Of a DNA stretch of 56,696 nucleotides, positions 1-56,696 are shown piece by piece. Numbering within the stretch: position 1 is the first letter of the stretch; each line of letters opens with the position of its first letter. Source of the stretch: an uncultured Gammaproteobacteria bacterium (GTDB lineage Bacteria; Patescibacteriota; Microgenomatia; 2-02-FULL-39-11); the NCBI GenBank assembly GCA_964354025.1, contig CAYGXQ010000006.1, positions 1 through 56,696 on the forward strand, read 5' to 3'. Below the pieces are notes generated by a model, which did not search any database, had not been told where the DNA came from, and worked only from the letters and a program-made list of their open reading frames with translations. The position numbers and the translations under genes are program-made.

Positions 1-880
1 CGAGCTCATTTTTGATTTTTGACCAGTCGATGGCGTATTTCCGGTCGTGGCCCGGACGGTCTTTTACCATCCTGATCATTGACTCATCCTTTTTGAGAAT
101 CCTTATGATCTTTTTGACAATCTCTTTGTTATTTATCTCTTCCGTTAATCCCCCAACGCAATATGTCTCGCCGATTTTCCCGTTTTCAAGAATCAAATCA
201 ATGGCCCGACAATGATCTTCCACGTAGAGCCAATCCCGGACGTTTAATCCGTCTCCATAAACTGGTACTTCTTTGTTTTCTAAAATATTAGTAATGGTCA
301 AGGGAATAAGTTTTTCCGGATGCTGAAAAGGTCCAAAATTGTTGGAACAGTTCGAAATGGTGATTGGAAAGCCGTAAGTATAATAATAAGCGCGCACCAG
401 ATGGTCACAAGCCGCTTTGCTGGCCGCATAAGGGCTTCTCGGGTTATATGGAGTATTTTCAGAAAATTTATCCGGTTGGTCAAGATCCAGTGACCCGAAA
501 ACTTCATCGGTTGAAATATAGTGGAATTTCTTGATCTTGTACTTCAGCGCCGCTTCCAAAAGTACCTGGGTACCTAAAACATTGGTTCTGATAAAAAGAG
601 CCGGTTCGACAATTGAACGGTCCACATGACTTTCCGCGGCAAAATGAACAACGTAATCAATCCCTTCCATCACTTCTTTCACCAACTGACCGTCAGAAAT
701 ATCCCCCTTGACGAATTTATAGTGCGGATTACCCTCAATTTCTTTAAGATTATCCAAATTACCGGCATAAGTCAGCTTATCCAAATTGATGATAAAATCA
801 CCGGGATATTTTTTAAGCCAATAGATTATGAAATTGCTGCCGATAAAGCCGGCACCGCCGGTGACTAGAATTTTTCTCAT
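1..880 (-). CDS. rfbB: dTDP-glucose 4,6-dehydratase (3' end outside window)
   Basis: Manual translation from ATG 880 gives MRKILVTGGAGFIGSNF; later HFAAESHVDRS and SNNFGPFQHPEKLIP. ATGA overlap with the rfbC stop. Missing from the ORF track because it runs off the window. Confidence 0.93.
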   Translation of the reverse strand, partial: MRKILVTGGAGFIGSNFIIYWLKKYPGDFIINLDKLTYAGNLDNLKEIEGNPHYKFVKGDISDGQLVKEVMEGIDYVVHFAAESHVDRSIVEPALFIRTNVLGTQVLLEAALKYKIKKFHYISTDEVFGSLDLDQPDKFSENTPYNPRSPYAASKAACDHLVRAYYYTYGFPITISNCSNNFGPFQHPEKLIPLTITNILENKEVPVYGDGLNVRDWLYVEDHCRAIDLILENGKIGETYCVGGLTEEINNKEIVKKIIRILKKDESMIRMVKDRPGHDRKYAIDWSKIKNEL

Positions 881-1332
881 ATCAGCCAATTATATGCGAT
901 TTCCGGATCATCATACCCGATCCGTCCTTCCTCCTCAGGATTGTAAGTTTTGGAAGTAACGTAAAAAAGTTCGCTGGTTGAGCTTTTGACAAAACAACCA
1001 TGGGCAACACCTCCGGGGATTTTCAAAACCACGTTTTCCCCTTCCTCGCCGAGAATAAATTCATTCAGCATCTTGTAAGTGGGAGAATTTTCCCTTTTAT
1101 CATAAAGAGCCACTTTTAATGTCCCCCGGGCCACATACCACCAGTCTATCTGAGTTTTATGGATATGCCAGGCTTTTATCACTCCCCGGCGCATGAACGA
1201 ATGGGAAAGCTGGCCGAAACCCTCCTTGAAAAAATCGTCATCTATGCGGATCATTTCCTCAAAAAAACCTCTCTCATCCTTATGTCTAATTAATTTCTTT
1301 ATCATTACACCATTTATTAATTTGGAATTCAT
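877..1332 (-). CDS. rfbC: dTDP-4-dehydrorhamnose 3,5-epimerase family cupin
   Basis: DERGFF, GVIKAWHIH and IPGGVAHG motifs; lies between rfbA and rfbB. Confidence 0.9.
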   Translation of the reverse strand: MNSKLINGVMIKKLIRHKDERGFFEEMIRIDDDFFKEGFGQLSHSFMRRGVIKAWHIHKTQIDWWYVARGTLKVALYDKRENSPTYKMLNEFILGEEGENVVLKIPGGVAHGCFVKSSTSELFYVTSKTYNPEEEGRIGYDDPEIAYNWLI

Positions 1333-1334
1333 AT

Positions 1335-2063
1335 TTATGCTTTCTCCGCCCAATAACGGTTGGCTTTATAAAGAGTTTCAAAAGTACCGCAGTCACTCCA
1401 AAAACCGGAGAGTTCCGTCCACGAAAGACTCTTTTTCTCAATATACCGGTTATTGACATCGGTAATCTCTATTTCGCCTCTTTTTGAAGGGGTGCAGCTT
1501 CTGATAAAGTCAAAAACATGCCGGTCATAAATATATAGTCCGGTCGCGGCAAATTCACTCTTGGGATCCTGTGGTTTTTCTTCAATTGTCAGGATTTGCT
1601 GCTTATCATTTTTATCAAAAACTGCCACTCCGAATCTTTTTAATTGTTGTTTATCAGCTATTCTTTTCAAAAAAATCAAAGCGCCGTTCTGGAAACCGAT
1701 AATATCTTTTTTAATATCCGCATCTGTCGTGTTGTCGCCCAAAATTACCGTTACATTGCCTCCGTCCGAGAAATCCTCGGCCATAAGCAAAGCGTCAGCT
1801 ATTCCACCGTCAGGCTTTTCCTGATAGGCGTATTCCAAATGTTTTACCCCCAATTCCTTACCGTTTTTCAAAACCCGCAAAAAATGGCCGGCGTGCGGTC
1901 CGCTGACGACGATTAAAATCTCAGTGATGCCTGCTTTTACCAGAGTATTGATCGGGTAAACAATCATCGGCCGGTTATAAACAGGCAAAAGATGCTTATT
2001 GGTTGCGAAGGTCAGAGGATAAAGCCTTGTGCCCAGTCCTCCGGCTAATATTATGCCTTTCAT
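1335..2063 (-). CDS. rfbA: Glucose-1-phosphate thymidylyltransferase (short SpsI-like form)
   Basis: MKGIILAGGLGTRLYPLT, EEKP, RGEIEITD, WSDCGT. Confidence 0.92.
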   Translation of the reverse strand: MKGIILAGGLGTRLYPLTFATNKHLLPVYNRPMIVYPINTLVKAGITEILIVVSGPHAGHFLRVLKNGKELGVKHLEYAYQEKPDGGIADALLMAEDFSDGGNVTVILGDNTTDADIKKDIIGFQNGALIFLKRIADKQQLKRFGVAVFDKNDKQQILTIEEKPQDPKSEFAATGLYIYDRHVFDFIRSCTPSKRGEIEITDVNNRYIEKKSLSWTELSGFWSDCGTFETLYKANRYWAEKA

Positions 2064-2070
2064 AGATATT

Positions 2071-2334
2071 TTAGCGGTATATAACGCCCCGAAGTAAAAC
2101 TATGGCCATCAGGGCAATAAGTAGATATTCTACCACAATCCGGCCGTGTAAATCACCTTCCGCCAAGTGGTGAAATATCCCCCATAAGAAATATAGCAAT
2201 GAAATCGTAATCACTACGGCATATTGTCTGTTGGGCAGACCGGTAAAAAACCAGAAAAGAACCAGTCCTATACCCAATAACACTACCAGGATCAGGTAGT
2301 GCATCAAGTGAATAATTCGTTGTTTTTTCATCAT
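2071..2334 (-). CDS. Small membrane protein, about 3 TM
   Basis: Three hydrophobic segments and WGIFHH; tight operon spacing. Confidence 0.7.
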   Translation of the reverse strand: MMKKQRIIHLMHYLILVVLLGIGLVLFWFFTGLPNRQYAVVITISLLYFLWGIFHHLAEGDLHGRIVVEYLLIALMAIVLLRGVIYR

Positions 2335-2337
2335 GTT

Positions 2338-3201
2338 TTATAAAATCACTCCGGCGCCGGTTATGCTCATAGCCCCGATCAAAGCCGCCAAAAAAATGAA
2401 ATGGGCAAGACTGTGACCGCTCACCCTGTAGGTTTTGTTTTTAACGATAAAAATACTGTCGATAAAAAGGACAATCAATAAAAATTCAGCCAGAAGGAAA
2501 GAAAAAGTTTTGGTCAGCTTGAAGGGAATTAGCGGTTTATCCGTCTTTTCGATGATGCCGGAAAGGGCGGATGGAGACTCCGGGACCGTTTCTCCCAATT
2601 GTGTACCCTCTGTTGTAGCCGTCTCTTTCGTCTTCGTCCCAAATTCCTGAACAACCAGCGTCGTCTCTTCACCGCTAAGTTTTCCGTTCATGACGGCTAA
2701 ACCGATCTCCGTATATTCAGGTTTGAGGATATTCGCCCGATGGGTCGGTGAATTCATCCAAGCCTCAACTACATCATCGGCTGTATCGAAACTCTTGGCC
2801 AGGTTTTCCCCGGCATAGACGTATTCATAACCGGCCTGGGTGATGAAATACCAGGGAGTTATACCTGTGGGTGAAATATGAGCCCAATAGTTTTTGTCAA
2901 ACATGTCCCCCGCTTTCTGGTTGGCAGCGGTGCTAAGTTCCGGCGAAAGAACCAACGGCCGCAAATTGATCTCAAGACGTTTCCCATTCACCAATTCCAA
3001 AATCCTTTCAAGAGTGATGTTGGTAGCGTAGCCTAAAATACGCGGATCTAGCCGTCTGACAAAACCACGACTTCCCTGCATCAGCAAAAGCAGGACGATA
3101 TAAAACGCTATTGCCGAGTAATGAAGGCTTTTGGCTTTGTAATTATTGGATTCGTGGGGAATAAAATAATGCCGTAAGAATTTGCTGATTTTTTTTATCA
3201 T
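2338..3201 (-). CDS. CAP/SCP domain membrane protein
   Basis: DMFDKNYWAH, AGENLA, AWMNSPTHRANIL, EIGLAV; N- and C-terminal TM segments. Confidence 0.88.
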   Translation of the reverse strand: MIKKISKFLRHYFIPHESNNYKAKSLHYSAIAFYIVLLLLMQGSRGFVRRLDPRILGYATNITLERILELVNGKRLEINLRPLVLSPELSTAANQKAGDMFDKNYWAHISPTGITPWYFITQAGYEYVYAGENLAKSFDTADDVVEAWMNSPTHRANILKPEYTEIGLAVMNGKLSGEETTLVVQEFGTKTKETATTEGTQLGETVPESPSALSGIIEKTDKPLIPFKLTKTFSFLLAEFLLIVLFIDSIFIVKNKTYRVSGHSLAHFIFLAALIGAMSITGAGVIL

Positions 3202-3244
3202 CACTATCCATTGTGGCAAAATTAATCCGTTTACGCAAGAGTAT

Positions 3245-3898
3245 CTACTGGTTTATTTTTTTGGCGGTAACGATGAGTCTTTTACTGTCGGAGAATCCGG
3301 TGCAGGTATAAAGAGTCAAAACAGCTTCTTCCGTCGGTGCGATTACTTCTGTCTTAGTGGGAACAACATCTTTAATCTCCTCAATTTTATACGAATACCA
3401 TTTATCTTTGGTCATCACATAAACCAGTTCACCGAGTTTGGCACTTTTCAATGGTAAAAACAAACCTTTTCGCGCATGGGCAAAAATCACCTGATTGCCC
3501 GTTTCGTCGGGATAGCTTGAACCGCTGCCAAAACCGGCGCTGTCGGGGAAAACTTCCCAATAGCCTTTGACCACTTTGGCTTCTTTTACCGGAAGATCGA
3601 TATCCAAGTCGGGGATAATTATCCTAACCGGCGGGTTTTTCGGCTGATATTTATTTGCTTTGGCAGTCAATAACGTTTTATCCACGTCAACGGGTTCCTG
3701 TGAGAAAGAAGAAACTTCTATATTTGAATCCGTTTGGACTTGTTTCGGAAGAGGCCGTGACGAAAAAAATCCCAAAGTGAGAAGCAGTATTCCGCTGATC
3801 AAAAGAAACAGGCGGATACGCTTTTTCTCATCCTTCAGGATTCTTTTCAAAGTGACCTGATCGGGCTTGTTTTTGACCTTACGTAAAGTAGCAGACAT
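3245..3898 (-). CDS. Sortase
   Basis: N-terminal anchor; catalytic triad motifs VIFAH, LTLYTC and KRLIV. Confidence 0.92.
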   Translation of the reverse strand: MSATLRKVKNKPDQVTLKRILKDEKKRIRLFLLISGILLLTLGFFSSRPLPKQVQTDSNIEVSSFSQEPVDVDKTLLTAKANKYQPKNPPVRIIIPDLDIDLPVKEAKVVKGYWEVFPDSAGFGSGSSYPDETGNQVIFAHARKGLFLPLKSAKLGELVYVMTKDKWYSYKIEEIKDVVPTKTEVIAPTEEAVLTLYTCTGFSDSKRLIVTAKKINQ

Positions 3899-4401
3899 AA
3901 TACTCCTGTCAGGAGCATTATATCAGAAACCTTCAAATCATCACCCGAAGTGTCAGATAAACCTAAAACAGACGGCCCTCCTACCCTTAATCCTTCAGAA
4001 GAAGATCCACCTCCATCTGAACTGCTTGGTTTATCTTTCTCAGGTGACCAACCGCAGTATGGTCCGGTATAAGAATCGCCGTCGCATGCATCTTCATCAT
4101 TATTTGAAGATGAACCGCTGTCAGATGACGGTGTTTGGGTTGGCGCGCTGGTTGGAACACCACCAGTTCCTCCACCGGTAGTCGGTGTCGGTTGAACGGT
4201 CGTGGGACTCGGCGTTACCCCTGCGCAATTCGTACAATTTGGCGGATTATCACGAGCTGTTCTCGGATCATCAGCCGGATCTATATCTCTGATGTTTCCA
4301 CCAATATCCTGATTGTCCAATTGAGCGTAAACCCTGACATTGCCTACATTATATGTATAAGCAACCAGCATTAAAAACAAAATAAAAATAATTTTCTTCA
4401 C
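3847..4401 (-). CDS. Secreted P/T/S-rich protein with C-terminal sorting-signal-like tail (probable sortase substrate)
   Basis: GTG 4401 follows SD AAGGAGGTGA (4410-4419); signal peptide; LSDTSG + TM + basic tail; overlaps the sortase gene. Confidence 0.72.
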   Translation of the reverse strand: MKKIIFILFLMLVAYTYNVGNVRVYAQLDNQDIGGNIRDIDPADDPRTARDNPPNCTNCAGVTPSPTTVQPTPTTGGGTGGVPTSAPTQTPSSDSGSSSNNDEDACDGDSYTGPYCGWSPEKDKPSSSDGGGSSSEGLRVGGPSVLGLSDTSGDDLKVSDIMLLTGVLCLLLYVRSKTSPIRSL

Positions 4402-4456
4402 TCTTCTCTTCACCTCCTTTACCCGTTCAAATTTAAATCAAAAATTTGTTCGGGTT

Positions 4457-6793
4457 TTATAATACAATCTCTAATAAACTGTTTAAATATTTCGTCACAT
4501 CGATTCTTCTTCTCCGAAGAAGCATAAAAACGAAAGCAAAAGGAATAATCGACAACCACGATTCACTTACTTTTAAAGTCGCTCCGCCCAAAAGCATGCC
4601 GGCAAAGCTGGTTTCTGTGGCTTTAGCAAAAGCCGGTGAGAAGAAAATTCCGCGTTTGGTCGTGCTTGCTTGGGTGACAAGCGGATAAGGGGACGGATAG
4701 GCATACGAATATCTTTTGCCGCTGACAATTCTTCTTGAAGGCTGATTATACCGGATTGTATTTACCTGTCCTGCAACATCCTGATTATTATCAACTCCTG
4801 TATCTTCCATATATACGGTATCCGAAAACGAAACCTGATATCCATCAACGGTTGTCTGTTGAACAACGCTGTCTGTCCCTCCTGTGGAAGAAGGTAATGT
4901 ATCAACGACTGGAGACGGATTTTGAGTATCCTCCGGTACCTGCGTATTTTCATCCAGAGCAAATATATTGGCACTCGGCTGATAATTTGCCTGCTCGTCA
5001 GGCGGGATGACGTCGCCGAGGAATGTACCCAGAACATTGACTAAAACCGCTATAAATTTTTTGGCTACCACATTGGTATTAACCATATTGACCAGATTAA
5101 CTCCGACTTTGGCATCGCCCGTCTCAATATTGCCGCTGCCGGTATTGTATTTGACATCGTTATTACCGGTATCGGCCGCGGCGTTGATATTATTGGTAAT
5201 GCCTGCGGTATTGGTATTGGATAAAACTGAATCCGAACTGCTGGAGTAAGAAGAGCTATTGGTGGATAACGGCCCGGTTCCGGAATTTTCCGCTAAGACT
5301 CCTCCGGTCGTACTTTGGATCGGCATACCGTTGGAAAAGCTTGTCTGCCCCCATGGTGCTCCGATAATATGACCAACCCATTTGCCGGCTTCATTTACGA
5401 TAATCATCCAAACCGTACCGTCTTCGTTATTGACGTTTGTATTGGCGATTGTGGAATTGGCTACCGATGTATCAGCAGATCCGGTGGTTACCGACCCGCC
5501 GCCGGTATTGGTGGAAGCGTCATTATTTCCGGCATTGGCAGAGACACTGACGTTACTGTCAATATTGGCTGAATTGGCATTTTCAAAACTGGCAATATTG
5601 GAGTTATCTACTGAAGTTGTGTTTGTCGAACCCGGACTAGTGGCCGCATTTTCCGATAAAACTCCACCTCCTGAAGAAGCGGTAACGGTTGTTTGAGTAT
5701 TTTCATCTTTTGGTAAAACGATATTGCCGGCCATCGTCCCGAAAACATTGACTACTCCTATCAGCCACTGGCCGACATTCAGGTTTGTATTGGCTAAATT
5801 GATGATGTTGCCAAGCACCGTAGCATCACCGGTTTTGACCGTCCCGGAGCCGGTATTGTAGGAAGCGCTGTTTTCGCCGGTGATGGCGGCAATATCTATG
5901 TCATTGGTAATCGTCGCGTCGTTCCCGTTGGCTTCTTTAACCGTGAAACCGCTGGCAGCATCGGTATAATTTTCGGAGAGAGGTCCGGTGACGGCGTTTT
6001 TGGAAACCGTCCCTGAAGCGCTGCTAAATGAGTTTGAAGCGCTGTTATCGGCAAATTTAAAGACGATGTCGTTAAATTGCGTCCCGTAAACATTATAAAC
6101 CTGAAAACTGCCTAAACCTGAAATATTGCTGTTTAATTTATTCAAAAGATTGACCGTTGTTTGTGCATCGCCGGTGAAAACCTGGCCATCCAGGGTATTC
6201 ATGTTAGCATAGTTGAAGCCGGTGGAAGAAGCGGCACTGATTTTGTTCTCCAGATCGGCCAAATTCTTGTTAAGGACTTCCTGCCAATTCTCGTTTTTCT
6301 CCGTTGCCACGTTGGTGGAAAGCGGACCGGTGGCGATATTGGCCGGATCGTCAATACTGCCGGACCCGCTCCCATCACTCCCATCAGTTGAAGTCAAAGT
6401 CGTTCCGTCTCCCACAGTCGGTGTCGGTGAAGCATCCGTTGAAGATGTAATTTCTCCGGTCGGAGTGACAGATGACTGGGATTCTGTCTGTGTGGCCGGT
6501 GTATCAGTCGTTGTAGCCGGAGTATTAGTCGGCTGACTTGGTATGTTGGTCGGAGGACTGGAAGCTGGTGGATTCGAAGGCACAGATGGCGCCGATGGAG
6601 CCGTGGGAGCGGACGGCGGATTGGAAGGAAAGGATGGCGCCGATGGAGCCGTGGGAGCGGACGGCGCGGACGGTGGGCTCTCCTGAGCATATATTGCCGG
6701 TAAATACGGAGCACTTCTCCCGAAAAGAAGAGAAGCAATCAAAAAGATTGCCAGTAATTTTTTGATTTTAAAAATAAATTTACTCATTATCAA
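4457..6793 (-). CDS. Large secreted Asn/Thr/Gly-repeat protein (4 repeats) with P/S/T stalk and C-terminal TM anchor
   Basis: Signal peptide; PSAP region; four NxxTGPxSxN...TGxNxAxxNT...TGDA units; WLSIIPFAFVFMLLRRRR tail. Confidence 0.85.
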   Translation of the reverse strand: MIMSKFIFKIKKLLAIFLIASLLFGRSAPYLPAIYAQESPPSAPSAPTAPSAPSFPSNPPSAPTAPSAPSVPSNPPASSPPTNIPSQPTNTPATTTDTPATQTESQSSVTPTGEITSSTDASPTPTVGDGTTLTSTDGSDGSGSGSIDDPANIATGPLSTNVATEKNENWQEVLNKNLADLENKISAASSTGFNYANMNTLDGQVFTGDAQTTVNLLNKLNSNISGLGSFQVYNVYGTQFNDIVFKFADNSASNSFSSASGTVSKNAVTGPLSENYTDAASGFTVKEANGNDATITNDIDIAAITGENSASYNTGSGTVKTGDATVLGNIINLANTNLNVGQWLIGVVNVFGTMAGNIVLPKDENTQTTVTASSGGGVLSENAATSPGSTNTTSVDNSNIASFENANSANIDSNVSVSANAGNNDASTNTGGGSVTTGSADTSVANSTIANTNVNNEDGTVWMIIVNEAGKWVGHIIGAPWGQTSFSNGMPIQSTTGGVLAENSGTGPLSTNSSSYSSSSDSVLSNTNTAGITNNINAAADTGNNDVKYNTGSGNIETGDAKVGVNLVNMVNTNVVAKKFIAVLVNVLGTFLGDVIPPDEQANYQPSANIFALDENTQVPEDTQNPSPVVDTLPSSTGGTDSVVQQTTVDGYQVSFSDTVYMEDTGVDNNQDVAGQVNTIRYNQPSRRIVSGKRYSYAYPSPYPLVTQASTTKRGIFFSPAFAKATETSFAGMLLGGATLKVSESWLSIIPFAFVFMLLRRRRIDVTKYLNSLLEIVL
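6585..6666. repeat. Intragenic direct repeat, 34 bp x2 with 48-bp period, encoding PSAPTAPSAPS
   Basis: gatggcgccgatggagccgtgggagcggacggcg at 6585 and 6633. Confidence 0.9.
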
Positions 6794-6827
6794 TTCTTAA
6801 TTCAAAATTCTTAATTCTAAAAATATA

Positions 6828-6882
6828 TTTCTTCCCGGTGGGGATCTTATTTCCTAGGAAAGATCCCCACCCGGGAAAGAAA
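6828..6882 (-). terminator. Long GC-rich hairpin between repeat-protein genes (terminator or mRNA-stabilising)
   Basis: tttcttcccggtggggatct...agatccccacccgggaaagaaa; only a weak U-tract. Confidence 0.6.
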
Positions 6883-6885
6883 TAA

Positions 6886-8004
6886 TTAATTGATTACGGT
6901 AAAAGAATCGTTTACGTACACACAAATTCTTTTAACCAAATCTGCCATTCCAGCCAGTACCTCACCGCCACCGGTATTTTTGTTTGCCCTGTTTTCTCCT
7001 GTCTCAACATTATCAATGTCAATATTCTTCACATCCGCATCTTTATTGTGATTTTCTACTTCGACGTCCTGTGTATTAGTTAACGTTTCCTGATTTAATG
7101 ACATTGGGCCGGTAACAGCGTTACCGCTGACATTGGCAAATCCTCCCATTGCGGAAGTGACGCTGGTCGTATTGATGTTCCCTTTTGTCTCTAGACCAAG
7201 ATCACCGACTGCATTGCCGGATCTGATTTCTCCGCCAAGAGTATTCTTGGAAGCGGAATTATCACCGGTATCTACATGGGCGAAGACTTTGTTTTTCACA
7301 TCCAGATCGTTGTCATTGTCAACTGTTACGTCTGAATCATTTGTCATCGTCACAAAATTATCAGACATCGGGCCGGTGGTTTGGTTAGTGGCCTGATTGC
7401 CGCCTGTTCCACCTGCTCCACCGACTACTGCAGTGGCGCTGTCATTTACCCGGTTGACTACTCCGACTGCCAAATCAGCATCACCTGAATGGATATAAGC
7501 CGGACCGGTATTTTTGTTTGCCCGATTTTCGCCGGATTCAACAGATGCGTCTACTTTATTAAAAACCCGCGCATCGTTATCGTTCTCAACGAACACGTCA
7601 TTTGAATTTGCGATATCGATCTGATTAAGAGAATCCGGTCCTGTGACCTTATTATTACCAACATTGCCTGATGCTGCCGGTCCTCCGGAAACGGAAGTTG
7701 TATTCACGTTAGCCGTATTGGATATACCAGCATTGACTGATGCGTTGCCGGAAACCACAGATCCTCCAAGAGTATTCATGGAAGCGCTGTTTTCGCCGGT
7801 GTTGGCGGAAACATGAACGATATTTGTAATATCGGCATCATTTTTATTTTCCACTTTGACTTTGTTGGTATTGGTAACAGTACAAAAATTATCGGATAAA
7901 GGTCCGGTTGTCTCGTTTACGCAATTATTGCCTAAGGCAAAAACCGGTAAAACAGACGCGGCTAAAATAGCCATCGAACCTGCTATAGAAATAAATTTTT
8001 TCAT
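6886..8004 (-). CDS. Secreted Asn/Thr/Gly-repeat protein, 4 repeats in ABAB pattern, no anchor
   Basis: ATG 8004 after SD AAGGAGGTGA; signal peptide ending VFA; four ~88-aa repeats starting NxxTGP. Confidence 0.87.
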   Translation of the reverse strand: MKKFISIAGSMAILAASVLPVFALGNNCVNETTGPLSDNFCTVTNTNKVKVENKNDADITNIVHVSANTGENSASMNTLGGSVVSGNASVNAGISNTANVNTTSVSGGPAASGNVGNNKVTGPDSLNQIDIANSNDVFVENDNDARVFNKVDASVESGENRANKNTGPAYIHSGDADLAVGVVNRVNDSATAVVGGAGGTGGNQATNQTTGPMSDNFVTMTNDSDVTVDNDNDLDVKNKVFAHVDTGDNSASKNTLGGEIRSGNAVGDLGLETKGNINTTSVTSAMGGFANVSGNAVTGPMSLNQETLTNTQDVEVENHNKDADVKNIDIDNVETGENRANKNTGGGEVLAGMADLVKRICVYVNDSFTVIN

Positions 8005-8117
8005 TTTTCTTTTCACCTCCTTCCTTTATCTAAGTACAAGACTGCTGCCCTCTGTCGAGGATAAAATAAGTCTTGTCTGCAAAATTATTCATAAAATTCA
8101 TTATTCAAAAATTCAAT

Positions 8118-8175
8118 AAAAAAGAGGTAAGTTTCGCCATTTGGCGAATACTTACCTCCGTGTGCGGTCAGTAAG
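8118..8175 (-). promoter_or_regulatory. Leader terminator overlapped by a conserved antiterminator-like hairpin (copy 1)
   Basis: Minus strand CTTACT-GA-CCG-CACA-CGG-A-GGTAAG; its 3' side is the 5' arm of terminator GAGGTAAGT...ACTTACCTC-TTTTTT. Confidence 0.72.
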
Positions 8176-8182
8176 ACAATAA

Positions 8183-8356
8183 TTAAAGATCGAGTATGCT
8201 GTGACTCGTCTTTTTGATATTCCGTTCCGTTATCTGCGTCACTTTATGATCCTGGACTATCATTTCCACCGAACCCCAACCGCGGACATTTTTCAGAGCG
8301 GTTTTAACTTCTTCAATCAGATCTTTAGTGATTTTTTTGGTTGAGTAGTCAACCAT
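8183..8356 (-). CDS. YezD/DUF2292-like small protein (57 aa; below the ORF-track cutoff)
   Basis: MVDYSTKKITKDLIEEVKTALKNVRGWGSVEMIVQDHKVTQITERNIKKTSHSILDL; GSVExxVQDxxVxQI pattern. Confidence 0.8.
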   Translation of the reverse strand: MVDYSTKKITKDLIEEVKTALKNVRGWGSVEMIVQDHKVTQITERNIKKTSHSILDL

Positions 8357-8417
8357 TGGATTATTGGGACAGATTTTTCAGGCAGTGTAATTTCGGGGGC
8401 AGAAATAAATTTAAAAC

Positions 8418-8447
8418 AATATAATTAAATATGGTAACTCTTGTCAA
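8418..8447 (-). promoter_or_regulatory. Sigma70-like promoter for the DUF2292 ORF and repeat genes
   Basis: TTGACA-18-TATATT. Confidence 0.6.
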
Positions 8448-9064
8448 GAGGGAAAATTGACCGGAATGGTTTCTTTCTTTCCCTCCAACTCTCCAACAAT
8501 CAGTTTATAATCCTTGGCGTCATCCGGGATAACGAAACCGATTCTGTCGGTTTTGGTTGATATGGCGGCCACATTTACCAGATTGTTATGAAGGTCGGGT
8601 GCGTATTTATTATCCTCGTCCCCGTTATAAGACAACCTGACTAAGTCACCGGGCAAAATATTGTAGGCGGAGGTAGCATCATTCTTCAGCTCCAGGTTAA
8701 CGATCAAAAATAATTTGTTGTTTTTGGCGGTATAGACCTGATCTTTCACCAATACCTGACTGGTCTTTTCCGCGCTGGCAATTTTCAGTTTTATCTTATT
8801 GTTAAAGGCTGCTTTACCCTGATTGTTTAAAGCGGCGAAATCAAAGCTTTTGTCGACTTTGGTAACGATCGATTTACTTTTAACGACATTGGACGAAGCT
8901 TTTCGGCTTTGATTATATCCGACAGCTGCGATTATCAATATGACAACCAATATGCCGATCGCCAGTTTTTTTCTGGTCTTCAAAAAATCACTCACCTTAT
9001 TTTTCAAGTTACTGATTTTCGGAAGCAGTATTTCCGGGTCGAGATTGTTTTTGGTTTTAGCCAT
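8444..9064 (-). CDS. Membrane-anchored DUF4352-like Ig-fold protein
   Basis: One N-terminal TM; FLIVNLELKN...IGFVIP pattern. Confidence 0.65.
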   Translation of the reverse strand: MAKTKNNLDPEILLPKISNLKNKVSDFLKTRKKLAIGILVVILIIAAVGYNQSRKASSNVVKSKSIVTKVDKSFDFAALNNQGKAAFNNKIKLKIASAEKTSQVLVKDQVYTAKNNKLFLIVNLELKNDATSAYNILPGDLVRLSYNGDEDNKYAPDLHNNLVNVAAISTKTDRIGFVIPDDAKDYKLIVGELEGKKETIPVNFPS

Positions 9065-9072
9065 AATGAGAT

Positions 9073-9100
9073 AAAAAAACCCAAAGCAGATAGCTTTGGG
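9073..9100 (-). terminator. Intrinsic terminator inside the 5' leader of the DUF4352-like gene
   Basis: CCCAAAGC-tatct-GCTTTGGG-TTTTTTT between the promoter and ATG 9064. Confidence 0.65.
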
Positions 9101-9113
9101 CAGAGTCAAACAG

Positions 9114-9142
9114 ATAGTATAATGTGAAACTTAGCCTGTCAA
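9114..9142 (-). promoter_or_regulatory. Sigma70-like promoter
   Basis: TTGACA-17-TACTAT. Confidence 0.65.
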
Positions 9143-9221
9143 TATGAAGTAAGCATAACAAAGTAGATCAAAAGAGGACGAATTCTATTTAAAACAGAGT
9201 CCAACTGGTGAAGAAATATCC

Positions 9222-9261
9222 CTGCCGGGGGATAGCTGAATATCAGCTATCCCCCAAGCAG
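9222..9261 (-). terminator. 3' hairpin after the single-repeat gene
   Basis: gggggatagctga-ata-tcagctatccccc perfect 13-bp stem. Confidence 0.65.
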
Positions 9262-9268
9262 AAGTTGA

Positions 9269-9580
9269 TTACATCTTAATCACTGTATTATTCTGGTTGA
9301 CGTTATTGTAAATATATGTACAAGACGTAGCATCACCAGATTTTACGTTTCCAGCCTTGGTATTAAAGTTCGCAGAATTACCACCTGAATTGACAACACT
9401 AGTTACTTCATTCATCACAAATGCATTATTTTCAGTTCTTACTCTTACAACATTCAGTTTAACATCAGCATTTACATTGATACTTCCTGGTCCCGTATTT
9501 TTGTTATATGCTGCAAAAGTTGGGACGACGGTTGCTAAAAGCATGCCGACGCCGACTGCTGCTCCTAAAATTTTTTTCAT
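9269..9580 (-). CDS. Small secreted protein with a single Asn/Thr/Gly repeat
   Basis: SD AAGGAGGTGA; signal peptide ending TFA; NKNTGPGSIN...NSGGNSANFNT...SGDA. Confidence 0.85.
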   Translation of the reverse strand: MKKILGAAVGVGMLLATVVPTFAAYNKNTGPGSINVNADVKLNVVRVRTENNAFVMNEVTSVVNSGGNSANFNTKAGNVKSGDATSCTYIYNNVNQNNTVIKM

Positions 9581-9628
9581 ATTTTCTTTTCACCTCCTTT
9601 CAAAATAGAATTTGTCCTCTTACTGCAC

Positions 9629-9666
9629 AAAAAAACACTCGAATCCGCCAGTTGGCGGATCGAGTG
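9629..9666 (-). terminator. Second leader terminator upstream of 9580
   Basis: CACTCGATCCGCCA-ac-TGGCGGATTCGAGTG-TTTTTTT. Confidence 0.7.
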
Positions 9667-9764
9667 CATCCTTTGGACAGAGGGCAGACAATAATTCATA
9701 TGGCAGTATTCGTTACTATTTTTCCGGTCAGAAAAATCCACCGGGCAGGTGTTCTTATATGGTG

Positions 9765-9820
9765 AAAAATAAAAGCAATCCTTCGACTATCTTAGGATTG
9801 CTTCCGTTTGCGGTCAGCAA
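9765..9820 (-). promoter_or_regulatory. Leader terminator overlapped by a conserved antiterminator-like hairpin (copy 2)
   Basis: TTGCT-GA-CCG-CAAA-CGG-A-AGCAA overlapping terminator AAGCAATCCT...AGGATTGCTT-TTATTTTT. Confidence 0.72.
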
Positions 9821-9831
9821 ACTCTATATCC

Positions 9832-9861
9832 ATAGTAGAACAATTTTTTTCACGCTGTCAA
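9832..9861 (-). promoter_or_regulatory. Sigma70-like promoter
   Basis: TTGACA-18-TACTAT just upstream of hairpin copy 2. Confidence 0.62.
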
Positions 9862-9933
9862 TAGGCAATTTTACTCTCCTTCGCCAGAAAGCTCTGGATG
9901 ATTTAGCCGGAGATTAATGGCGTTAGGGAGAGT

Positions 9934-9964
9934 TATCCGCCGAAGCCTTAGGCGAAGGCGGATA
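9934..9964. repeat. REP-like palindrome
   Basis: tatccgccgaagccttaggcgaaggcggata. Confidence 0.6.
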
Positions 9965-9979
9965 GTTCCGAAGAGTATG

Positions 9980-10303
9980 TTATTTATACACTGGTTCCAC
10001 CAAACCCTCTTTTTGACCGTTAACCGTAATCCCCAAAGACCATCCTAAAGTATTAGCTACTGCTATTCCGACCCGCAGTCCGGTATATGATCCGGGACCG
10101 GTATGGACGCGGATACCGGTCAGGTCTTTTGGTGTTAAATGATTAAGTTTTAGTATTTCCTCAATCATCGGCAATAAAACCTGCGAAGTCCAACTTTCAG
10201 TCTTTTGGATTAATTCCTTGCGTTTATCATCCATTTCCAGACTTACAATCACTTTCTTATTATCCGACGTGTCGATATAGAGAGAAATATTTTTATTTTT
10301 CAT
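9980..10303 (-). CDS. tsaB: t6A biosynthesis protein TsaB (short, N-terminal lobe only)
   Basis: LYIDTS and GPGSYTGLRVG; clustered with tsaC and tsaE. Confidence 0.88.
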   Translation of the reverse strand: MKNKNISLYIDTSDNKKVIVSLEMDDKRKELIQKTESWTSQVLLPMIEEILKLNHLTPKDLTGIRVHTGPGSYTGLRVGIAVANTLGWSLGITVNGQKEGLVEPVYK

Positions 10304-10310
10304 ACTAGTG

Positions 10311-10406
10311 TGTCATCCCGAGTCCGCCAGCTGGCGGATCCGAGGGATCTTCCAACTTGAGAAGATTCCTCCACTCATCCACTATCGTGGAATCGGTCGG
10401 AATGAC
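10311..10406. repeat. Palindromic MITE/RPE-like element (TGTCATCCCG...CGGAATGAC)
   Basis: Near-identical to 55335-55419; overlaps the tsaC 3' end. Confidence 0.85.
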
Positions 10407-10995
10407 TACGAGTAATTTTATAATCAATGTGAATGGCTCCTTGACGAATGATCTTCCACCGTGTGACCGAACAATCGACAACTGTCGATACGTGTCCCGT
10501 TTGGCATTCTCCCTTTACAACATAATCAACCAGCTTTATCAATTCCGGGTCAAGATCCTCATATTTATACGGTGTTTTCTGCCCGTGGAAGTTAGCCGAC
10601 GGTCCGAGAACCGGTACACCTGCCGACTTTATCAATTCCAAAGGAATAATATGATCAGGCATCCGTATTCCCAAAGTCTTACCATTTCCCCGAACCAAAG
10701 CCGGCACTTTCTCGCGTTTGCAATCGAAAATAATCGTCAAGGCGCCCGGCCAGTACTTTTGAACCAGTTTACGGATTTTATCCGGAAGAGGGGAGTACCA
10801 ATAATTTTGCGCCATCGAAAACGAATCGGCTAAAACCGGTGTCGCCTGACTTTCAGGCCTTTTTCGGATATTAAATAATCTTTCCACGGAATCAGGCTTG
10901 TCTATCCGGCAGCCGATTCCGTAAGCCGTATCTGTGGGAAAAATGACGATCCCGCCTTCTTTGATAATTTTTATCGCCTGTGTCAAATCAGTCAT
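10375..10995 (-). CDS. tsaC: Threonylcarbamoyl-AMP synthase (Sua5/YrdC)
   Basis: FPTDTAYGIG, WPGALT, GIRMP, PSAN, STVVD, RQGAI. Confidence 0.93.
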   Translation of the reverse strand: MTDLTQAIKIIKEGGIVIFPTDTAYGIGCRIDKPDSVERLFNIRKRPESQATPVLADSFSMAQNYWYSPLPDKIRKLVQKYWPGALTIIFDCKREKVPALVRGNGKTLGIRMPDHIIPLELIKSAGVPVLGPSANFHGQKTPYKYEDLDPELIKLVDYVVKGECQTGHVSTVVDCSVTRWKIIRQGAIHIDYKITRSHSDRFHDSG

Positions 10996-11419
10996 ACTTT
11001 ATGATGGAAATATTTCTTTCGTTTTCGCCAGTGATTAAAAACTTCACATCAATCCTTGCTTTAGGCAGCAGTTTACCCATTTTTTCGGCCCATTCAACAA
11101 GAACAATTGAATCAGGTTTATTAATAAATTCCGTCAGTCCGGTCGACTCAATCTCACCATCATTTGTCATCCGGTACAAGTCGGCGTGGTAAATGTTTTT
11201 TATTTTGGGATCAATAACCGGATAATGTCGCACAATAATAAAAGTAGGGGAGAGGATTCTCTTTTTTGGCAGGAAAAAATTAATTAATCCGGAAGTGAAG
11301 ACTGTTTTCCCCGCCCCTAATTCTCCATACAAGCAAATAACTTCACCCCCGCAAAGTTTCGATCCGAGCCCCTCCCCCAGTTTTTTGGTTTCTTCAATGG
11401 TTTTGGTCGTGTATTCCAT
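10988..11419 (-). CDS. tsaE: t6A ATPase TsaE
   Basis: GELGAGKT, SPTF, HADLYR, VEW. Confidence 0.94.
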   Translation of the reverse strand: MEYTTKTIEETKKLGEGLGSKLCGGEVICLYGELGAGKTVFTSGLINFFLPKKRILSPTFIIVRHYPVIDPKIKNIYHADLYRMTNDGEIESTGLTEFINKPDSIVLVEWAEKMGKLLPKARIDVKFLITGENERNISIIKYD

Positions 11420-11453
11420 TTTTGTTCTTTATTATAATGTATACTATCTATTT

Positions 11454-11930
11454 ATGCATACCAGAGAAGCGATTATTGAAGATTTACCGCAATTGGTTAT
11501 CCTTGGCCGCCGGCTTTTGGAAATGCATCTGTCTTTTGATCAGGAATATTACCAGTTAGAGGATAATTTCGACGAACTTTTCGGCAATTGGATTAAAGGA
11601 GAAATCAGCAAACCCAATTCGCTTCTGATGGTCGCTGAAGAAACAGAGCCTGAAAAGAAAATTATCGGTTTCCTCTCCGGTTTTATCAAATATCTGTATC
11701 CGTGGTTTCGGACCAAAAATGTCGGCCATATCGGCTACCTGATCGTGGATCCGGCTTTTCGGCAAAAAGGAGTCGGCAAAATCCTATCACTTGCAGCTGA
11801 TAACTGGTTTAAGGCAAAAAACGTCAATTATATCGAAGTCTATACTGACGAGAAAAACCAAATCGGGCAAATCGCCTGGGACGCCTACGGTTTCCTGCCT
11901 TTCAAGAAATTCCTAAGAAAAAAAATCTGA
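11454..11930 (+). CDS. GNAT acetyltransferase
   Basis: VDPAFRQKGVG acetyl-CoA motif; C-terminal GF. Confidence 0.85.
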   Translation: MHTREAIIEDLPQLVILGRRLLEMHLSFDQEYYQLEDNFDELFGNWIKGEISKPNSLLMVAEETEPEKKIIGFLSGFIKYLYPWFRTKNVGHIGYLIVDPAFRQKGVGKILSLAADNWFKAKNVNYIEVYTDEKNQIGQIAWDAYGFLPFKKFLRKKI

Positions 11931-12785
11931 TTTTCCCGACTGTTTATTTATCTGTCGGATGCTTAGGAAGACCGCTCCTATCATTAAGATTATTCCGCTT
12001 ATTATCAGAAAGATAATTATAAACTTCGGAATTCCATTACCGAAATTTTCTATTGCCTTTTTTTCCGACTGATCAGTCGCTTCTGAAATTACCTCGCCTA
12101 ATACATTTTCAGTTTTATCTTCGGCAATTGTCGTTTTCTGCTCTTCCATTTTTATACTATCAGTAGGGTTTAATTGCGAGATTGTTTTTATTGGAACAGT
12201 AACAACTGTTGCAGATGTTACGGTTTTATTCTGTACCGCTTCTTTTGTCATTATCGGTTTCGGCGTATTGGTCGGTTTAACCGTTGGTTTAACCGTCGGA
12301 ATTTTGGTCGGAGTCAATGTTGCCGGTGGAGCTATTATCTCTATATCCCAACTGTTATCTGACCAGTCATGGCTTTTACCGCTTGAAGTAAAACGGCCGA
12401 TTTTCACTAAATAATCTCCGCTTCCTTTAAAATCATTGTCCTGAACATCCGGCTTCCCTTTCAGTTTCCCGCTCCAACTGCCTTCCTCATCTGTGGTAAT
12501 TTGAAAAAAATTGTCAAAACTTTCACTATAGTTATGCCAACTGCCGTCGTTTTTTTGGGTATAACCGAAATATGCCGTTTTTCCGGAAACGGTAAATGCT
12601 GTCTGCAGATAATAAATCGTTTTCTTTTGTGATGACGAAAACGCGACTTCAATCTCCGCCTCCTCATCCAGATTTATTTTTTCCGGTCCTGATTTTATAT
12701 CTAAAGACATGGCGGCTGAAACGGAAGAATGAAAAAGGGGGAATAATAACAGGCTAATTGCTATTACAGTATATTTTAGTTTCAC
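11913..12785 (-). CDS. Secreted protein with P/T-rich stalk and C-terminal TM
   Basis: Likely GTG start at 12785 (the ORF-track extension runs through a MITE); signal peptide ending VSA; PTVKPT repeats; VLGE; TM. Confidence 0.75.
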   Translation of the reverse strand: MKLKYTVIAISLLLFPLFHSSVSAAMSLDIKSGPEKINLDEEAEIEVAFSSSQKKTIYYLQTAFTVSGKTAYFGYTQKNDGSWHNYSESFDNFFQITTDEEGSWSGKLKGKPDVQDNDFKGSGDYLVKIGRFTSSGKSHDWSDNSWDIEIIAPPATLTPTKIPTVKPTVKPTNTPKPIMTKEAVQNKTVTSATVVTVPIKTISQLNPTDSIKMEEQKTTIAEDKTENVLGEVISEATDQSEKKAIENFGNGIPKFIIIFLIISGIILMIGAVFLSIRQINKQSGKSDFFS

Positions 12786-12792
12786 TTTATTA

Positions 12793-12927
12793 CAGTAGTT
12801 ACACAATAAATATTGATTTAGATTGTCATTGCGATTCGCCAGCTGGCGAAGAAACAATCCCATCCGAGATTGCCACGTCCCGCATGACTGGCGGGACTCG
12901 CAATGACATGAGATTGTGTAAGTCCTG
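12793..12927. mobile_element. 135-bp MITE with nested GTCATTGCG...CGCAATGAC palindrome
   Basis: TIRs cagtagttacacaat / attgtgtaagtcctg (13/15); 7-bp direct repeat TTTATTA at 12786-12792 and 12928-12934; inner element 12824-12908. Confidence 0.8.
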
Positions 12928-12931
12928 TTTA

Positions 12932-14146
12932 TTACTGCAAATGCCAATACAACGTCATCTTGCCTTTGTCGTGGAAGATAAATACGCCGTTGCCGTTGGT
13001 CTGCCCGCCACGATAGGTATAAGCATTTCCTCCGTCAACGGCTTTGATCAGCGGATTGACGTCATCAAACATATCGATGCCGTTATGGATTCCCGACCGG
13101 TAATAAGCGTTGGAAACCGGCGTATGTCCGAAACATTGGGTAATTGAGGGATTTGCCATCGGCCATTCCCATGAACCGCCGCCAATCGATTTTTTTATGC
13201 TGCTGCCTACATCATCACAGGAATTGTTGATAAAAGTCAGTTGCCGGGAGACTAAATTATTGAAAGGATTTTCGTATCCCACGTCAAAATTGAACTTGTT
13301 CAGGTCATTTTCCGTCAGGTTGTAAACGGCAAAATGAAGATGCGGTCCGGTTGAAAAACCGGTATTGCCCATCACTCCGATAACGTCTCCCCTATTTACT
13401 TTTTTGGATACTCCGGCAAGAGATAAGATCGAGGCGGCTTTTTGGATTTCCTGCGCCTCTTTTTGGGCGGCCGCCAGATTTTGCTTATAAATTTTTTCGC
13501 TGTTTTTGGTGATTTCCAAAAAGACCTGTTTCTCTTTTTTCTGCTGGGCAAGAGTGGCTTCTTCCTTCTCCAGCTGTTTTTTTGCCGCGTCCAACTCTTT
13601 TCTCTTATCCTCACGCAAGGTTTTCTGGTCCTGGAAATTTATCTTGCTGTTTTGGAGTTGGAAGAGAAGTTTCCGATCATGCGCCTGAACCGTCTGGACG
13701 TATTTATACCTATTAATAAAGTCAGAAAAACGGTCGCTGGTCAAGATAAGGTCAATATTTGATATCCCGCCGTATTTGTATGTCGCCACAATCCTATCCA
13801 GAAAGATACCGGTAATTTTCGTGAGGGAGCTTTCCAAGTTTTCTATTTTTCCGGAAATCTGTTCTATCTCGTCCTCCAACTGCTTTATCTTCAATTTGGC
13901 AGACAGGATCTTGGTATTTGTCAGTTCTACTCTGGTATTCAAGTAAACCACTTGTGCCGCCATGCTTTCCCGTTGAGACGAACAGATATTGACGACATTG
14001 GTATAACAGGAAACTTTTTCATAAACTTCGCTTTTATCTTTACAGGGATCATCTTTCGGACACTCGGATAAAGCTAAAGTTTTTTGGGGAAATAAAAAGC
14101 TAATTAAAAAAAGGGTAAAAACTAAATATCGCCTGAATTTTCTCAT
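12932..14146 (-). CDS. Coiled-coil + M23 (LytM) peptidase, FtsEX-associated, with permuted motif order
   Basis: Signal peptide; PcsB/EnvC-like coiled coil; GNTGFSTGPHLHF precedes HNGID and YWHL. Confidence 0.85.
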   Translation of the reverse strand: MRKFRRYLVFTLFLISFLFPQKTLALSECPKDDPCKDKSEVYEKVSCYTNVVNICSSQRESMAAQVVYLNTRVELTNTKILSAKLKIKQLEDEIEQISGKIENLESSLTKITGIFLDRIVATYKYGGISNIDLILTSDRFSDFINRYKYVQTVQAHDRKLLFQLQNSKINFQDQKTLREDKRKELDAAKKQLEKEEATLAQQKKEKQVFLEITKNSEKIYKQNLAAAQKEAQEIQKAASILSLAGVSKKVNRGDVIGVMGNTGFSTGPHLHFAVYNLTENDLNKFNFDVGYENPFNNLVSRQLTFINNSCDDVGSSIKKSIGGGSWEWPMANPSITQCFGHTPVSNAYYRSGIHNGIDMFDDVNPLIKAVDGGNAYTYRGGQTNGNGVFIFHDKGKMTLYWHLQ

Positions 14147-14154
14147 ACATAACA

Positions 14155-15063
14155 TCAATACTTCATGTACCGTGAAACGGCAAATAAACTGCCAACCAAT
14201 CCAATTGCGAAGCCGCAAAGATGAAGGATGGCAAAAAGCAATAAAAATAGAGGTAAAGAAAACGGCCAGAGGTAAAGGGTAAAATTACCAACTGAAAACA
14301 AAACCAGTTGAGGTATCCCGCGCAAAAAAGAAGCGGCAAAAGGCTGAAGGTAAAGCATGATCAGACAAATAGAGATGAAAGATAAAAACGCGCCGGACAA
14401 TCCATAGGCAATCCCTTCTGAAATAAAAGGTTTTTTTATGTACCAGGGTGTTGCACCAACCAATTTCAGGATCTCTATTTCTTCTTTCCGGAAAGCAATT
14501 TTCATGCCGATACTCGTCAACAGAATAAAAAAAGTGGAAAACAGAAGAAAAAAAATGAAGACAAAACCGACCTTCCTGATCGTTGAAGTCCAGGAGATCA
14601 GCGTATCCACAACGTCTTTTTGAAAAACTACTTCATCGACGCCCGGTTCTTTTTTGACAATTTCCGCCAGTTCCGCCAGATATTGGGGATTTGTCGCCGT
14701 CACTTCCAAAGAGGAGGGTAAAATATCGGCCGTCACCATTTCCAAAAGAAGAGGATCGTTTTTATTCTGTTGACGGTAGATGGCAAGCGCCTGGTCTTTG
14801 GAGATATAATTGGATCCGGATAATTTACCGGTAGTCTTCAACTTCTCAACCAGTTTTGTGATCGTCTCCTGGTTTTTCTCATCCTTGAAAAAAACGGTCA
14901 GTTGGGGTTTGCTTTCAAAATAAGAAAGTATCGCCGAAGAACTGCCGGCCATAATGAGAAAGAAACCCATCACAAAAAGGGTAATAAAAATCATGAAAAC
15001 CGCCGCAATCACCTGATACGGTGTCCGGCGCATTCTTTGCCAAAAAGTTACTTTGGAAGTCAT
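14155..15063 (-). CDS. ftsX: Cell division permease FtsX
   Basis: 4-TM layout; EIEILKLVGATPWYIKKPF; next to ftsE. Confidence 0.92.
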   Translation of the reverse strand: MTSKVTFWQRMRRTPYQVIAAVFMIFITLFVMGFFLIMAGSSSAILSYFESKPQLTVFFKDEKNQETITKLVEKLKTTGKLSGSNYISKDQALAIYRQQNKNDPLLLEMVTADILPSSLEVTATNPQYLAELAEIVKKEPGVDEVVFQKDVVDTLISWTSTIRKVGFVFIFFLLFSTFFILLTSIGMKIAFRKEEIEILKLVGATPWYIKKPFISEGIAYGLSGAFLSFISICLIMLYLQPFAASFLRGIPQLVLFSVGNFTLYLWPFSLPLFLLLFAILHLCGFAIGLVGSLFAVSRYMKY

Positions 15064-15066
15064 ATT

Positions 15067-15741
15067 TTAATATCTGCTTTTTTTCTCATCTTTGATAATC
15101 TTGCCGTCTTTAAGCATTATGACTCTTTTTTTCAGACTGTTGACGATATCCACGTTATGTGTCGCCATCACTACGGTTGTACCCATCTTATTGATATCAC
15201 TGATAATTTTCAGGATTTCCCAAGATGTTTTCGGATCCAGGTTTCCGGTCGGTTCGTCAGCCAGAAGAATCTTAGCTTCACCGGCAATCGCCCGGCCGAT
15301 GGCTACCCTTTGTTGTTCGCCCAAAGACAGCTGTCCGGGAAAATAGTTTCCTTTATTTTCCAGCTTTACTATTTTTAAAACATTTTGAATTCTTTCCCAA
15401 GCCTCGTTCTCGGATTTTCCTAAAATTTCAAGTGTAACGGCGATATTTTCCGCCACTGTCCGGTCAACCAGCAGCTTGAAATCCTGAAACACCAGACTGA
15501 CTTTGCGTCGCAGGTATGGTAATTGACGTGAGGGCAAACGGTTGATCTCCCAATCGTCAAGAAAAATAGAACCGCCGGTCGGTAGTATGTCTTTGATAAG
15601 CAACCGAAGAATAGTTGTTTTCCCGGCTCCGGAATTGCCGATCAAAAAAACAAACTCGCCATTTCCGATTTTAAAACTGATATTATCCAAAGCGACATTA
15701 TCAATTGGATATTTTTTGCTGACACCTTCAAAAAGGATCAT
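15067..15741 (-). CDS. ftsE: Cell division ATPase FtsE
   Basis: GNSGAGKT, VFQDFKLL, LSLGEQQR, ADEPTGNLD. Confidence 0.93.
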   Translation of the reverse strand: MILFEGVSKKYPIDNVALDNISFKIGNGEFVFLIGNSGAGKTTILRLLIKDILPTGGSIFLDDWEINRLPSRQLPYLRRKVSLVFQDFKLLVDRTVAENIAVTLEILGKSENEAWERIQNVLKIVKLENKGNYFPGQLSLGEQQRVAIGRAIAGEAKILLADEPTGNLDPKTSWEILKIISDINKMGTTVVMATHNVDIVNSLKKRVIMLKDGKIIKDEKKSRY

Positions 15742-15760
15742 AAAGATAAGAGGATACAAC

Positions 15761-16249
15761 TTATTCTAATACTTCTACCTTGCCAACATCCATCAACCAT
15801 CCGGCTTTTTTGGCCGCGAAAGTTTGTCCCCAAACACGGACTTTTTTCCCTTCGTATTTGCTTAAATCCATAAACGATGAAGTGAGATAGACTGTCTGGG
15901 ATTCCCCGCCCAGACGTACTAGCTTATGGGTTCCTTCACCGCCCATTGATCCGGCCTCAAGCGTACCTTCCGTTGAATCGGAAAAAACCTGATTACCGGA
16001 AGAAGCAGCTTTTTGGGAATTATCTGTTCCGCCTGTTTGTGAAGTTGTTTTTTGGGAAATACCTTTCCCGCTTGCATGCAGCATATAACCGCTTAAAATA
16101 CCGACGAAGACGATCACTAATCCGCCAATCAGGATTTTATTTTGGAAAAAAGAACCGTTTTGGAACGTTTTTCCGAAATTTTGCACTTGAGGTTTAGAAG
16201 CGGTAAAAGATTTATTGAAGTTTATCTTCACATTCTCGTTGAATTTCAT
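15761..16249 (-). CDS. Single-TM hypothetical protein
   Basis: TM segment followed by a compact beta-rich C-terminal domain (GEGTHKL...GWLMDVG). Confidence 0.7.
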   Translation of the reverse strand: MKFNENVKINFNKSFTASKPQVQNFGKTFQNGSFFQNKILIGGLVIVFVGILSGYMLHASGKGISQKTTSQTGGTDNSQKAASSGNQVFSDSTEGTLEAGSMGGEGTHKLVRLGGESQTVYLTSSFMDLSKYEGKKVRVWGQTFAAKKAGWLMDVGKVEVLE

Positions 16250-16259
16250 ATACCTTATA

Positions 16260-17276
16260 CTATACGACAGTTGTAAATTTTTTCAAGTAGGCGATTATAA
16301 ACTGTTCTACTTGTCCGTCAAGTACACCCTTGCTGTCTGAAGTTTCGTAACCGGTCCTTGTGTCCTTCACCAGATGATAAGGATGTATAACGTACGATCT
16401 GATTTGGTTTCCCCAAGAGGCCATTTTGAAAGAACCTTTAAGATCGGAAAGATGCTTTACTTTTTGCTCTTCCATCAATCGCCAAAGTTTGCCGCGGAGA
16501 ATCTTTAAGGCAGTTTCCCGGTTTTGTCCCTGGTAGCGTTCCTCCTGACATTCAATAACAATTCCGGTCGGTTTATGACGCAGTCTTACTGCCGTTGAAA
16601 CTTTATTGACGTTTTGTCCGCCTTTGCCGCCGCTTCGGTAAAATTCCCATTCCAGATCGTCATCACGGATTTCCACTGCCTGGTTGTCTTCCAGGATCGG
16701 TAAAACCTCCACTAAAGCAAAAGATGTTTGCCGAAGTTTATCGGCATTAAAAGGCGATTGCCTGACCAGACGGTGGACACCGGCTTCCGCTTTTAGAAAC
16801 CCGTAAGCCAGGTTATCCGGGATATTGACAGTCACACTTTTTAAACCGGCCTCATCTCCGGAAATACTGTCAATAATTTCATGGGACCAGGCTTTTATTT
16901 CAAGAAAGCGGAGATACATCCGAAGAAGCATCTGAGTCCAATCCATTGCCTCAGTCCCCCCTTGCCCTGCGTGAATTGAAAGTATTGCTCCGTCGCTGTC
17001 ATGCGGCCCGGAGAAATAGAGGTTAAATTCTAATTCCCCAACTGCTTTTTCCGCTTCGGCAAGATTACCCGTTTCCAGCTTTTCCCTGATATTGTCGACA
17101 CTCTTTATTTGTTTGGTTAAAAAAGTCAATTCTTTCATTTTGGCGGACGATTTTTCACGGTCTGTCCAAAACAAAGGATCAGCTGATTCTTTTTCGATTG
17201 CGGCAATCTTTTCTTTTTTCTCAGCGATATTGAGTTTAACAATGATTTCCTCAAGTCTTTTTTTAAGTTCTTCCAT
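16260..17276 (-). CDS. prfB: Peptide chain release factor 2, no programmed frameshift
   Basis: [22 protein letters not shown]; continuous reading frame. Confidence 0.95.
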
Positions 17277-17363
17277 ATTATTTATATAATCTCACATTTT
17301 AAGATAAAGAAAAATCTCCTCTTGAATTTTGTAATTTTCCGGGAGTAGACTGTAAAGTATACC

Positions 17364-18644
17364 ATGTTACTCAAATCATGGCGCTTTATTAAACGTAAAT
17401 TCGAACGTTTGGGACCTGGTTTCATCACCGGCGCGGCTGACGACGACCCTTCCGGTATCGCCACTTATTCCATTACCGGAGCCCAGTTTGGATATAAACT
17501 GACGTGGTTATCTATTTTTCTCTTGCCAATGATGTATGTAATCCAGGAGATGTGCGGACGGATTGGGATGGTTTCCGGGATGGGTTTAGCCGGCGCAATA
17601 AGAAAATATTATTCCAAAAAGTTACTTTATACGGCAGTCATATTGCTGGTGATTGCCAATACGATAAATATCGGTGCTGATCTGGGAATTATGGCTGCCT
17701 CTCTCCAAATGCTATTCGGACTGCCTGTCTTTTTCTGGCTGGTTCTTATCACCTGTCTAATTGTCGGTTTGGAGGTATTCGTTTCTTACGATAAGTATTC
17801 ACGATATCTGAAATGGATGGCTCTTTCTGTTTTGGTTTACGGATTAACGGCAATAATTGTCAAGCAACCGGTATTGACCATTATCCGTTTCATGTTCATA
17901 CCTCACATAGAATTTGACCTTGCCTATATCATGACGATTGTTGCCTGCCTTGGAACATCAATTTCCCCATATTTATTTTTCTGGCAAACTTCAGAACAGG
18001 TTGAAGAGCAGATAAAGGAAGGAAAAATCAGTGACTTTGAAGAATCGCCCATAGTCATAGAAAATGAAATCAAACACATGCGAAAAGATACTTTTATCGG
18101 CATGGGATTTTCCAATCTGATTTTTCTATTTATCGTCCTCACGACGGCCGCTACCCTTCATCAAAACGGAATTTTTGACATCGAAACTCCCCAAGAGGCC
18201 GCCCTTGCCCTTCAACCGCTGGCCGGTAACTTTGCCTATCTGTTATTTACAATCGGGATAATCGGTATCGGTTTTGAATCCGTCCCGATTCTGGCCGGAG
18301 CAGTAGCTTATGCGGTTGCCGACACTTTTGGTTTTAAAGAGGGCTTAGCGAAAAAATTTACCGAAGCAAAAGCTTTTTATCTCACCATTGGTTTAGCTAC
18401 CTTTATCGGAGTGCTTATGAATCTTATCGGAATTAATGTCATCAAAGCTCTTTATTATGCGGCAATCGTAAATTGTATAGTCGCTGTGCCGTTGATTGCC
18501 ATCATTATCAAGCTGGCCAGTGACGAAAGGATCGTCGGAAAACACAAAAGCAGTCCTTGGGGGAGAAATATTGCCTGGTTGACTTTTAGCTTTATGGGGT
18601 TGGCTTCACTGGCAATGATTTATAATCTTATCAGAAGCGGCTAA
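17364..18644 (+). CDS. NRAMP-family divalent metal transporter
   Basis: GPGFITGAADDDPSG, GTSISPY; about 11 TM. Confidence 0.9.
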   Translation: MLLKSWRFIKRKFERLGPGFITGAADDDPSGIATYSITGAQFGYKLTWLSIFLLPMMYVIQEMCGRIGMVSGMGLAGAIRKYYSKKLLYTAVILLVIANTINIGADLGIMAASLQMLFGLPVFFWLVLITCLIVGLEVFVSYDKYSRYLKWMALSVLVYGLTAIIVKQPVLTIIRFMFIPHIEFDLAYIMTIVACLGTSISPYLFFWQTSEQVEEQIKEGKISDFEESPIVIENEIKHMRKDTFIGMGFSNLIFLFIVLTTAATLHQNGIFDIETPQEAALALQPLAGNFAYLLFTIGIIGIGFESVPILAGAVAYAVADTFGFKEGLAKKFTEAKAFYLTIGLATFIGVLMNLIGINVIKALYYAAIVNCIVAVPLIAIIIKLASDERIVGKHKSSPWGRNIAWLTFSFMGLASLAMIYNLIRSG

Positions 18645-19969
18645 ATACTATTTACCAATAAATTACTAATCCACGGTTGAATTCTTGTAATGTCTGCCAA
18701 TACTTCCCGCTTTGTTTCAATCCTGCCGGTTTCTTCATCTTCGCTTCCGGTTTCTTTTTTAAATCTTTTCATAAAAATAAATTCATCTTCCTTCAGTTTT
18801 TCCAGATAATAATCGCGGCGAAGCAGTATCGGTTTGTCTTTTTGGATTTGATAGACACCATAACCTTCAAGTTTCGAAACAAACGGTTTATCTGAAGTTT
18901 GCCGGAGAGTAATTTGTGAACCGATTATCCGGTCGCTTAAATCTGCATTTACAGGAATAGTCTTTTCTAAAAATGAAGCCAAATGATAAATCAAAAGCGG
19001 TATTCTTCCCAACCCGCTTTCCAATCGGGCATAAAAGGATGATGAAGCCGTCAATCGGGCGTTATTTTCAGATAAATAAATTTTTCCGGACACTTTTTCT
19101 ACCAAAAAATCCAAACCGAAGAAGCCTCTGAAACCCGCCTTATCCATCCACCGGCCAACCTCTTGGGAGATCCATTGGATCTGGGCAACCTGTTTTTGAT
19201 CTAAAAACTTAACCGGCCACTGCCGGCCGCACGTCACGCCTGGCTTTGAATAGAGTTGGGAGATATTGCTTATCTGTATTGCCGGCGGGCTGACAAAAAT
19301 CCGATGGTCATAAAGACAACAGTTATTCAAAACCGTAAAACAATCCGGAATGTGTTTGCCTATTTTGACCAAAGTTTGCGGAAATTTTCCGGCCACAGCC
19401 AAAAAATCCTTGTTGTTATCGATAAAATAAGTCGTCTTGCCGGCCCAACCATGGCCGAATTGGATTACTATCTTTTTCCCTAATTGCTTGGACAGTTCCT
19501 CATAATTCCTTTCTCCCAGTATTCCGAAAACGGTCGGTAAGGCATATTCCGGCATCAGTTGCATGATCGATTTATAGAAAGTGACTTTATTTTCAAACTG
19601 TTCATTTAAAGAAGCACTGTTGCCCATAACACTCCAACCGTATTTTTGTAAAATCGAATCTATTTTGACTGAAGGCTTGAAAAAAGCGATATTCGGCTTG
19701 CCGGAAGAATTTTTACGGATATAGTCCAAAACAGCCGGGTTCTCAAGCAGTTTCCCGGTATTATTTGTTTCAGTTGATTCCCGAGGGTTAATTTCTTCAA
19801 GACAAAAGATTCTTGCTCCCTGTCGGCGAAGAATTGGAATCAACGGATCGGAGTAAGAACATAAAATGTGGTAGTGAGGCAAGATATCCTCCGGTCCCAT
19901 ACCTCTTTTTACGTCGGGAGAAACAAAGAAAATGCTTTCCGGAAATATATCGGCGAAATTATTATTCAT
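18641..19969 (-). CDS. ATP-grasp fold ligase of unknown substrate
   Basis: FENK, QFGHGWAGKTT, GFFGLDFL, ENNAR. Confidence 0.8.
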   Translation of the reverse strand: MNNNFADIFPESIFFVSPDVKRGMGPEDILPHYHILCSYSDPLIPILRRQGARIFCLEEINPRESTETNNTGKLLENPAVLDYIRKNSSGKPNIAFFKPSVKIDSILQKYGWSVMGNSASLNEQFENKVTFYKSIMQLMPEYALPTVFGILGERNYEELSKQLGKKIVIQFGHGWAGKTTYFIDNNKDFLAVAGKFPQTLVKIGKHIPDCFTVLNNCCLYDHRIFVSPPAIQISNISQLYSKPGVTCGRQWPVKFLDQKQVAQIQWISQEVGRWMDKAGFRGFFGLDFLVEKVSGKIYLSENNARLTASSSFYARLESGLGRIPLLIYHLASFLEKTIPVNADLSDRIIGSQITLRQTSDKPFVSKLEGYGVYQIQKDKPILLRRDYYLEKLKEDEFIFMKRFKKETGSEDEETGRIETKREVLADITRIQPWISNLLVNSI

Positions 19970-20813
19970 AATTTTTTCCGGTTAAAATGCAAACCGGATG
20001 GTGATATTTCATCCCCTGCTTTTCTGCTTTCCAAAGGGCGGCTAAAGCGGCGGCTCCCTCGTATGAACAGTGCAAATCATTTTGCAGCAGCCATTTTTGT
20101 GCAACTATCATTTCCTGGTCAGAAATGACCCACCCAAATCCTTTACTTTTTTTGACATATTCAATGATTTCCGCATAAAGGGGAGAATATTTGGCCACAA
20201 TTGCGTCAGCCAGGCTGTTTTTTGTTTCAGAATATTTTTTATCAAAAAGAGAACTCAAAGGATGAACTGCTTCCGTCTGCACAACATGGATGGCCGGCAA
20301 TTTCTTTCCGGCTTTTTGATAACCTCGGACCATTCCGCAGACTGTCGCACCGCTACTGACTGGAAGGAAAATTGCATCAATGTTTATCCCTGTTTCGATC
20401 AGCTCACAAGGTAATGTCATATAGCCAATTAGGGCATTTTCATCCTTTGATTGCCTGAGATTAAAAGCCTGATTAGTTTTGGCAAATTGAAAAGCACTGC
20501 TGATGGGTTTTAGAGTTGAAATAATTTGACAGGAAAGCTTTTTCAACTGATTTAATTTTTGAGATTTGATTTTCGGGGAAACAAAAACTGTTAACTTGAT
20601 ACCGGCCAAACGGCAGTAATGGGAAGCGGAAATGGCCGCATTACCGGAAGAGGAAATCACCGCTTTTTTTATCCCTTTTTCCTCAAGTTTGGATACCTGA
20701 TAGGCCATAGCCCGGTCTTTGTGGGAACCGGTTGGATTTTCATATTCGCACTTAAAGTATATTCCCTCTACTTGTTTCAATTGTGTCTGTCCAATTATTT
20801 CTTGTCTAATCAT
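19962..20813 (-). CDS. PLP-dependent fold-type II enzyme (threonine synthase/dehydratase-like)
   Basis: KCEYENPTGSHKDR, SSSGNAA, LPVSSG, ILTG. Confidence 0.87.
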   Translation of the reverse strand: MIRQEIIGQTQLKQVEGIYFKCEYENPTGSHKDRAMAYQVSKLEEKGIKKAVISSSGNAAISASHYCRLAGIKLTVFVSPKIKSQKLNQLKKLSCQIISTLKPISSAFQFAKTNQAFNLRQSKDENALIGYMTLPCELIETGINIDAIFLPVSSGATVCGMVRGYQKAGKKLPAIHVVQTEAVHPLSSLFDKKYSETKNSLADAIVAKYSPLYAEIIEYVKKSKGFGWVISDQEMIVAQKWLLQNDLHCSYEGAAALAALWKAEKQGMKYHHPVCILTGKNYE

Positions 20814-20839
20814 AAAAAATATGCTTTAATTATACCAGT

Positions 20840-21019
20840 ATGACTGATAAACAAAAATCAACAACTGATAAAGCTGTCTGTCCGGAATGCGATTCCCTAT
20901 TTGCGGCAAAGGCCGTGCTGAACGTTGGTGAAATTATGGAATGTTCATCATGCGGTACGGAATCAGAGGTCATTTCCCTCTCCCCTCTTACCCTTGCTCC
21001 TTTGGAGGAAGAGAAGTGA
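20840..21019 (+). CDS. LysW-like zinc-ribbon carrier protein (59 aa) with non-canonical EEEK C-terminus; not in ORF track
   Basis: MTDKQKSTTDKAVCPECDSLFAAKAVLNVGEIMECSSCGTESEVISLSPLTLAPLEEEK; CPEC/GE/CxxCG/EV/P-L-L pattern of LysW. Confidence 0.8.
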   Translation: MTDKQKSTTDKAVCPECDSLFAAKAVLNVGEIMECSSCGTESEVISLSPLTLAPLEEEK

Positions 21020-22391
21020 TTATTTTTCTTAATGATTTTTTTCCTTTGATAAAATCCGTGTAGAAAAATCCGGCCGCGGGAGAAAGTAAGATATTATCTC
21101 CTTCTTCTGCTTTTTGATAAGCAAACTCTATTGCCTGTCTAAAATCCTTAAGAATAGTTAATTGTTTTTCCGGTAACTGTTTTTGAAATAATTTACATAA
21201 CTGGCTTTCCAAAAGAATTACTTCTTTAGTTATATCAAATATTTTCGTAATGAAATCCCGGTAATTAATCCCTTTGGTCTTTCCTCCTAAAATTAAAATA
21301 GTATTTTTCCCTAATTTTCTCAGTGCTTCTTCTGTTGCCCAGGGAGTCGTGCTTTTCAAATCATCATAAAATCCGACACCGGATTTTTCTCCAAGAAATT
21401 CCAATCGGGCCGGTAAAGTCAAAACTTTTGGAATATTGTTTATTACAGTTAGTAAGTCAATTCCAAGAATATTTAAAACGGTGGATGAAGCCAATATATT
21501 TGACATATATTGATCACTTTTTATATTCATAAGTCTGGAAAAATATTCTTGAATACTTTTTATATTCATAATTTTATTTGCAGCGCTGAAATAATTGACT
21601 TTTGATTTTAACCTAGCCCCAATTTCCCGTAACTGAGGAATATCCCAATTCAACACCGAATAGTCTTCTTCTTTTTGTTTTTCAAATAGGGATATTTTTA
21701 ATTTTATATACTCTTCCCAAGTGACTTCGTCCAAATGGTTTGGGTAAAGGTTAGTGATTACGCCGATATGAGGACTGCGGGAAATTCCGTCTTGGAGTTG
21801 ACGGTGCGAGACTTCCAGTATCAGAATATCTTTATTTGTCATCCGGTCGAATTGATCTAAAACCTGAACCTTCCAAGTCTCGTTCCCGGCAAAATAGACA
21901 TTTTGTCGTTGAAGTTTAAGTATCTGATAAATAATATTGGCTACACTTCCCTTTCCGACCGTACCGGTAACGGCAATAATTTTTGCCGGGGTTAAATCAA
22001 GATACAGTCTGGTTAAAGAATAAAAAGGGATGTTTTTATTTTTAACTGCCCATAAAGGAGCGTTATAACTTTTATAAAGCCTCCATGATTGGGGTACAAA
22101 AATAATTTCAGCAGACTGGATACCATAAAGATATTTGTCTTTTGAATAAAAAACCGTTTCAGAAAGGTCTTTTTCAAATTGTCGAAAATATTCATCCCTT
22201 TCGTCAACCGTTAGACCTTTGTGCCAAAGCTTATAACTTTTTTCCAGTGAATTTTCCAGCAATAGGTCATGGACGGTAATATTTTGGATTCCGTTTTTCA
22301 CCAGAAACCTGAGAATATTGCTTCCTTCGGCTCCGGTTACTCCGACGACATGAATTTTTTTATTTTTAATTTCTTCTAAAAATTTATCCAT
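20988..22391 (-). CDS. MurD-like amino-acid ligase (divergent)
   Basis: TGTVGKGS, LEVS, NLYPNHLD, RLE, DDLKST, GGK, LLSPAA. Confidence 0.82.
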   Translation of the reverse strand: MDKFLEEIKNKKIHVVGVTGAEGSNILRFLVKNGIQNITVHDLLLENSLEKSYKLWHKGLTVDERDEYFRQFEKDLSETVFYSKDKYLYGIQSAEIIFVPQSWRLYKSYNAPLWAVKNKNIPFYSLTRLYLDLTPAKIIAVTGTVGKGSVANIIYQILKLQRQNVYFAGNETWKVQVLDQFDRMTNKDILILEVSHRQLQDGISRSPHIGVITNLYPNHLDEVTWEEYIKLKISLFEKQKEEDYSVLNWDIPQLREIGARLKSKVNYFSAANKIMNIKSIQEYFSRLMNIKSDQYMSNILASSTVLNILGIDLLTVINNIPKVLTLPARLEFLGEKSGVGFYDDLKSTTPWATEEALRKLGKNTILILGGKTKGINYRDFITKIFDITKEVILLESQLCKLFQKQLPEKQLTILKDFRQAIEFAYQKAEEGDNILLSPAAGFFYTDFIKGKKSLRKIITSLPPKEQG

Positions 22392-22392
22392 A

Positions 22393-23091
22393 TCAGGAAA
22401 ATATTTTTAACCGATAGATGCCGTCACCTTTATGGGGATAATAATATCTTTGACCGAAATTTTCTTCTCTTTTTGTTTTCTCCAACCAATTTTGTTTCTC
22501 TAAAGGCAAATCTTCCTTTAAAGTTATAAAACCCAAATGGACGCCTTGCGTTGACGTTATGTGTGACGAATGGATGTAGGTAACCGAGTTGTTTTCTGAT
22601 TTTATTATTACCACCACATGTTTGCCTCCCATCATCCTGATCAGGTCGCCTGTTTGTACCTCTTTCAAATCATTTATTTCTATACAGTAGTTGATGTCTG
22701 TAATTTTTTTAACATTCACGCGGCTAATGCCTTCTGGAAAAACTTGGGTCAGGTTATCAACCGAACAGTTTTTATATCTCAACCTGACTAGTTCTTCCAA
22801 AACTCTGAAAGCCAACCCGGAACAGTCAATACCTATTCTCTCTTTCTTGGCAAATTTTTGGATATATAAAGGTGTAAACAGATCTATGTTTAAATTATCC
22901 GGCAGCAATCTTTTTTGAAGTTCGGATTTAATCTCTTCTGCTTTTCCTTTCCCGTTTTGGAAACCGCGGATGACCACTAAACCGTTTTTAATTTTGTTTG
23001 ACCAGTAAGGACAAGGTACGCTGATTTCTCCCAAATTAATCTTGAGATATTGCTTAATAAATCGGTATAAGCCTTCAGTTGATTTATCCAT
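22393..23091 (-). CDS. NlpC/P60-like cysteine hydrolase
   Basis: GIDCSG, GDLI, HVV, YIHSS. Confidence 0.7.
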   Translation of the reverse strand: MDKSTEGLYRFIKQYLKINLGEISVPCPYWSNKIKNGLVVIRGFQNGKGKAEEIKSELQKRLLPDNLNIDLFTPLYIQKFAKKERIGIDCSGLAFRVLEELVRLRYKNCSVDNLTQVFPEGISRVNVKKITDINYCIEINDLKEVQTGDLIRMMGGKHVVVIIKSENNSVTYIHSSHITSTQGVHLGFITLKEDLPLEKQNWLEKTKREENFGQRYYYPHKGDGIYRLKIFS

Positions 23092-23093
23092 AT

Positions 23094-23729
23094 TTACCAA
23101 AAACTTAAGGAAAGACAGGCAACCGCTGAGCCAAGAAGCAAACCGCCAATTACGTCCGACAACCAATGTTCACCGAGATAAACACGGCTGACGAACATCA
23201 CTAAGGTAAAAATAATAAAACCGGCTGCCAATATTTTCCTGTAACGGAAGTTTTTACTTCTGAGAAACAAAAAAAAAGTGACTATAACCAGGAAAATACT
23301 TCTGGCCATGTGCCCGGAAGGAAAAGCAAACCTGGTGTTTACGACAAATTGGCTCGGAAAATAGATGTTTAAGGCATAACGGTGAAACATTGCCGGCGGA
23401 CTGGGATGAAAAATCACCAGTTTGCCCAGCAGTTCTATGAGGTATATTGAAAAAAAAAGAAAGATACCCAAAAATAGTTTCTTTTTTTTAATTACCAATC
23501 CGATAAAAACCAACATCAGAACAAGCAATGATATTTCTGTCGAACCGAGAACGGTAAATACGGAAAAGGGGACATCAAAAAACCTGCTGATATGCTGCTG
23601 CAGACCAAGCATTGACTGGTAATCAATATCCCTGAAAGTATCGGCATTAACCAAAACGCTTAAACAGAAAAAAACAATTCCCAAGGCTATTGATCCGACT
23701 ATCAAACTTTTACGCAATTTATCCGTCAT
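23094..23729 (-). CDS. PAP2 family phosphatase (undecaprenyl-PP phosphatase-like)
   Basis: FPSGH, SRVYLGEHWLSDV. Confidence 0.9.
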   Translation of the reverse strand: MTDKLRKSLIVGSIALGIVFFCLSVLVNADTFRDIDYQSMLGLQQHISRFFDVPFSVFTVLGSTEISLLVLMLVFIGLVIKKKKLFLGIFLFFSIYLIELLGKLVIFHPSPPAMFHRYALNIYFPSQFVVNTRFAFPSGHMARSIFLVIVTFFLFLRSKNFRYRKILAAGFIIFTLVMFVSRVYLGEHWLSDVIGGLLLGSAVACLSLSFW

Positions 23730-24952
23730 TTTTTATCTTTCTGAGAGAATTGTACAATATTTTGATATATTTTTATAATCTTTTTTGCCTGTTTGTCCCA
23801 GCAAAAACTTTGACTGTATTTTAAGGCATTTTGCCCTAATACTTTCCTCTGTTTGTAGTCATTCAAAAGTTCCCAGAGAACATTCTTCAGCTGTTCGACA
23901 TTACCGCTTTCAAACAATCGGCCGTTGATTTTATCCTTCACGAGGTATTGCAGGCCGCCGGCACGTGAAGCAATAATAGCACTTCCGCATGCCATCGCTT
24001 CCAAAACCACTAAACCGAATGACTCGTATTTCGAAGGCATCGCTACCACATCACTGGCGGAATAATAACAAGGAAGTAAATTATGAGGCTGACTGCCGAT
24101 GAACTTAACGCAACAGCTCAAATTTTTGTCCTCAATCAATTTTTTTATCTTTCTTACTTCGCTGTTTCGCCAAAACTGCCGACTGTTTACATCTCCGCCG
24201 ATTAAAAGCATGCGAAAATTATTCTTAAAAGATAGATATTGATTTGCTAGTTTATACACAGCTTCTATTAAGAAACTGATACCTTTGATCGGATCAATCC
24301 TGCCTACAAAAAGAATGATTTTTTTTGTTTGCGGTAAATGTAATTTTGCCCGGGAATTGCTTTGCCTGTGTTTTCGAAAGATATGATGGTTTACCCCCGG
24401 GGAAACAATATTTATTTTTTCTTTTGGTAAAGCATAACCGTCAATCAGGTCCTGCTTCTCAATTTCGGTGGAAGCAATCACTAAATCGACCATATTAATT
24501 AAATCTTTTTCTGCCTTGATCCTTCTAATGTCCCTGATACCGCCGAATTTATCTTTCGTATAACCAAGCGAGTGAAAGGAAATTACTAACGGCAAGTTAA
24601 GCTTTGCTTTAAGGTATTTTCCGATTAACCCTGAGTAAAAGTAATGTCCGTGGAGAATATCGTATGTAAGATGATTGTTATTGATGTAATCAATAACTTT
24701 TTGGGCAAAGAGAGAGACATCTTTATATAAATCTTTTTTTACTCTGGGAAGATGGATTATCTTTACTTTTGGATTGACATTGATAACCCTGTCGTCATTT
24801 TCCTGGTGGGAAGAAGTAAAAATATCAACCTGATGTCCCATTTTTCCCAACTGGTCAGCCAGGTTAAGCACATAAACATTCAATCCTCCGGAGCGTAAAA
24901 CCCCCAAACGGGTTAAAGGACAAGACCAATAGGAAATCATTGCAATCTTCAT
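23726..24952 (-). CDS. GT4 glycosyltransferase, MshA-like
   Basis: GGLNVY, HGHYFYSG, VGRIDPIKG, ESFGLVVLEAMACG. Confidence 0.9.
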   Translation of the reverse strand: MKIAMISYWSCPLTRLGVLRSGGLNVYVLNLADQLGKMGHQVDIFTSSHQENDDRVINVNPKVKIIHLPRVKKDLYKDVSLFAQKVIDYINNNHLTYDILHGHYFYSGLIGKYLKAKLNLPLVISFHSLGYTKDKFGGIRDIRRIKAEKDLINMVDLVIASTEIEKQDLIDGYALPKEKINIVSPGVNHHIFRKHRQSNSRAKLHLPQTKKIILFVGRIDPIKGISFLIEAVYKLANQYLSFKNNFRMLLIGGDVNSRQFWRNSEVRKIKKLIEDKNLSCCVKFIGSQPHNLLPCYYSASDVVAMPSKYESFGLVVLEAMACGSAIIASRAGGLQYLVKDKINGRLFESGNVEQLKNVLWELLNDYKQRKVLGQNALKYSQSFCWDKQAKKIIKIYQNIVQFSQKDKK

Positions 24953-24988
24953 CAGGCTTATATTATCATAACTTCGTTTGAGAAAATA

Positions 24989-26533
24989 ATGATCCCGATA
25001 ATAATTACCGTCATCTATTTTTGTCTTTGCCTGGCAACAATAAATGATTATGGCGTCACCTGGGATTTTACCTATGCGATTAACGCCGGACTCTGGCATC
25101 TAGGACTTCCGCAGACAATAAAAAATTTCACCATGTTATCCTGGGGGCCGCTCAGCAGTATCCCTTCAACTGTCACTTATCTTATTTTTTATAAATTCCT
25201 GCATCTTTTTTCCTTCGATGCGGCTTACAATCTTTTCAGTATTATCATAGGAACTGTTGGTATCGCGGTAATATATCTGTTTGCCAAGAAGCTTTTCGGC
25301 AGTTTAGTTGCTTTGTTTTCCGCTTTGACTTTAGCTTTAACCCCCCGTTATTTCGGCCACCTTCATAATAATATGAAAGATATCCCTCAAGCCGTCTTTT
25401 TTACCCTCAGTTTATATTTTTGCTGGCGGTTAATTGAGAAACCTGACCTAAAGAAATTGTTTCTGGCAACCATCTCCTTCGCGGTTGCTTTTAATACCAA
25501 ATTTAACGCTCTTTTCGTACTGCCGATCGGTTTAGCCTGGTGGTTCTTCCGGAGGAAAATACAACACCGGACTTCATTGTCACGTCATTTTTTTCTTCTT
25601 TACCTGATTCTTGCTCCTCTTCTTTCTTACCTGCTTTGGTCTTTATTTTGGTCAAATCCTTGGGAAAGACTGATCGACCTTGTCTCATCTGCTGTCACCA
25701 CTACCACTGCGATGCCGGTTTTATACTACGGTAATCTTTACATGTCTGGCCAAAATATCCCCTGGCATTATCCGTATGGAATGCTTCTGGCAGTCACCCC
25801 GGTGCCGATAATATTTTTTTTCTTAATCGGCCTATATGTCCTTTTAAAAAAGATGCCTGAAAATAGTAATTATCTTTTCCTTTTTCTTTGGCTTGTCATT
25901 CCATTACTGCGGTTTTTAAAACCGGGAATGATCGTCATTGATGACATCCGCCATTTCATGGAAGTCATTTTCCCTTTTTCCATCATCGCTGGAGTAGGCT
26001 TTGGATATTTTTTAGAAAGAATTAATCGGGCATTTCACATCCACCATCTTCCATTATTATTTTCAGGTGTTTATTTCTGTTATTTAATTTTTCAAGTGTT
26101 TTCCGTGCATCCCTATCAAACCAGCTATTTTAGCGAATGGTTGGGGGGAATTAAAGGAGCCCAGGGCAAATTTGATATTGAATTTTGGGCTTCGGCCTAC
26201 AAGAAAGCGATGCCATTTTTAAACCAAAATGCCCGCCCTAACGCAAAAATTATTGTCGCGATGGCTCCTGATATTGCCAAGCTTTATTTAAGAGATGATC
26301 TCGCCGCAACAGTAAATAACGATAATCTGACAAAAACAAATGACATTATTTACCGGCAAAGCGATTATACGGTTATCTTAAACCGGGAGTCCTTTTTTAA
26401 CTGGTATAATATTTATCCGTATTTGAAAAGCAATAAACCGGTTTATTCCTTGACCTCCCGTGAAGTGCCGCTGGTATATATTTTCCAGAACAACAGTAGT
26501 GAGAATAGTGTTATAAATAAGCCGAAAAAATAG
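24989..26533 (+). CDS. GT-C (PMT/ArnT-like) membrane glycosyltransferase
   Basis: YGVTWD, NNMKD, NTKF, PWHY, RHF; many TM segments. Confidence 0.82.
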   Translation: MIPIIITVIYFCLCLATINDYGVTWDFTYAINAGLWHLGLPQTIKNFTMLSWGPLSSIPSTVTYLIFYKFLHLFSFDAAYNLFSIIIGTVGIAVIYLFAKKLFGSLVALFSALTLALTPRYFGHLHNNMKDIPQAVFFTLSLYFCWRLIEKPDLKKLFLATISFAVAFNTKFNALFVLPIGLAWWFFRRKIQHRTSLSRHFFLLYLILAPLLSYLLWSLFWSNPWERLIDLVSSAVTTTTAMPVLYYGNLYMSGQNIPWHYPYGMLLAVTPVPIIFFFLIGLYVLLKKMPENSNYLFLFLWLVIPLLRFLKPGMIVIDDIRHFMEVIFPFSIIAGVGFGYFLERINRAFHIHHLPLLFSGVYFCYLIFQVFSVHPYQTSYFSEWLGGIKGAQGKFDIEFWASAYKKAMPFLNQNARPNAKIIVAMAPDIAKLYLRDDLAATVNNDNLTKTNDIIYRQSDYTVILNRESFFNWYNIYPYLKSNKPVYSLTSREVPLVYIFQNNSSENSVINKPKK

Positions 26534-28602
26534 ATTTTTGGGGAAAAATAATACTCAACGGAATGTTGCCCTTTGGGTAAATAAATTACCCTAAAAGCGG
26601 AATTCCCCAATAAAATTTTTCTTTCTTGACCGTCTATCTTCACCTGCCAACCGGGATAAAAAACTTCACTGCTTGAAAGAAAGGCATTACAGGACGAATT
26701 CGTCCGTAAGTATATAGAATTTGCCGAGTAGGAAACTATTTCGACTTTATTTTTTTCGATTGGTGTGCAATCCAAAACGTATTTTTCACCATCAATCAAA
26801 TCGTTTTTTTTCAATAACACGGTTTTTGCCAAATCCTTATCGGTTATCAGGGCTTTTCCCAATTCCTGATCTGTCCGGTACAACTGCGCCTGACTGACAA
26901 AGAAAAAACGTGGTATAAAATTATTATTCCGGTAAAGCCGGTACCTCTCCCCATCCAAAAGCAAAGGATAATTACCGCTTGTATCACCCAATAATCCGTC
27001 AGAATTCTTATCACTAAGAATATATTTCACATTTAAGTAATTAATATATGATGATTTGGGATTAGGCGGCGGAACCTCGACATTGTAATAAGGAATAGAA
27101 GGTACGGAAGCCTTATTTAAAAGATCGATAAAATTGTAATAACGTGATAAAACCATTGAATTATAATCGCTTGTTGAAGGGATCCGGTATAACGAAGCCG
27201 CCCCGAAATCAAAATCACGCCGGACGGTTGAAGTAACCGGAAAATCCGGCAGAATCCTGTAAACATCGGTATCCTTTTTAAGATAATCAATTAACCGGCT
27301 GTCTTCAGTTGCCGTCGGTAAATCAGTCAACCGGATGAAATTCCGGCTAAAAAGGAGTAAATCAAAAGTGATTAATAATAGCAATAATACTTTCAGGATT
27401 TTGCTTTTAATAATTCCGATGATTATCCCGCAAGATAAAGAAAGGGCAAAAGCGACACCGAAAAGATGACGGGCCGGAATCCTTATTCCTTTATAAAACG
27501 GGGTAAAGCGCCAAAAGAACTCATGGATATTCGGTTTGAGATTATTTCCTAAACTGATAAACACAAAGAAAGGGATTACCAAAAAAAGATAAAACCAGAT
27601 TTCTTTATTTATCTTAAATTTAACAACTAACCTAAATTTATTAACCATTGTCAGAAGTAATAATATGCCTGCAGCAATAATCGGGATTATCCCGACATAA
27701 TAGGTAAATTCAAATAAATTCGGCCAGAGACCGGTGTAAGAATAATTATCCCGGAAAGGCATACCCAAAAAAAATGGCTTGATGAAAAGCCAAAGGCCGG
27801 AAGGAGATATTGCTCCCCCACCGGCAAGCGAATACGGAATACCGCCTGACCTGATTGAGTGGACGATAAATTCCATTCTCGGTAATATTTCACAAGCGGC
27901 CAATCCGAAAGCAACTGAAAGGGAAACCAGTAAGACTTTTGCATATCTGATAACTGACAGTCGCAATTGTATGCGTCTGTTAAGTATCAAAAACAAAATA
28001 TATAAAGTGATCAGTTCCAAAGTAAACAGGAAAAAAAGCTCATTGCCTGCCAGAAGCAAAACCGTCAGGCCCAAAGCAGACAATAATATTTTTTTCTTCG
28101 ATGGTCCAAGTAAGGCGTTTCGGGTACAGCCAAAAGCCAGAGGCACCCAGGAAGCTGCATCAACATACTCCAGGTGGCCGCTGTAGATCCTGGCGGCAAA
28201 AAATCCGCTGAAGGAATAAATGACCGCTGCGGCGGTTGCTCCCAACCGGCCGGTATATTGCCTGGCCAACCAGTACATATTTATTCCGGCAATCACGATA
28301 TGGAGAAAAAAATACCAGGCGAAAGAGTAGTTTAATGGCAAAATGACAAATAACCAGTTCGGCGGATAGAAAATATTGATGTTCGGGTGGGCCAAAAATG
28401 GAGTCCCTGAAAAATTATAAGGATTCCAGAAAGGGATAAATCCGTTGAGGATACTTTCTCTTAAATAATTTTTCCAGTAAAAATAAGCGTCGTAAATATC
28501 CATCCCGAAAATCATTTTCCCTTCAGGCGGAAATAAAGTATTTCCGAAAAGAATTAAGGCAAGAAAAATAAAAATTAATATCGGGATATATTTATTCTTC
28601 AT
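26443..28602 (-). CDS. YfhO-family membrane glycosyltransferase
   Basis: PFWNPYNFSGTPFLA, FYPPNW, RIPAR, YPGWQVKIDG. Confidence 0.85.
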   Translation of the reverse strand: MKNKYIPILIFIFLALILFGNTLFPPEGKMIFGMDIYDAYFYWKNYLRESILNGFIPFWNPYNFSGTPFLAHPNINIFYPPNWLFVILPLNYSFAWYFFLHIVIAGINMYWLARQYTGRLGATAAAVIYSFSGFFAARIYSGHLEYVDAASWVPLAFGCTRNALLGPSKKKILLSALGLTVLLLAGNELFFLFTLELITLYILFLILNRRIQLRLSVIRYAKVLLVSLSVAFGLAACEILPRMEFIVHSIRSGGIPYSLAGGGAISPSGLWLFIKPFFLGMPFRDNYSYTGLWPNLFEFTYYVGIIPIIAAGILLLLTMVNKFRLVVKFKINKEIWFYLFLVIPFFVFISLGNNLKPNIHEFFWRFTPFYKGIRIPARHLFGVAFALSLSCGIIIGIIKSKILKVLLLLLITFDLLLFSRNFIRLTDLPTATEDSRLIDYLKKDTDVYRILPDFPVTSTVRRDFDFGAASLYRIPSTSDYNSMVLSRYYNFIDLLNKASVPSIPYYNVEVPPPNPKSSYINYLNVKYILSDKNSDGLLGDTSGNYPLLLDGERYRLYRNNNFIPRFFFVSQAQLYRTDQELGKALITDKDLAKTVLLKKNDLIDGEKYVLDCTPIEKNKVEIVSYSANSIYLRTNSSCNAFLSSSEVFYPGWQVKIDGQERKILLGNSAFRVIYLPKGQHSVEYYFSPKIYFFGLFITLFSLLLFWKIYTSGTSREVKE

Positions 28603-29969
28603 CTTTTATTTAATTCCGTAACCAGTTTTTCCGCTTCCGTGGCCAGGTTTTTATCATTCTCCGCCATATTTTTCTCTTCGTCATCCAACCATTGATTGGC
28701 TTTCATCCTTGTATTTATCCTTCTGGCGTTACTCAATCTGGTGTTCAGCAGGTTCACCAAGTTCGTTAATTTATACTGATCAACTCCGTCTGCCTGTTTA
28801 AGCGCCTCCCAGGAAGGCAATATTTTTTCTAAATTCTCAATCAAGCTTTGCCAACTGTCTGTCTGCTCCTTGGAATAATTCGGCGGCACGTAGCCTCCGA
28901 AATGGACAACAACCGCCTGCACCGGACAACCGTCTATCTCTCCCAAGACTGCCGACAATCCAATGTCCTGGTATTGATCGGAAAAAAGGATTTTTTGGGT
29001 ATCCGGAAATTCCAGGAGATTGTCCAAAAGCTCGTCCGCTTCGTAAAAACCGCGGCTGTAGACTTCGGCGAAAATGATATTACGGTAGCCTGATTGTCTG
29101 ACGGCTTTTTCCAAAGTCATTCCGCTTCGGGTAGCATCCGGCGAAAAATCGTCATTTTTGATCATTGCTTCTCCGCGGATTTTGGCGGAAGCATCCAAAA
29201 GAGACTGGTATTTATACTCTTTCCGCTTTTGTTCAAGTCTTTTTGCATTTAAGAGTCCGATAAATTTTTGAGGATCCAAAGTAGTGGTATGGGCTAAAGA
29301 GAAATCAGCGATCGTATCCCGCCAGCTCTTTTTATATTCTTCCTGCTCTTTCCAGGGAATTACATAATGAATATCATTGAGACTGACCAATCCCAACTCA
29401 TACCTCGAATCTAAACTGGCTTTCCGGTTATCACCCATTACAAAAACAAAACCCTGCGGAATGGTCATTTTCTTGCAGTCAGACAGATAGTCTCCGCCGT
29501 AAGTCGAACGGGCTTTGGCAATATACGGTTCGGTTAAGAGTTTGCCGTTGACGGAAACGAAACCGTCACGAAGATCAATTGTATCCCCGGCTTTACCAAT
29601 CACTCTTTTTACAAAACCGGCATCTTCACCGTATTTTTCTCGGGATAAACCTTCTGTTTTTCTGTTTTGGAATTCGACGATATCACCGTTTTGCAAAGTA
29701 TAGTCAAAAAGATGTTTATCGAAAATAGATAATCCCGAGGGGTATTTTTTCATCTGCGGCCAGGCGACAATCTCCTGAGCTCTAACTAAATCATTTGCTC
29801 CTACTCCTTTGGGGAAAGTCGGATACATGCTGCCGGTTCCGGCTATCATGATTGATTCTTTTTTGACGCCGATTTGGATAAGAAAATAATTGAAATAAGG
29901 AACTAACGAAATAATTAAGACAATTGTCGAGATAAAAATAGAAAAAATAAGGAGTATCCTTTTTACCAT
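28599..29969 (-). CDS. lepB: Signal peptidase I fused to a CAP-like domain
   Basis: GSMYPT, VKRVIG, GDNR..SLDSR; C-terminal half has CAP-like LNAKR...YQDIGLS...VVVHFG. Confidence 0.8.
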   Translation of the reverse strand: MVKRILLIFSIFISTIVLIISLVPYFNYFLIQIGVKKESIMIAGTGSMYPTFPKGVGANDLVRAQEIVAWPQMKKYPSGLSIFDKHLFDYTLQNGDIVEFQNRKTEGLSREKYGEDAGFVKRVIGKAGDTIDLRDGFVSVNGKLLTEPYIAKARSTYGGDYLSDCKKMTIPQGFVFVMGDNRKASLDSRYELGLVSLNDIHYVIPWKEQEEYKKSWRDTIADFSLAHTTTLDPQKFIGLLNAKRLEQKRKEYKYQSLLDASAKIRGEAMIKNDDFSPDATRSGMTLEKAVRQSGYRNIIFAEVYSRGFYEADELLDNLLEFPDTQKILFSDQYQDIGLSAVLGEIDGCPVQAVVVHFGGYVPPNYSKEQTDSWQSLIENLEKILPSWEALKQADGVDQYKLTNLVNLLNTRLSNARRINTRMKANQWLDDEEKNMAENDKNLATEAEKLVTELNKR

Positions 29970-29988
29970 AACGCCTAAGTGAAGTTAG

Positions 29989-30089
29989 TACTGTATTTCG
30001 TGAATATTCCGGTATAAAGATTTTTCTTCGAACCTCTGTACTGATCTATCACGGCACTGATAACGCCGCGAAATTAACGAAATACAGTA
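29989..30089. mobile_element. 101-bp MITE, 13-bp perfect TIR TACTGTATTTCGT, TTAG target duplication
   Basis: ttag at 29985-29988 and 30090-30093; related to 36044-36144. Confidence 0.85.
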
Positions 30090-30129
30090 TTAGTATAGGA
30101 GAAAAATCAGGGGATGTAAACCAATATTA

Positions 30130-30783
30130 TTAGGCTGAGTAGGCTTTTTTCCTGAAAAATAAACCGACTGAAAGAGCGGTCGCCAAACCACCGAAGGAAA
30201 GTATCCAATGTTCGGGACCGGCTTTCGGGACTGAAGGAACAACTGGCGGCTTTTCGATGCAAAACTGGCTTTCATCATGGTCTTTTTGGAATGAAGTATC
30301 CGCGTCTGCGATATTTACCGGACAAACGACTGATTTTTCCGCCGGCAAGACCGCCTGATGGACAATTCTGGCTTTGACGTCAAAAGTCCTTGTCGTACCG
30401 CCATAAAGATTATCAACGGTAAAAGTCAAAGTTCGGGAAGAATTGTCGTAATTGCCCGGACCGGACATGAAATCAATAAACTGGGGAATTTTGTCAACGA
30501 CCGTCACCCGATCAATCGTCTCATCACCGGTATTTTTGATAAAAAGACGGAAGGTAACAATGCCGGTCGGCCGATACTTGGGATCGGATAAACCGAGGTT
30601 GTCGACAAAGATTCCTGTAGCCGGATTCATGACTTTTTTATCCAGTAAAACCTGGGCTGCTTGGGGACATTGGACACCGCCGCCATATACCGGCACGCAA
30701 CCGCCACTGGCTGATACTCTAGTGGCTTTTGAGGCTAAAGATAGAAAAAATGTTGCCAAAAAAATGAAAAAAGTTTTTTTCAT
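30130..30783 (-). CDS. Secreted DUF11-like protein with sorting signal VPKAG
   Basis: Signal peptide; IKNTG...VVDKIP; VPKAG + TM + RKK tail. Confidence 0.78.
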   Translation of the reverse strand: MKKTFFIFLATFFLSLASKATRVSASGGCVPVYGGGVQCPQAAQVLLDKKVMNPATGIFVDNLGLSDPKYRPTGIVTFRLFIKNTGDETIDRVTVVDKIPQFIDFMSGPGNYDNSSRTLTFTVDNLYGGTTRTFDVKARIVHQAVLPAEKSVVCPVNIADADTSFQKDHDESQFCIEKPPVVPSVPKAGPEHWILSFGGLATALSVGLFFRKKAYSA

Positions 30784-30874
30784 AATTGATTTTGGCGATT
30801 ATAGCACCTATAGTTTACCTTGTCAAGCGCTATAGGTTATGGAAATCGTGAATTAAATCAGTTAAAATTAGAAA

Positions 30875-32107
30875 ATGAAACCGAAGCTATCCCCTTTCAG
30901 AGCGCTGCAATTCCATAATTATCGTCTTTTTTTTATCGCTTACCTCATTTCCCGAATTGGTGCGGAGATGCAGGCCGTTACCCTTAATTGGCACATCTAC
31001 CAGATGACTAATACCACTTGGTCGCTGGCTTTAATCGGACTATCCCGGTTTATCCCGATTATCGTGTTTTCCTTAATTGGCGGTATGGTGGCTGATATCA
31101 TTAACCGCAAAATAACACTCATCATTTCCCAGATCTGCCTGACTTTTATTGCCTTACTGTATTTTGTAACAACCGTAAACGGTACGATTACGCCGCTGAT
31201 TATCTATATTTTAGTAGCTTTGGGAGCAATCGTTGCCTCATTTGATACGCCGGCTAGGCAATCTATCCTTCCTTCAATTATTCCCAAAAAGTATTTTATT
31301 AATGCCGTCGGCCTCAATACGATTATGTGGCAGACGGCCGTTGTTTTGGGACCGAGCCTGGCCGGATTTATGATAGCCGGCATGGGTGAAAAAGGAGTCT
31401 ACCTCATTAATACTCTCTGTTTTCTTGCATCTATAATCGCCCTTTTCGGCCTCCATCCGACAAAAACAGTCGTGGAAAAACCGGTTTCCTTCAACTTGGC
31501 TTCCATATGGGAGGGTTTATCTTTTGTCAAAAATTCCCCGATCATCTACTCAACTATGCTTCTGGATTTCTTTGCCACTTTTTTTGCTTCGGCGACCGTC
31601 CTTCTGCCTGTCTTTGCCAAGGATATCCTTAAAGTCGGCCCGCAAGGATTAGGCATCTTATACGCCGCTCCGTCTCTGGGTGCGATCCTGGCCGGTCTTT
31701 TCGTCTCTTCACTCGGACATATCCGCCATCAAGGCAGAATCCTGATTATTTCCGTCTTTGTTTACGGTCTGGCAACCGTTTTATTCGGTATCACCAAATC
31801 TTTCCCTTTGGCTCTGGTCTTTTTGGCTTTGACCGGCATGGGTGATGTCGTCAGTACAATTATCAGAAACACGATCCGCCAGTTGAAAACCCCGGACCAC
31901 CTGCGCGGCCGGATGATTTCCGTCAATATGATCTTTTTCATGGGCGGGCCGCAGTTGGGAGAAGCCGAAGCTGGAATATTGGCGGCCTTGGTCGGAACTC
32001 CGGCTTCCGTGGTGGTTGGCGGAGTCGGTACTTTGGTAGCGACTGCTTTAATCGCTATACTGGTCCCGAAACTGCGAAAGTATCACGGCGATGAAGTTGT
32101 CGTTTAA
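30875..32107 (+). CDS. MFS transporter (EntS/DHA3-like)
   Basis: GGMVADIINRK, FDTPARQS, TPDHLRGR; about 12 TM. Confidence 0.9.
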   Translation: MKPKLSPFRALQFHNYRLFFIAYLISRIGAEMQAVTLNWHIYQMTNTTWSLALIGLSRFIPIIVFSLIGGMVADIINRKITLIISQICLTFIALLYFVTTVNGTITPLIIYILVALGAIVASFDTPARQSILPSIIPKKYFINAVGLNTIMWQTAVVLGPSLAGFMIAGMGEKGVYLINTLCFLASIIALFGLHPTKTVVEKPVSFNLASIWEGLSFVKNSPIIYSTMLLDFFATFFASATVLLPVFAKDILKVGPQGLGILYAAPSLGAILAGLFVSSLGHIRHQGRILIISVFVYGLATVLFGITKSFPLALVFLALTGMGDVVSTIIRNTIRQLKTPDHLRGRMISVNMIFFMGGPQLGEAEAGILAALVGTPASVVVGGVGTLVATALIAILVPKLRKYHGDEVVV

Positions 32108-32113
32108 AATCCT

Positions 32114-33631
32114 ATGAGTATTATTGATCCGGAACTTATTTCTGTTTCTTTTCAGGATCTATCCCGTGATTTTGAAGAACTAATTTTTTTCTGTCAATCA
32201 GCACTGGATAACTTAACTGACCTTCAAAAACAACTAAATAGAGTAAAAAGGCATCTCCGGCCGGCAATTTATTCCCAAATCGAGAAAAAAACCGCCGAGG
32301 AAACGGAAAAATTCCGTCAATTGCAAAAAGAATTAAGCTTGTATCTCCAAACGGTAAAAACCGGTAATCAAACAATTGACAATCTTACTTCATTAACTAG
32401 TACCAAAAACACCTATTTTGAATTGATAAGAATTGCCCGAAATCTCCTGGGCAGTACGGCAACAGCCACTGATTGGCAGTCACCTTCTTATTTACATAGC
32501 CAATATTCCCAGGCCGGCAAACAAACCGGGGAAATAATCGGTACGATCAATGATTATAAAAGAGATATTCATCTTGATGAGCTTAATTTTGAAAAAATAT
32601 TTCTTCAGGAATACGTCGATTGTCCTTTGAAATTCCGTTATTACGCTTACCTGACCAATAGCGGCATGACAGCCTTTACGACTATTTTTGTTTTTCTTCT
32701 GTCAGAAGGAAAAATAAAAAACAAAGTAATGATTGGAAAAAATTCTTATTTCCAATACAAGCAGATATTAGTAAACAGCCTGAAAGATAAAATCATTGAG
32801 GTTGAAGAAGACGATACGGACAAAATAATAAAATTAATTAATGAAGAAAAACCCAGCGTCATTTTCTTCGACTCTCTCTGTAATGCTTATTCGCTTCCCA
32901 CGCCTGACTTGGACAGGATAATTGAAATCCTCCGAAAAAACGTCCGGGAAGAAACTTACCTGGTCATTGATAATACCTGTTTGGCTGCTTCCTACCAGCC
33001 TTTGAGAAAAATCGGCTGGGGCGGCAAACTACACCTGATCGTCTTTGAAAGTCTGAATAAATATTACCAGTTCGGCATGGACCGGGTAACTGCCGGCATC
33101 ATCATCGCCCGGCAGCCGGAAGTATTAAAAATATTTGAATACCGCAAACACAGCGGCACCAACATCACCGACAGCAGTGTTTATGCCCTGCCGAAACCGA
33201 ACAGGAAACTGCTGATAAAAAGACTGGCCAGACACCAAAGGAATGCTTTTTATCTTGCTGATAAAATCCAAACCCATCTCAACCAAAAACCAAGTAAGCT
33301 GATCGAAAAGATTATCTATCCTGGATTACCTAATCATCCCAGTTACAAATGGAACAAACATCTTCCTTTTAAGGGCAGCTTCTTCAATTTGCAGTTTCGC
33401 CGAGGCAACAGTGTGCGGGTTTATAAGAAATTCATCGCGAAAGTTATGAAGGAAGCGAGCAAACAAAAAGTAAACCTGATTGCCGGCACCAGCTTCGGTC
33501 TGAACACAACCAGAGTCTATCTGACTTCCCTTTGGACAAACTTTGGCCGGCCTTTTGTCAGAATTTCAGTCGGTACAGAAAACCTGTGGGAGATGGAGAA
33601 AATATTGAGAGTCTTTTTATCAGTAATTTAA
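32114..33631 (+). CDS. PLP-dependent transferase, Cys/Met metabolism family (divergent)
   Basis: SGMTA, VIDNT, ESLNKY, YPGL..HP, RISVGTE. Confidence 0.8.
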   Translation: MSIIDPELISVSFQDLSRDFEELIFFCQSALDNLTDLQKQLNRVKRHLRPAIYSQIEKKTAEETEKFRQLQKELSLYLQTVKTGNQTIDNLTSLTSTKNTYFELIRIARNLLGSTATATDWQSPSYLHSQYSQAGKQTGEIIGTINDYKRDIHLDELNFEKIFLQEYVDCPLKFRYYAYLTNSGMTAFTTIFVFLLSEGKIKNKVMIGKNSYFQYKQILVNSLKDKIIEVEEDDTDKIIKLINEEKPSVIFFDSLCNAYSLPTPDLDRIIEILRKNVREETYLVIDNTCLAASYQPLRKIGWGGKLHLIVFESLNKYYQFGMDRVTAGIIIARQPEVLKIFEYRKHSGTNITDSSVYALPKPNRKLLIKRLARHQRNAFYLADKIQTHLNQKPSKLIEKIIYPGLPNHPSYKWNKHLPFKGSFFNLQFRRGNSVRVYKKFIAKVMKEASKQKVNLIAGTSFGLNTTRVYLTSLWTNFGRPFVRISVGTENLWEMEKILRVFLSVI

Positions 33632-34713
33632 TTTAGTTTTTGAAGAGTGATGATTCCGAATAAGACATTCTGCAAATGAATCTTGTTGAAATGATCCAAG
33701 AGTTTTTTGATACTCTGTGAATATTTACGGTAATCTGCCACCTCCTCATCTAAAATCAATTTATCGGTAGAGATGGCATAAGCATATTGGTAAATATCCA
33801 TTTTCGACAGTTCTTGGAAAGTGAAACGGATATTTTTATCAGAAATCCATTTTTTAATCAGCGTTTCTTTCATATCAGCGGCAAATTCCCCAACTCTGCT
33901 GATTACTTGGCAGATACCGCCTTTATTCAGGTGCTTTGAGGCGCTATTTACAATCTTTTGGAGTATCTGAAAGCCGTATCTTCCCCCGTTTTTGTAAAGA
34001 AAGGTTTTTTCTAAAGTGATTTCATAAGGAGGATTGGCTAAAATCAGGTCAAATTTTCCGTTTTCAACCGGTTGATACAAATCACCACAGATAAATTGGC
34101 AATTGGAAATATTATTTAATAATGCGTTAAATTGGGAAAAATTAATTGCCCGGGAATTGATATCAATCCCGATTACGAAGCGGCTGTATTTTGAGGCAAC
34201 CAGACTTAAAATCCCGCAACCGCAGCCTAAATCAAGGGTGGATATGACCGGCTTACAAACTGCCGTTTCTAAAAGAGTAACCGAATCCAAACTGACCGGA
34301 TAAACAAGTTCATCATATTTCTTTTTACTTGTTGGAAAATTATTTATCCTAAGTAAGAAATCGCTAGCAAAATAAAATGATCGGTAAGGAATTATTGTAA
34401 CTAGGGACCGGAAAAAATGACCTCCAGTTTTTTCCAGGATTTTTATCTTAATCAGTGCTTCAATGTCATTGGTTGAAAATAATTTTTTGATAATTTTTTG
34501 CTCCAATTTATCACCAAGAAAGAAAAGTTGGAATAAAATACCAAAGGAAGTCTCAGGAGGATTACGGTATGCCAAAATCGGCAAATCATATAGGGCGACG
34601 GTAAAAGGATTAATACCTGACTGCAATAAATTCCCGTAAGTGTAATTATTTTTCTTCAAAATCTCCCGAAATTTCTTCAGGAATTGTTTATTGATTAATT
34701 GGATAGGAAACAT
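33628..34713 (-). CDS. Class I SAM methyltransferase (NPPY type)
   Basis: LDLGCGCG, DIN.RA, FDLILANPPY. Confidence 0.85.
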   Translation of the reverse strand: MFPIQLINKQFLKKFREILKKNNYTYGNLLQSGINPFTVALYDLPILAYRNPPETSFGILFQLFFLGDKLEQKIIKKLFSTNDIEALIKIKILEKTGGHFFRSLVTIIPYRSFYFASDFLLRINNFPTSKKKYDELVYPVSLDSVTLLETAVCKPVISTLDLGCGCGILSLVASKYSRFVIGIDINSRAINFSQFNALLNNISNCQFICGDLYQPVENGKFDLILANPPYEITLEKTFLYKNGGRYGFQILQKIVNSASKHLNKGGICQVISRVGEFAADMKETLIKKWISDKNIRFTFQELSKMDIYQYAYAISTDKLILDEEVADYRKYSQSIKKLLDHFNKIHLQNVLFGIITLQKLN

Positions 34714-34748
34714 AATTGATATTTTAGTATAATTAATTTGTTTTAGAT

Positions 34749-35531
34749 ATGAGTCAGCAATATGATTTCGCCCTCAGCTTGTCCGGAGGAGGATTAAGCG
34801 CCATCGCCTATGCCGGCTTTGCCGATGTTTTGAAAGAACATCATCTCAAACCGGCCTGCTATGCCGGTTTAAGCGGAGGAGCGGTTTTGAGTGTTCTTTT
34901 AGCTTCCGAAGTCCCGACTCCTGAGATAATCAGGTTCATCAATAAGTTAAAAACGTTCAGCATCTTAAACACCCATTGGCATCACTTCGAAGTGATTGAC
35001 CATCATAAGCTGACGGAACTGATCCGCGGACTCCTCCCATATAAGACGTTCGAACAACTGCCAACGCCGGTGGTGGTTTTTACGTCCGACCTGACGAAAA
35101 AAGAGACAGTTTTACTCAAAACCGGTGATATCGCTTCAGCTTTAGTTGCCGCCTGCAGCATGTACCCCATGCTCCAACCGGTTAAACGGCGCGGTTTGAT
35201 CCTGGGTGACGGAGGCTTTACCGTTTATTACGGAGCACAGTATCTGCATGAACTGGGTTATAAAAAGATCATTGGGGTTGATGTGACCGGCTTAACCGAA
35301 GGCACTTTTAAGGGGGTATTAAGCGCTTTATATAAACAAATTAACTCATCATTAACCTCCAATGCCCGTTATGAGTTATCCGAATGGCCGGTTGATCTGG
35401 ATATCCAAATCCGTTACCCCTCACCGACGATATTGAATTTTAACCGGAAAGCGAATTACCTTATTTCTTTAGGCAGAAAATCAGCGGAAAAATATCTTCA
35501 CTCAATTAAAAAAATTATCTCTCAACCATGA
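34749..35531 (+). CDS. Patatin-like phospholipase
   Basis: SGGG, GLSGG, DGG. Confidence 0.88.
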   Translation: MSQQYDFALSLSGGGLSAIAYAGFADVLKEHHLKPACYAGLSGGAVLSVLLASEVPTPEIIRFINKLKTFSILNTHWHHFEVIDHHKLTELIRGLLPYKTFEQLPTPVVVFTSDLTKKETVLLKTGDIASALVAACSMYPMLQPVKRRGLILGDGGFTVYYGAQYLHELGYKKIIGVDVTGLTEGTFKGVLSALYKQINSSLTSNARYELSEWPVDLDIQIRYPSPTILNFNRKANYLISLGRKSAEKYLHSIKKIISQP

Positions 35532-36034
35532 AAAATAAACTGGTGTTAAAAATTATTATAATTATTGTCCTCTTGTGCCGGATAGGCGTACCATTTCTGA
35601 TATTTTCATACCCGCTTCAGACTTTCTTGCTAACTATCATTCTTGACTATTTTGACGGACTACTGTTTAACCGTTTAGGTGTCCGCTGGTATCAATATAA
35701 TACCATCGACAAAATTCTCGATTACTGGTGGTATTTCTTTATTTTATTGTTTTTACGCGGACAACCGGTTTTTACGATTGGTTTAATACTTTTTCTCTTC
35801 CGGGGTATCGGGCAATTTATCGGCATTGTAAAGAGAAATGAAAAAGTTTATTTATATTTTCCGAATATTTTAGAATGGTTTTTTCTGACAAATCTTTTAT
35901 TCCCAAATTCCAACACTTTTGTTTTACTTCTTGTTAGTATCTGCTGGTCGCTTTTTGTCGAATGGTTAATCCACAAAAGCCATCTGCACCTCATCTCAAA
36001 GTATATTTTCCATCAGGAAATGAAGTGGAAGTAA
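35528..36034 (+). CDS. Membrane protein (CDP-alcohol phosphotransferase-like DxxDG motif)
   Basis: LDYFDG...DKILD, FPNILE; hydrophobic; ATGA overlap with the patatin gene. Confidence 0.6.
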   Translation: MKNKLVLKIIIIIVLLCRIGVPFLIFSYPLQTFLLTIILDYFDGLLFNRLGVRWYQYNTIDKILDYWWYFFILLFLRGQPVFTIGLILFLFRGIGQFIGIVKRNEKVYLYFPNILEWFFLTNLLFPNSNTFVLLLVSICWSLFVEWLIHKSHLHLISKYIFHQEMKWK

Positions 36035-36043
36035 TTTGACTAG

Positions 36044-36144
36044 TACTGTATTTCGTATGTTTCCCTGTTTCACTTAACGTATAGAGGTTGTTCTTATGCG
36101 ACAAAAGGATATCAATGACACCGGAACATTCACGAAATACAGTA
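36044..36144. mobile_element. 101-bp MITE, same TIR, CTAG target duplication, opposite orientation to the 29989 copy
   Basis: ctag at 36040-36043 and 36145-36148. Confidence 0.85.
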
Positions 36145-36315
36145 CTAGGGGTATCACCGGATAACAATCAACTTAATTGCGGATAGTGGCATTTCTTGAA
36201 ATGCCAGTCAAATAGGGTACCATATGAAGCTAAATAATAGGCTTTGCAGCATACCTCTAACCCATTCTAATTCTTCCCTTTTGTAATAGACAGTCACAGA
36301 TTTTGTTTTTAAGCA

Positions 36316-37077
36316 TTATTTTTTAGGAGGTAAGGGGAAAAATACGCTTGTCCGTTTTTTATATTCTTCAAAATCTTTTCTTCCCAAATACTTTTTCTCC
36401 AAAAGTGGTATTCCGGAAACAAAAAGTATCAAATACGTAATTGTTAATGGACCAACAATTGTGATTATTCCGTTCGGAATGGTTAATGCAATGATAAATA
36501 TTCCCCACCATTGGGTAACTTCACCGAAATAATTCGGGTGACGGGAATACTGCCAAAGCCCTCTGTCCATCAATTTACCTTTATTTGCAGGGTTACTTAT
36601 AAATTCTTTTAGCTGCCTGTCAGCTGTAGTCTCAAAATAAAACCCGATTCCCCAAACAAGCAGTCCAACAACTTCCAAAATTCCAAAAACACTTGAAATC
36701 GAACTATTAATAAACATTACGGGAAGGGAAATCATAAAAAGAAACGTTCCTTGCAGTAAGAAAATCTGCAAATAACTTCTTAAGTAAAAGTTTTTCCATG
36801 TTTTCCTACACTCCAAATACCTTGAATCTTCCCCTCTTTTTTTATTACGGTTGTAAATATGTAAGGCAAGGCGCAGTCCCCAGACGGTTACCATACTATT
36901 GATCAAAAGAGCTTTGAAAGAAAAACCGGACAGGAAAAACGACAACCAAGCCATAAGTACAAATCCCAATCCCCAAGCAATATCTGCAATATCGTTGCGT
37001 TTCTTAAATATTGAAAGAATAAACCAGCCGGTCATGTAAAAAAATAGGGTTATAGCAAGAATGGGATAATAGTTCAT
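36316..37077 (-). CDS. DUF1295 / steroid 5-alpha-reductase-like membrane protein
   Basis: [31 protein letters not shown]. Confidence 0.9.
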
Positions 37078-37472
37078 AATCCGAACTTAAGAGCTAAAAA
37101 GTAGGTGGCAACAGAAACTGCAGCAGATACAAACATTCCCCAAATAAGGTCAACTATTGTGACAATAACCGGCCAGTCTTTGATGGTCGCCAGGTTTGTC
37201 AAATCATAAGTGGCATAGGTAATAAGCCCGAATAAGACTCCCATTATCAATGCATTTTGCCAGGAATTTTTATCCAAAGCCGGCTCTATAACAAATAGTA
37301 TCAGCCCCACGATAAATAACAGGTAAAAAATAAGAGCAGCTATCCAATTCACGTTGGTTTTCATTAAGAATCCTATTTGTTTAGCGTAGAAATTTTTCGC
37401 AACCAGCCCAAGCCAGACCATATCGATAGCAAGAAATACTGGAAGAGCAATTATATAGAGTTTGATAAACAT
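37074..37472 (-). CDS. DUF2177 membrane protein
   Basis: [23 protein letters not shown]. Confidence 0.85.
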
Positions 37473-37473
37473 A

Positions 37474-37869
37474 TTATTTGTTCAAATAAGTAATTGTTAT
37501 TTGTAATACTGTTGCAAACGAAATCCACAACAAATACGGGATATTCACATACACTATCCAACGGGTACGGGACCAAATAACAACAAAAGCCCAGATAATG
37601 GTCAGAAGGACTGCTAATATATCAATTGCCGCAAGAAAATTATTCCTTAGACCAAACTGAAGCGGAGTAAAAGCAAAATTAAAAATGAGGTTCAGGATAA
37701 ATGGTATAACAATTATCCATGGTAGTTTTCCTGAAAAAGCTCTATAAAATACCGAACCGAAACTAACAGCAATAATCGTATAAAGAATCGTCCATACCGG
37801 CCCGAAAAGCCAAGATGGTGGAGACCATGATGGTTTAATTAGTTGCGAATACCAATTGTATGTGTCCAT
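37474..37869 (-). CDS. tspO: TspO/MBR tryptophan-rich sensory protein
   Basis: WYSQLIKPSWSPPSWLFGPVWTILY, PYLLWISFA. Confidence 0.92.
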   Translation of the reverse strand: MDTYNWYSQLIKPSWSPPSWLFGPVWTILYTIIAVSFGSVFYRAFSGKLPWIIVIPFILNLIFNFAFTPLQFGLRNNFLAAIDILAVLLTIIWAFVVIWSRTRWIVYVNIPYLLWISFATVLQITITYLNK

Positions 37870-37893
37870 ATTCTATATTATTAATTCTCAAAA

Positions 37894-38313
37894 TTATTTC
37901 TTTTCTAACAACCCTGTACAACGCCAGTTGATCTCGGCTGTTTTTGTTTCCTCACTCACAACACAAGCCGGATTACATCCATTGCGGGTAGCATTCAGAT
38001 TTGCGTCAAACCACCAGGTTTTGGAGTTCCCGTTATAAATACCAGGTCCTAAGGCTTCACCCCCTTTGATGCATGATTTTTCGGCAATTATCCTTGCCTC
38101 TGTCTCAGAAATTATACTGTTTATTTTCGGACAAGGAGCGAATTCGCAATGATCTCCTGTACGGCCTATAGTTGATCCATCAGGACAAATCTTTGCCTCA
38201 GAAGTACAGACTATTTCATGGTGAGTTAATTTGAATCTGTATGTACCTAATGTACCTAGACTGATTAAAAGGAAAATAATTACCAATAATGTTGGTAGAA
38301 TTATATTTTTCAT
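37894..38313 (-). CDS. Membrane-anchored Cys-rich protein
   Basis: CTSEAKICPDGS.GR.G..CEFAPCP and GCNPACVV...EINWRCTG modules. Confidence 0.75.
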   Translation of the reverse strand: MKNIILPTLLVIIFLLISLGTLGTYRFKLTHHEIVCTSEAKICPDGSTIGRTGDHCEFAPCPKINSIISETEARIIAEKSCIKGGEALGPGIYNGNSKTWWFDANLNATRNGCNPACVVSEETKTAEINWRCTGLLEKK

Positions 38314-38353
38314 TATTTTTATTATACATTATCTACCAAAACTCTCTACAATC

Positions 38354-38505
38354 TAGAAGTCATCTCAAAACCTACGGATACAGCTTGTCATTGCGAGCGA
38401 AACGCAGTATAGCGAAGCAATCTCGTTCGTTAGCGGGATTGCCACGTCCCCGCCAGCTGGCGGGTCCTCGCAATGACATGAAACAACGTTTTGAGATAGC
38501 TTCTA
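38354..38505. mobile_element. MITE with 18-bp TIR carrying a nested GTCATTGCGAG...CTCGCAATGAC palindrome
   Basis: TAGAAGTCATCTCAAAAC / GTTTTGAGATAGCTTCTA (16/18); inner element 38386-38478. Confidence 0.75.
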
Positions 38506-38597
38506 ATCTTACTTCTCACCTTTTCAGTCCGCCGGTTGGCGGATTCGTACACGGTTCGAAGAGCGATTTTAGGAGGACTCCGCTGACTTAGTATTTA

Positions 38598-41303
38598 TTA
38601 ACTAGGCATTTGTGGATAATGACAGTGCTTGAACTTCTTGGGAGTACCATCAGGTTTCGTCGCTCCGCACCAGCAGGGATCATTCCTGCCTAATTTAATG
38701 TTTTGTTGTTTATTGTTAGTTGTTTGTTGTTTACTAATCTGCTGCTGGGCAGACCGGGTGATTGTTGTCTGCTCCTGCTGCGGTAATGACTGCGCCTGGT
38801 TGGGAGAAAGCTGGACCTGGACTTTAAAAATCCGGTGGACTATTTCGTTATCGACGGCTGACACCAACCTTTCAAACATGGAGAAGGCTTCGTGTTTGTA
38901 CTCAACCAGCGGATCAAGCTGACCGTAACCTCTAAGTCCTATCCCCTCCCGTAAGTCATCGATGGCGTCCAGATGATCCATCCATAAGTTATCAACGACA
39001 GACAAGACTACCCATTTTTCTATTTGCCTGGCAATCTGGTCGCCCATCTGTTTCTCCCTCTGCTGGTAAGTGTCATTAACAACTTTCAACAAAAACTCGG
39101 TCACTTCATCTATGCTTTTCCTTTGCTCCAGATTTTGGAGAATCTGCTGTTGTGAATTCTGTTCAAAAGGAATAATAGTCACCAATTCCTGAAGAATTTT
39201 CGCTTTCTCGCCGGCAGTCAAACCGCTGGCGCTATAAATATTAACCAATATCCTGATCTGGTTTTCCAATTTTTCCATCACCAGACTTTTCAGGTCTTCT
39301 CCGGCAACCACTTCGCGACGAAGCTTGTAGATAATCTCCCGTTGTTTGTTGATGACATCATCATATTCCACCAGATGTTTACGGGAGTCAAAATGAAAAC
39401 CTTCCACTTTCACCTGCGCCTGCTCAATGGCCCGACTAACCATTCCGTGTTCCAAAGGCACATTTTCCGGGAGTTTAAAGATCGACATCAGATGCGCTAC
39501 CTGGTCGCCGCCAAAAAGCCTCATAATTTCATCATCAAGCGCCACAAAAAAACGGCTGCTGCCGGGATCACCCTGCCGGCCGCTTCGACCGCGAAGCTGG
39601 TTATCTATCCGACGGGATTCATGCCTTTCAGTACCGATGACATGTAAACCTCCCGCTTTAATAACATCTTCGTGGTTTTTCTGCCATTCTTTTTTCAGTG
39701 TTTCAAAAGATTTTTTATTCGGGTCACTTTTTTCATACTTACTTGGCGGGACTCCTCCTAAAATAATATCGACTCCCCGACCGGCCATGTTGGTTGCTAC
39801 CGTCACTGCACCAAGTTTGCCGGCATTGGTGATAATAACGGCTTCCTTTTCATGGTTCTTGGCATTTAAGATTTGGTGTGGAACACCTTTTCTCTTAAGG
39901 AATTCCGAAAGAATTTCGTTTTTCTCAATCGATGTCGTTCCGACTAAAACCGGCTGTTTCCTTTTGTAGCAATCGGCTATTTCTTCAACCACCGCCGCAA
40001 ATTTTGCCCGCATCGTCTTATAAACTAAATCAGCTTTATCAATCCTTATCATCGGCCGGTGGGTAGGAATCATCATGACGTCAAGGTTGTAAATCTTATG
40101 GAATTCTTCCGCTTCTGTTGATGCCGTCCCGGTCATGCCGGCCAATTTTTCGTACATCCGGAAATAATTCTGCAGAGAGACTGTCGCCAAAGTCCTTGAT
40201 TCCTGTTGAATAGATACATTCTCCTTGGCCTCAATTGCCTGATGCAGACCTTCGGAAAAACGCCGTCCTGTAAGCATCCTGCCGGTAAACTCATCAACAA
40301 TGACTACCTGTCCGTCTTTAACGACATATTCTTTATCCCGGTAAAATAGAGTTTGTGCTTTCAAAGCGGCTTCGATATGATGGACGGTGGCAAAGTCTTT
40401 TTCATAAAGATTTTCCACTCCGAGCATTTTCTCTACTTTCAAAATTCCGTGCTCAGTCAGATGAGCGGTATGCATTTTCTCATCAACGACAAAATCGGTT
40501 TCCTTATTCAGTTTACCGACAATATTTGAGTATTCATAATATTTTTTGGTCGGCTCGGTATCCGGGGCAGAAATGATGTGTGGGGTTCTGGCTTCATCAA
40601 TCAAAACTGAGTCAACTTCATCAACAATCGCATAGTGGAAACCCCGCTGAACCAGCTGGGATTTTTCGGAAACCATGTTATCGCGCAAATAATCAAAACC
40701 GAATTCACTATTAATGCCATAAGTCACATCAACCAGATAAGCTTCTTTTCGAGGAATCGGCTTCAGGTGCATTAGTCGCCAGTCGGAAACTTCTTTGTTT
40801 TCATACTCCGGATCATATATGAAGGATTGGTCGGAAATCATGGCAGATGTCTTCATGCCCAACAGATGGAAAATCGGCCCCATCCAACCGCAGTCACGAC
40901 GAGCCAGGTAATCGTTTACCGTCACTAGGTGAGTCCCCCGGCCAGTCAAGGCATTCAGGTATAAAGCGGGAATAGCGGAGAGAGTTTTCCCTTCGCCGGT
41001 TTTTTGCTCGGCAACCGCTCCATGGTGAAGGATTATCGCCGCAATCAACTGAACGTCAAAATGCCGCTCACCAATGGTTCGAAAAGCAGCTTCCCGAACC
41101 AGGGCAAAAGCTTCAGGTAGAAGTTCATCCAAAGTCATGCCTTTTTGGAGATCAGTCTTAAATTGGGCTGTCTTTTGGACAAACTCATCATTCTTCAGTT
41201 TTTTTATTTTCTCCTCCAGCTGATTTATTTGTTCCACTAAAGGCCTGATCTTATCCAGTTCTTTTTCATTGGCGTTAAATAATTTGCTGATAAATTTAAA
41301 CAT
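38598..41303 (-). CDS. secA: Protein translocase SecA
   Basis: KTGEGKT, DEVD, NMAGRG, RIDNQLRGRSGRQGDPG, GRNDPCWCG. Confidence 0.98.
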   Translation of the reverse strand: MFKFISKLFNANEKELDKIRPLVEQINQLEEKIKKLKNDEFVQKTAQFKTDLQKGMTLDELLPEAFALVREAAFRTIGERHFDVQLIAAIILHHGAVAEQKTGEGKTLSAIPALYLNALTGRGTHLVTVNDYLARRDCGWMGPIFHLLGMKTSAMISDQSFIYDPEYENKEVSDWRLMHLKPIPRKEAYLVDVTYGINSEFGFDYLRDNMVSEKSQLVQRGFHYAIVDEVDSVLIDEARTPHIISAPDTEPTKKYYEYSNIVGKLNKETDFVVDEKMHTAHLTEHGILKVEKMLGVENLYEKDFATVHHIEAALKAQTLFYRDKEYVVKDGQVVIVDEFTGRMLTGRRFSEGLHQAIEAKENVSIQQESRTLATVSLQNYFRMYEKLAGMTGTASTEAEEFHKIYNLDVMMIPTHRPMIRIDKADLVYKTMRAKFAAVVEEIADCYKRKQPVLVGTTSIEKNEILSEFLKRKGVPHQILNAKNHEKEAVIITNAGKLGAVTVATNMAGRGVDIILGGVPPSKYEKSDPNKKSFETLKKEWQKNHEDVIKAGGLHVIGTERHESRRIDNQLRGRSGRQGDPGSSRFFVALDDEIMRLFGGDQVAHLMSIFKLPENVPLEHGMVSRAIEQAQVKVEGFHFDSRKHLVEYDDVINKQREIIYKLRREVVAGEDLKSLVMEKLENQIRILVNIYSASGLTAGEKAKILQELVTIIPFEQNSQQQILQNLEQRKSIDEVTEFLLKVVNDTYQQREKQMGDQIARQIEKWVVLSVVDNLWMDHLDAIDDLREGIGLRGYGQLDPLVEYKHEAFSMFERLVSAVDNEIVHRIFKVQVQLSPNQAQSLPQQEQTTITRSAQQQISKQQTTNNKQQNIKLGRNDPCWCGATKPDGTPKKFKHCHYPQMPS

Positions 41304-41471
41304 CGGAAGATAATTGTATCACTTTTTATAACATTTTTTCAGTCCTAATAATATATTAATATAATTATTAATTTCGTAATTAAACTGTCACCATAATCTA
41401 TCTAAAAAAATAGCTTGACAAGACTACAAAACACCGTATCATGATTACTATGCACGTTTTTTTGATCAAAC

Positions 41472-42938
41472 ATGACCCATTCTGAAACCGCCCTTTTGAC
41501 TACGCCCATTAATAATTTCCCAGAGCTGGAAAACGTTACCCCCCCGGAACTCAAATTACCGCCGATAAAAGTCAACGGTGTCGCCAAAATTTCCGCCCAA
41601 CCGCAAGATTACGGTATCCAGGTTAAAATAAATAATAAAACCATCCGTTTGCGTTATCCTCCCGGACTTTGGCAAAGGTTTCCTAAAACCCACCGCAAAA
41701 TCCTGGCCCAAAATATCGCTTTCGGGCTAACCTTCCACCTACCTTATCTTTTTACATCATTGAAGCGGATGTTATATAATCTGCCGGTCCCGCTTTCAGA
41801 GTCTTTCTTTTTTAAGGGTTTGTCTCTTGCTCTTCCATCAACGGCAATCATGCAAAAGCAAAAAGAAAAAAGGATTACTTCTGACCTTCTCCGGCGTCTT
41901 TTTGATGTTGAGTTTGTCTATTCCAATAAAAAAACCGATATCCCTCCGTATAACCGCACCAGTATGTCCGACCACGCGGTCATGCCTTTTACTTTCGGCA
42001 AAGACAGTCTTTTAACTTTTGCTCTGGCGAAAGAGCTGGGAGTAACAGTCCATCCGGTTTACATCTCCGAGCCTTATTCTCCTTACGAAGAATTTACTAA
42101 AAAATTACTGGCTGAACCTTTTAAAAAAGAATTCCATACCAAAATTTCATTCCTTAGAAACACCCTGGGAATATTGCGTGAACCGGCCGGCGGCTGGTTT
42201 GGCTGGGAACTGCAATTGACCCAATACTCTCTTATGCTTCTTCCTTATGTTTATGCGAAAAAAGCCGGTTATATCCTCTTTTCCAATGAGCAGAGTTGCG
42301 ACGATTCGATCATTGACGGAGATGGTTTCCGCTGTAATCCGGTTTTTGAACAGTCGCACAGCTGGCTTCTCCAAAATTCACTGATGACCAGTATCATCGG
42401 CGGCAACTCTCTTTCCATCGGTTCGCTGCTTGAACCGATCCACGAAATTGCCATTGAGAGGATTCTCCACCGGCGATATCCGCAAATCGGCAAATACCAA
42501 AGTTCCTGTGACCTGCCGAAAAAGCCGAAAAGCGACGGCCGCTGGTGCGAAAACTGCAGCAAATGCGCCCGAATGTATATCTTTCTTCTGGGCAACGGCG
42601 TTGATCCGAAAACCGTCGGTTTCAGACACAATATGTTAAAAGGCAAATACCATCACCTGTATACGATTTTCTCTTCCAATCGGGTAAGAGATTTCGGTTA
42701 CGACCAAAGCGCTGCCGGTCACGAAGAACAGATTTTAGCTTTTCTTTTAGCTTATAAAAACAACCATAAGGGACCGGTCATGCAGTCTTTTGTCAAACAT
42801 TATCTGAATTCTGCGAAAAAAAATGAAAAAAGGCTGCGGCAAAAATATTTCGGCCTGCACTCCAGCAAAACTGTCCCTCATGACCTAAAAGAAAAGATTT
42901 TGCGGATTTTCAAAAACGAACTCAAAGATATGGTGTAA
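41472..42938 (+). CDS. MurL-like (PP-loop-type) protein, paralogue 1
   Basis: GKDSL, SNEQS, SSC, WCENCSKC. Confidence 0.6.
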   Translation: MTHSETALLTTPINNFPELENVTPPELKLPPIKVNGVAKISAQPQDYGIQVKINNKTIRLRYPPGLWQRFPKTHRKILAQNIAFGLTFHLPYLFTSLKRMLYNLPVPLSESFFFKGLSLALPSTAIMQKQKEKRITSDLLRRLFDVEFVYSNKKTDIPPYNRTSMSDHAVMPFTFGKDSLLTFALAKELGVTVHPVYISEPYSPYEEFTKKLLAEPFKKEFHTKISFLRNTLGILREPAGGWFGWELQLTQYSLMLLPYVYAKKAGYILFSNEQSCDDSIIDGDGFRCNPVFEQSHSWLLQNSLMTSIIGGNSLSIGSLLEPIHEIAIERILHRRYPQIGKYQSSCDLPKKPKSDGRWCENCSKCARMYIFLLGNGVDPKTVGFRHNMLKGKYHHLYTIFSSNRVRDFGYDQSAAGHEEQILAFLLAYKNNHKGPVMQSFVKHYLNSAKKNEKRLRQKYFGLHSSKTVPHDLKEKILRIFKNELKDMV

Positions 42939-44298
42939 GTTCCTCTTTCAACTTGCTTAACTCACTTTGATAGATGGTCGTGATTTTTTTCAATAATTCT
43001 TGCGGAATTGTTTTAGATGGATAAATGCGGAAATATTTCGCGTAAATTTTTCTTATTATTTTCTCCGTATGAAGAAGATACTTCGACTTAAAAACCTTCA
43101 TAATTTTCCCCTTGACTCCTCTTTTGTAGGCAAGGTAAAAAGCCAGTAACCGTTCGGCATAATGGCTGTCTTTGATTATTTCTTCGTCGCCCGGCCATTT
43201 TTCGTGAAGGATGCTAAATAATTTAATGTCATTCGTATTTAACATATTTTCGGAAAATCCTACCGTCTCCGGTTTGACACCCAGCGCTTTCAAAAAGAGA
43301 TAAACGCGGGCACATTCATAACAGGCACAACACCATCTCTGTTTCTCTGCTTTCCGGTGTTCGTTAAGACAGGAAAGCTGGTATTTACCTATCTGCGGAT
43401 AGCGTTTATGGAGTATGTATAAAATGACTATTTCCTGAAGCGGTTCCAATATGCTGCTGAGTACCGTCGGTAAAGAAAACATTCGGAGCAGATTATTCAT
43501 TTGTTGTGTCCAACCGTAATTCTGTTCAAAGGAGACGTTAACCCGGTAACCTTCCCTGTCAAAAACAACTTCATTAGTACTTTGCTCGTTGGACCAGAAA
43601 AAATATTCTGTTTTGGAAAAATAAACATAGGGGAGCAAGAGAAGCGTATATTGCATAAGAAGCATATCCCAGCCCCACTGGGTGACATTATTTTGCCGCA
43701 ACTTTCCAAGCTCAAGCGGAAAAACAATAACCTCGCTTCTGAATTCTTTTACGAACTCTCCAATCAATCGGCTTTTATTGATGTTTTCAAAAGCGCAGGA
43801 AGGCTCTGCCAGATAATAGTTTTGGATTTTATAACCCAATTCGCGACATATTGCATAGGTCAAAAGACTATCTTTGCCCAAACTGAAAGGGATAACTGCG
43901 GTTTTTGGTTCACTTTTAGGGATCGGGGCGGAGTATCCTTTCGATACTCCGGAAAAAGAGATTTGGTAGCCGCTGTTAAAGAAATTTTTGAGAAGATTTG
44001 AAGACTTATACCCTTTTTCCGGATCTTTGACGCTGAGTTCCGGCACGGAATAAAACAAGCCCTGAAAAAATAGGTTGTTGGCCAGTGGTGGAGGAAATAA
44101 ATAATTGATCGTTCCTTTTTTAAAGAATGATAAATGAACCGTAAAAAAATAGGCGGCTGACTCGGCCAACTGTTCCTTTAAGGCTTGAGGAAAATTCTGC
44201 CAAACTTTTTGGGGGTAACCGGTTTCGTATGTCTTTCCATCAACTATAACAGAAAATCCGTTGGAAAGAATTTTTGTGAAGACTTTTACATCGCTCAT
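42922..44298 (-). CDS. MurL-like (PP-loop-type) protein, paralogue 2
   Basis: GKDSL, SNEQS, LSC, WCCACYEC; clearly homologous to 41472-42938. Confidence 0.6.
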   Translation of the reverse strand: MSDVKVFTKILSNGFSVIVDGKTYETGYPQKVWQNFPQALKEQLAESAAYFFTVHLSFFKKGTINYLFPPPLANNLFFQGLFYSVPELSVKDPEKGYKSSNLLKNFFNSGYQISFSGVSKGYSAPIPKSEPKTAVIPFSLGKDSLLTYAICRELGYKIQNYYLAEPSCAFENINKSRLIGEFVKEFRSEVIVFPLELGKLRQNNVTQWGWDMLLMQYTLLLLPYVYFSKTEYFFWSNEQSTNEVVFDREGYRVNVSFEQNYGWTQQMNNLLRMFSLPTVLSSILEPLQEIVILYILHKRYPQIGKYQLSCLNEHRKAEKQRWCCACYECARVYLFLKALGVKPETVGFSENMLNTNDIKLFSILHEKWPGDEEIIKDSHYAERLLAFYLAYKRGVKGKIMKVFKSKYLLHTEKIIRKIYAKYFRIYPSKTIPQELLKKITTIYQSELSKLKEELTPYL

Positions 44299-44299
44299 C

Positions 44300-44866
44300 T
44301 TATAACCCCAACTCTTGGCTTTCTCCTTGCATTGCTTTTAAGGCCATGCCGATAAAATCCGGCAGTTTAATCCCCAGTTTTTCCCCGCAAAGAGCAATTT
44401 GCTCCCGGCTAGCGCCGGCGGCAAAACCTTTGTTATTCCATTTTTTCTGGACCGACTCAACGGTTACTGATAATAACTTTTTGTCGGGACGAACCAATGT
44501 TACTGCCACAATCAGTCCCGTCAGTTCATCACAGCAGTAAAGCGACCATTCCATATTGTTTTTCGGTTCCGGACAACTTTCAACATATTTCCATCCGTGG
44601 GCATAAATGGCATTGATAATATTTTCACCAACGCCTTCTGTTTTTAACCAGGAAACAACTGTCACCACATGTTTTGAAGGGTCATTTTTGGTCAGTTCGT
44701 AATCGGCATCATGCAAAAGTCCGGCGATCCCCCAGGCTTCCTCATCTTCCTTGAAATGCTTGGCAAGCGCTCTCATGACTGCTTCCACCGCATAACAATG
44801 CCGTCTCAAGTTCTGATTTTGCATATGCTTATGAAGCAGATCAAGAGCCTGTTGTCTGTTGTACAT
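44300..44866 (-). CDS. HD-domain hydrolase (HDIG-type)
   Basis: RHC..VEAVM, GLLHDADY, DELTG. Confidence 0.87.
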   Translation of the reverse strand: MYNRQQALDLLHKHMQNQNLRRHCYAVEAVMRALAKHFKEDEEAWGIAGLLHDADYELTKNDPSKHVVTVVSWLKTEGVGENIINAIYAHGWKYVESCPEPKNNMEWSLYCCDELTGLIVAVTLVRPDKKLLSVTVESVQKKWNNKGFAAGASREQIALCGEKLGIKLPDFIGMALKAMQGESQELGL

Positions 44867-46421
44867 TTTTAAACCTTTCTATAATAAATTTTTTATCCTG
44901 ATCCAATAAAAACCAGGCGGCTTTCGGCCCGTGAGTTTTTCCAATTAGAGACAGGTATATTGCGGCAAAGGCCTCTTTCACCGGAATATTCTTTTTTTTG
45001 GACAATTGATAAAGTTCCTGCTGCAACTCCCCTGCCTGCCAGTCTTTTTTCTCCAAAAGTATACCAACCCCGGATAAATATTCTTTCTGTGGAGCGTTTA
45101 AATTGCCTGCTTCTTCCGGAATATCTTTATTAACCGCATACACAATATCGGAGGGAGCAAAATTCGCAAGCCAAACTTTGGCGTATTTTTCCCTTTCGTG
45201 CAAAATATCCAATTCGGCGGGTAGTAATTTTTCCCCTTTAATCCCGGTAAATTTCTGCACCAGATCTACATTGGCAAGCTGCAGATAATTGGCTACATCG
45301 CGGAATCTGGGCAAAAAGACCGGCTTTTTGGGCGGCAATTTATTAATTTGCGACATAACATACGCGCTGGATAAGTTTTCGTCGGAACCCGTGATGTAGG
45401 CGTTCCAACAGCGGTCATACTCGTCAAAAAGATCAGGGATAGCCATCGTCTCCACCGGATCAAATTCGATTGCCTGACGGTAATCCGTCCGGGTAAAAAG
45501 AAACCTGCCGATTTCCGCGGGTATTAATTTGGTCAAATCGCGCGCTTTCAATCCCAAGCCTTTTGAGGAGGACATCTTTTTACCGCCGATAAGGAAAAAT
45601 TCATAAGGTAGATTATATGGGTTAGGAATATGAAAAACCTCCTCACAGAGTGCTTTTGCAATATCCCTGGAACCGCCGGCTGAGGAATGATCTTTACCGG
45701 CTCCCTCAACAGTGACTCCCATCACTTTCCAATGCGCCGCCCAATCCACTTTCCACGGCAGTTTACCGTTACCGTCAAATGGACTCATCTCACCGGTATA
45801 ACCACAACCTTTAGCCCAAGTGACCATTGACGGTTCACATGTATATTTAACGGTTTTGCCGTTCCATCCGTGCACTCTGGTCGTGCCTAATTTTTGGCAT
45901 TTTTCGCAGGTAACCTGAAGCGGCAGCCAACCCTTCTCCCTTTTCCTGCTGCCGCTGACCTTTTGGTAAATATCCTGGATTTTCTCGGCGCTGTCCAAAG
46001 CTTCCCTGATGACACCGTTGAATTTACCTTCGTGGTACATATCCCACGAGGAAAAAAACTGTGCCGCCACACCCAGACTACGCAAAACTTTCTGAAAATC
46101 AGCCGTAAAATACTCACCGAAACTCTTATAACCCTCCTCCGGAGAAGGCGCCAAACGAAGAGAATATCCCAAGTATTGGGAGAATTTATCTGCCAGTTCC
46201 GGTGGGAGTCCGTCTATCGGATCAAAGTCATTTAAAACATAAGTCGATTTCACGGAAACGCCTTCCGCCAAGAGCGCCCGAAAGACCAGGTCATGAACCA
46301 ACGGCCCGCGAAGCGAACCGGTATGGGCAAAGCCGCTCGGTGTAAACATGTCATCCACCCAAAAGGGCTGATATTTTCCGCTTTTAATGATCTCTTTAGC
46401 GACTTTGTTTGCCCAAAACAT
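44841..46421 (-). CDS. lysS: Lysyl-tRNA synthetase, class I
   Basis: TPSGFAHTG, KLPWKVDW, GKDH, KMSSSKG, GPK. Confidence 0.95.
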   Translation of the reverse strand: MFWANKVAKEIIKSGKYQPFWVDDMFTPSGFAHTGSLRGPLVHDLVFRALLAEGVSVKSTYVLNDFDPIDGLPPELADKFSQYLGYSLRLAPSPEEGYKSFGEYFTADFQKVLRSLGVAAQFFSSWDMYHEGKFNGVIREALDSAEKIQDIYQKVSGSRKREKGWLPLQVTCEKCQKLGTTRVHGWNGKTVKYTCEPSMVTWAKGCGYTGEMSPFDGNGKLPWKVDWAAHWKVMGVTVEGAGKDHSSAGGSRDIAKALCEEVFHIPNPYNLPYEFFLIGGKKMSSSKGLGLKARDLTKLIPAEIGRFLFTRTDYRQAIEFDPVETMAIPDLFDEYDRCWNAYITGSDENLSSAYVMSQINKLPPKKPVFLPRFRDVANYLQLANVDLVQKFTGIKGEKLLPAELDILHEREKYAKVWLANFAPSDIVYAVNKDIPEEAGNLNAPQKEYLSGVGILLEKKDWQAGELQQELYQLSKKKNIPVKEAFAAIYLSLIGKTHGPKAAWFLLDQDKKFIIERFKNVQQTTGS

Positions 46422-46435
46422 AATTCTATTATAAC

Positions 46436-46459
46436 AAAAACCCCGCCTTGGCGGGGTTT
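46436..46459 (-). terminator. greA terminator
   Basis: AAACCCCGCC-aa-GGCGGGGTTTTT. Confidence 0.75.
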
Positions 46460-46481
46460 GGTTGTTGTTAAATTTTTTTAT

Positions 46482-46946
46482 TTACTCAATATTTATTATT
46501 TTGTAGTGTATCTTCCCCGCCGGCGCTTCCACTTCCACTTTTTCGCCCACCTTTTTGCCAAGCAATGCCTTACCCAAAGGTGAAGAGTGGGAGATTTTCT
46601 TTTGCATGGGATCGGCCTCCCATTCACCGACAATGGTGAAGGATTCTTTTTTGCCGTTTATATGGACAGTGACTTTACAACCAACGTCAACTTTAGCTTT
46701 GGAATGAACCGTAATTACCTTGGCTTCATGAAGAACCTGTTCAAGCTCGGCAATCCGGCCATCCATAAAAGCCAAATCCTGTTTGGCGGCCGTGTATTCG
46801 CTGTTTTCCGTCAAATCGCCCTGGCCGCGGGCTACCGCCAGCCGGTTGACGGCTTCCGGCCTCTTTTTATTCACCAGATTGTCATATTCCTCTTTAAGCT
46901 GTTGCAACCCTTCACGGGTCACCAGTATCTTTTGTTGATCAGTCAT
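46482..46946 (-). CDS. greA: Transcription elongation factor GreA
   Basis: GDLTENSEY, IVG..EAD, SPLGKAL, PAG. Confidence 0.96.
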   Translation of the reverse strand: MTDQQKILVTREGLQQLKEEYDNLVNKKRPEAVNRLAVARGQGDLTENSEYTAAKQDLAFMDGRIAELEQVLHEAKVITVHSKAKVDVGCKVTVHINGKKESFTIVGEWEADPMQKKISHSSPLGKALLGKKVGEKVEVEAPAGKIHYKIINIE

Positions 46947-47035
46947 ATGCTTATCTTTTAATAAAAAAATCCCCCTTTTTATTAATTGTTCTTGGGGAAG
47001 AAATCAGGCAGATTTCTGCTTCTTAATACCCAGTA

Positions 47036-47064
47036 AATATACTCTTTCGAAAACTTATTGTCAA
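47036..47064 (-). promoter_or_regulatory. greA sigma70 promoter
   Basis: TTGACA-17-TATATT. Confidence 0.65.
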
Positions 47065-47097
47065 TATCCTATAGCTACGATATAATGCTAAATAAAG

Positions 47098-47171
47098 GCC
47101 CCCATCGTCTAGCGGCCTAGGACGATACCTTCTCAAGGTATAGATCGTCGGTTCGAATCCGACTGGGGGTA
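47098..47171 (+). tRNA. tRNA-Glu (anticodon CTC); CCA not encoded
   Basis: Acceptor GCCCCCA/TGGGGGT; anticodon arm ATACC-TTCTCAA-GGTAT; T arm GTCGG-TTCGAAT-CCGAC; TATAAT at 47081. Confidence 0.93.
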
Positions 47172-47182
47172 CTAAAAAAATC

Positions 47183-47244
47183 ACCGGCCTGCCCCGTGGA
47201 TTGCGAAGCAATTTTTCGGGGTTCGATTCCGGTACGCGCTACCA
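47183..47244 (+). pseudogene. 3' fragment of a second tRNA interrupted by a 34-nt palindromic insert
   Basis: ACCGG[47188-47221]TTCGATT-CCGGT-ACGCGCT-A-CCA. Confidence 0.65.
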
Positions 47245-47248
47245 ACAT

Positions 47249-48352
47249 TCAGGCAATCTGTTCCCAGGGATAGTTTTTATTTCCAAAATGTCCATATCTT
47301 GCAGTTTCCTGGTAAATCGGACGCTGCAGATTTAATTTTTCCAGAATATCACCTACGGAAAAATTCAATAAATTATCCGCGAAATCAGAAATTATTTTAA
47401 AATTTTTCTTTTCCGTGCCAAAACAATCGATTTGTTTGTCAATTGGTTCTCTTTGTCCTATCACATAGGCCACCCTGACTTCACATTTTGAGGCTAGTTT
47501 ATGGGCTACAATATTTTTGGCTAAATACCTGCAGGCGTAGGCTCCGCTTCTGTCTACTTTGGTCGGATCTTTTCCGGAAAAACCTCCTCCTCCATGCCTT
47601 CCCATCCCCCCATAACTATCGACAATAATTTTCCGTCCGGTTACCCCTGTATCTGAAGCCGGTCCGCCGATTTCCCATTTACCGGTGCCGTTTACGATAA
47701 TTTTATGAATATCCGGCAATTTTAATTTATATTTTGTCAAAACAGGAAGTATTACATACTTAATCAATTTTATTTTAACTTCCTCATTGGGAATTTTAGG
47801 GTCATGCGGAACGCCGATAATAACGTGTTCAACTGATTTTGGACGGCCGTTCTCATAAATAATTTTTACTTCGCTTTTACCGTCAGGCCGTAGAAAAGAA
47901 AGTTTAGCTGACTGACGCATTTCATCCAGTCTTTCCACAAGTTTGTGCGCTAAAGTAACCGGCAAAGGCATAAATTCCGGTGTTTCATCCGTGGCATATC
48001 CGAACATCATTCCCTGATCGCCGGCGCCCCCGCTGTCCACACCGACAGAAATATCAGGTGATTGCTGGTGAATATAGATGGAAACCGGTGATTTGTAAGT
48101 AAAATTATAAATATCTTTGGTATAGCCTAATGATCTGATAACCTTGCGTGTAAGTTTCTCATAATCCAGCTTTTTGGGACAGGTTACTTCTCCCGCCAGG
48201 ACAATGCGGTTGATTGTCACTAACGTCTCAACCGCCACTCTGGATTTTGGATACTGTCTGATCGCTTCATCAACAATCGCATCTGATACTTGATCGCAAA
48301 TTTTGTCAGGATGCCCTGATGCTACTGATTCGGAGGTAAAAGATGAAATCAT
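47249..48352 (-). CDS. metK: S-adenosylmethionine synthetase
   Basis: FTSESV..GHPDK, GAGDQG, GGG.FSGKD, YGHFG. Confidence 0.97.
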   Translation of the reverse strand: MISSFTSESVASGHPDKICDQVSDAIVDEAIRQYPKSRVAVETLVTINRIVLAGEVTCPKKLDYEKLTRKVIRSLGYTKDIYNFTYKSPVSIYIHQQSPDISVGVDSGGAGDQGMMFGYATDETPEFMPLPVTLAHKLVERLDEMRQSAKLSFLRPDGKSEVKIIYENGRPKSVEHVIIGVPHDPKIPNEEVKIKLIKYVILPVLTKYKLKLPDIHKIIVNGTGKWEIGGPASDTGVTGRKIIVDSYGGMGRHGGGGFSGKDPTKVDRSGAYACRYLAKNIVAHKLASKCEVRVAYVIGQREPIDKQIDCFGTEKKNFKIISDFADNLLNFSVGDILEKLNLQRPIYQETARYGHFGNKNYPWEQIA

Positions 48353-48405
48353 AAAGCTTACTATATCTTTTTAGGTCTTTATTATCAAGCGCTATAATCA
48401 AAGGT

Positions 48406-48435
48406 GTAACCTTGTCAACTCCCGGGGTTGTTAAT
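48406..48435 (+). repeat. Cassette-boundary site A
   Basis: gtaaccttgtcAAC-tcccggg-GTTgttaat. Confidence 0.85.
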
Positions 48436-48470
48436 ATAGCCATCTTTAACAAATATCAAAAAAACTACTC

Positions 48471-48499
48471 TTGACCAACTAAATATATTTCTATACACT
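48471..48499 (+). promoter_or_regulatory. Promoter of a probably leaderless transcript
   Basis: TTGACC-17-TACACT, 8 nt before ATG 48508. Confidence 0.55.
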
Positions 48500-48507
48500 G
48501 TAGCTAT

Positions 48508-48738
48508 ATGAAAAATAAATATCTTTTAGTCAAATTACAGAAAAAATATAAGGATGGGGGCTATGCTTTGGTATCTCTGGAAAAAGGCCAAGTATTTGCC
48601 TTCGCAGATAACTTATCCAAACTATATGAAATAATTGACGCAAAAAATATTGAAGATGAAAACAAAACGGTAATGTATGTCCCGCCGCCTAATGTAAAAC
48701 ATGTCTTTCACATTTCCTTATCAATACGGTTTCATTGA
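48508..48738 (+). CDS. DUF5678-like small protein
   Basis: KKY..GGYAL...G.V.A.AD.L..L; overlaps the protease gene. Confidence 0.6.
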   Translation: MKNKYLLVKLQKKYKDGGYALVSLEKGQVFAFADNLSKLYEIIDAKNIEDENKTVMYVPPPNVKHVFHISLSIRFH

Positions 48739-49114
48739 AAATCGTAAAATTCCTTATCCAATTGTTTCCATATATCTTGATACTGTCCGCGGCAGAAGGT
48801 CCTTCTCGTTTATCATGGATACGGGCGCCGATAATCTGACTCTCCCGCATCATATGATTTTTTTGTTGGGCTTAAAGAAAAAAAATCTTAAAGAAAGCCG
48901 GTCACAAGGAATAGGATATAATCTAGTAAAAACATGGGAAAGTAAAATCATCATCGGTTTTTGCGGATTATCTTTTCCGGTACACTGTTCTTTTACTGAT
49001 AACGATAAAACCCCATTTCTGCTCGGAAAAGAAGATATATTTGATAAATTTAATCTTATTTTCGACAATGAAAACCAATCGACTGGTTTTGAAGACAAAA
49101 AGAGAAAGAAATGA
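48701..49114 (+). CDS. Retropepsin-like aspartyl protease
   Basis: FIMDTGAD and LLG..D.F motifs. Confidence 0.85.
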   Translation: MSFTFPYQYGFIENRKIPYPIVSIYLDTVRGRRSFSFIMDTGADNLTLPHHMIFLLGLKKKNLKESRSQGIGYNLVKTWESKIIIGFCGLSFPVHCSFTDNDKTPFLLGKEDIFDKFNLIFDNENQSTGFEDKKRKK

Positions 49115-49147
49115 ATAGAATTAAGACCAATAATAAGCTTTTCAAGC

Positions 49148-49198
49148 TTATTGGATTAAATCGTCAGAGTAACCTTGTCAACTCCCGGGATTAATAAT
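49148..49198 (+). repeat. Cassette-boundary site B (long form)
   Basis: ttattggattaaatcgtcagagtaaccttgtcAAC-tcccggg-ATTaataat. Confidence 0.85.
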
Positions 49199-49259
49199 TG
49201 ATAATTTTGGTTGAATTTCTAATAGATGTTGTATAATATTGACCAATGGAGATAAAGAA

Positions 49260-49643
49260 ATGAAAATTGATAGCAGTAAGGTAAAAGTCATCAATATAAA
49301 AGAGAAACTGTCTCTTTTTAAGAAATATTGGAGCCCAAAAATTATTGGGGAATTAAATGACCATAAAGTACAGGTGGTCAAAGTCAAAGGAAAATTTGTT
49401 TGGCATCACCACGCAAATGAAGATGAACTCTTTCTCGTTGTCAAAGGCCAACTAATCATCCATTTCAGGGATAAAGATCTTTTTGTAAACGAGGGAGAAC
49501 TGATCATTATTCCCCACCCGATCGAACACATGACGGAGGCAAAGAAGGAAACACACATTATCCTGATTGAGCCAAAACAGGTATTAAATACCGGAAACGT
49601 CACCGATTCAAAACTCGCCGCCAAAAAGCAGGAAAGGATATGA
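49260..49643 (+). CDS. Cupin domain protein (mannose-6-phosphate isomerase-like)
   Basis: WSPKIIGELN, FVWHHHANEDELF, EH, NTG. Confidence 0.9.
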   Translation: MKIDSSKVKVINIKEKLSLFKKYWSPKIIGELNDHKVQVVKVKGKFVWHHHANEDELFLVVKGQLIIHFRDKDLFVNEGELIIIPHPIEHMTEAKKETHIILIEPKQVLNTGNVTDSKLAAKKQERI

Positions 49644-49684
49644 TTCCAGGTGATTTTTTTTGACTTTTCAGGTATACTAATAAC

Positions 49685-49912
49685 ATGAAACAGCAACTTC
49701 TTGAGGGAATAACCGTAGATACAAAAGTCCGTTTTTGAAAACCTGTTATTTTGGGTACGCGGATACCAGTTGATTTGGTAATAGGAAAAATTGCCGGAGG
49801 AATGACCGTGGAGGAAGTGATAAAGGAATACGACTTGACGAAAAAACAGGTTCTTAATACTTTAAGATATGCAGCAAAGCTTATTGAAGAGGAAAACCTC
49901 GCTTTTGTATGA
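49685..49912 (+). pseudogene. DUF433 antitoxin with in-frame TGA
   Basis: MKQQLLEGITVDTKVRF*KPVILGTRIPV...GMTVEEVIKEY; TGA at 49736 replaces the Gly of GKP. Confidence 0.85.
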
Positions 49913-50084
49913 AAGCGGTAATTAGCACGGAATTGTCATTCTCCGATTTCCCAATGAAATGTCTACCAATCAAATTAATCTGATTGTGCTTGATCTATTG
50001 AAGAAAGTCATTCCTACTGATTATCCTGGAAATCTTATTATTCTTTCTCCGGGAAAAATCAGAATACGCAAACAGACACAATAA
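49909..50084 (+). pseudogene. DUF5615/PIN-like toxin remnant (N-terminal part deleted)
   Basis: ATGA-coupled start, then out-of-frame HGIVILRF...LIILSPGKIRIRK. Confidence 0.65.
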
Positions 50085-50095
50085 GATTTTACTGT

Positions 50096-50139
50096 ATTAA
50101 ATCGTCAGAGTAACCCTGTCAACTCATGGGGTTGTTAAT
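50096..50139 (+). repeat. Cassette-boundary site C (contains the MFS stop codon)
   Basis: attaaatcgtcagagtaaccctgtcAAC-tcatggg-GTTgttaat. Confidence 0.85.
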
Positions 50140-51342
50140 GTTTTCATTTAAATTACTTGAAACTTTGTCATATTTAGTAAGGAGTAAACCGATTAAAATA
50201 GGAAATATCGGAAGAATAAAAAGAAATTGTTTGGCAAGTAGTATCTGATCACCATACCCAATAATGATAAACAGAAAAATATTACTGAGAATTCTGGCTG
50301 ATAATAGGATAAATACCTGTTCTGCTAAAAGATAATATTTTTCACTAATATGCCTACTGTCCATATCCATTGAATGGAAGGTAACGGTTGATAACTTGGT
50401 GTTTAACAAAGGAGTCACTAAACCCGACAGGATATATACAATGATTCCGATAAGATTTTGATTTAATGCGAATATGATAATTCCCACTGATTGACCTAAT
50501 ATACCAACCCAATATCCCTGTCTATATTTATGTAATAATTTAATGGCAAAAATACTACCGATTGCACACGCTGCAAAACCTAGAGTCTGAACAGTTCCAA
50601 GTAGAAATTCTCCTTTTACTATCAGAAAAATAAGTATACCTAACATTGTTCCATATACTACATCATACATACCAAAGAAAAATTGCTGACATAATACATT
50701 TATCCAGACTTTTGACCGCTTATGCTCAATTATGTGTTTTAATGAAAAAGAGATTAGCTTATGCTCCGGTAATTTATTAAATAGGAAAAGCATTAATAAA
50801 AAAATCATACTTACTATTAAAAACAATATGGAATACCCTACATTTACGCCAAACAAAAGAAGATTACCGGTTACAGCAATTATTGCGCCACCAAGTATTG
50901 GTGCAATCGCCTGAAAGGCATTTAACACGGCCGAAGACCATCCGAAATATTTGATACGTGATTCTTTATTACTAAACGCGTACTGATTTAAATTAAACGC
51001 TGCCCAGTAAATCCCACCGCTCGAACCGCTAAGAATAGCAAGAGGAATAAGATATTGAATCGCATTTTCTTTTAATAGAAATAGAAAGAAGAAAAATAGA
51101 GTAGAAGTTCCCAAACTGATTCTTATTAAAGTTCCCGATTGTATCTTTTTAAATGACCATCCTGAAGCCATATAAAAGAACAAAAACGCCAGGTTCATTA
51201 TGATTATATAAAATAAGGTTGTTCTTAGATCGCTGTTTATGAACAAAAAAACCGTTATGAATATTCCGGAAAGTGAAGCGGCAAAGAAATCCAATCCCTG
51301 GATAAGAATCATATTTCGTTCTTCTGTATTTAAAGAAATCAT
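50119..51342 (-). CDS. MFS transporter (YqgE-like)
   Basis: About 12 TM; GGIYWAAFN..R..YFG..APILGG; AT-rich. Confidence 0.78.
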   Translation of the reverse strand: MISLNTEERNMILIQGLDFFAASLSGIFITVFLFINSDLRTTLFYIIIMNLAFLFFYMASGWSFKKIQSGTLIRISLGTSTLFFFFLFLLKENAIQYLIPLAILSGSSGGIYWAAFNLNQYAFSNKESRIKYFGWSSAVLNAFQAIAPILGGAIIAVTGNLLLFGVNVGYSILFLIVSMIFLLMLFLFNKLPEHKLISFSLKHIIEHKRSKVWINVLCQQFFFGMYDVVYGTMLGILIFLIVKGEFLLGTVQTLGFAACAIGSIFAIKLLHKYRQGYWVGILGQSVGIIIFALNQNLIGIIVYILSGLVTPLLNTKLSTVTFHSMDMDSRHISEKYYLLAEQVFILLSARILSNIFLFIIIGYGDQILLAKQFLFILPIFPILIGLLLTKYDKVSSNLNENINNPMS

Positions 51343-51365
51343 ATAATTTCAATTAAAGAACAATT

Positions 51366-51662
51366 TTAGTTAATTTTATATTTCCTCCTAACTTTATTTA
51401 TCCTTTCCTTATATTCCTCAACTTCACCGGTCTCTACATAACGATTAACCGGACGTCCACATATTTCACAAAATCCCTTGAGGATAATATCGTTTAAATC
51501 GTTGAGAAATATTTTATAATTTACAATTGTTGATTGGTAATGTGAATTGCATTTGACACAATAACAATTAGGAATGATTTTTTGTCTAAATAACTCATAA
51601 TCATTCCCATGAATTATCTTCAAATCTTCCTCACTTATTTCTATTTCTTTTTTATTTGACAT
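51366..51662 (-). CDS. Hypothetical zinc-ribbon protein
   Basis: CVKC...LNDIIL.G.CEICG..V.RY.E. Confidence 0.7.
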   Translation of the reverse strand: MSNKKEIEISEEDLKIIHGNDYELFRQKIIPNCYCVKCNSHYQSTIVNYKIFLNDLNDIILKGFCEICGRPVNRYVETGEVEEYKERINKVRRKYKIN

Positions 51663-51762
51663 CTTTATTTTATAAACTTCGTAAAACTTAGTTATCCATC
51701 GATTCTAGAAAATCCTATCCGGCGTATCCAGCAAATTGTTAATTGTGATGTCCAGGCATATT

Positions 51763-52260
51763 TTATTTGCTGTAATCGTGATATCTTCTGTATTTTCTCC
51801 CACAACCGCAGGGACAAAAATCCGTAATTTTAAGTTTTTCCAGCATATTTTTAAAAAGACGGTAATGACGCTTTATCATCGCGGTGAAGTCCTTATCCTG
51901 AAGAATGATAAGATTTAACTGTTCCAGAAAAAACCGGGTATATATTGACTGTATACCTCCTAATTCCACATGTGTTCCTTCCATTATGACGGCTATCTCT
52001 TTATCTCCATATGCCCATTTCCGGTAGAATTCCGGAGATTCCCAACCAAACCCAATAGTAGCTAAAATATCGTGCTTGCTATTTTTAGGTATCACGTTAA
52101 TCATGACCTTACAACAATCACAAGTTTTATCCAGACAATAATTTTCAATGACAAAATAATCTCCCTCCGGTACTTTGGCATCGTTCTTTAGTAATGTCAA
52201 AATATATGTTTCCTTAAGGGCAATCTCCGGAAAACATTTATGGAATGGTATGAAGTCCAT
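51763..52260 (-). CDS. Hypothetical protein with SEC-C-like C-terminal motif
   Basis: ENYC...CDC, GFGWE, CPCGCGRKY. Confidence 0.7.
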   Translation of the reverse strand: MDFIPFHKCFPEIALKETYILTLLKNDAKVPEGDYFVIENYCLDKTCDCCKVMINVIPKNSKHDILATIGFGWESPEFYRKWAYGDKEIAVIMEGTHVELGGIQSIYTRFFLEQLNLIILQDKDFTAMIKRHYRLFKNMLEKLKITDFCPCGCGRKYRRYHDYSK

Positions 52261-52321
52261 ATGTTTAGTTAAAAGTTTTTAATATCGATATTATACTGTA
52301 TAGCAAAACTAACCGAAATGG

Positions 52322-52349
52322 AACCTTGTCAACTCACGGGGTTGTTAAT
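52322..52349 (+). repeat. Cassette-boundary site D (contains the stop codon of the 52334 gene)
   Basis: aaccttgtcAAC-tcacggg-GTTgttaat. Confidence 0.85.
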
Positions 52350-53539
52350 CTGGAATCTCTATCTTGAAGCTGCGTCATCCTCCCTTGTGCCCATGTAATC
52401 ATACCTTGATATTCCCCGTCAGATGTAAAATGGATACCAGCATTGTGCAGTTTTCTGAAAATGTAAAGCGAAACTGCCAATCTGTTTCTAATCCAATCCC
52501 GTGTTTCTTGCAGTAGATTTCGTAAATCAGCTCCTTGTCTGATTGCTGATGCAAGAAACTGATCAATGGCATTATTTTCAACCTCTCCAGTTTCACCGAG
52601 CATTGATCGTATAACACCAAGGGGTAAATCGGACCTGATATGTCCTTCCATCTTGTCTCCCTCATTTTGAGAAAATGCTGCGGCAGTATAAATCAATTCA
52701 TACCATTTTTCCGGCCCTTCACAATCGGTTATTAATAATCTTCCTTTCTCTTTTAATAGATTCATTTGGGCTACTATATCAAAATAAGGCATATCTGGTG
52801 CTTGACTGACTATACCAATTGATATAGCCCGATTTTCTTCCGGTAAATCTTCTCTTCTGGTATCGTCAACAATTTTTTTTACGCCTACCTCGGGAAATTT
52901 CCTTTTCATCCTCACATATTCTTCAGAAAAATTATTATAATTACGTGGTTCTTTATTAAGTTGAGCTCCTGTCCAAAAAGAAGTCAGTTCTACTGCTTTA
53001 TCCTCTTCTCTCTTTTCACCGGGAATAACGGCGTAACATGCTCTCAACTTTCTATATGATATTCTCGCTTTACCTTCAGCAGTTTCAACAGGAAAAGTAT
53101 AGGGATCATTATATTCAAATACTGATACTATTTTCCCATCAGGAAGCAATTCTTCAACAAATAACAAATCCTTGCAATCTTCAATGTTTTTCTCAGGGTG
53201 ATATCGTGCTTCAATATACCGGTAATATCGTCTACCTTCTTGGTCTATAAAATAAGGCCTCACATCGTCGTAATCAGTTCCTGCTTCGGATAATCGCGTT
53301 ACAACCGGCTCCTGCGGAACACCTTCTCGGGTTGGTTTGATATTGTAATCCTGTGAGTAAAATGCAAAAATATCTACCCCGGTTTCTTTAGCCAACGGGC
53401 CAAATGCTTCCTTAATGGATACCGGTATAAAAGACTTATCAAGCCATTCCTGTTTTTCATACGTAGCGGACATAATCCGTCGCTCAGGTGTTTGTAACGG
53501 ACCTCGTAAAGCAGCTCCTGATTCGCTCCCAGCATTCAT
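52334..53539 (-). CDS. Hypothetical protein, about 400 aa
   Basis: Long ORF with no recognised motif; start uncertain. Confidence 0.65.
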   Translation of the reverse strand: MNAGSESGAALRGPLQTPERRIMSATYEKQEWLDKSFIPVSIKEAFGPLAKETGVDIFAFYSQDYNIKPTREGVPQEPVVTRLSEAGTDYDDVRPYFIDQEGRRYYRYIEARYHPEKNIEDCKDLLFVEELLPDGKIVSVFEYNDPYTFPVETAEGKARISYRKLRACYAVIPGEKREEDKAVELTSFWTGAQLNKEPRNYNNFSEEYVRMKRKFPEVGVKKIVDDTRREDLPEENRAISIGIVSQAPDMPYFDIVAQMNLLKEKGRLLITDCEGPEKWYELIYTAAAFSQNEGDKMEGHIRSDLPLGVIRSMLGETGEVENNAIDQFLASAIRQGADLRNLLQETRDWIRNRLAVSLYIFRKLHNAGIHFTSDGEYQGMITWAQGRMTQLQDRDSRLTTP

Positions 53540-53600
53540 ATATATTGAGTATAGATTATTTATGGATATTTTCATAAGGAAGTAAGGAGGAAAATGTTCT

Positions 53601-53630
53601 AACCTTATTAACTTCCGGAGTTACTAAGGT
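53601..53630 (+). repeat. Cassette-boundary site E (variant)
   Basis: aaccttattAAC-ttccgga-GTTactaaggt. Confidence 0.65.
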
Positions 53631-53808
53631 CTTGATTATTATACGTTCTAGCTTCGTCTATCGGGGGGATTTTGTCAAAATGATAGCTAAAAGAGAACCG
53701 TCCCCTTTCAATTGATTGTATGTGTCTTTCCAGACCCGGGTTCACCGGTCAAGAAAACATTCACGCCGGTTTTAAATATGGAAAGCGCTTGAGATTGAGT
53801 CATTTATT

Positions 53809-53994
53809 TATCAAAATGGTGAAGGAATTGACTGAATAATCCGAAACATGGTTTCCGTATCTGCTACATCTGTTTGACGCATTTTGCCGTCGCTCGCTTG
53901 CATTTTCAGTTAGTCACATTTTGTGATGACCTCACTTCCAACGGATCTTCCGACCTTCAAAAATTGCTAATTTTGTTTGTTTCCTAGTTTTCAT
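53809..53994 (-). pseudogene. Bro-N/antirepressor-like remnant
   Basis: MKTRKQTKLAIFEGRKIR...LKMQASDGKMRQTDVADTETMFRIIQSIPSP with a frame break and stops. Confidence 0.7.
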
Positions 53995-54008
53995 ATATAC
54001 CCTTCTTA

Positions 54009-55013
54009 TTATTTCTTAGCTTTCCCCAATAGTTTTTTCGTCACTTGATCAAAATCGGAAATAAATTTTTTGTCCAGCTCTCGTTTATAGAAAGTAAACT
54101 CTATCTCTGCTTTCATCTCGGCATCTACTGCGCTTACACTTCCTGCATGCTTAAGAACTCCTTTACCCATAAGGATTAGATATTCATCAAGTTTCTTAAT
54201 CCAATCAGCCATTTTCATTGCTTTTTCACTCTGGGCTTGGATTTCGGCAAAGGAAAGATAGGCGTCAACAATGCGGTTTAAAAGTTCCAACTCTTTCTCA
54301 TCAAGATAGTTTTTCGCTATATAAATATCACGTTTGATAGGATTCACCCCCGGAAAGTTCGTCATTCCCAGATTCTGCTTTGTGTGACTTGCGCGTTCAG
54401 CTATGATCTCAGCTGCAGTTTTACCTGTAACAGCAAAATGCATCTTGTTTTGTACCGTCTTAAAAAAAAGTTCTGTTTTTTCTGAATCTTTACGATAATC
54501 AATACTCGTTGCATAAATATCTGTCACTTTCTGATACAGCATCCGCTCACTGCTTCGAATATCGCGAATACGCTGTAGGAGTTCTTCAAAATATCTAGAC
54601 CTGTACCCACCTTGTTTAAGACGGATATCATCCAAGGTGAATCCCTTGATCATGTATTCTTTGAGATGCTCAGTTGCCCAAATACGAAATTGTGTACCGC
54701 GTAAGGACTTGACGCGATACCCAACAGAGATGATTACATCAAGACTATATAAAACTATTGGTTTGTCTGAAATTGCAGTATGCAAATTTTGCATATTGCT
54801 TTTTTCATCGAGTTCTCCTTCGCTAAATACGTTTTTTATATGTTTTGAAATGACCGATTGATCTCTGTCAAATAATTCTGACATCTGCGCTTGAGTCAAC
54901 CACACATTTTCATCTTCAAAGCGCACTTCTACCCGCGCCTTGCCGTCATCTGTTTCGTAGATGGTAATTTGTGTATTGGGTTGTGTGTTTTTTATTGCCT
55001 GTTTTTTAGCCAT
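54009..55013 (-). CDS. RhuM family DNA-binding protein
   Basis: VWLTQAQM.ELF, IISVGYRVKS.RGTQFR.WAT, RIRDIRSSE, AKNYL. Confidence 0.92.
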   Translation of the reverse strand: MAKKQAIKNTQPNTQITIYETDDGKARVEVRFEDENVWLTQAQMSELFDRDQSVISKHIKNVFSEGELDEKSNMQNLHTAISDKPIVLYSLDVIISVGYRVKSLRGTQFRIWATEHLKEYMIKGFTLDDIRLKQGGYRSRYFEELLQRIRDIRSSERMLYQKVTDIYATSIDYRKDSEKTELFFKTVQNKMHFAVTGKTAAEIIAERASHTKQNLGMTNFPGVNPIKRDIYIAKNYLDEKELELLNRIVDAYLSFAEIQAQSEKAMKMADWIKKLDEYLILMGKGVLKHAGSVSAVDAEMKAEIEFTFYKRELDKKFISDFDQVTKKLLGKAKK

Positions 55014-55125
55014 ATTATTTTTTATATTTCTGTTTCAAATTGTTGCTTAGTTTTATTATCCCCGACATTTTCGGAAATAATAATAAGTATATAGAAGAAT
55101 ATATTATTTATAATGTCAAAACAAG

Positions 55126-55150
55126 ATCTTTGACTCCAGAGGTTGGTAAT
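55126..55150 (+). repeat. Cassette-boundary site F (degenerate)
   Basis: atctttGAC-tccagag-GTTggtaat. Confidence 0.45.
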
Positions 55151-55152
55151 TT

Positions 55153-55203
55153 TTATTGGATTAAATCGTCAGAGTACCCTTGTCAACTCCCGAGATTGTT
55201 AAT
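55153..55203 (+). repeat. Cassette-boundary site G (long form)
   Basis: ttattggattaaatcgtcagagtacccttgtcAAC-tcccgag-ATTgttaat. Confidence 0.85.
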
Positions 55204-55293
55204 TAATATTACAATACCGTTAATATTATTGATGTTACCATGTATCGATACATGGTAACATAGAATTTTAAACTACCGATTGAAATCATTTTT

Positions 55294-55323
55294 GTATCCT
55301 TGGTAATTCCCGGAGTTGTTAAG
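55294..55323 (+). repeat. Cassette-boundary site H (variant)
   Basis: gtatccttggtAAT-tcccgga-GTTgttaag. Confidence 0.65.
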
Positions 55324-55334
55324 TTTCGATCTTA

Positions 55335-55419
55335 TGTCATCCCGAGCGAAGTCGAGGGATCTTCCAACTGGGGAAGATTCCTCCACTCATCCACTATCGT
55401 GGAATCGGTCGGAATGACA
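55335..55419. repeat. Palindromic MITE/RPE-like element
   Basis: TGTCATCCCGAGCGAAGTCGAGGGATCT...CGGAATGACA; matches 10311-10406. Confidence 0.85.
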
Positions 55420-55465
55420 ATAAAGTATACCCGACAGAGCTTCGAGGAATGCTCATAATAAATAA

Positions 55466-56365
55466 TCATTCAAACATCATCGTAATATAGCTGGTAATTG
55501 ACTGTGGAGATTGGCCGGAGATAAGAAAAGAGTCGGAAGTTTCTATCAGTTTCCCCTCTTTCACCCCAACTTTTTTCAGATAATTCAGCAAAATTGATAA
55601 AGTTGGCGGAGAATCTACGGTTACCTTGTTAATATTACCAATATCTAACCTCTCTAATATTCCCGTGCTTATCGTGTCATTTTCCTGTGCTTTTTTATGT
55701 GTTTCTTCATGGGAGAAATCCACACTGGCAACCATTAAGCAATCCATACAATTTTTTGAAAGAAAATCAGCCAGGTTATTTACTTCTTCTTTTGTTGTTC
55801 CGCTTTTGACAATAACCGGAACAATTTTTGCCGGGGGAAAATAGATTTTGAGAAAACTGACCAGGCCGCAGATGGAATGCTCCGTATCGAAGTTATCTTC
55901 CTCAATACTGGCCAATCCCTGCTTATTTATTTTATTAATCAATAACGAATCCGGTTCTAGAATTCCAAACTGCGTCTGCCATTCTCCAGCTGAAACCTGC
56001 AAATCGGCTTTTCCGTAATTTTGATGGTTCGGACCGATCAGAATAATGGTTTTTGCCTTCGGTGAAACCATTGCTAACGCATTTATAATCAAATCCCGGG
56101 CAAGCAGGTGGTGAGGAATGATCAGTCCGCGGATTGAGATTTTTTCTTTTTGGGAAAGACCCTCTTTTTCATAAACACCTTTAGTGAAAGGACAGGCAAC
56201 GTGCGTGGAAATATGATCTTTTAATTTCTGCTGAGAATAATAAATCGGAAAAGCGGCCAATCCAATAACGAGTAATAACGCCATAATTCCGATAGTGATT
56301 TTACTTTTCCAAAGCTTTAACCCAATTGGGTGTTTGAGGAATGGAGAAGGATGTGTTGTTTTCAT
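55466..56365 (-). CDS. MEMO1-family protein (AmmeMemoRadiSam protein B-like) with N-terminal TM
   Basis: IIPHH, IGPNH, EHS, ASVDFSH, TSY. Confidence 0.87.
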   Translation of the reverse strand: MKTTHPSPFLKHPIGLKLWKSKITIGIMALLLVIGLAAFPIYYSQQKLKDHISTHVACPFTKGVYEKEGLSQKEKISIRGLIIPHHLLARDLIINALAMVSPKAKTIILIGPNHQNYGKADLQVSAGEWQTQFGILEPDSLLINKINKQGLASIEEDNFDTEHSICGLVSFLKIYFPPAKIVPVIVKSGTTKEEVNNLADFLSKNCMDCLMVASVDFSHEETHKKAQENDTISTGILERLDIGNINKVTVDSPPTLSILLNYLKKVGVKEGKLIETSDSFLISGQSPQSITSYITMMFE

Positions 56366-56696
56366 AGATTACTGCCTGCCAATCGCTGTCTGATAATCTT
56401 TCGCCAAACGGCCGGGTGAATTCGAAGTAGCTGTAAACCACGCCGCGGGTCAGCCTCGTCCCGTTGGCATCTTTGACGCTGACATAAATAATACTCGGGA
56501 TACCGGTAGCCTCATACAAAATTTCCTTTTTAGTTTGGGTGACGGCCGTATGAACATCGGCAATCAATCCGGCCCTGGCTTCCCTGGCTTTCATATAAGA
56601 AAGACTGGTTGAGGGCGGGGTGATAATATCGTTTAATCTCGCCACCCCAAGCCGTAATTTCTCAAAATCTTCATCGGAAATCACCGCATTTTGCAA
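56301..56696 (-). CDS. DUF3160-like protein, C-terminal part (5' end outside window)
   Basis: IADVHT, ILYEATG, G.VYSYFEF, RLSDSDW. Confidence 0.75.
   Translation of the reverse strand: MQNAVISDEDFEKLRLGVARLNDIITPPSTSLSYMKAREARAGLIADVHTAVTQTKKEILYEATGIPSIIYVSVKDANGTRLTRGVVYSYFEFTRPFGERLSDSDWQAVIYENNTSFSIPQTPNWVKALEK

Follow-up and report, generated by a model that had tools for sequence, protein, structure and literature searches.

The analyzed window is the whole 56,696-nucleotide stretch of contig CAYGXQ010000006.1 from an uncultured bacterium. The following features were found between its positions 18641 and 23091:

18641..19969, minus strand: orphan ATP-grasp ligase, PRK06524-like, 442 aa; predicted partner of the small protein
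19962..20813, minus strand: PLP enzyme of fold type II with an origin in the threonine-synthase/serine-dehydratase group, 283 aa
20814..20839: spacer separating the small ORF from the divergent PLP gene, 26 bp
20840..21019, plus strand: LysW-family zinc-ribbon ORF, putative carrier protein, 59 aa, Lys-tailed subfamily (...PLEEEK), PF21344
20988..21019: 32 bp shared by the converging 3' ends of the small ORF and MurD*
20988..22391, minus strand: MurD*, an atypical MurD-subfamily ligase, 467 aa; sole MurD-like gene of its genome
22393..23091, minus strand: cytoplasmic NlpC/P60-like cysteine hydrolase, 232 aa from the Met at 23091

The small ORF starts with ATG, ends with TGA, and encodes the C-terminal sequence LAPLEEEK. 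In a profile search, it matched PF21344 (Zn_ribbon_LysW) with an E-value of 1.5e-11 and 44.1 bits against a cut-off of 27, in agreement with the original prediction of a LysW-like zinc ribbon with this unusual end. The score with the LysW equivalog model TIGR01206 was 30.5 bits, under the cut-off of 53.2, a shortfall expected from the absence of an EDWGE tail. The protein aligned with LysW of T. thermophilus (3wwl) across CPEC...PEE. Four Cys residues, G30, E34, E43, P49, E57, and K59 were invariant in all 21 sequences of the small protein, and E58 was nearly so. The E-E-K tail, on whose conservation the original prediction depended, was conserved: a C-terminal Lys was present in 21/21 aligned homologues and encoded at 74 of 75 related loci, nearly all with x-E-E-K. 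Thus, the 59 aa ORF is a real gene, and its product belongs to the LysW zinc-ribbon family but carries a Lys tail; a genome-wide search found no other PF21344 locus in its genome.

The divergent PLP gene 26 bp away and the 32 bp overlap with the end of the MurD-like gene were also located as predicted. Due to this overlap, the C-terminal tails of the small protein and MurD* are encoded by the same DNA on opposite strands, and part of the local conservation of the tail codons in the window is therefore shared by two genes. The x-E-E-K tail was retained at loci without an overlapping MurD*, e.g., L043. A similar convergent overlap of 35 bp was found in the Dormibacteria-like locus L161 (6977-7150 on the plus strand vs. 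7116-8810 on the minus strand).

The neighboring genes corresponded to their earlier description as a fold-II PLP (PALP) enzyme, an ATP-grasp fold, an atypical Mur ligase, and an NlpC/P60-like protein. The 442 aa ATP-grasp protein had no match at E <= 0.1 in a Pfam profile search and scored 113.9 bits with NF005096 (cut-off 684). Its AF2 model (pLDDT 91) retrieved biotin-carboxylase/PurK-type ATP-grasp folds in Foldseek with a TM of about 0.6; the nearest solved relatives were weak ones—BesA, an ATP-grasp peptide ligase, and PGM1 (E 0.005-0.09). Residues D287, E301, N303, and R305 were invariant. The PLP enzyme matched PF00291 (E 8.4e-51), and K32 within the motif NPTGSxKDR was invariant. Its assignment as a bona fide ThrC was rejected: the best ThrC models gave 123 against a cut-off of 358, and TIGR00260 gave 64.5 against 167.1. 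Ala59 and Ala127 aligned to T88 and R160 of TtThrC, and the ThrC phosphate-binding positions are missing from the enzyme; SbnA and cysteine synthases were among its matches.

MurD* was the best and only MurD-like match in its genome. TIGR01087 gave 190.2 bits (cut-off 211.95) with a match spanning residues 115-441 only. An N-domain insertion and a C-terminal extension were common to MurD* and its Dormibacteria-like homologues and were absent from the one canonical MurD compared. MurD* retained the Lys aligned to K348 of E. coli and the SP...F C-terminal motif, which agrees with use of free Glu as well as of tethered Glu. The ORF of the NlpC/P60-like protein was open as far as 23166. The protein matched PF00877 weakly (E 0.028); in its DCSG...H...H pattern, D89-C90-S91-G92 and H158 were invariant, H174 was nearly so (at least 90% of 20 sequences), and no N-terminal hydrophobic segment was present in the alignment of these 20 sequences. 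The top Foldseek PDB matches of its AF2 model (pLDDT 94) were MepS/Spr, P60 domains, and Gsp amidase, all weak (E at least 1.5e-3).

Of 80 related loci that we fetched, 78 had the PLP and ATP-grasp genes side by side, and at 75 of these 78, at least 300 bp were available upstream of the PLP gene. The small ORF was found at all 75 and was antisense to the rest of the cassette at every one of them (75/75), an arrangement far beyond chance. Its partners were the ThrC-derived PLP enzyme, the orphan ATP-grasp, and usually the cytoplasmic NlpC/P60 hydrolase, detected in 50/60 Shapiro-type and 15/16 Gottesman-type loci; in genome G172, the hydrolase gene was sited elsewhere. Two architectures were distinguished: one with MurD* (Gottesmanbacteria and Dormibacteria-like metagenome contigs) and one with the cassette in the murD slot (Shapirobacteria-type). 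The gene order of the window, NlpC/P60—MurD*—small ORF (antisense)—PLP—ATP-grasp, was repeated in the Dormibacteria-like contigs. The module was thus present in two phyla, and the co-occurrence of the small ORF with the same enzymes, another point on which the original prediction could have failed, held in both. The cassette was fixed in whole families (18/18, 7/7, and 18/18 genomes).

In Shapiro-type loci, the cassette lay exactly in the murD slot, flanked by mraY and ftsW—the position held by murD in a canonical genome of the class. In the genome under study, mraY was followed directly by ftsW, with the MurD* of the window as the only MurD-like gene, and five cassette genomes outside the family encoded MurC, MurE, and MurF only. 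Among 61 relatives, the cassette was found in 27 and canonical MurD in 29, with none having both; among 301 genomes of the class, the corresponding numbers were 52, 197 (including the unpublished genome G086, on which no conclusion depends), and 0. Canonical MurI was above the cut-off in 10/61 relatives and in 0/27 cassette genomes, an anti-correlation drawn from a small number of independent lineages (7 cassette families), with both absent from many genomes. Canonical MurD at E <= 1e-60 was also absent from 26 of 185 MurE-positive genomes without the cassette; in G138 and G070, which lacked both MurD and the small ORF, mraY adjoined ftsW. Since such genomes exist, replacement of MurD by the cassette is not a forced conclusion. 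Position and phyletic pattern support a peptidoglycan link of the module. The original prediction had the product passed to peptidoglycan by the MurD-like ligase; the link to the wall was supported, but a general route through this ligase was not, a MurD-like gene being absent at 60/80 loci.

Three predictions of a complex between the ATP-grasp and the 59 aa protein gave ipSAE values of 0.34, 0.75, and 0.75 (median 0.75, best of three controls 0.02), scores that may partly reflect memory, as the LysW/ArgX complex has been solved (3vpb). The mark applied to this score was reached by 58/80 solved complexes and 2/110 mismatched pairs; the runs shared at least 19% of contacts, and partner pLDDT was at least 70. 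The predicted interface was formed by the tail (53-59) and zinc knuckle (15-20) of the small protein and by residues 17-19, 69-71, 97-102, 171-179, and 195-200 of the ATP-grasp, including its invariant D19, F97, K98, G174, W175, and A176. The partnership anticipated in the original prediction was hence recovered by modeling with the tail inside the predicted interface, and the model supports binding of the small protein to the ligase. LysW homology together with this predicted complex suggests a carrier role.

With somewhat more belief than doubt, we read the module as a carrier-protein pathway serving the MurD step, which adds residue 2 (normally D-Glu) to UDP-MurNAc-L-Ala, and probably handling glutamate. 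The chemistry that we infer is as follows. The ATP-grasp would bind the small protein and ligate an acidic amino acid, probably L-Glu, onto its tail; we favor a bond between the side-chain carboxyl of this amino acid and the Lys59 epsilon-amine, by which the alpha-amino and alpha-carboxyl groups would stay free. The PLP enzyme would then work on this tethered free alpha-amino acid head, with L-to-D inversion as the most likely reaction. UDP-MurNAc-L-Ala would be coupled to the tethered residue by MurD* or, in its absence, by a different ligase, and the NlpC/P60 hydrolase would cut the gamma-glutamyl-Lys amide, freeing the product and regenerating the carrier. Bonds of the gamma-D-Glu-diamino acid type are substrates of NlpC/P60 enzymes, and the amide that Gsp amidase cuts is one formed with an alkylamine. 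In Shapiro-type genomes, the scheme is short of another ligase that would join UDP-MurNAc-L-Ala. An asp_race-family racemase (TIGR00035, 175.8 bits) encoded in the genome under study might supply a D-amino acid, which counts against the scheme. Moreover, the protein-modifying ATP-grasps known to us (LysX/ArgX, RimK, TTL) activate a protein carboxylate and do not acylate a protein amine.

The strongest competitor, possible though clearly less probable, keeps the classical polarity: the small protein would give a carboxylate (alpha of Lys59 or gamma of Glu57/58), to which the ATP-grasp would attach the amino group of a substrate. To our knowledge, all characterized protein-directed ATP-grasp ligases work this way. 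Homologous LysW attaches its substrate at the tail carboxyl (PMC10433800), E57 is invariant and E58 nearly so, and the tail lies within the predicted interface. Lys could be a recognition element, or it could be cycled, removed by the NlpC/P60 protein acting as a carboxypeptidase and re-ligated by the ATP-grasp; the PLP enzyme could carry out beta-replacement via a nucleophile in the side chain of the tethered amino acid or use a free substrate. However, N-acylation of the amino acid precludes the external aldimine on which a PLP enzyme depends, which leaves this conserved partner without an obvious on-carrier role. The LysW mechanism also leaves the invariant C-terminal Lys in place of Glu unexplained, and the ATP-grasp falls outside the RimK/LysX family, with weak solved relatives such as BesA, the peptide ligase, and PGM1. 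It is unlikely that another wall block is made or tailored on the carrier and that the tie to murD is positional only. Candidate blocks are the diamino-dicarboxylic acid of position 3, a side-chain or cross-bridge residue, e.g., D-Asp, and a beta-replacement product of the lanthionine or lysinoalanine type. Beta-replacement is common in fold-II PLP enzymes, and both the SbnA and cysteine synthase matches and the missing ThrC phosphate-binding positions agree with it; AslA/RacD (PMC4155827) provide a precedent for an ATP-grasp and a racemase acting on a Lys epsilon-amine, and cassette-free MurD-less genomes exist. Nevertheless, the perfect exclusion from canonical MurD across 301 genomes, the special MurD subfamily adjoining in two phyla, and the exact placement in the murD slot would all be left unexplained.

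A non-carrier function is less likely again: the small protein would tune the ATP-grasp and/or MurD*, acting either as a regulatory or adaptor subunit or as a pseudo-substrate with a ...Glu-Lys-COOH end that imitates the end of UDP-MurNAc-tripeptide. The binding is a model prediction, the tail appears to resemble the stem-peptide end, and transcription antisense to the enzymes would permit separate control; against this, no function other than covalent carriage is known for the LysW family, and the accompanying hydrolase and PLP enzyme better fit a load-modify-release logic. Graspetide-pathway ATP-grasps make Lys-Glu lactams, and both residue types are present in the tail, so an intramolecular Glu-Lys isopeptide and a modified-peptide product unrelated to the wall were considered. 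We find this very improbable for a module that is fixed in families (18/18, 7/7, 18/18), excludes MurD, and sits within the dcw cluster in minimal genomes; neither leader/core architecture nor a transporter was seen at the module. The name "lysine biosynthesis protein LysW", given by NCBI to a homologue with 73% identity, suggests a LysW/ArgW protein of the usual kind, carrying amino groups in lysine or arginine synthesis, with partners elsewhere. This reading is contradicted and scarcely credible: the whole genome under study (100% complete) gave no RimK/LysX-family match above 29 bits and no ArgC/LysY match, so the lysX and lysY genes that could have undone the original prediction were absent; the EDWGE motif is missing; and the related genome G007 carries a canonical LysW(EDWGQ)-LysX-ArgC-homocitrate cluster and, separately, a Lys-tailed cassette.

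Literature searches found no published description of a Lys-tailed LysW-like carrier module, which here points to an undescribed carrier-protein step in the cell-wall precursor synthesis of ultra-small bacteria. The LysW/ArgW and LysX/ArgX systems of Thermus, Sulfolobus, and Thermococcus and the AmCP systems of Streptomyces share with the small protein the PF21344 globular domain, small size, acidity, a flexible C-terminal tail, and an ATP-grasp partner, whose binding is predicted in our case. The tail differs, being x-E-E-K instead of EDWGE with a terminal Glu (PMC10433800). The ligase falls outside the RimK/LysX family. No LysZ/Y/J/K set is present (ArgC was searched for); instead, the setting is that of the cell wall, with a PLP enzyme, an NlpC/P60 hydrolase, and a MurD-like ligase as partners.

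In the glutathionylspermidine synthetase/amidase and tubulin TTL/vasohibin systems, an ATP-grasp and a papain-fold cysteine hydrolase make and break the same amide; the tubulin end -EEY resembles -EEK, and Gsp amidase was among the fold matches of our hydrolase. Both systems involve other protein families and substrates, no PLP enzyme, and no cell-wall gene link. AslA/Aslfm of lactic acid bacteria and enterococci resembles the module by described function: according to PMC4155827, the substrate of this ATP-grasp is an acidic D-amino acid, which it activates at the side-chain carboxyl and joins to the Lys epsilon-amine at a ...Glu-Lys peptide end, and the enzyme making the D-isomer, the racemase RacD, is encoded alongside in the same operon. 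There, the acceptor is UDP-MurNAc-pentapeptide and not a protein, the racemase is PLP-independent, and neither a carrier nor a hydrolase takes part.

MurL/MurD2 is likewise an alternative route to stem residue 2 in organisms without the usual D-Glu supply and pairs an atypical MurD with a neighboring gene of new function. MurL, a single protein in which no domain is known, acts on a UDP-bound dipeptide, in contrast to the carrier, PLP enzyme, ATP-grasp, and hydrolase found here. MurD2 has a Glu197/Arg358 pair, to which Asn and Lys of MurD* are aligned; the first of these two positions varies among ordinary MurDs too. The ATP-driven inversion by MurL after ligation is a precedent for ligating first and inverting later.

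The genome that holds the window is 1.48 Mb in size and 100% complete, and its nearest named relatives are MAGs of Candidatus Microgenomates and Gottesmanbacteria. The genes of the module are as follows:

18641..19969, minus strand: putative ATP-grasp ligase
19962..20813, minus strand: PLP enzyme
20840..21019, plus strand: small LysW-like ORF, 59 residues, with the end LAPLEEEK followed by a TGA stop
20988..22391, minus strand: atypical MurD-subfamily ligase
22393..23091, minus strand: NlpC/P60-like hydrolase

The small protein passed the LysW zinc ribbon model PF21344 (E 1.5e-11, 44.1 bits, cut-off of 27); with the LysW equivalog TIGR01206 it reached 30.5 bits, which is under the cut-off of 53.2. 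The family profile matched Thermus LysW (3wwl, E 5.4e-10) and was aligned from the first CPEC to ...PEE, after which the canonical AEDWGE tail would come. The four cysteines, G30, E34, E43, P49, E57, and K59 were invariant in the alignment of 21 cassette-linked sequences. The original prediction had described a LysW zinc-ribbon pattern with a tail other than EDWGE (LEEEK in the window), a divergent PLP gene at a distance of 26 bp, and an overlap with the end of the MurD-like gene; PF21344 and the cysteines, present in 21/21 sequences, agreed with this, and the geometry, including a convergent overlap of 32 bp, was exact. An alternative genetic code and read-through of the TGA stop were both rejected: the read-through peptide is hydrophobic, unlike EDWGE, and a putative RF2 gene, as we read one ORF of the window (prfB), is present.

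Of 61 related genomes, 29 had a match to PF21344; within the same family, the figure was 19 of 20. The tail of these proteins was ...E-E-K in 22 cases and canonical EEDWG[EQ] in six; two more loci outside the tail pattern search had the ends PIEEEK and LIEEDK. A word-index search yielded only two homologous proteins, and homologues were therefore taken from profile and genome searches. The profile search of 1.84 billion representatives gave 2466 proteins at E<=1e-3; the best 150 of them included 40 with an E-[ED]-K end and three with a DWGx end. Some Lys-tailed matches carried the source names Ca. Dormibacteria, candidate division CPR2, and, in one case, a 'Micrarchaeia' MAG. In a tree of LysW-like proteins calculated without the tails, the Lys-tailed ones were grouped beyond shuffled labels (10 changes versus a mean of 22.1; 0 of 500 shuffles as low); as a single clade they were not resolved in this tree, which had 54 columns and an unsettled bootstrap. 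Other uncharacterised forms of the LysW ribbon were also seen (P0004-P0152): in one, of ~115–185 aa, two or three ribbons in tandem are combined with a basic C-terminus, and another has a single ribbon and a long poly-acidic tail, e.g., ...EEEDWDDWDEEEEED.

Gene neighbourhoods were analyzed in 80 loci fetched via the ATP-grasp gene, one genome per species. The PLP gene was located beside the ATP-grasp gene in 78 of them. In 75 of these 78, the sequence upstream of the PLP gene extended for 300 bp or more, and every one of the 75 contained the small ORF. Lysine was its last residue in 74 of these loci; over all 75, the ends were EEEK (29), IEEK (23), VEEK (15), and LEEK (3), with FEEK, TEEK, IEQK, VETK, and EEKG occurring once each. 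Both the conservation of the EEEK-type end among homologues and the co-occurrence of the small ORF with the PLP and ATP-grasp genes, which the original prediction implied, were thus borne out. The recurring neighbours of the small gene encoded a 283-aa PALP enzyme, the 442-aa ATP-grasp protein, and a ~230-aa protein with the DCSG motif.

The 16 Gottesmanbacteria-labelled loci, including the window, had the order NlpC/P60–MurD-like–small ORF (antisense)–PLP–ATP-grasp. A second arrangement, MraY–NlpC/P60–small ORF (antisense)–PLP–ATP-grasp–FtsW–MurG, was seen in 60 loci that carry the labels Shapiro-, Roizman-, or Woesebacteria and others; a MurD-like gene is missing from it, and MraY and NlpC/P60 were recognised in 57/60 and 50/60, respectively. 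According to Pfam, the flanks of this Shapiro-type cassette consist of MurC, MurB, MurA, Ddl, MurF, and MraY at one end and FtsW, MurG, and FtsA at the opposite end. In a canonical genome of the class, the order is MurF–MraY–MurD–FtsW–MurG, with MurD between MraY and FtsW; therefore, the Shapiro-type cassette fills the murD slot. In one genome (G172), NlpC/P60 was absent from the cassette locus and encoded elsewhere. An ORF downstream of the PLP gene in locus L059 was discarded as a divergent ATP-grasp gene, being membrane-protein-like in the alignment, while the true gene is located elsewhere in the same genome (G025); a PLP–LysW fusion in locus L155 was only apparent, since the two genes lie on different strands.

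A scan with a close alignment revealed metagenome contigs encoding a small protein 72–80% identical to the Dormibacteria-named ones. Those long enough (L160–L163) contained as much of the five-gene order as they hold, and all five genes were found in L161:

Dormibacteria-like NlpC/P60 protein: 293 aa, PF00877 at 2.3e-20, 73 bits
Dormibacteria-like atypical MurD: 564 aa in L161 and 516 aa in L162, TIGR01087 at 195.7 and 202.5 bits, just under the cut-off
Dormibacteria-like small ORF: antisense, ends in ...FEDEEK

The PLP and ATP-grasp genes complete this order. As the order is the same in Gottesmanbacteria and in the Dormibacteria-like contigs, the five-gene unit is common to two distant phyla. 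The Dormibacteria-like module was flanked by genes of a J-domain protein and VWA proteins and by no dcw genes. Among these flanking genes (L161: 3487-4587, 9558-10436, and 12657-14093; L162: 10443-12431) were those of DnaJ-type J-domain and VWA-domain proteins and of a protein of 292 aa that weakly resembles EccA1_N.

The MurD-like gene of the window is the only one in its genome, in which ftsW directly follows mraY on contig C9. Being the sole MurD-like enzyme, it presumably carries out the housekeeping MurD step. Its score with the MurD equivalog TIGR01087 was 190.2 bits (cut-off of 211.95) over model positions 82–420 only; canonical MurDs of the class reached 255–422 bits. The Mur-ligase domains (PF08245 at 1.2e-23 and PF02875 at 1.7e-9), the motifs GTVGKGS, NHLD, DD.KSTTP, and GG..K, and a lysine aligned to E. 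coli K348 were retained. The best PDB relative was MurD 3lk7 (172 bits), and the N-terminal ~110 residues had no match to PDB MurDs. The window and Dormibacteria-like enzymes have in common an N-domain insertion of ~21 residues and a short extension at the C-terminus, both missing from the one canonical MurD of the class that was compared. By these features, the enzyme belongs to a distinct MurD subfamily. Gene overlap may account for the likeness of the extensions between phyla, as the -EEEK tail and the extension (...SLPPKEQG) are encoded by the two strands of one DNA segment. The convergent 3' overlap occupies positions 20988-21019 of the window and is 35 bp long in L161 (7116-7150). Asparagine at the position of E. 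coli D182 was dropped as a signature of this enzyme, ordinary MurDs carrying D, T, or E there.

The cassette and canonical MurD were never found together in the genomes compared.

Cassette and canonical MurD in genomes (cassette call in the 301 genomes: ATP-grasp score of at least 260 bits, with gene context inspected in 23 of 52; canonical MurD call in the 301 genomes: E<=1e-60; the genomes are related and the counts hence not independent)
61 relatives: cassette 27; canonical MurD 29; both 0; neither 5
301 genomes of the class: cassette 52; canonical MurD 197; both 0; neither 52

The 197 genomes include the unpublished G086, on which nothing rests. Weaker ATP-grasp matches in two genomes (G151 and G207) were not accepted as cassettes, being paralogues of 22–27% identity in other contexts. 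The search for MurD in five cassette genomes outside the family gave only MurC, MurE, and MurF, plus FolC in one; the profile of the atypical MurD found nothing further in five cassette genomes without its gene, four of which were the same. Canonical MurI was over the cut-off in 10 of the 61 genomes, none of them a cassette carrier; we do not treat this anti-correlation as strong evidence, since so few genomes encode MurI and few independent lineages are involved. Of 230 MurE-positive genomes, 26 had neither the cassette nor canonical MurD (E<=1e-60). In near-complete genomes such as G138 and G070, mraY adjoins ftsW, and neither MurD nor the small ORF was found; evidently, MurD can be absent in the class without this cassette. 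Their loci (L198, G138:C1:28000-47900; L199, G070:C8:8000-27900) contained MurE and MurF and lacked MurD, small ORF, PLP, and ATP-grasp genes. Next to MurE, G070 encodes a protein of 265 aa with 26% identity to the NlpC/P60-like one.

The 442-aa protein matched no Pfam family, RimK included. Its AF2 model (pLDDT 91) had at least 500 Foldseek matches in PDB at E<=1e-3 (best E 1.8e-17); those listed were all ATP-grasp carboxylases or ligases (biotin-dependent carboxylases, PurK) and thus generic. By its predicted fold, the protein is an ATP-grasp ligase. D287, E301, and N303, which we take to be the Mg ligands, were invariant. The best curated model was PRK06524 'biotin carboxylase' (114 bits versus a cut-off of 684); the nearest solved sequences were weak matches, namely BesA, the L-propargylglycine--L-glutamate ligase (E 0.005), an ATP-grasp peptide ligase (0.015), and PGM1 (0.09). 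In the ESM Atlas, only unnamed ATP-grasp clusters were found. Distant paralogues (22–27% identity) occur in canonical-MurD genomes (L150, 4923-6356; L151, 4085-5560; L152, 1025-2449); two of them were scanned and matched PRK06524 at 163–168 bits, and the one in L152 adjoins two Ddl-like genes.

The complex of the small protein with the ATP-grasp protein, ATP, and Mg, proposed in the original prediction, was modelled as a non-covalent one with scores of 0.34, 0.75, and 0.75. The median was 0.75, against 0.02 for the best of three controls; of the reference pairs, 58 of 80 solved complexes attained this mark, as did 2 of 110 mismatched ones. Between runs, at least 19% of contacts were shared, and the partner pLDDT was at least 70. 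In the predicted interface, the zinc knuckle (residues 15–20) and the tail (53–59) of the small protein face residues 17–19, 69–71, 97–102, 171–179, and 195–200 of the ATP-grasp protein, including invariant ones. The model supports binding of the small protein to the ATP-grasp enzyme; memory of the LysW/ArgX complex may contribute to the score, because that complex is in PDB (3vpb).

The PLP enzyme matched PF00291 (PALP, 8.4e-51), and its Schiff-base lysine, K32 in SxKDR, was invariant in 21/21 sequences. Its score with TIGR00260 was 64.5 bits (cut-off of 167.1), and the best model was PRK08329 (123 versus 358). The match to the ThrC model begins at position 69, the N-terminal part of ThrC being missing, and Ala59 and Ala127 are aligned to T88 and R160 of TtThrC, presumably its phosphate-binding residues. 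The nearest proteins were short ThrC and serine dehydratase/racemase proteins; K86 and K262 (invariant) and R120 (nearly invariant) are specific to the family. Judging from its sequence, the enzyme is no threonine synthase.

The window hydrolase was below the cut-off of PF00877 (14.8 bits, E 0.028, cut-off of 23); the gene at the same position in the Dormibacteria-like contigs passes this model, and tblastn detected no homology between the two. DCSG and H158 were invariant and H174 nearly so (at least 90% of 20 sequences). The top Foldseek matches of the model (pLDDT 94) were all NlpC/P60 or CHAP proteins with weak statistics (E 1.5e-3 or worse, TM 0.25–0.54), the best being MepS/Spr, P60 domains, CwlO, and Gsp amidase. 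No signal-like N-terminus was present in the alignment. NlpC/P60 and CHAP enzymes cut gamma-glutamyl and alkylamide bonds. Regarding D-amino acid supply, IlvE was the only class-IV aminotransferase in the genome. An asp_race-family racemase is encoded outside the cluster (L158, G000:C8:1203-1892; TIGR00035 at 175.8 bits, cut-off of 93.1), and comparable weak glut_race matches were found in only 5 of 20 other genomes of the family.

These components suggest a load-modify-release logic on the carrier, tied to the MurD step. The ATP-grasp enzyme would attach an acidic amino acid, probably L-Glu, by its side-chain carboxyl to the epsilon-amine of Lys59; the alpha-amino acid head, left free, would be the target of the PLP enzyme, with inversion as the most likely reaction; the atypical MurD would join the amino acid to UDP-MurNAc-L-Ala; and the NlpC/P60 enzyme would cut the gamma-glutamyl-Lys amide. 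We favour loading of the Lys epsilon-amine because the PLP enzyme requires a free alpha-amine, because the invariant terminal Lys stands where LysW has its terminal Glu, and because there is a precedent: AslA/RacD, where an ATP-grasp enzyme acylates the Lys epsilon-amine at a ...Glu-Lys end, as described in PMC4155827. Two points count against the favoured sequence: the Shapiro-type genomes, which lack a second ligase, and the chemistry of protein-directed ATP-grasp enzymes, which normally activate the carboxylate of the protein. Altogether, we consider it rather improbable that such a carrier route, with L-Glu gamma-linked to the Lys epsilon-amine, inverted to D-Glu by the ThrC-derived PLP enzyme, coupled to UDP-MurNAc-L-Ala, and released by a cytoplasmic NlpC/P60 amidase, replaces MurI/MurD chemistry in several uncultured phyla. 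If it did, a protein would be the site at which residue 2 of the stem peptide is both produced and incorporated, and the polarity would be opposite to that of all known amino-group carrier proteins.

Among known systems, LysW/ArgW share the zinc-ribbon domain with the small protein of the window and differ from it in the EDWGE tail, the terminal Glu of which is the attachment site, as stated in PMC10433800. The original prediction had found no canonical LysX/LysY partner in the window, and this extended to the whole genome: the best RimK/LysX/ArgX-family match was rimK_fam at 29.3 bits (cut-off of 143.4) on another contig, and ArgC/LysY gave no match. Thus, the module would work like an amino-group carrier system but lacks the tail motif that defines LysW, a LysX-type partner, and the downstream enzymes (ArgC/LysY searched). 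A Gottesmanbacteria relative, G007, has a canonical LysW cluster and, separately, the Lys-tailed cassette; therefore, the two are not redundant. The former (L154, G007:C1:72500-84700) encodes a LysW ending in EEDWGQ (small ORF 6038-6223, minus strand), LysX (TIGR02144, 306 bits), ArgC/LysY, homocitrate-synthase-like and homoisocitrate-dehydrogenase-like proteins, and the large subunit of homoaconitase, which amounts to the alpha-aminoadipate lysine pathway in a CPR genome.

Few bacterial pathways are as well conserved, or as often targeted by drugs, as the cytoplasmic synthesis of peptidoglycan precursors (MurA-F, MurI, Ddl). To our knowledge, no alternative at the D-Glu step other than MurD2/MurL has been described, and the module would be a second, mechanistically different one; full-text literature searches on CPR, LysW, MurD, and peptidoglycan, covering main texts, listed no paper that describes it. 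Whole CPR families have the module as a fixed feature, Dormibacteria-like genomes encode it too, and its genes lie within or next to the murD slot; canonical MurD did not accompany it in any of the 301 genomes of the class. At this step of the pathway, the system most like it in function is MurD2/MurL; the stereo-determinants of MurD2 named in PMC8788868 are Glu197 and Arg358, and the aligned positions of the atypical MurD are occupied by Asn and Lys. In comparison with LysW-type carriers, the module would bring them from amino-acid and natural-product synthesis into cell-wall synthesis, with a new tail chemistry.

Follow-up and report, generated by a model that had tools for sequence, protein, structure and literature searches.

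Repeats at the joints of a hypervariable metK-MEMO islet in a Candidatus Microgenomates genome are probably REP-type hairpins of RAYT-like Y1 transposase genes

The stretch between metK and the MEMO gene in a Candidatus Microgenomates genome (assembly of 1.48 Mb in 60 contigs) contains seven good copies and one degenerate copy (55127-55150) of TAACCTTGTCAAC-N7-GTTGTTAAT, all in the same orientation. We consider it likely that these sites are REP-type hairpin repeats of the RAYT-like Y1 (HUH) single-stranded DNA transposase genes that are common in Microgenomatia, and that they form an orphan family here, with no cognate Y1 gene in the assembly. The metK-MEMO stretch is a small hypervariable accessory-gene islet with repeats at its joints. 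The original prediction, made on the 56,696-nucleotide stretch of DNA that was analysed (the window), had correctly reported eight co-oriented copies and had read them as sites for cassette capture by a tyrosine recombinase, with RAYT-associated REPs among its alternatives. That alternative now fits best, because variants of the repeat flank Y1 genes and are dispersed in relatives and because parallel arrays occur in the same genome; the integron/Xer cassette-capture reading is largely refuted.

Searching for TTGTCAAC-N7-GTTGTTAA with up to 3 mismatches gave 6 matches, on the plus strand only (48412, 49175, 50116, 52326, 55180 and 55300); shuffled controls gave a mean of 0.71 matches and reached 6 in none of 100 shuffles. 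A repeat search returned a 31-nt unit present seven times (48405, 49168, 50109, 52319, 53598, 55173 and 55293), whose copies match the reference copy at 74-100% identity. Three copies (49148, 50089 and 55153) take a longer, 56-nt form, extended by 22 nt on the left, and a weak fourth lies at 48385. The spacer is always 7 long with variable letters, as had been predicted, and the conserved foot is TAACC, preceded by GTAA in three of the eight copies (s1-s3 in Table 1). The original prediction had noticed no copies elsewhere in the window, and none was found elsewhere in the assembly at the thresholds used: a 28-mer scan allowing 7 substitutions over all 60 contigs (1,481,520 bases) returned only the 7 islet copies, and blastn-short with the repeat against the whole assembly gave nothing outside the islet below E = 0.057. 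A looser 15-mer scan (at most 2 mismatches) added five weak matches on four other contigs, two of which, on contig C33 (7547 and 7751), look like diverged relatives of the islet repeat. Confinement of the family to one locus is a point against the REP explanation, classical REPs being dispersed.

In keeping with a REP, the repeat is a short, imperfect palindrome of nine pairs that can fold into a hairpin. Over the eight copies 93% of cells are paired, a level that is not above chance since 333 of 500 shuffled controls reach it. In s5 both sides of one pair are changed and the palindrome is kept, the sole such pair among the copies, and stem pairs are broken in s2 and s6. The hairpin is weak (6 pairs and a 3-nt loop), and 76-nt stretches folded across the sites did no better than shuffles; a weak hairpin with folding and pairing at shuffle level sits uneasily with a REP.

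Table 1. Features of the islet from metK to the MEMO gene, with positions in the window.
Feature	Position	Strand	Content or basis
metK, conserved left flank	47249..48352	-	ORF; named by reading of the translation
s1, short 29-nt form, adjoins metK upstream region	48407..48435	+	Motif scans
Unit 1	48436..49147	+	DUF5678-like ORF 48508-48738; retropepsin-like ORF 48701-49114; both below Pfam cut-offs
s2, long 51-nt form (22-nt left extension plus core)	49148..49198	+	Motif scans
Unit 2	49199..50088	+	Cupin 49239-49643; DUF433 gene 49685-49912; 41-aa remnant ORF 49959-50084
s3, long form, contains stop codon of minus-strand MFS gene	50089..50139	+	Motif scans
Unit 3	50140..52320	-	MFS 50119-51342; 98-aa DUF5679-like ORF 51366-51662; 165-aa ORF 51763-52260
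s4, short form, contains stop codon of 413-aa ORF	52321..52349	+	Motif scans
Unit 4	52350..53599	-	413-aa ORF 52334-53575, without family match
s5, most diverged good copy, 74% to reference copy	53600..53628	+	Motif scans
Single copy of another repeat family (flanking the Y1 gene on contig C39)	53689..53707	+	Repeat scan
Unit 5 gene: RhuM-family protein, PADLOC candidate defence family PDC-S05	54009..55013	-	Family searches
Degenerate core copy (placed at 55126 in the original prediction)	55127..55150	+	Read from sequence; below scan thresholds
s6, long form, begins 3 nt past degenerate copy; gene-less unit	55153..55203	+	Motif scans
26-nt perfect palindrome	55234..55259		Within the ~90-nt gene-less unit s6-s7; read from sequence
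s7, last copy, 143 nt from MEMO gene stop	55295..55323	+	Motif scans
AmmeMemoRadiSam system protein B / MEMO-like gene, conserved right flank	55466..56365	-	ORF, family search

As originally proposed, the sites lie between accessory gene modules; the DNA there is of low GC (0.32-0.39 in the array against 0.41-0.46 in the flanks). Most (s2, s3, s4 and s7) come directly after a module's 3' end, and two ORFs on the minus strand, those for MFS and the 413-aa orphan, end in a stop codon that falls inside a site. The ORFs of units 1-2 are on the plus strand and those of units 3-5 on the minus strand. The predicted module content stood for the most part: Cupin_2, DUF433, MFS_1 and RhuM score above Pfam cut-offs, the DUF433 gene (49685-49912) having an in-frame TGA, whereas the DUF5678, aspartyl protease and DUF5679 matches fall short of them and the 41-aa piece named as PIN had no match in a Pfam search. 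Two gene-less units, 55127-55203 and 55204-55323, hold little besides the repeat.

This layout bears on whether the sites could be a regulatory element, that is, the operator of a dimeric repressor, a shared promoter -35 box or a transcription terminator, which we regard as very unlikely. The site is a palindrome, its arm includes TTGACA and reads GTTGACAA on the minus strand, in this genome's REPtrons the upstream repeat is followed by a TTGACA box, and s3 scores as terminator-like. However, s3 is the only one of the eight sites with such a score, promoter-like matches in the region are not enriched (37 versus 30.5 +/- 5.0 in shuffles), and sites are as frequent at 3' ends as at 5' ends. The sites also keep one orientation irrespective of which way the genes run, and gene-less units exist, both further points against a regulatory element, a class that includes the repressor operators offered as an alternative in the original prediction.

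The link to Y1 genes comes from relatives: in five other Microgenomatia genomes (G319, G174, G003, G087 and G103), RAYT-like Y1 genes have close variants of the palindrome on either side. In G319 (locus L064) sites at 9997 and 10814 lie either side of a 226-aa ORF (Y1_Tnp 26.6 bits versus a Pfam cut-off of 23), and in G174 (L052) sites at 1804 and 2531 lie either side of a 250-aa ORF (24.0 bits versus the same cut-off of 23). The palindromes that bracket Y1 genes in the other three are also of this CAAC type, and the downstream copy in G003, which is of the same family as the genome studied here, has TCAACTCCCGGGATT in common with s2. The shape of the bracketing palindrome is TCAAC, a C/G-rich centre and GTTGA. 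This Y1 subfamily is present in 212 of 401 sampled genomes of the class, and among 30 loci fetched, 28 of which had a located ORF, there are 27 in which the two 220-nt flanks of the Y1 ORF have a word of 10 nt or more in common, mostly a palindrome. In a quick, unfinished tree CAAC-type flanks are found in every one of the four rows of a clade with 99% support (G319, G003, G087 and G263), but such flanks are spread over more than one clade, with G103, G093 and G174 outside the supported one, and this spread is a point against the REP explanation.

A 19-mer scan of another relative, G038, gave 16 places on eight contigs versus 4 for a control pattern. Many of these places pair up as doublets with a distance of 25 nt, and two such doublets lie between genes of a core mevalonate operon. 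The 16-copy motif flanks neither of the two Y1 genes of that genome, which counts against the REP explanation. Scattering of sites regardless of accessory genes, which had been named in advance as an argument against a cassette array, is thus seen in G038 but not in the present genome, where the sites keep to a single locus.

As to the recombinase that was expected to co-occur with the array, the genome has two Xer-like genes and six Y1 (HUH) genes; each Y1 gene is bracketed by a repeat particular to it, none of the six is flanked by the islet repeat, and none lies within the window. That the islet repeat has no flanked Y1 gene in this assembly is a point against the REP explanation. Among the six paralogues, the Y1 gene on contig C28 has the hairpin most similar to the islet repeat. 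Three Y1 proteins, two of this genome and that of G319, match the NCBIfam model 'REP-associated tyrosine transposase' with E values of 4e-11 to 4e-16, below its cut-off. Two further repeat families form co-oriented arrays parallel to the islet among accessory genes, both on contig C11: six co-oriented copies of the C1-type family (17867-20623), lying among RhuM-, NYN- and KilA-N-like genes (named by reading of translations), and four copies of the C39-type family (28300-31066). The genome therefore carries three arrays, each from a different repeat family.

Quentin et al. 2018 (PMC6006769) and Corneloup et al. 2021 (PMC8266576) describe the REPtron as REP palindromes with a RAYT / TnpA-REP gene, and in the former the canonical REP classes have GT[AG]G conserved 5' at the hairpin foot, a motif absent from subclass 2.6 and class 3. 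The families described here are like REP/RAYT in having a palindrome on both sides of a Y1 HUH gene, a separate repeat family for each Y1 gene, several families in one genome, and intergenic copies that are sometimes inverted doublets. They differ in copy numbers of units to tens, not hundreds, in Y1 proteins that score under the NCBIfam RAYT cut-off, and in an islet family that lacks a cognate gene and forms one co-oriented array at module joints instead of being dispersed or alternating as in BIMEs. They differ too in the TAACC foot, and this absence of the canonical 5' GT[AG]G is an observation that counts against a REP. By analogy the Y1 HUH chemistry would be like that of IS200/IS605 elements and their derivatives lacking a transposase, which transpose single strands by peel-and-paste (PMC6006769), and co-oriented hairpins could mark the two ends, left and right, of a mobile stretch. 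Unlike in IS200/IS605, the copies around the Y1 genes here are inverted, REPtron-style, and are not co-oriented IS ends, and the analysis identified no element that has two distinct paired ends or a target-site motif. Work on REP/RAYT systems has so far centred on Proteobacteria and on repeats that are dispersed and non-coding, and in the literature on REP/RAYT, CPR palindromes and REPs with genomic islands we found no description for this lineage, although the tables of taxa and REP types of PMC6006769 may include CPR genomes.

In the reading first proposed, the sites would be tyrosine-recombinase core sites, either integron-like attC/attI or dif-like Xer sites as in IMEX/pdif, at which cassettes are captured in trans; we now hold this to be highly improbable. 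The imperfect inverted arms around a constant 7-bp spacer would suit it, as would the co-oriented direct repeats expected from circle insertion and the two Xer-like recombinases in the genome. Integron attC sites are 57-141 nt long and fold as single strands through R''-L''/L'-R' pairing. The repeat unit is 29 or 51 nt, and ten 76-nt folds on both strands gave z of -1.31 to +1.10, ruling against attC and in agreement with the prediction's own statement that the site is not one. The window is, as was also noted at the outset, free of tyrosine recombinases. The only two in the genome, on contigs C21 and C31, best match XerC/XerD models and score 124 and 69 bits with TIGR02249 (cut-off 265), so no integron integrase was found in the genome; the sister genome G001, which has one site, carries a counterpart of each with similar length and score.

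Integron cassette ORFs mostly run in one direction downstream of attI/Pc, and a cluster of attC sites without integrase is known as a CALIN. The islet resembles integron arrays and CALINs in its co-oriented sites, one per joint between small unrelated accessory modules, with the conserved site mostly at one end of each unit and some units gene-less. Unlike them, it has no attC fold, IntI or attI/Pc, its ORFs are on both strands, and its site family belongs to Y1 genes in relatives. Chromosomal dif is a single-copy site at the replication terminus, where GC skew switches, and in pdif modules site orientation alternates. The islet shares with dif/IMEX/pdif the imperfect inverted arms, a short spacer and integrase-less modules, but its arms are unlike dif (the prediction had likewise set canonical dif aside) and its sites are all co-oriented. 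GC skew is negative to the left of the array and to its right, with no switch (the right side covers 1.4 kb only), and this together with the many copies of the family in relatives rules against a dif/Xer site at the terminus. With no attC fold and no integron integrase, and with a motif family that in relatives is multi-copy, dispersed and doubled and brackets Y1 genes rather than integrases, tyrosine-recombinase capture was not borne out.

Breakpoints between strains, on the other hand, do lie at the sites, as had been predicted. The sister genome G001 aligns at 95.8% over the metK flank up to 48398 and the alignment resumes at 55470 in the MEMO gene; at this locus G001 has one site, with 2.3 kb of other genes on the metK side. 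A metagenome contig (L095) aligns at 95.5% up to 48435, the last base of s1, and then differs, a breakpoint supported by just 5 bases at a contig end. The three haplotypes diverge at site edges, with both edges represented. G001 is also without most of both C11 arrays, and there homology restarts directly after a repeat. Because G001 and L095 each have a copy at the same locus, the repeat at metK-MEMO probably predates the current cargo.

We propose that the core folds into a short hairpin on single-stranded DNA and is recognised in trans by a Y1 enzyme, be it a cognate since lost or one of the six paralogues, which would cut and rejoin DNA beside the hairpin. Such cutting and rejoining would let copies multiply locally in one orientation, and repeat edges would become points of DNA gain, loss or swap. 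We infer this recognition and cleavage, and any causal role of the repeats in the rearrangements, from the arrangement of the sequences. The three repeat families each mark joints of small accessory blocks that vary between close relatives; should the repeats be the cause of this variation, they would rank among the main ways in which tiny genomes poor in classical mobile elements acquire and shed genes, and would offer a testable alternative to integrons that works on single strands. If instead the repeats are passive, the islet is an ordinary REP cluster in a lineage for which we found no description.

A more far-reaching proposal is that CPR REP hairpins and Y1 HUH enzymes constitute a gene-cassette system without a tyrosine recombinase, building arrays of defence, toxin-antitoxin and transport genes, with the enzyme here acting in trans or lost; we think this rather unlikely. 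Its mechanism, likewise rather unlikely, would have Y1 cut the same strand beside two co-oriented hairpins, release repeat plus cargo as a single-stranded circle and paste it beside another copy, so that arrays would grow by one cassette and one repeat per step, integron-like but with IS200/IS605-type peel-and-paste chemistry. The single co-oriented site per joint, the units of little more than repeat, the unrelated cargo on either strand, the haplotype differences at both repeat edges and the three arrays from three families are all consistent with it, as are the at least 7 copies within 7 kb of a 1.48-Mb genome, unlike a random intergenic spread. Against it, two public runs, which hold only low-depth fragments, gave no excised circle or empty-site read, and no cassette was found a second time elsewhere together with its repeat; the copies are only 74-94% alike, with the broken stem pairs of s2 and s6, the assembly is without a cognate enzyme, and a passive origin could give the same layout.

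Such a passive origin, in which the islet was imported wholesale from a REP-rich relative or the repeats settled in tolerant 3' gaps with no part in the rearrangements, is itself unlikely. It would account for the low GC of the islet and for the sites just past module 3' ends, a position usual for REPs, and the REP doublets in consecutive intergenic gaps of one G038 operon fit it as well. It is at odds with the copies at the same locus in G001 and L095, which make the repeat probably older than the cargo, and with homology between haplotypes that ends at repeat edges and not at random points.

Searching the window with TTGTCAAC-N7-GTTGTTAA (up to three mismatches) gave six matches between 48412 and 55322, all on the + strand and none on the - strand; shuffled controls averaged 0.71 matches, and 0/100 reached six. 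A repeat search defined a 31-nt unit in seven copies, 74-100% identical to the reference copy, and three of these (at 49148, 50089 and 55153) have an extra 22 nt on the left in common. The original prediction had described eight co-oriented copies at module joints, and this observation of a repeated site is confirmed as seven good copies and one degenerate core (~55127-55150) that lies 3 nt ahead of the 55153 unit. The copies fall between gene modules, two minus-strand ORFs terminate within a copy, and the GC content of the array is 0.32-0.39 versus 0.41-0.46 in the flanks. The predicted gene content of the modules held in part: cupin, DUF433, MFS and RhuM matches were above the Pfam cut-offs, DUF5678, aspartyl protease and DUF5679 fell below them, and the piece called PIN had no Pfam match. 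ORFs of 413, 165 and 98 aa had no match in PADLOC, NCBIfam or the protein atlas, and the sole Rfam match at gathering thresholds was a tRNA-Glu.

The DUF433 gene carries an in-frame TGA at what we take to be a conserved glycine position of the family, a stop explicable by one G-to-T change; we saw no other sign of TGA recoding. The 41-aa ORF that follows has no Pfam match and looks like the tail of what is presumably DUF433's usual PIN-like partner, and the two together are probably a decayed toxin-antitoxin pair.

The assembly comprises 1.48 Mb in 60 contigs, of which the window is contig C6. A 28-mer scan of the whole assembly allowing up to seven substitutions returned the same seven copies and no others, and blastn-short found no additional copies below E = 0.057. 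A looser 15-mer scan added five weak matches across four other contigs, two of which, on C33, look like diverged relatives and adjoin a HicA/HicB-like pair (named by reading the translations). That 7 kb of this 1.48-Mb genome should contain at least seven copies argues against random spread.

The original prediction interpreted the array as an integron-like, site-specific system of cassette capture driven in trans, and this integron/Xer interpretation is not supported. Single-strand folds of 76-nt stretches at the sites (seven on the + strand, three on the -) had z-scores of -1.31 to +1.10 and hence show no attC-like structure. The assembly encodes two tyrosine recombinases, on C21 and C31, none within the window, and no serine recombinases; XerC/XerD models score best for both proteins, and the integron-integrase score is far below its cut-off. 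The sister genome G001, with a single site, has for each of the two a counterpart similar in length and score, plus a third, partial one. GC skew has a negative sign to the left of the array as well as over the 1.4 kb to its right, and minus-strand genes flank it on either side; there is thus no hint of a terminus. A dif site was rejected on the same lack of a skew switch and because relatives are multi-copy. CRISPR was rejected because the copies are spaced 0.1-2.2 kb apart, and tandem integrative elements with att repeats because no integrase lies in or near the array. One of eight sites resembles an intrinsic terminator, and promoter-like matches are not enriched at the array. On C31, DUF5678-like (by reading) and retropepsin-like ORFs come after the gene for the 301-aa Xer-like recombinase, the retropepsin-like one having 27% identity to the protease-like ORF of array unit 1.

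The alternative of RAYT-associated REPs is favoured, and we consider it probable that the sites are REP repeats of this kind. Both kinds of co-occurring gene suggested in the original prediction, Xer/Int and Y1 HUH, are present in the assembly, as the two Xer-like genes and six Y1_Tnp genes. Each of the six Y1 genes is flanked on either side by a repeat of its own; at four genes this is a short palindrome, and the palindrome at the C28 gene (CACTCCCGGAGTG) is the closest to the site core. The window site flanks none of the six, and the assembly contains no cognate Y1 gene for the site family. Three Y1 proteins, two from this genome and one from the class genome G319, match the NCBIfam model 'REP-associated tyrosine transposase' below its cut-off.

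The link to Y1 genes comes from relatives. A class-wide scan of 401 genomes with a 23-mer (up to three mismatches) matched 19, this genome and G001 included, at ~20 places outside this genome compared with 7 for a reversed control pattern, and most matches retain the shape TTGNCAAC, C/G-rich centre, GTTGNNAA. Two copies bracket a 226-aa ORF in G319 and a 250-aa ORF in G174, the latter with two further copies nearby, 83 nt apart; both ORFs exceed the Pfam cut-off for Y1_Tnp (IS200-like HUH transposase). The Y1 subfamily of the G319 protein occurs in 212 of the 401 genomes, usually in multiple copies. Thirty of its loci were fetched and the ORF was located in 28, and in 27/28 both 220-nt flanks contain a common word, in most cases palindromic, that is 10 nt or longer. 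CAAC-type palindromes stand on both sides of the Y1 gene in G003 (a member of this genome's family), G087 and G103, and G093 has a related form that differs in its centre; 15 consecutive bases are common to array copy s2 and the downstream copy of G003. In a quick Y1 tree, used descriptively only, G319, G003, G087 and G263 form one clade with 99% support, and all four have CAAC/AACC...GTTG/GGTT flank palindromes (read by eye); G103, G093 and G174 fall outside it, and it contains no Y1 protein of this genome. A clustering statistic for this tree is void, because the automatic repeat labels missed two rows.

When the ORFs of 28 motif-bearing loci were searched with an HMM of eight Y1 proteins, the two seed loci alone gave Y1 genes, so most motif copies are not beside a Y1 gene. 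The motif count in G038 is 16 places, spread over eight contigs, compared with 4 for the control; many are inverted doublets 25 nt apart, placed in successive intergenic gaps of a mevalonate operon, and neither of the G038 Y1 genes is flanked by this abundant motif. In one G038 locus, inverted doublets forming 20-nt-stem hairpins flank a 167-aa zinc-ribbon-like ORF on both sides, and this ORF separates thiolase-like and IPP-isomerase-like genes (named by reading) of a core mevalonate operon. The strict 23-mer had no match in the genome-contig or metagenome-contig collections. A 19-mer with two N gave 16 single matches in the genome-contig collection, one of them the sister genome contig and the rest taken as chance; without N it matched two metagenome contigs, L095 and one rejected as unrelated (GC 0.50, no homology).

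The repeats are REP-family elements linked to Y1 genes in relatives, and the bracketing of Y1 genes matches the REPtron arrangement known for RAYT/TnpA-REP genes (PMC6006769). Canonical REPs have a GT[AG]G foot, whereas the window site has the foot TAACC; atypical REP classes without GT[AG]G are described in the same paper. The site family is undispersed in this genome. The site hairpin is weak. Pairing persists in 93% of cells, a share that shuffled controls equal, and one pair is altered on both sides; palindrome covariation was not above shuffled controls.

The same genome carries further arrays of this type, built from repeat families named after the contig of the Y1 gene that they flank. 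The C1-type array neighbours RhuM-, NYN- and KilA-N-like genes (by translation reading), and in both C11 arrays, as in the window array, some copies have long left extensions in common. Most of both C11 array regions is absent from G001. At one joint, homology with G001 picks up immediately past a degenerate repeat; at the second joint, G001 has one repeat and 0.8 kb compared with four repeats and 4.5 kb here. Several such families stand, in this genome, at joints of accessory blocks that vary between close relatives.

Coordinates of repeat arrays, single repeats and neighbouring features.
Feature	Location	Orientation	Description
C1-type array	C11 (locus L072) 17867-20623	co-oriented	6 copies, family scan of assembly
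C39-type array	C11 (locus L072) 28300-31066	co-oriented	4 copies, family scan of assembly, accessory genes
C39-type repeat copy	window 53689-53707		inside array, ~380 nt non-coding DNA below RhuM gene
Site copy of G001	L009 12341-12373		the only copy at this locus
tRNA-Glu	window 47098-47171		
DUF433 gene	window 49685-49912 region		in-frame TGA, 49736-49738
DUF433 gene and 41-aa ORF	window 49685-50084		feature span
26-nt perfect palindrome	window 55234-55259		
Short inverted-end elements	window 55333-55425		last site to MEMO gene
Short inverted-end elements	L009 ~12405-12660		sister genome, same place
Short inverted-end elements	G000 C33 ~7600-7740		beside C33 site copies
Xer-like recombinase gene and following ORFs	C31 (L002 265-1856)		
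Inverted motif doublets	L062 (G038:C37) 436-998		

At the metK locus, cassette content was compared with G001, the sole same-genus relative in the genome collection. G001 aligns with the window in two stretches at 85-96% identity, one ending at 48398 (metK) and the other starting at 55470 (MEMO-like gene). Between metK and its one site copy G001 has ~2.3 kb with three other genes, which look secreted by translation reading, one with a metalloprotease motif; from the site to the MEMO gene it has 365 nt of unrelated sequence. Over window positions 44811-48435, the latter being the last base of copy s1, the 3.6-kb metagenome contig L095 has 90-95% identity to the window, and all five bases remaining before the contig end differ, so the breakpoint at s1 is read from just five bases at a contig end. 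From these alignments, the window, G001 and L095 represent three haplotypes that have the flanks and one site copy in common and diverge immediately left or right of the site. When synteny was searched at family level using the MEMO protein, 7/21 genomes were found; outside the sister genome identities are 30-35%, too low for a comparison of this locus. In two public sediment metagenome runs 11-12% of sampled words were present, giving contigs of 150-400 nt at depth 2-5 (85% likeness); at this depth there was no usable bridge, excision joint or circle, and the joints listed from these reads, which either were of unknown content or had sides just 21-43 letters long, did not lie at the sites. 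The window (56696) and L009 (14935) end less than ~1 kb apart inside one large gene right of the MEMO gene, and L095 breaks 5 nt past s1; these assembly breaks suggest strain heterogeneity or repeats around the locus.

By analogy with the chemistry of TnpA-REP and IS200/IS605 enzymes (PMC6006769, PMC8266576), the core would fold when the DNA is single-stranded, and a Y1 enzyme would cut and rejoin the DNA beside the folded core in trans. Such cutting would account for a local increase in copies of one orientation and for the position of breakpoints at repeat edges. It is unlikely that whole gene units travel with a repeat as active HUH cassettes; the repeats may merely draw recombination, or may be passive passengers in tolerant DNA. 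The REP/RAYT kind is already known; the present case differs in lineage, in its non-canonical foot, in its low copy number and in forming co-oriented arrays at cassette-like joints. We found no published description of REP/RAYT systems in CPR bacteria, the supplementary tables of PMC6006769 being outside the scope of this search, or of REP arrays as gene-cassette joints. In E. coli, 12% of variable loci are palindromic units, which the accessible part of that study does not present as cassette joints (Touzain et al. 2010, PMC2884548).

Two other repeats were seen near the right end of the array. The ~90-nt gene-less unit between copies s6 and s7 contains a perfect 26-nt palindrome, and short elements whose inverted ends are of the type GTCATYSCGAG...CGCAATGAC follow the last site, recurring in G001 and on C33.
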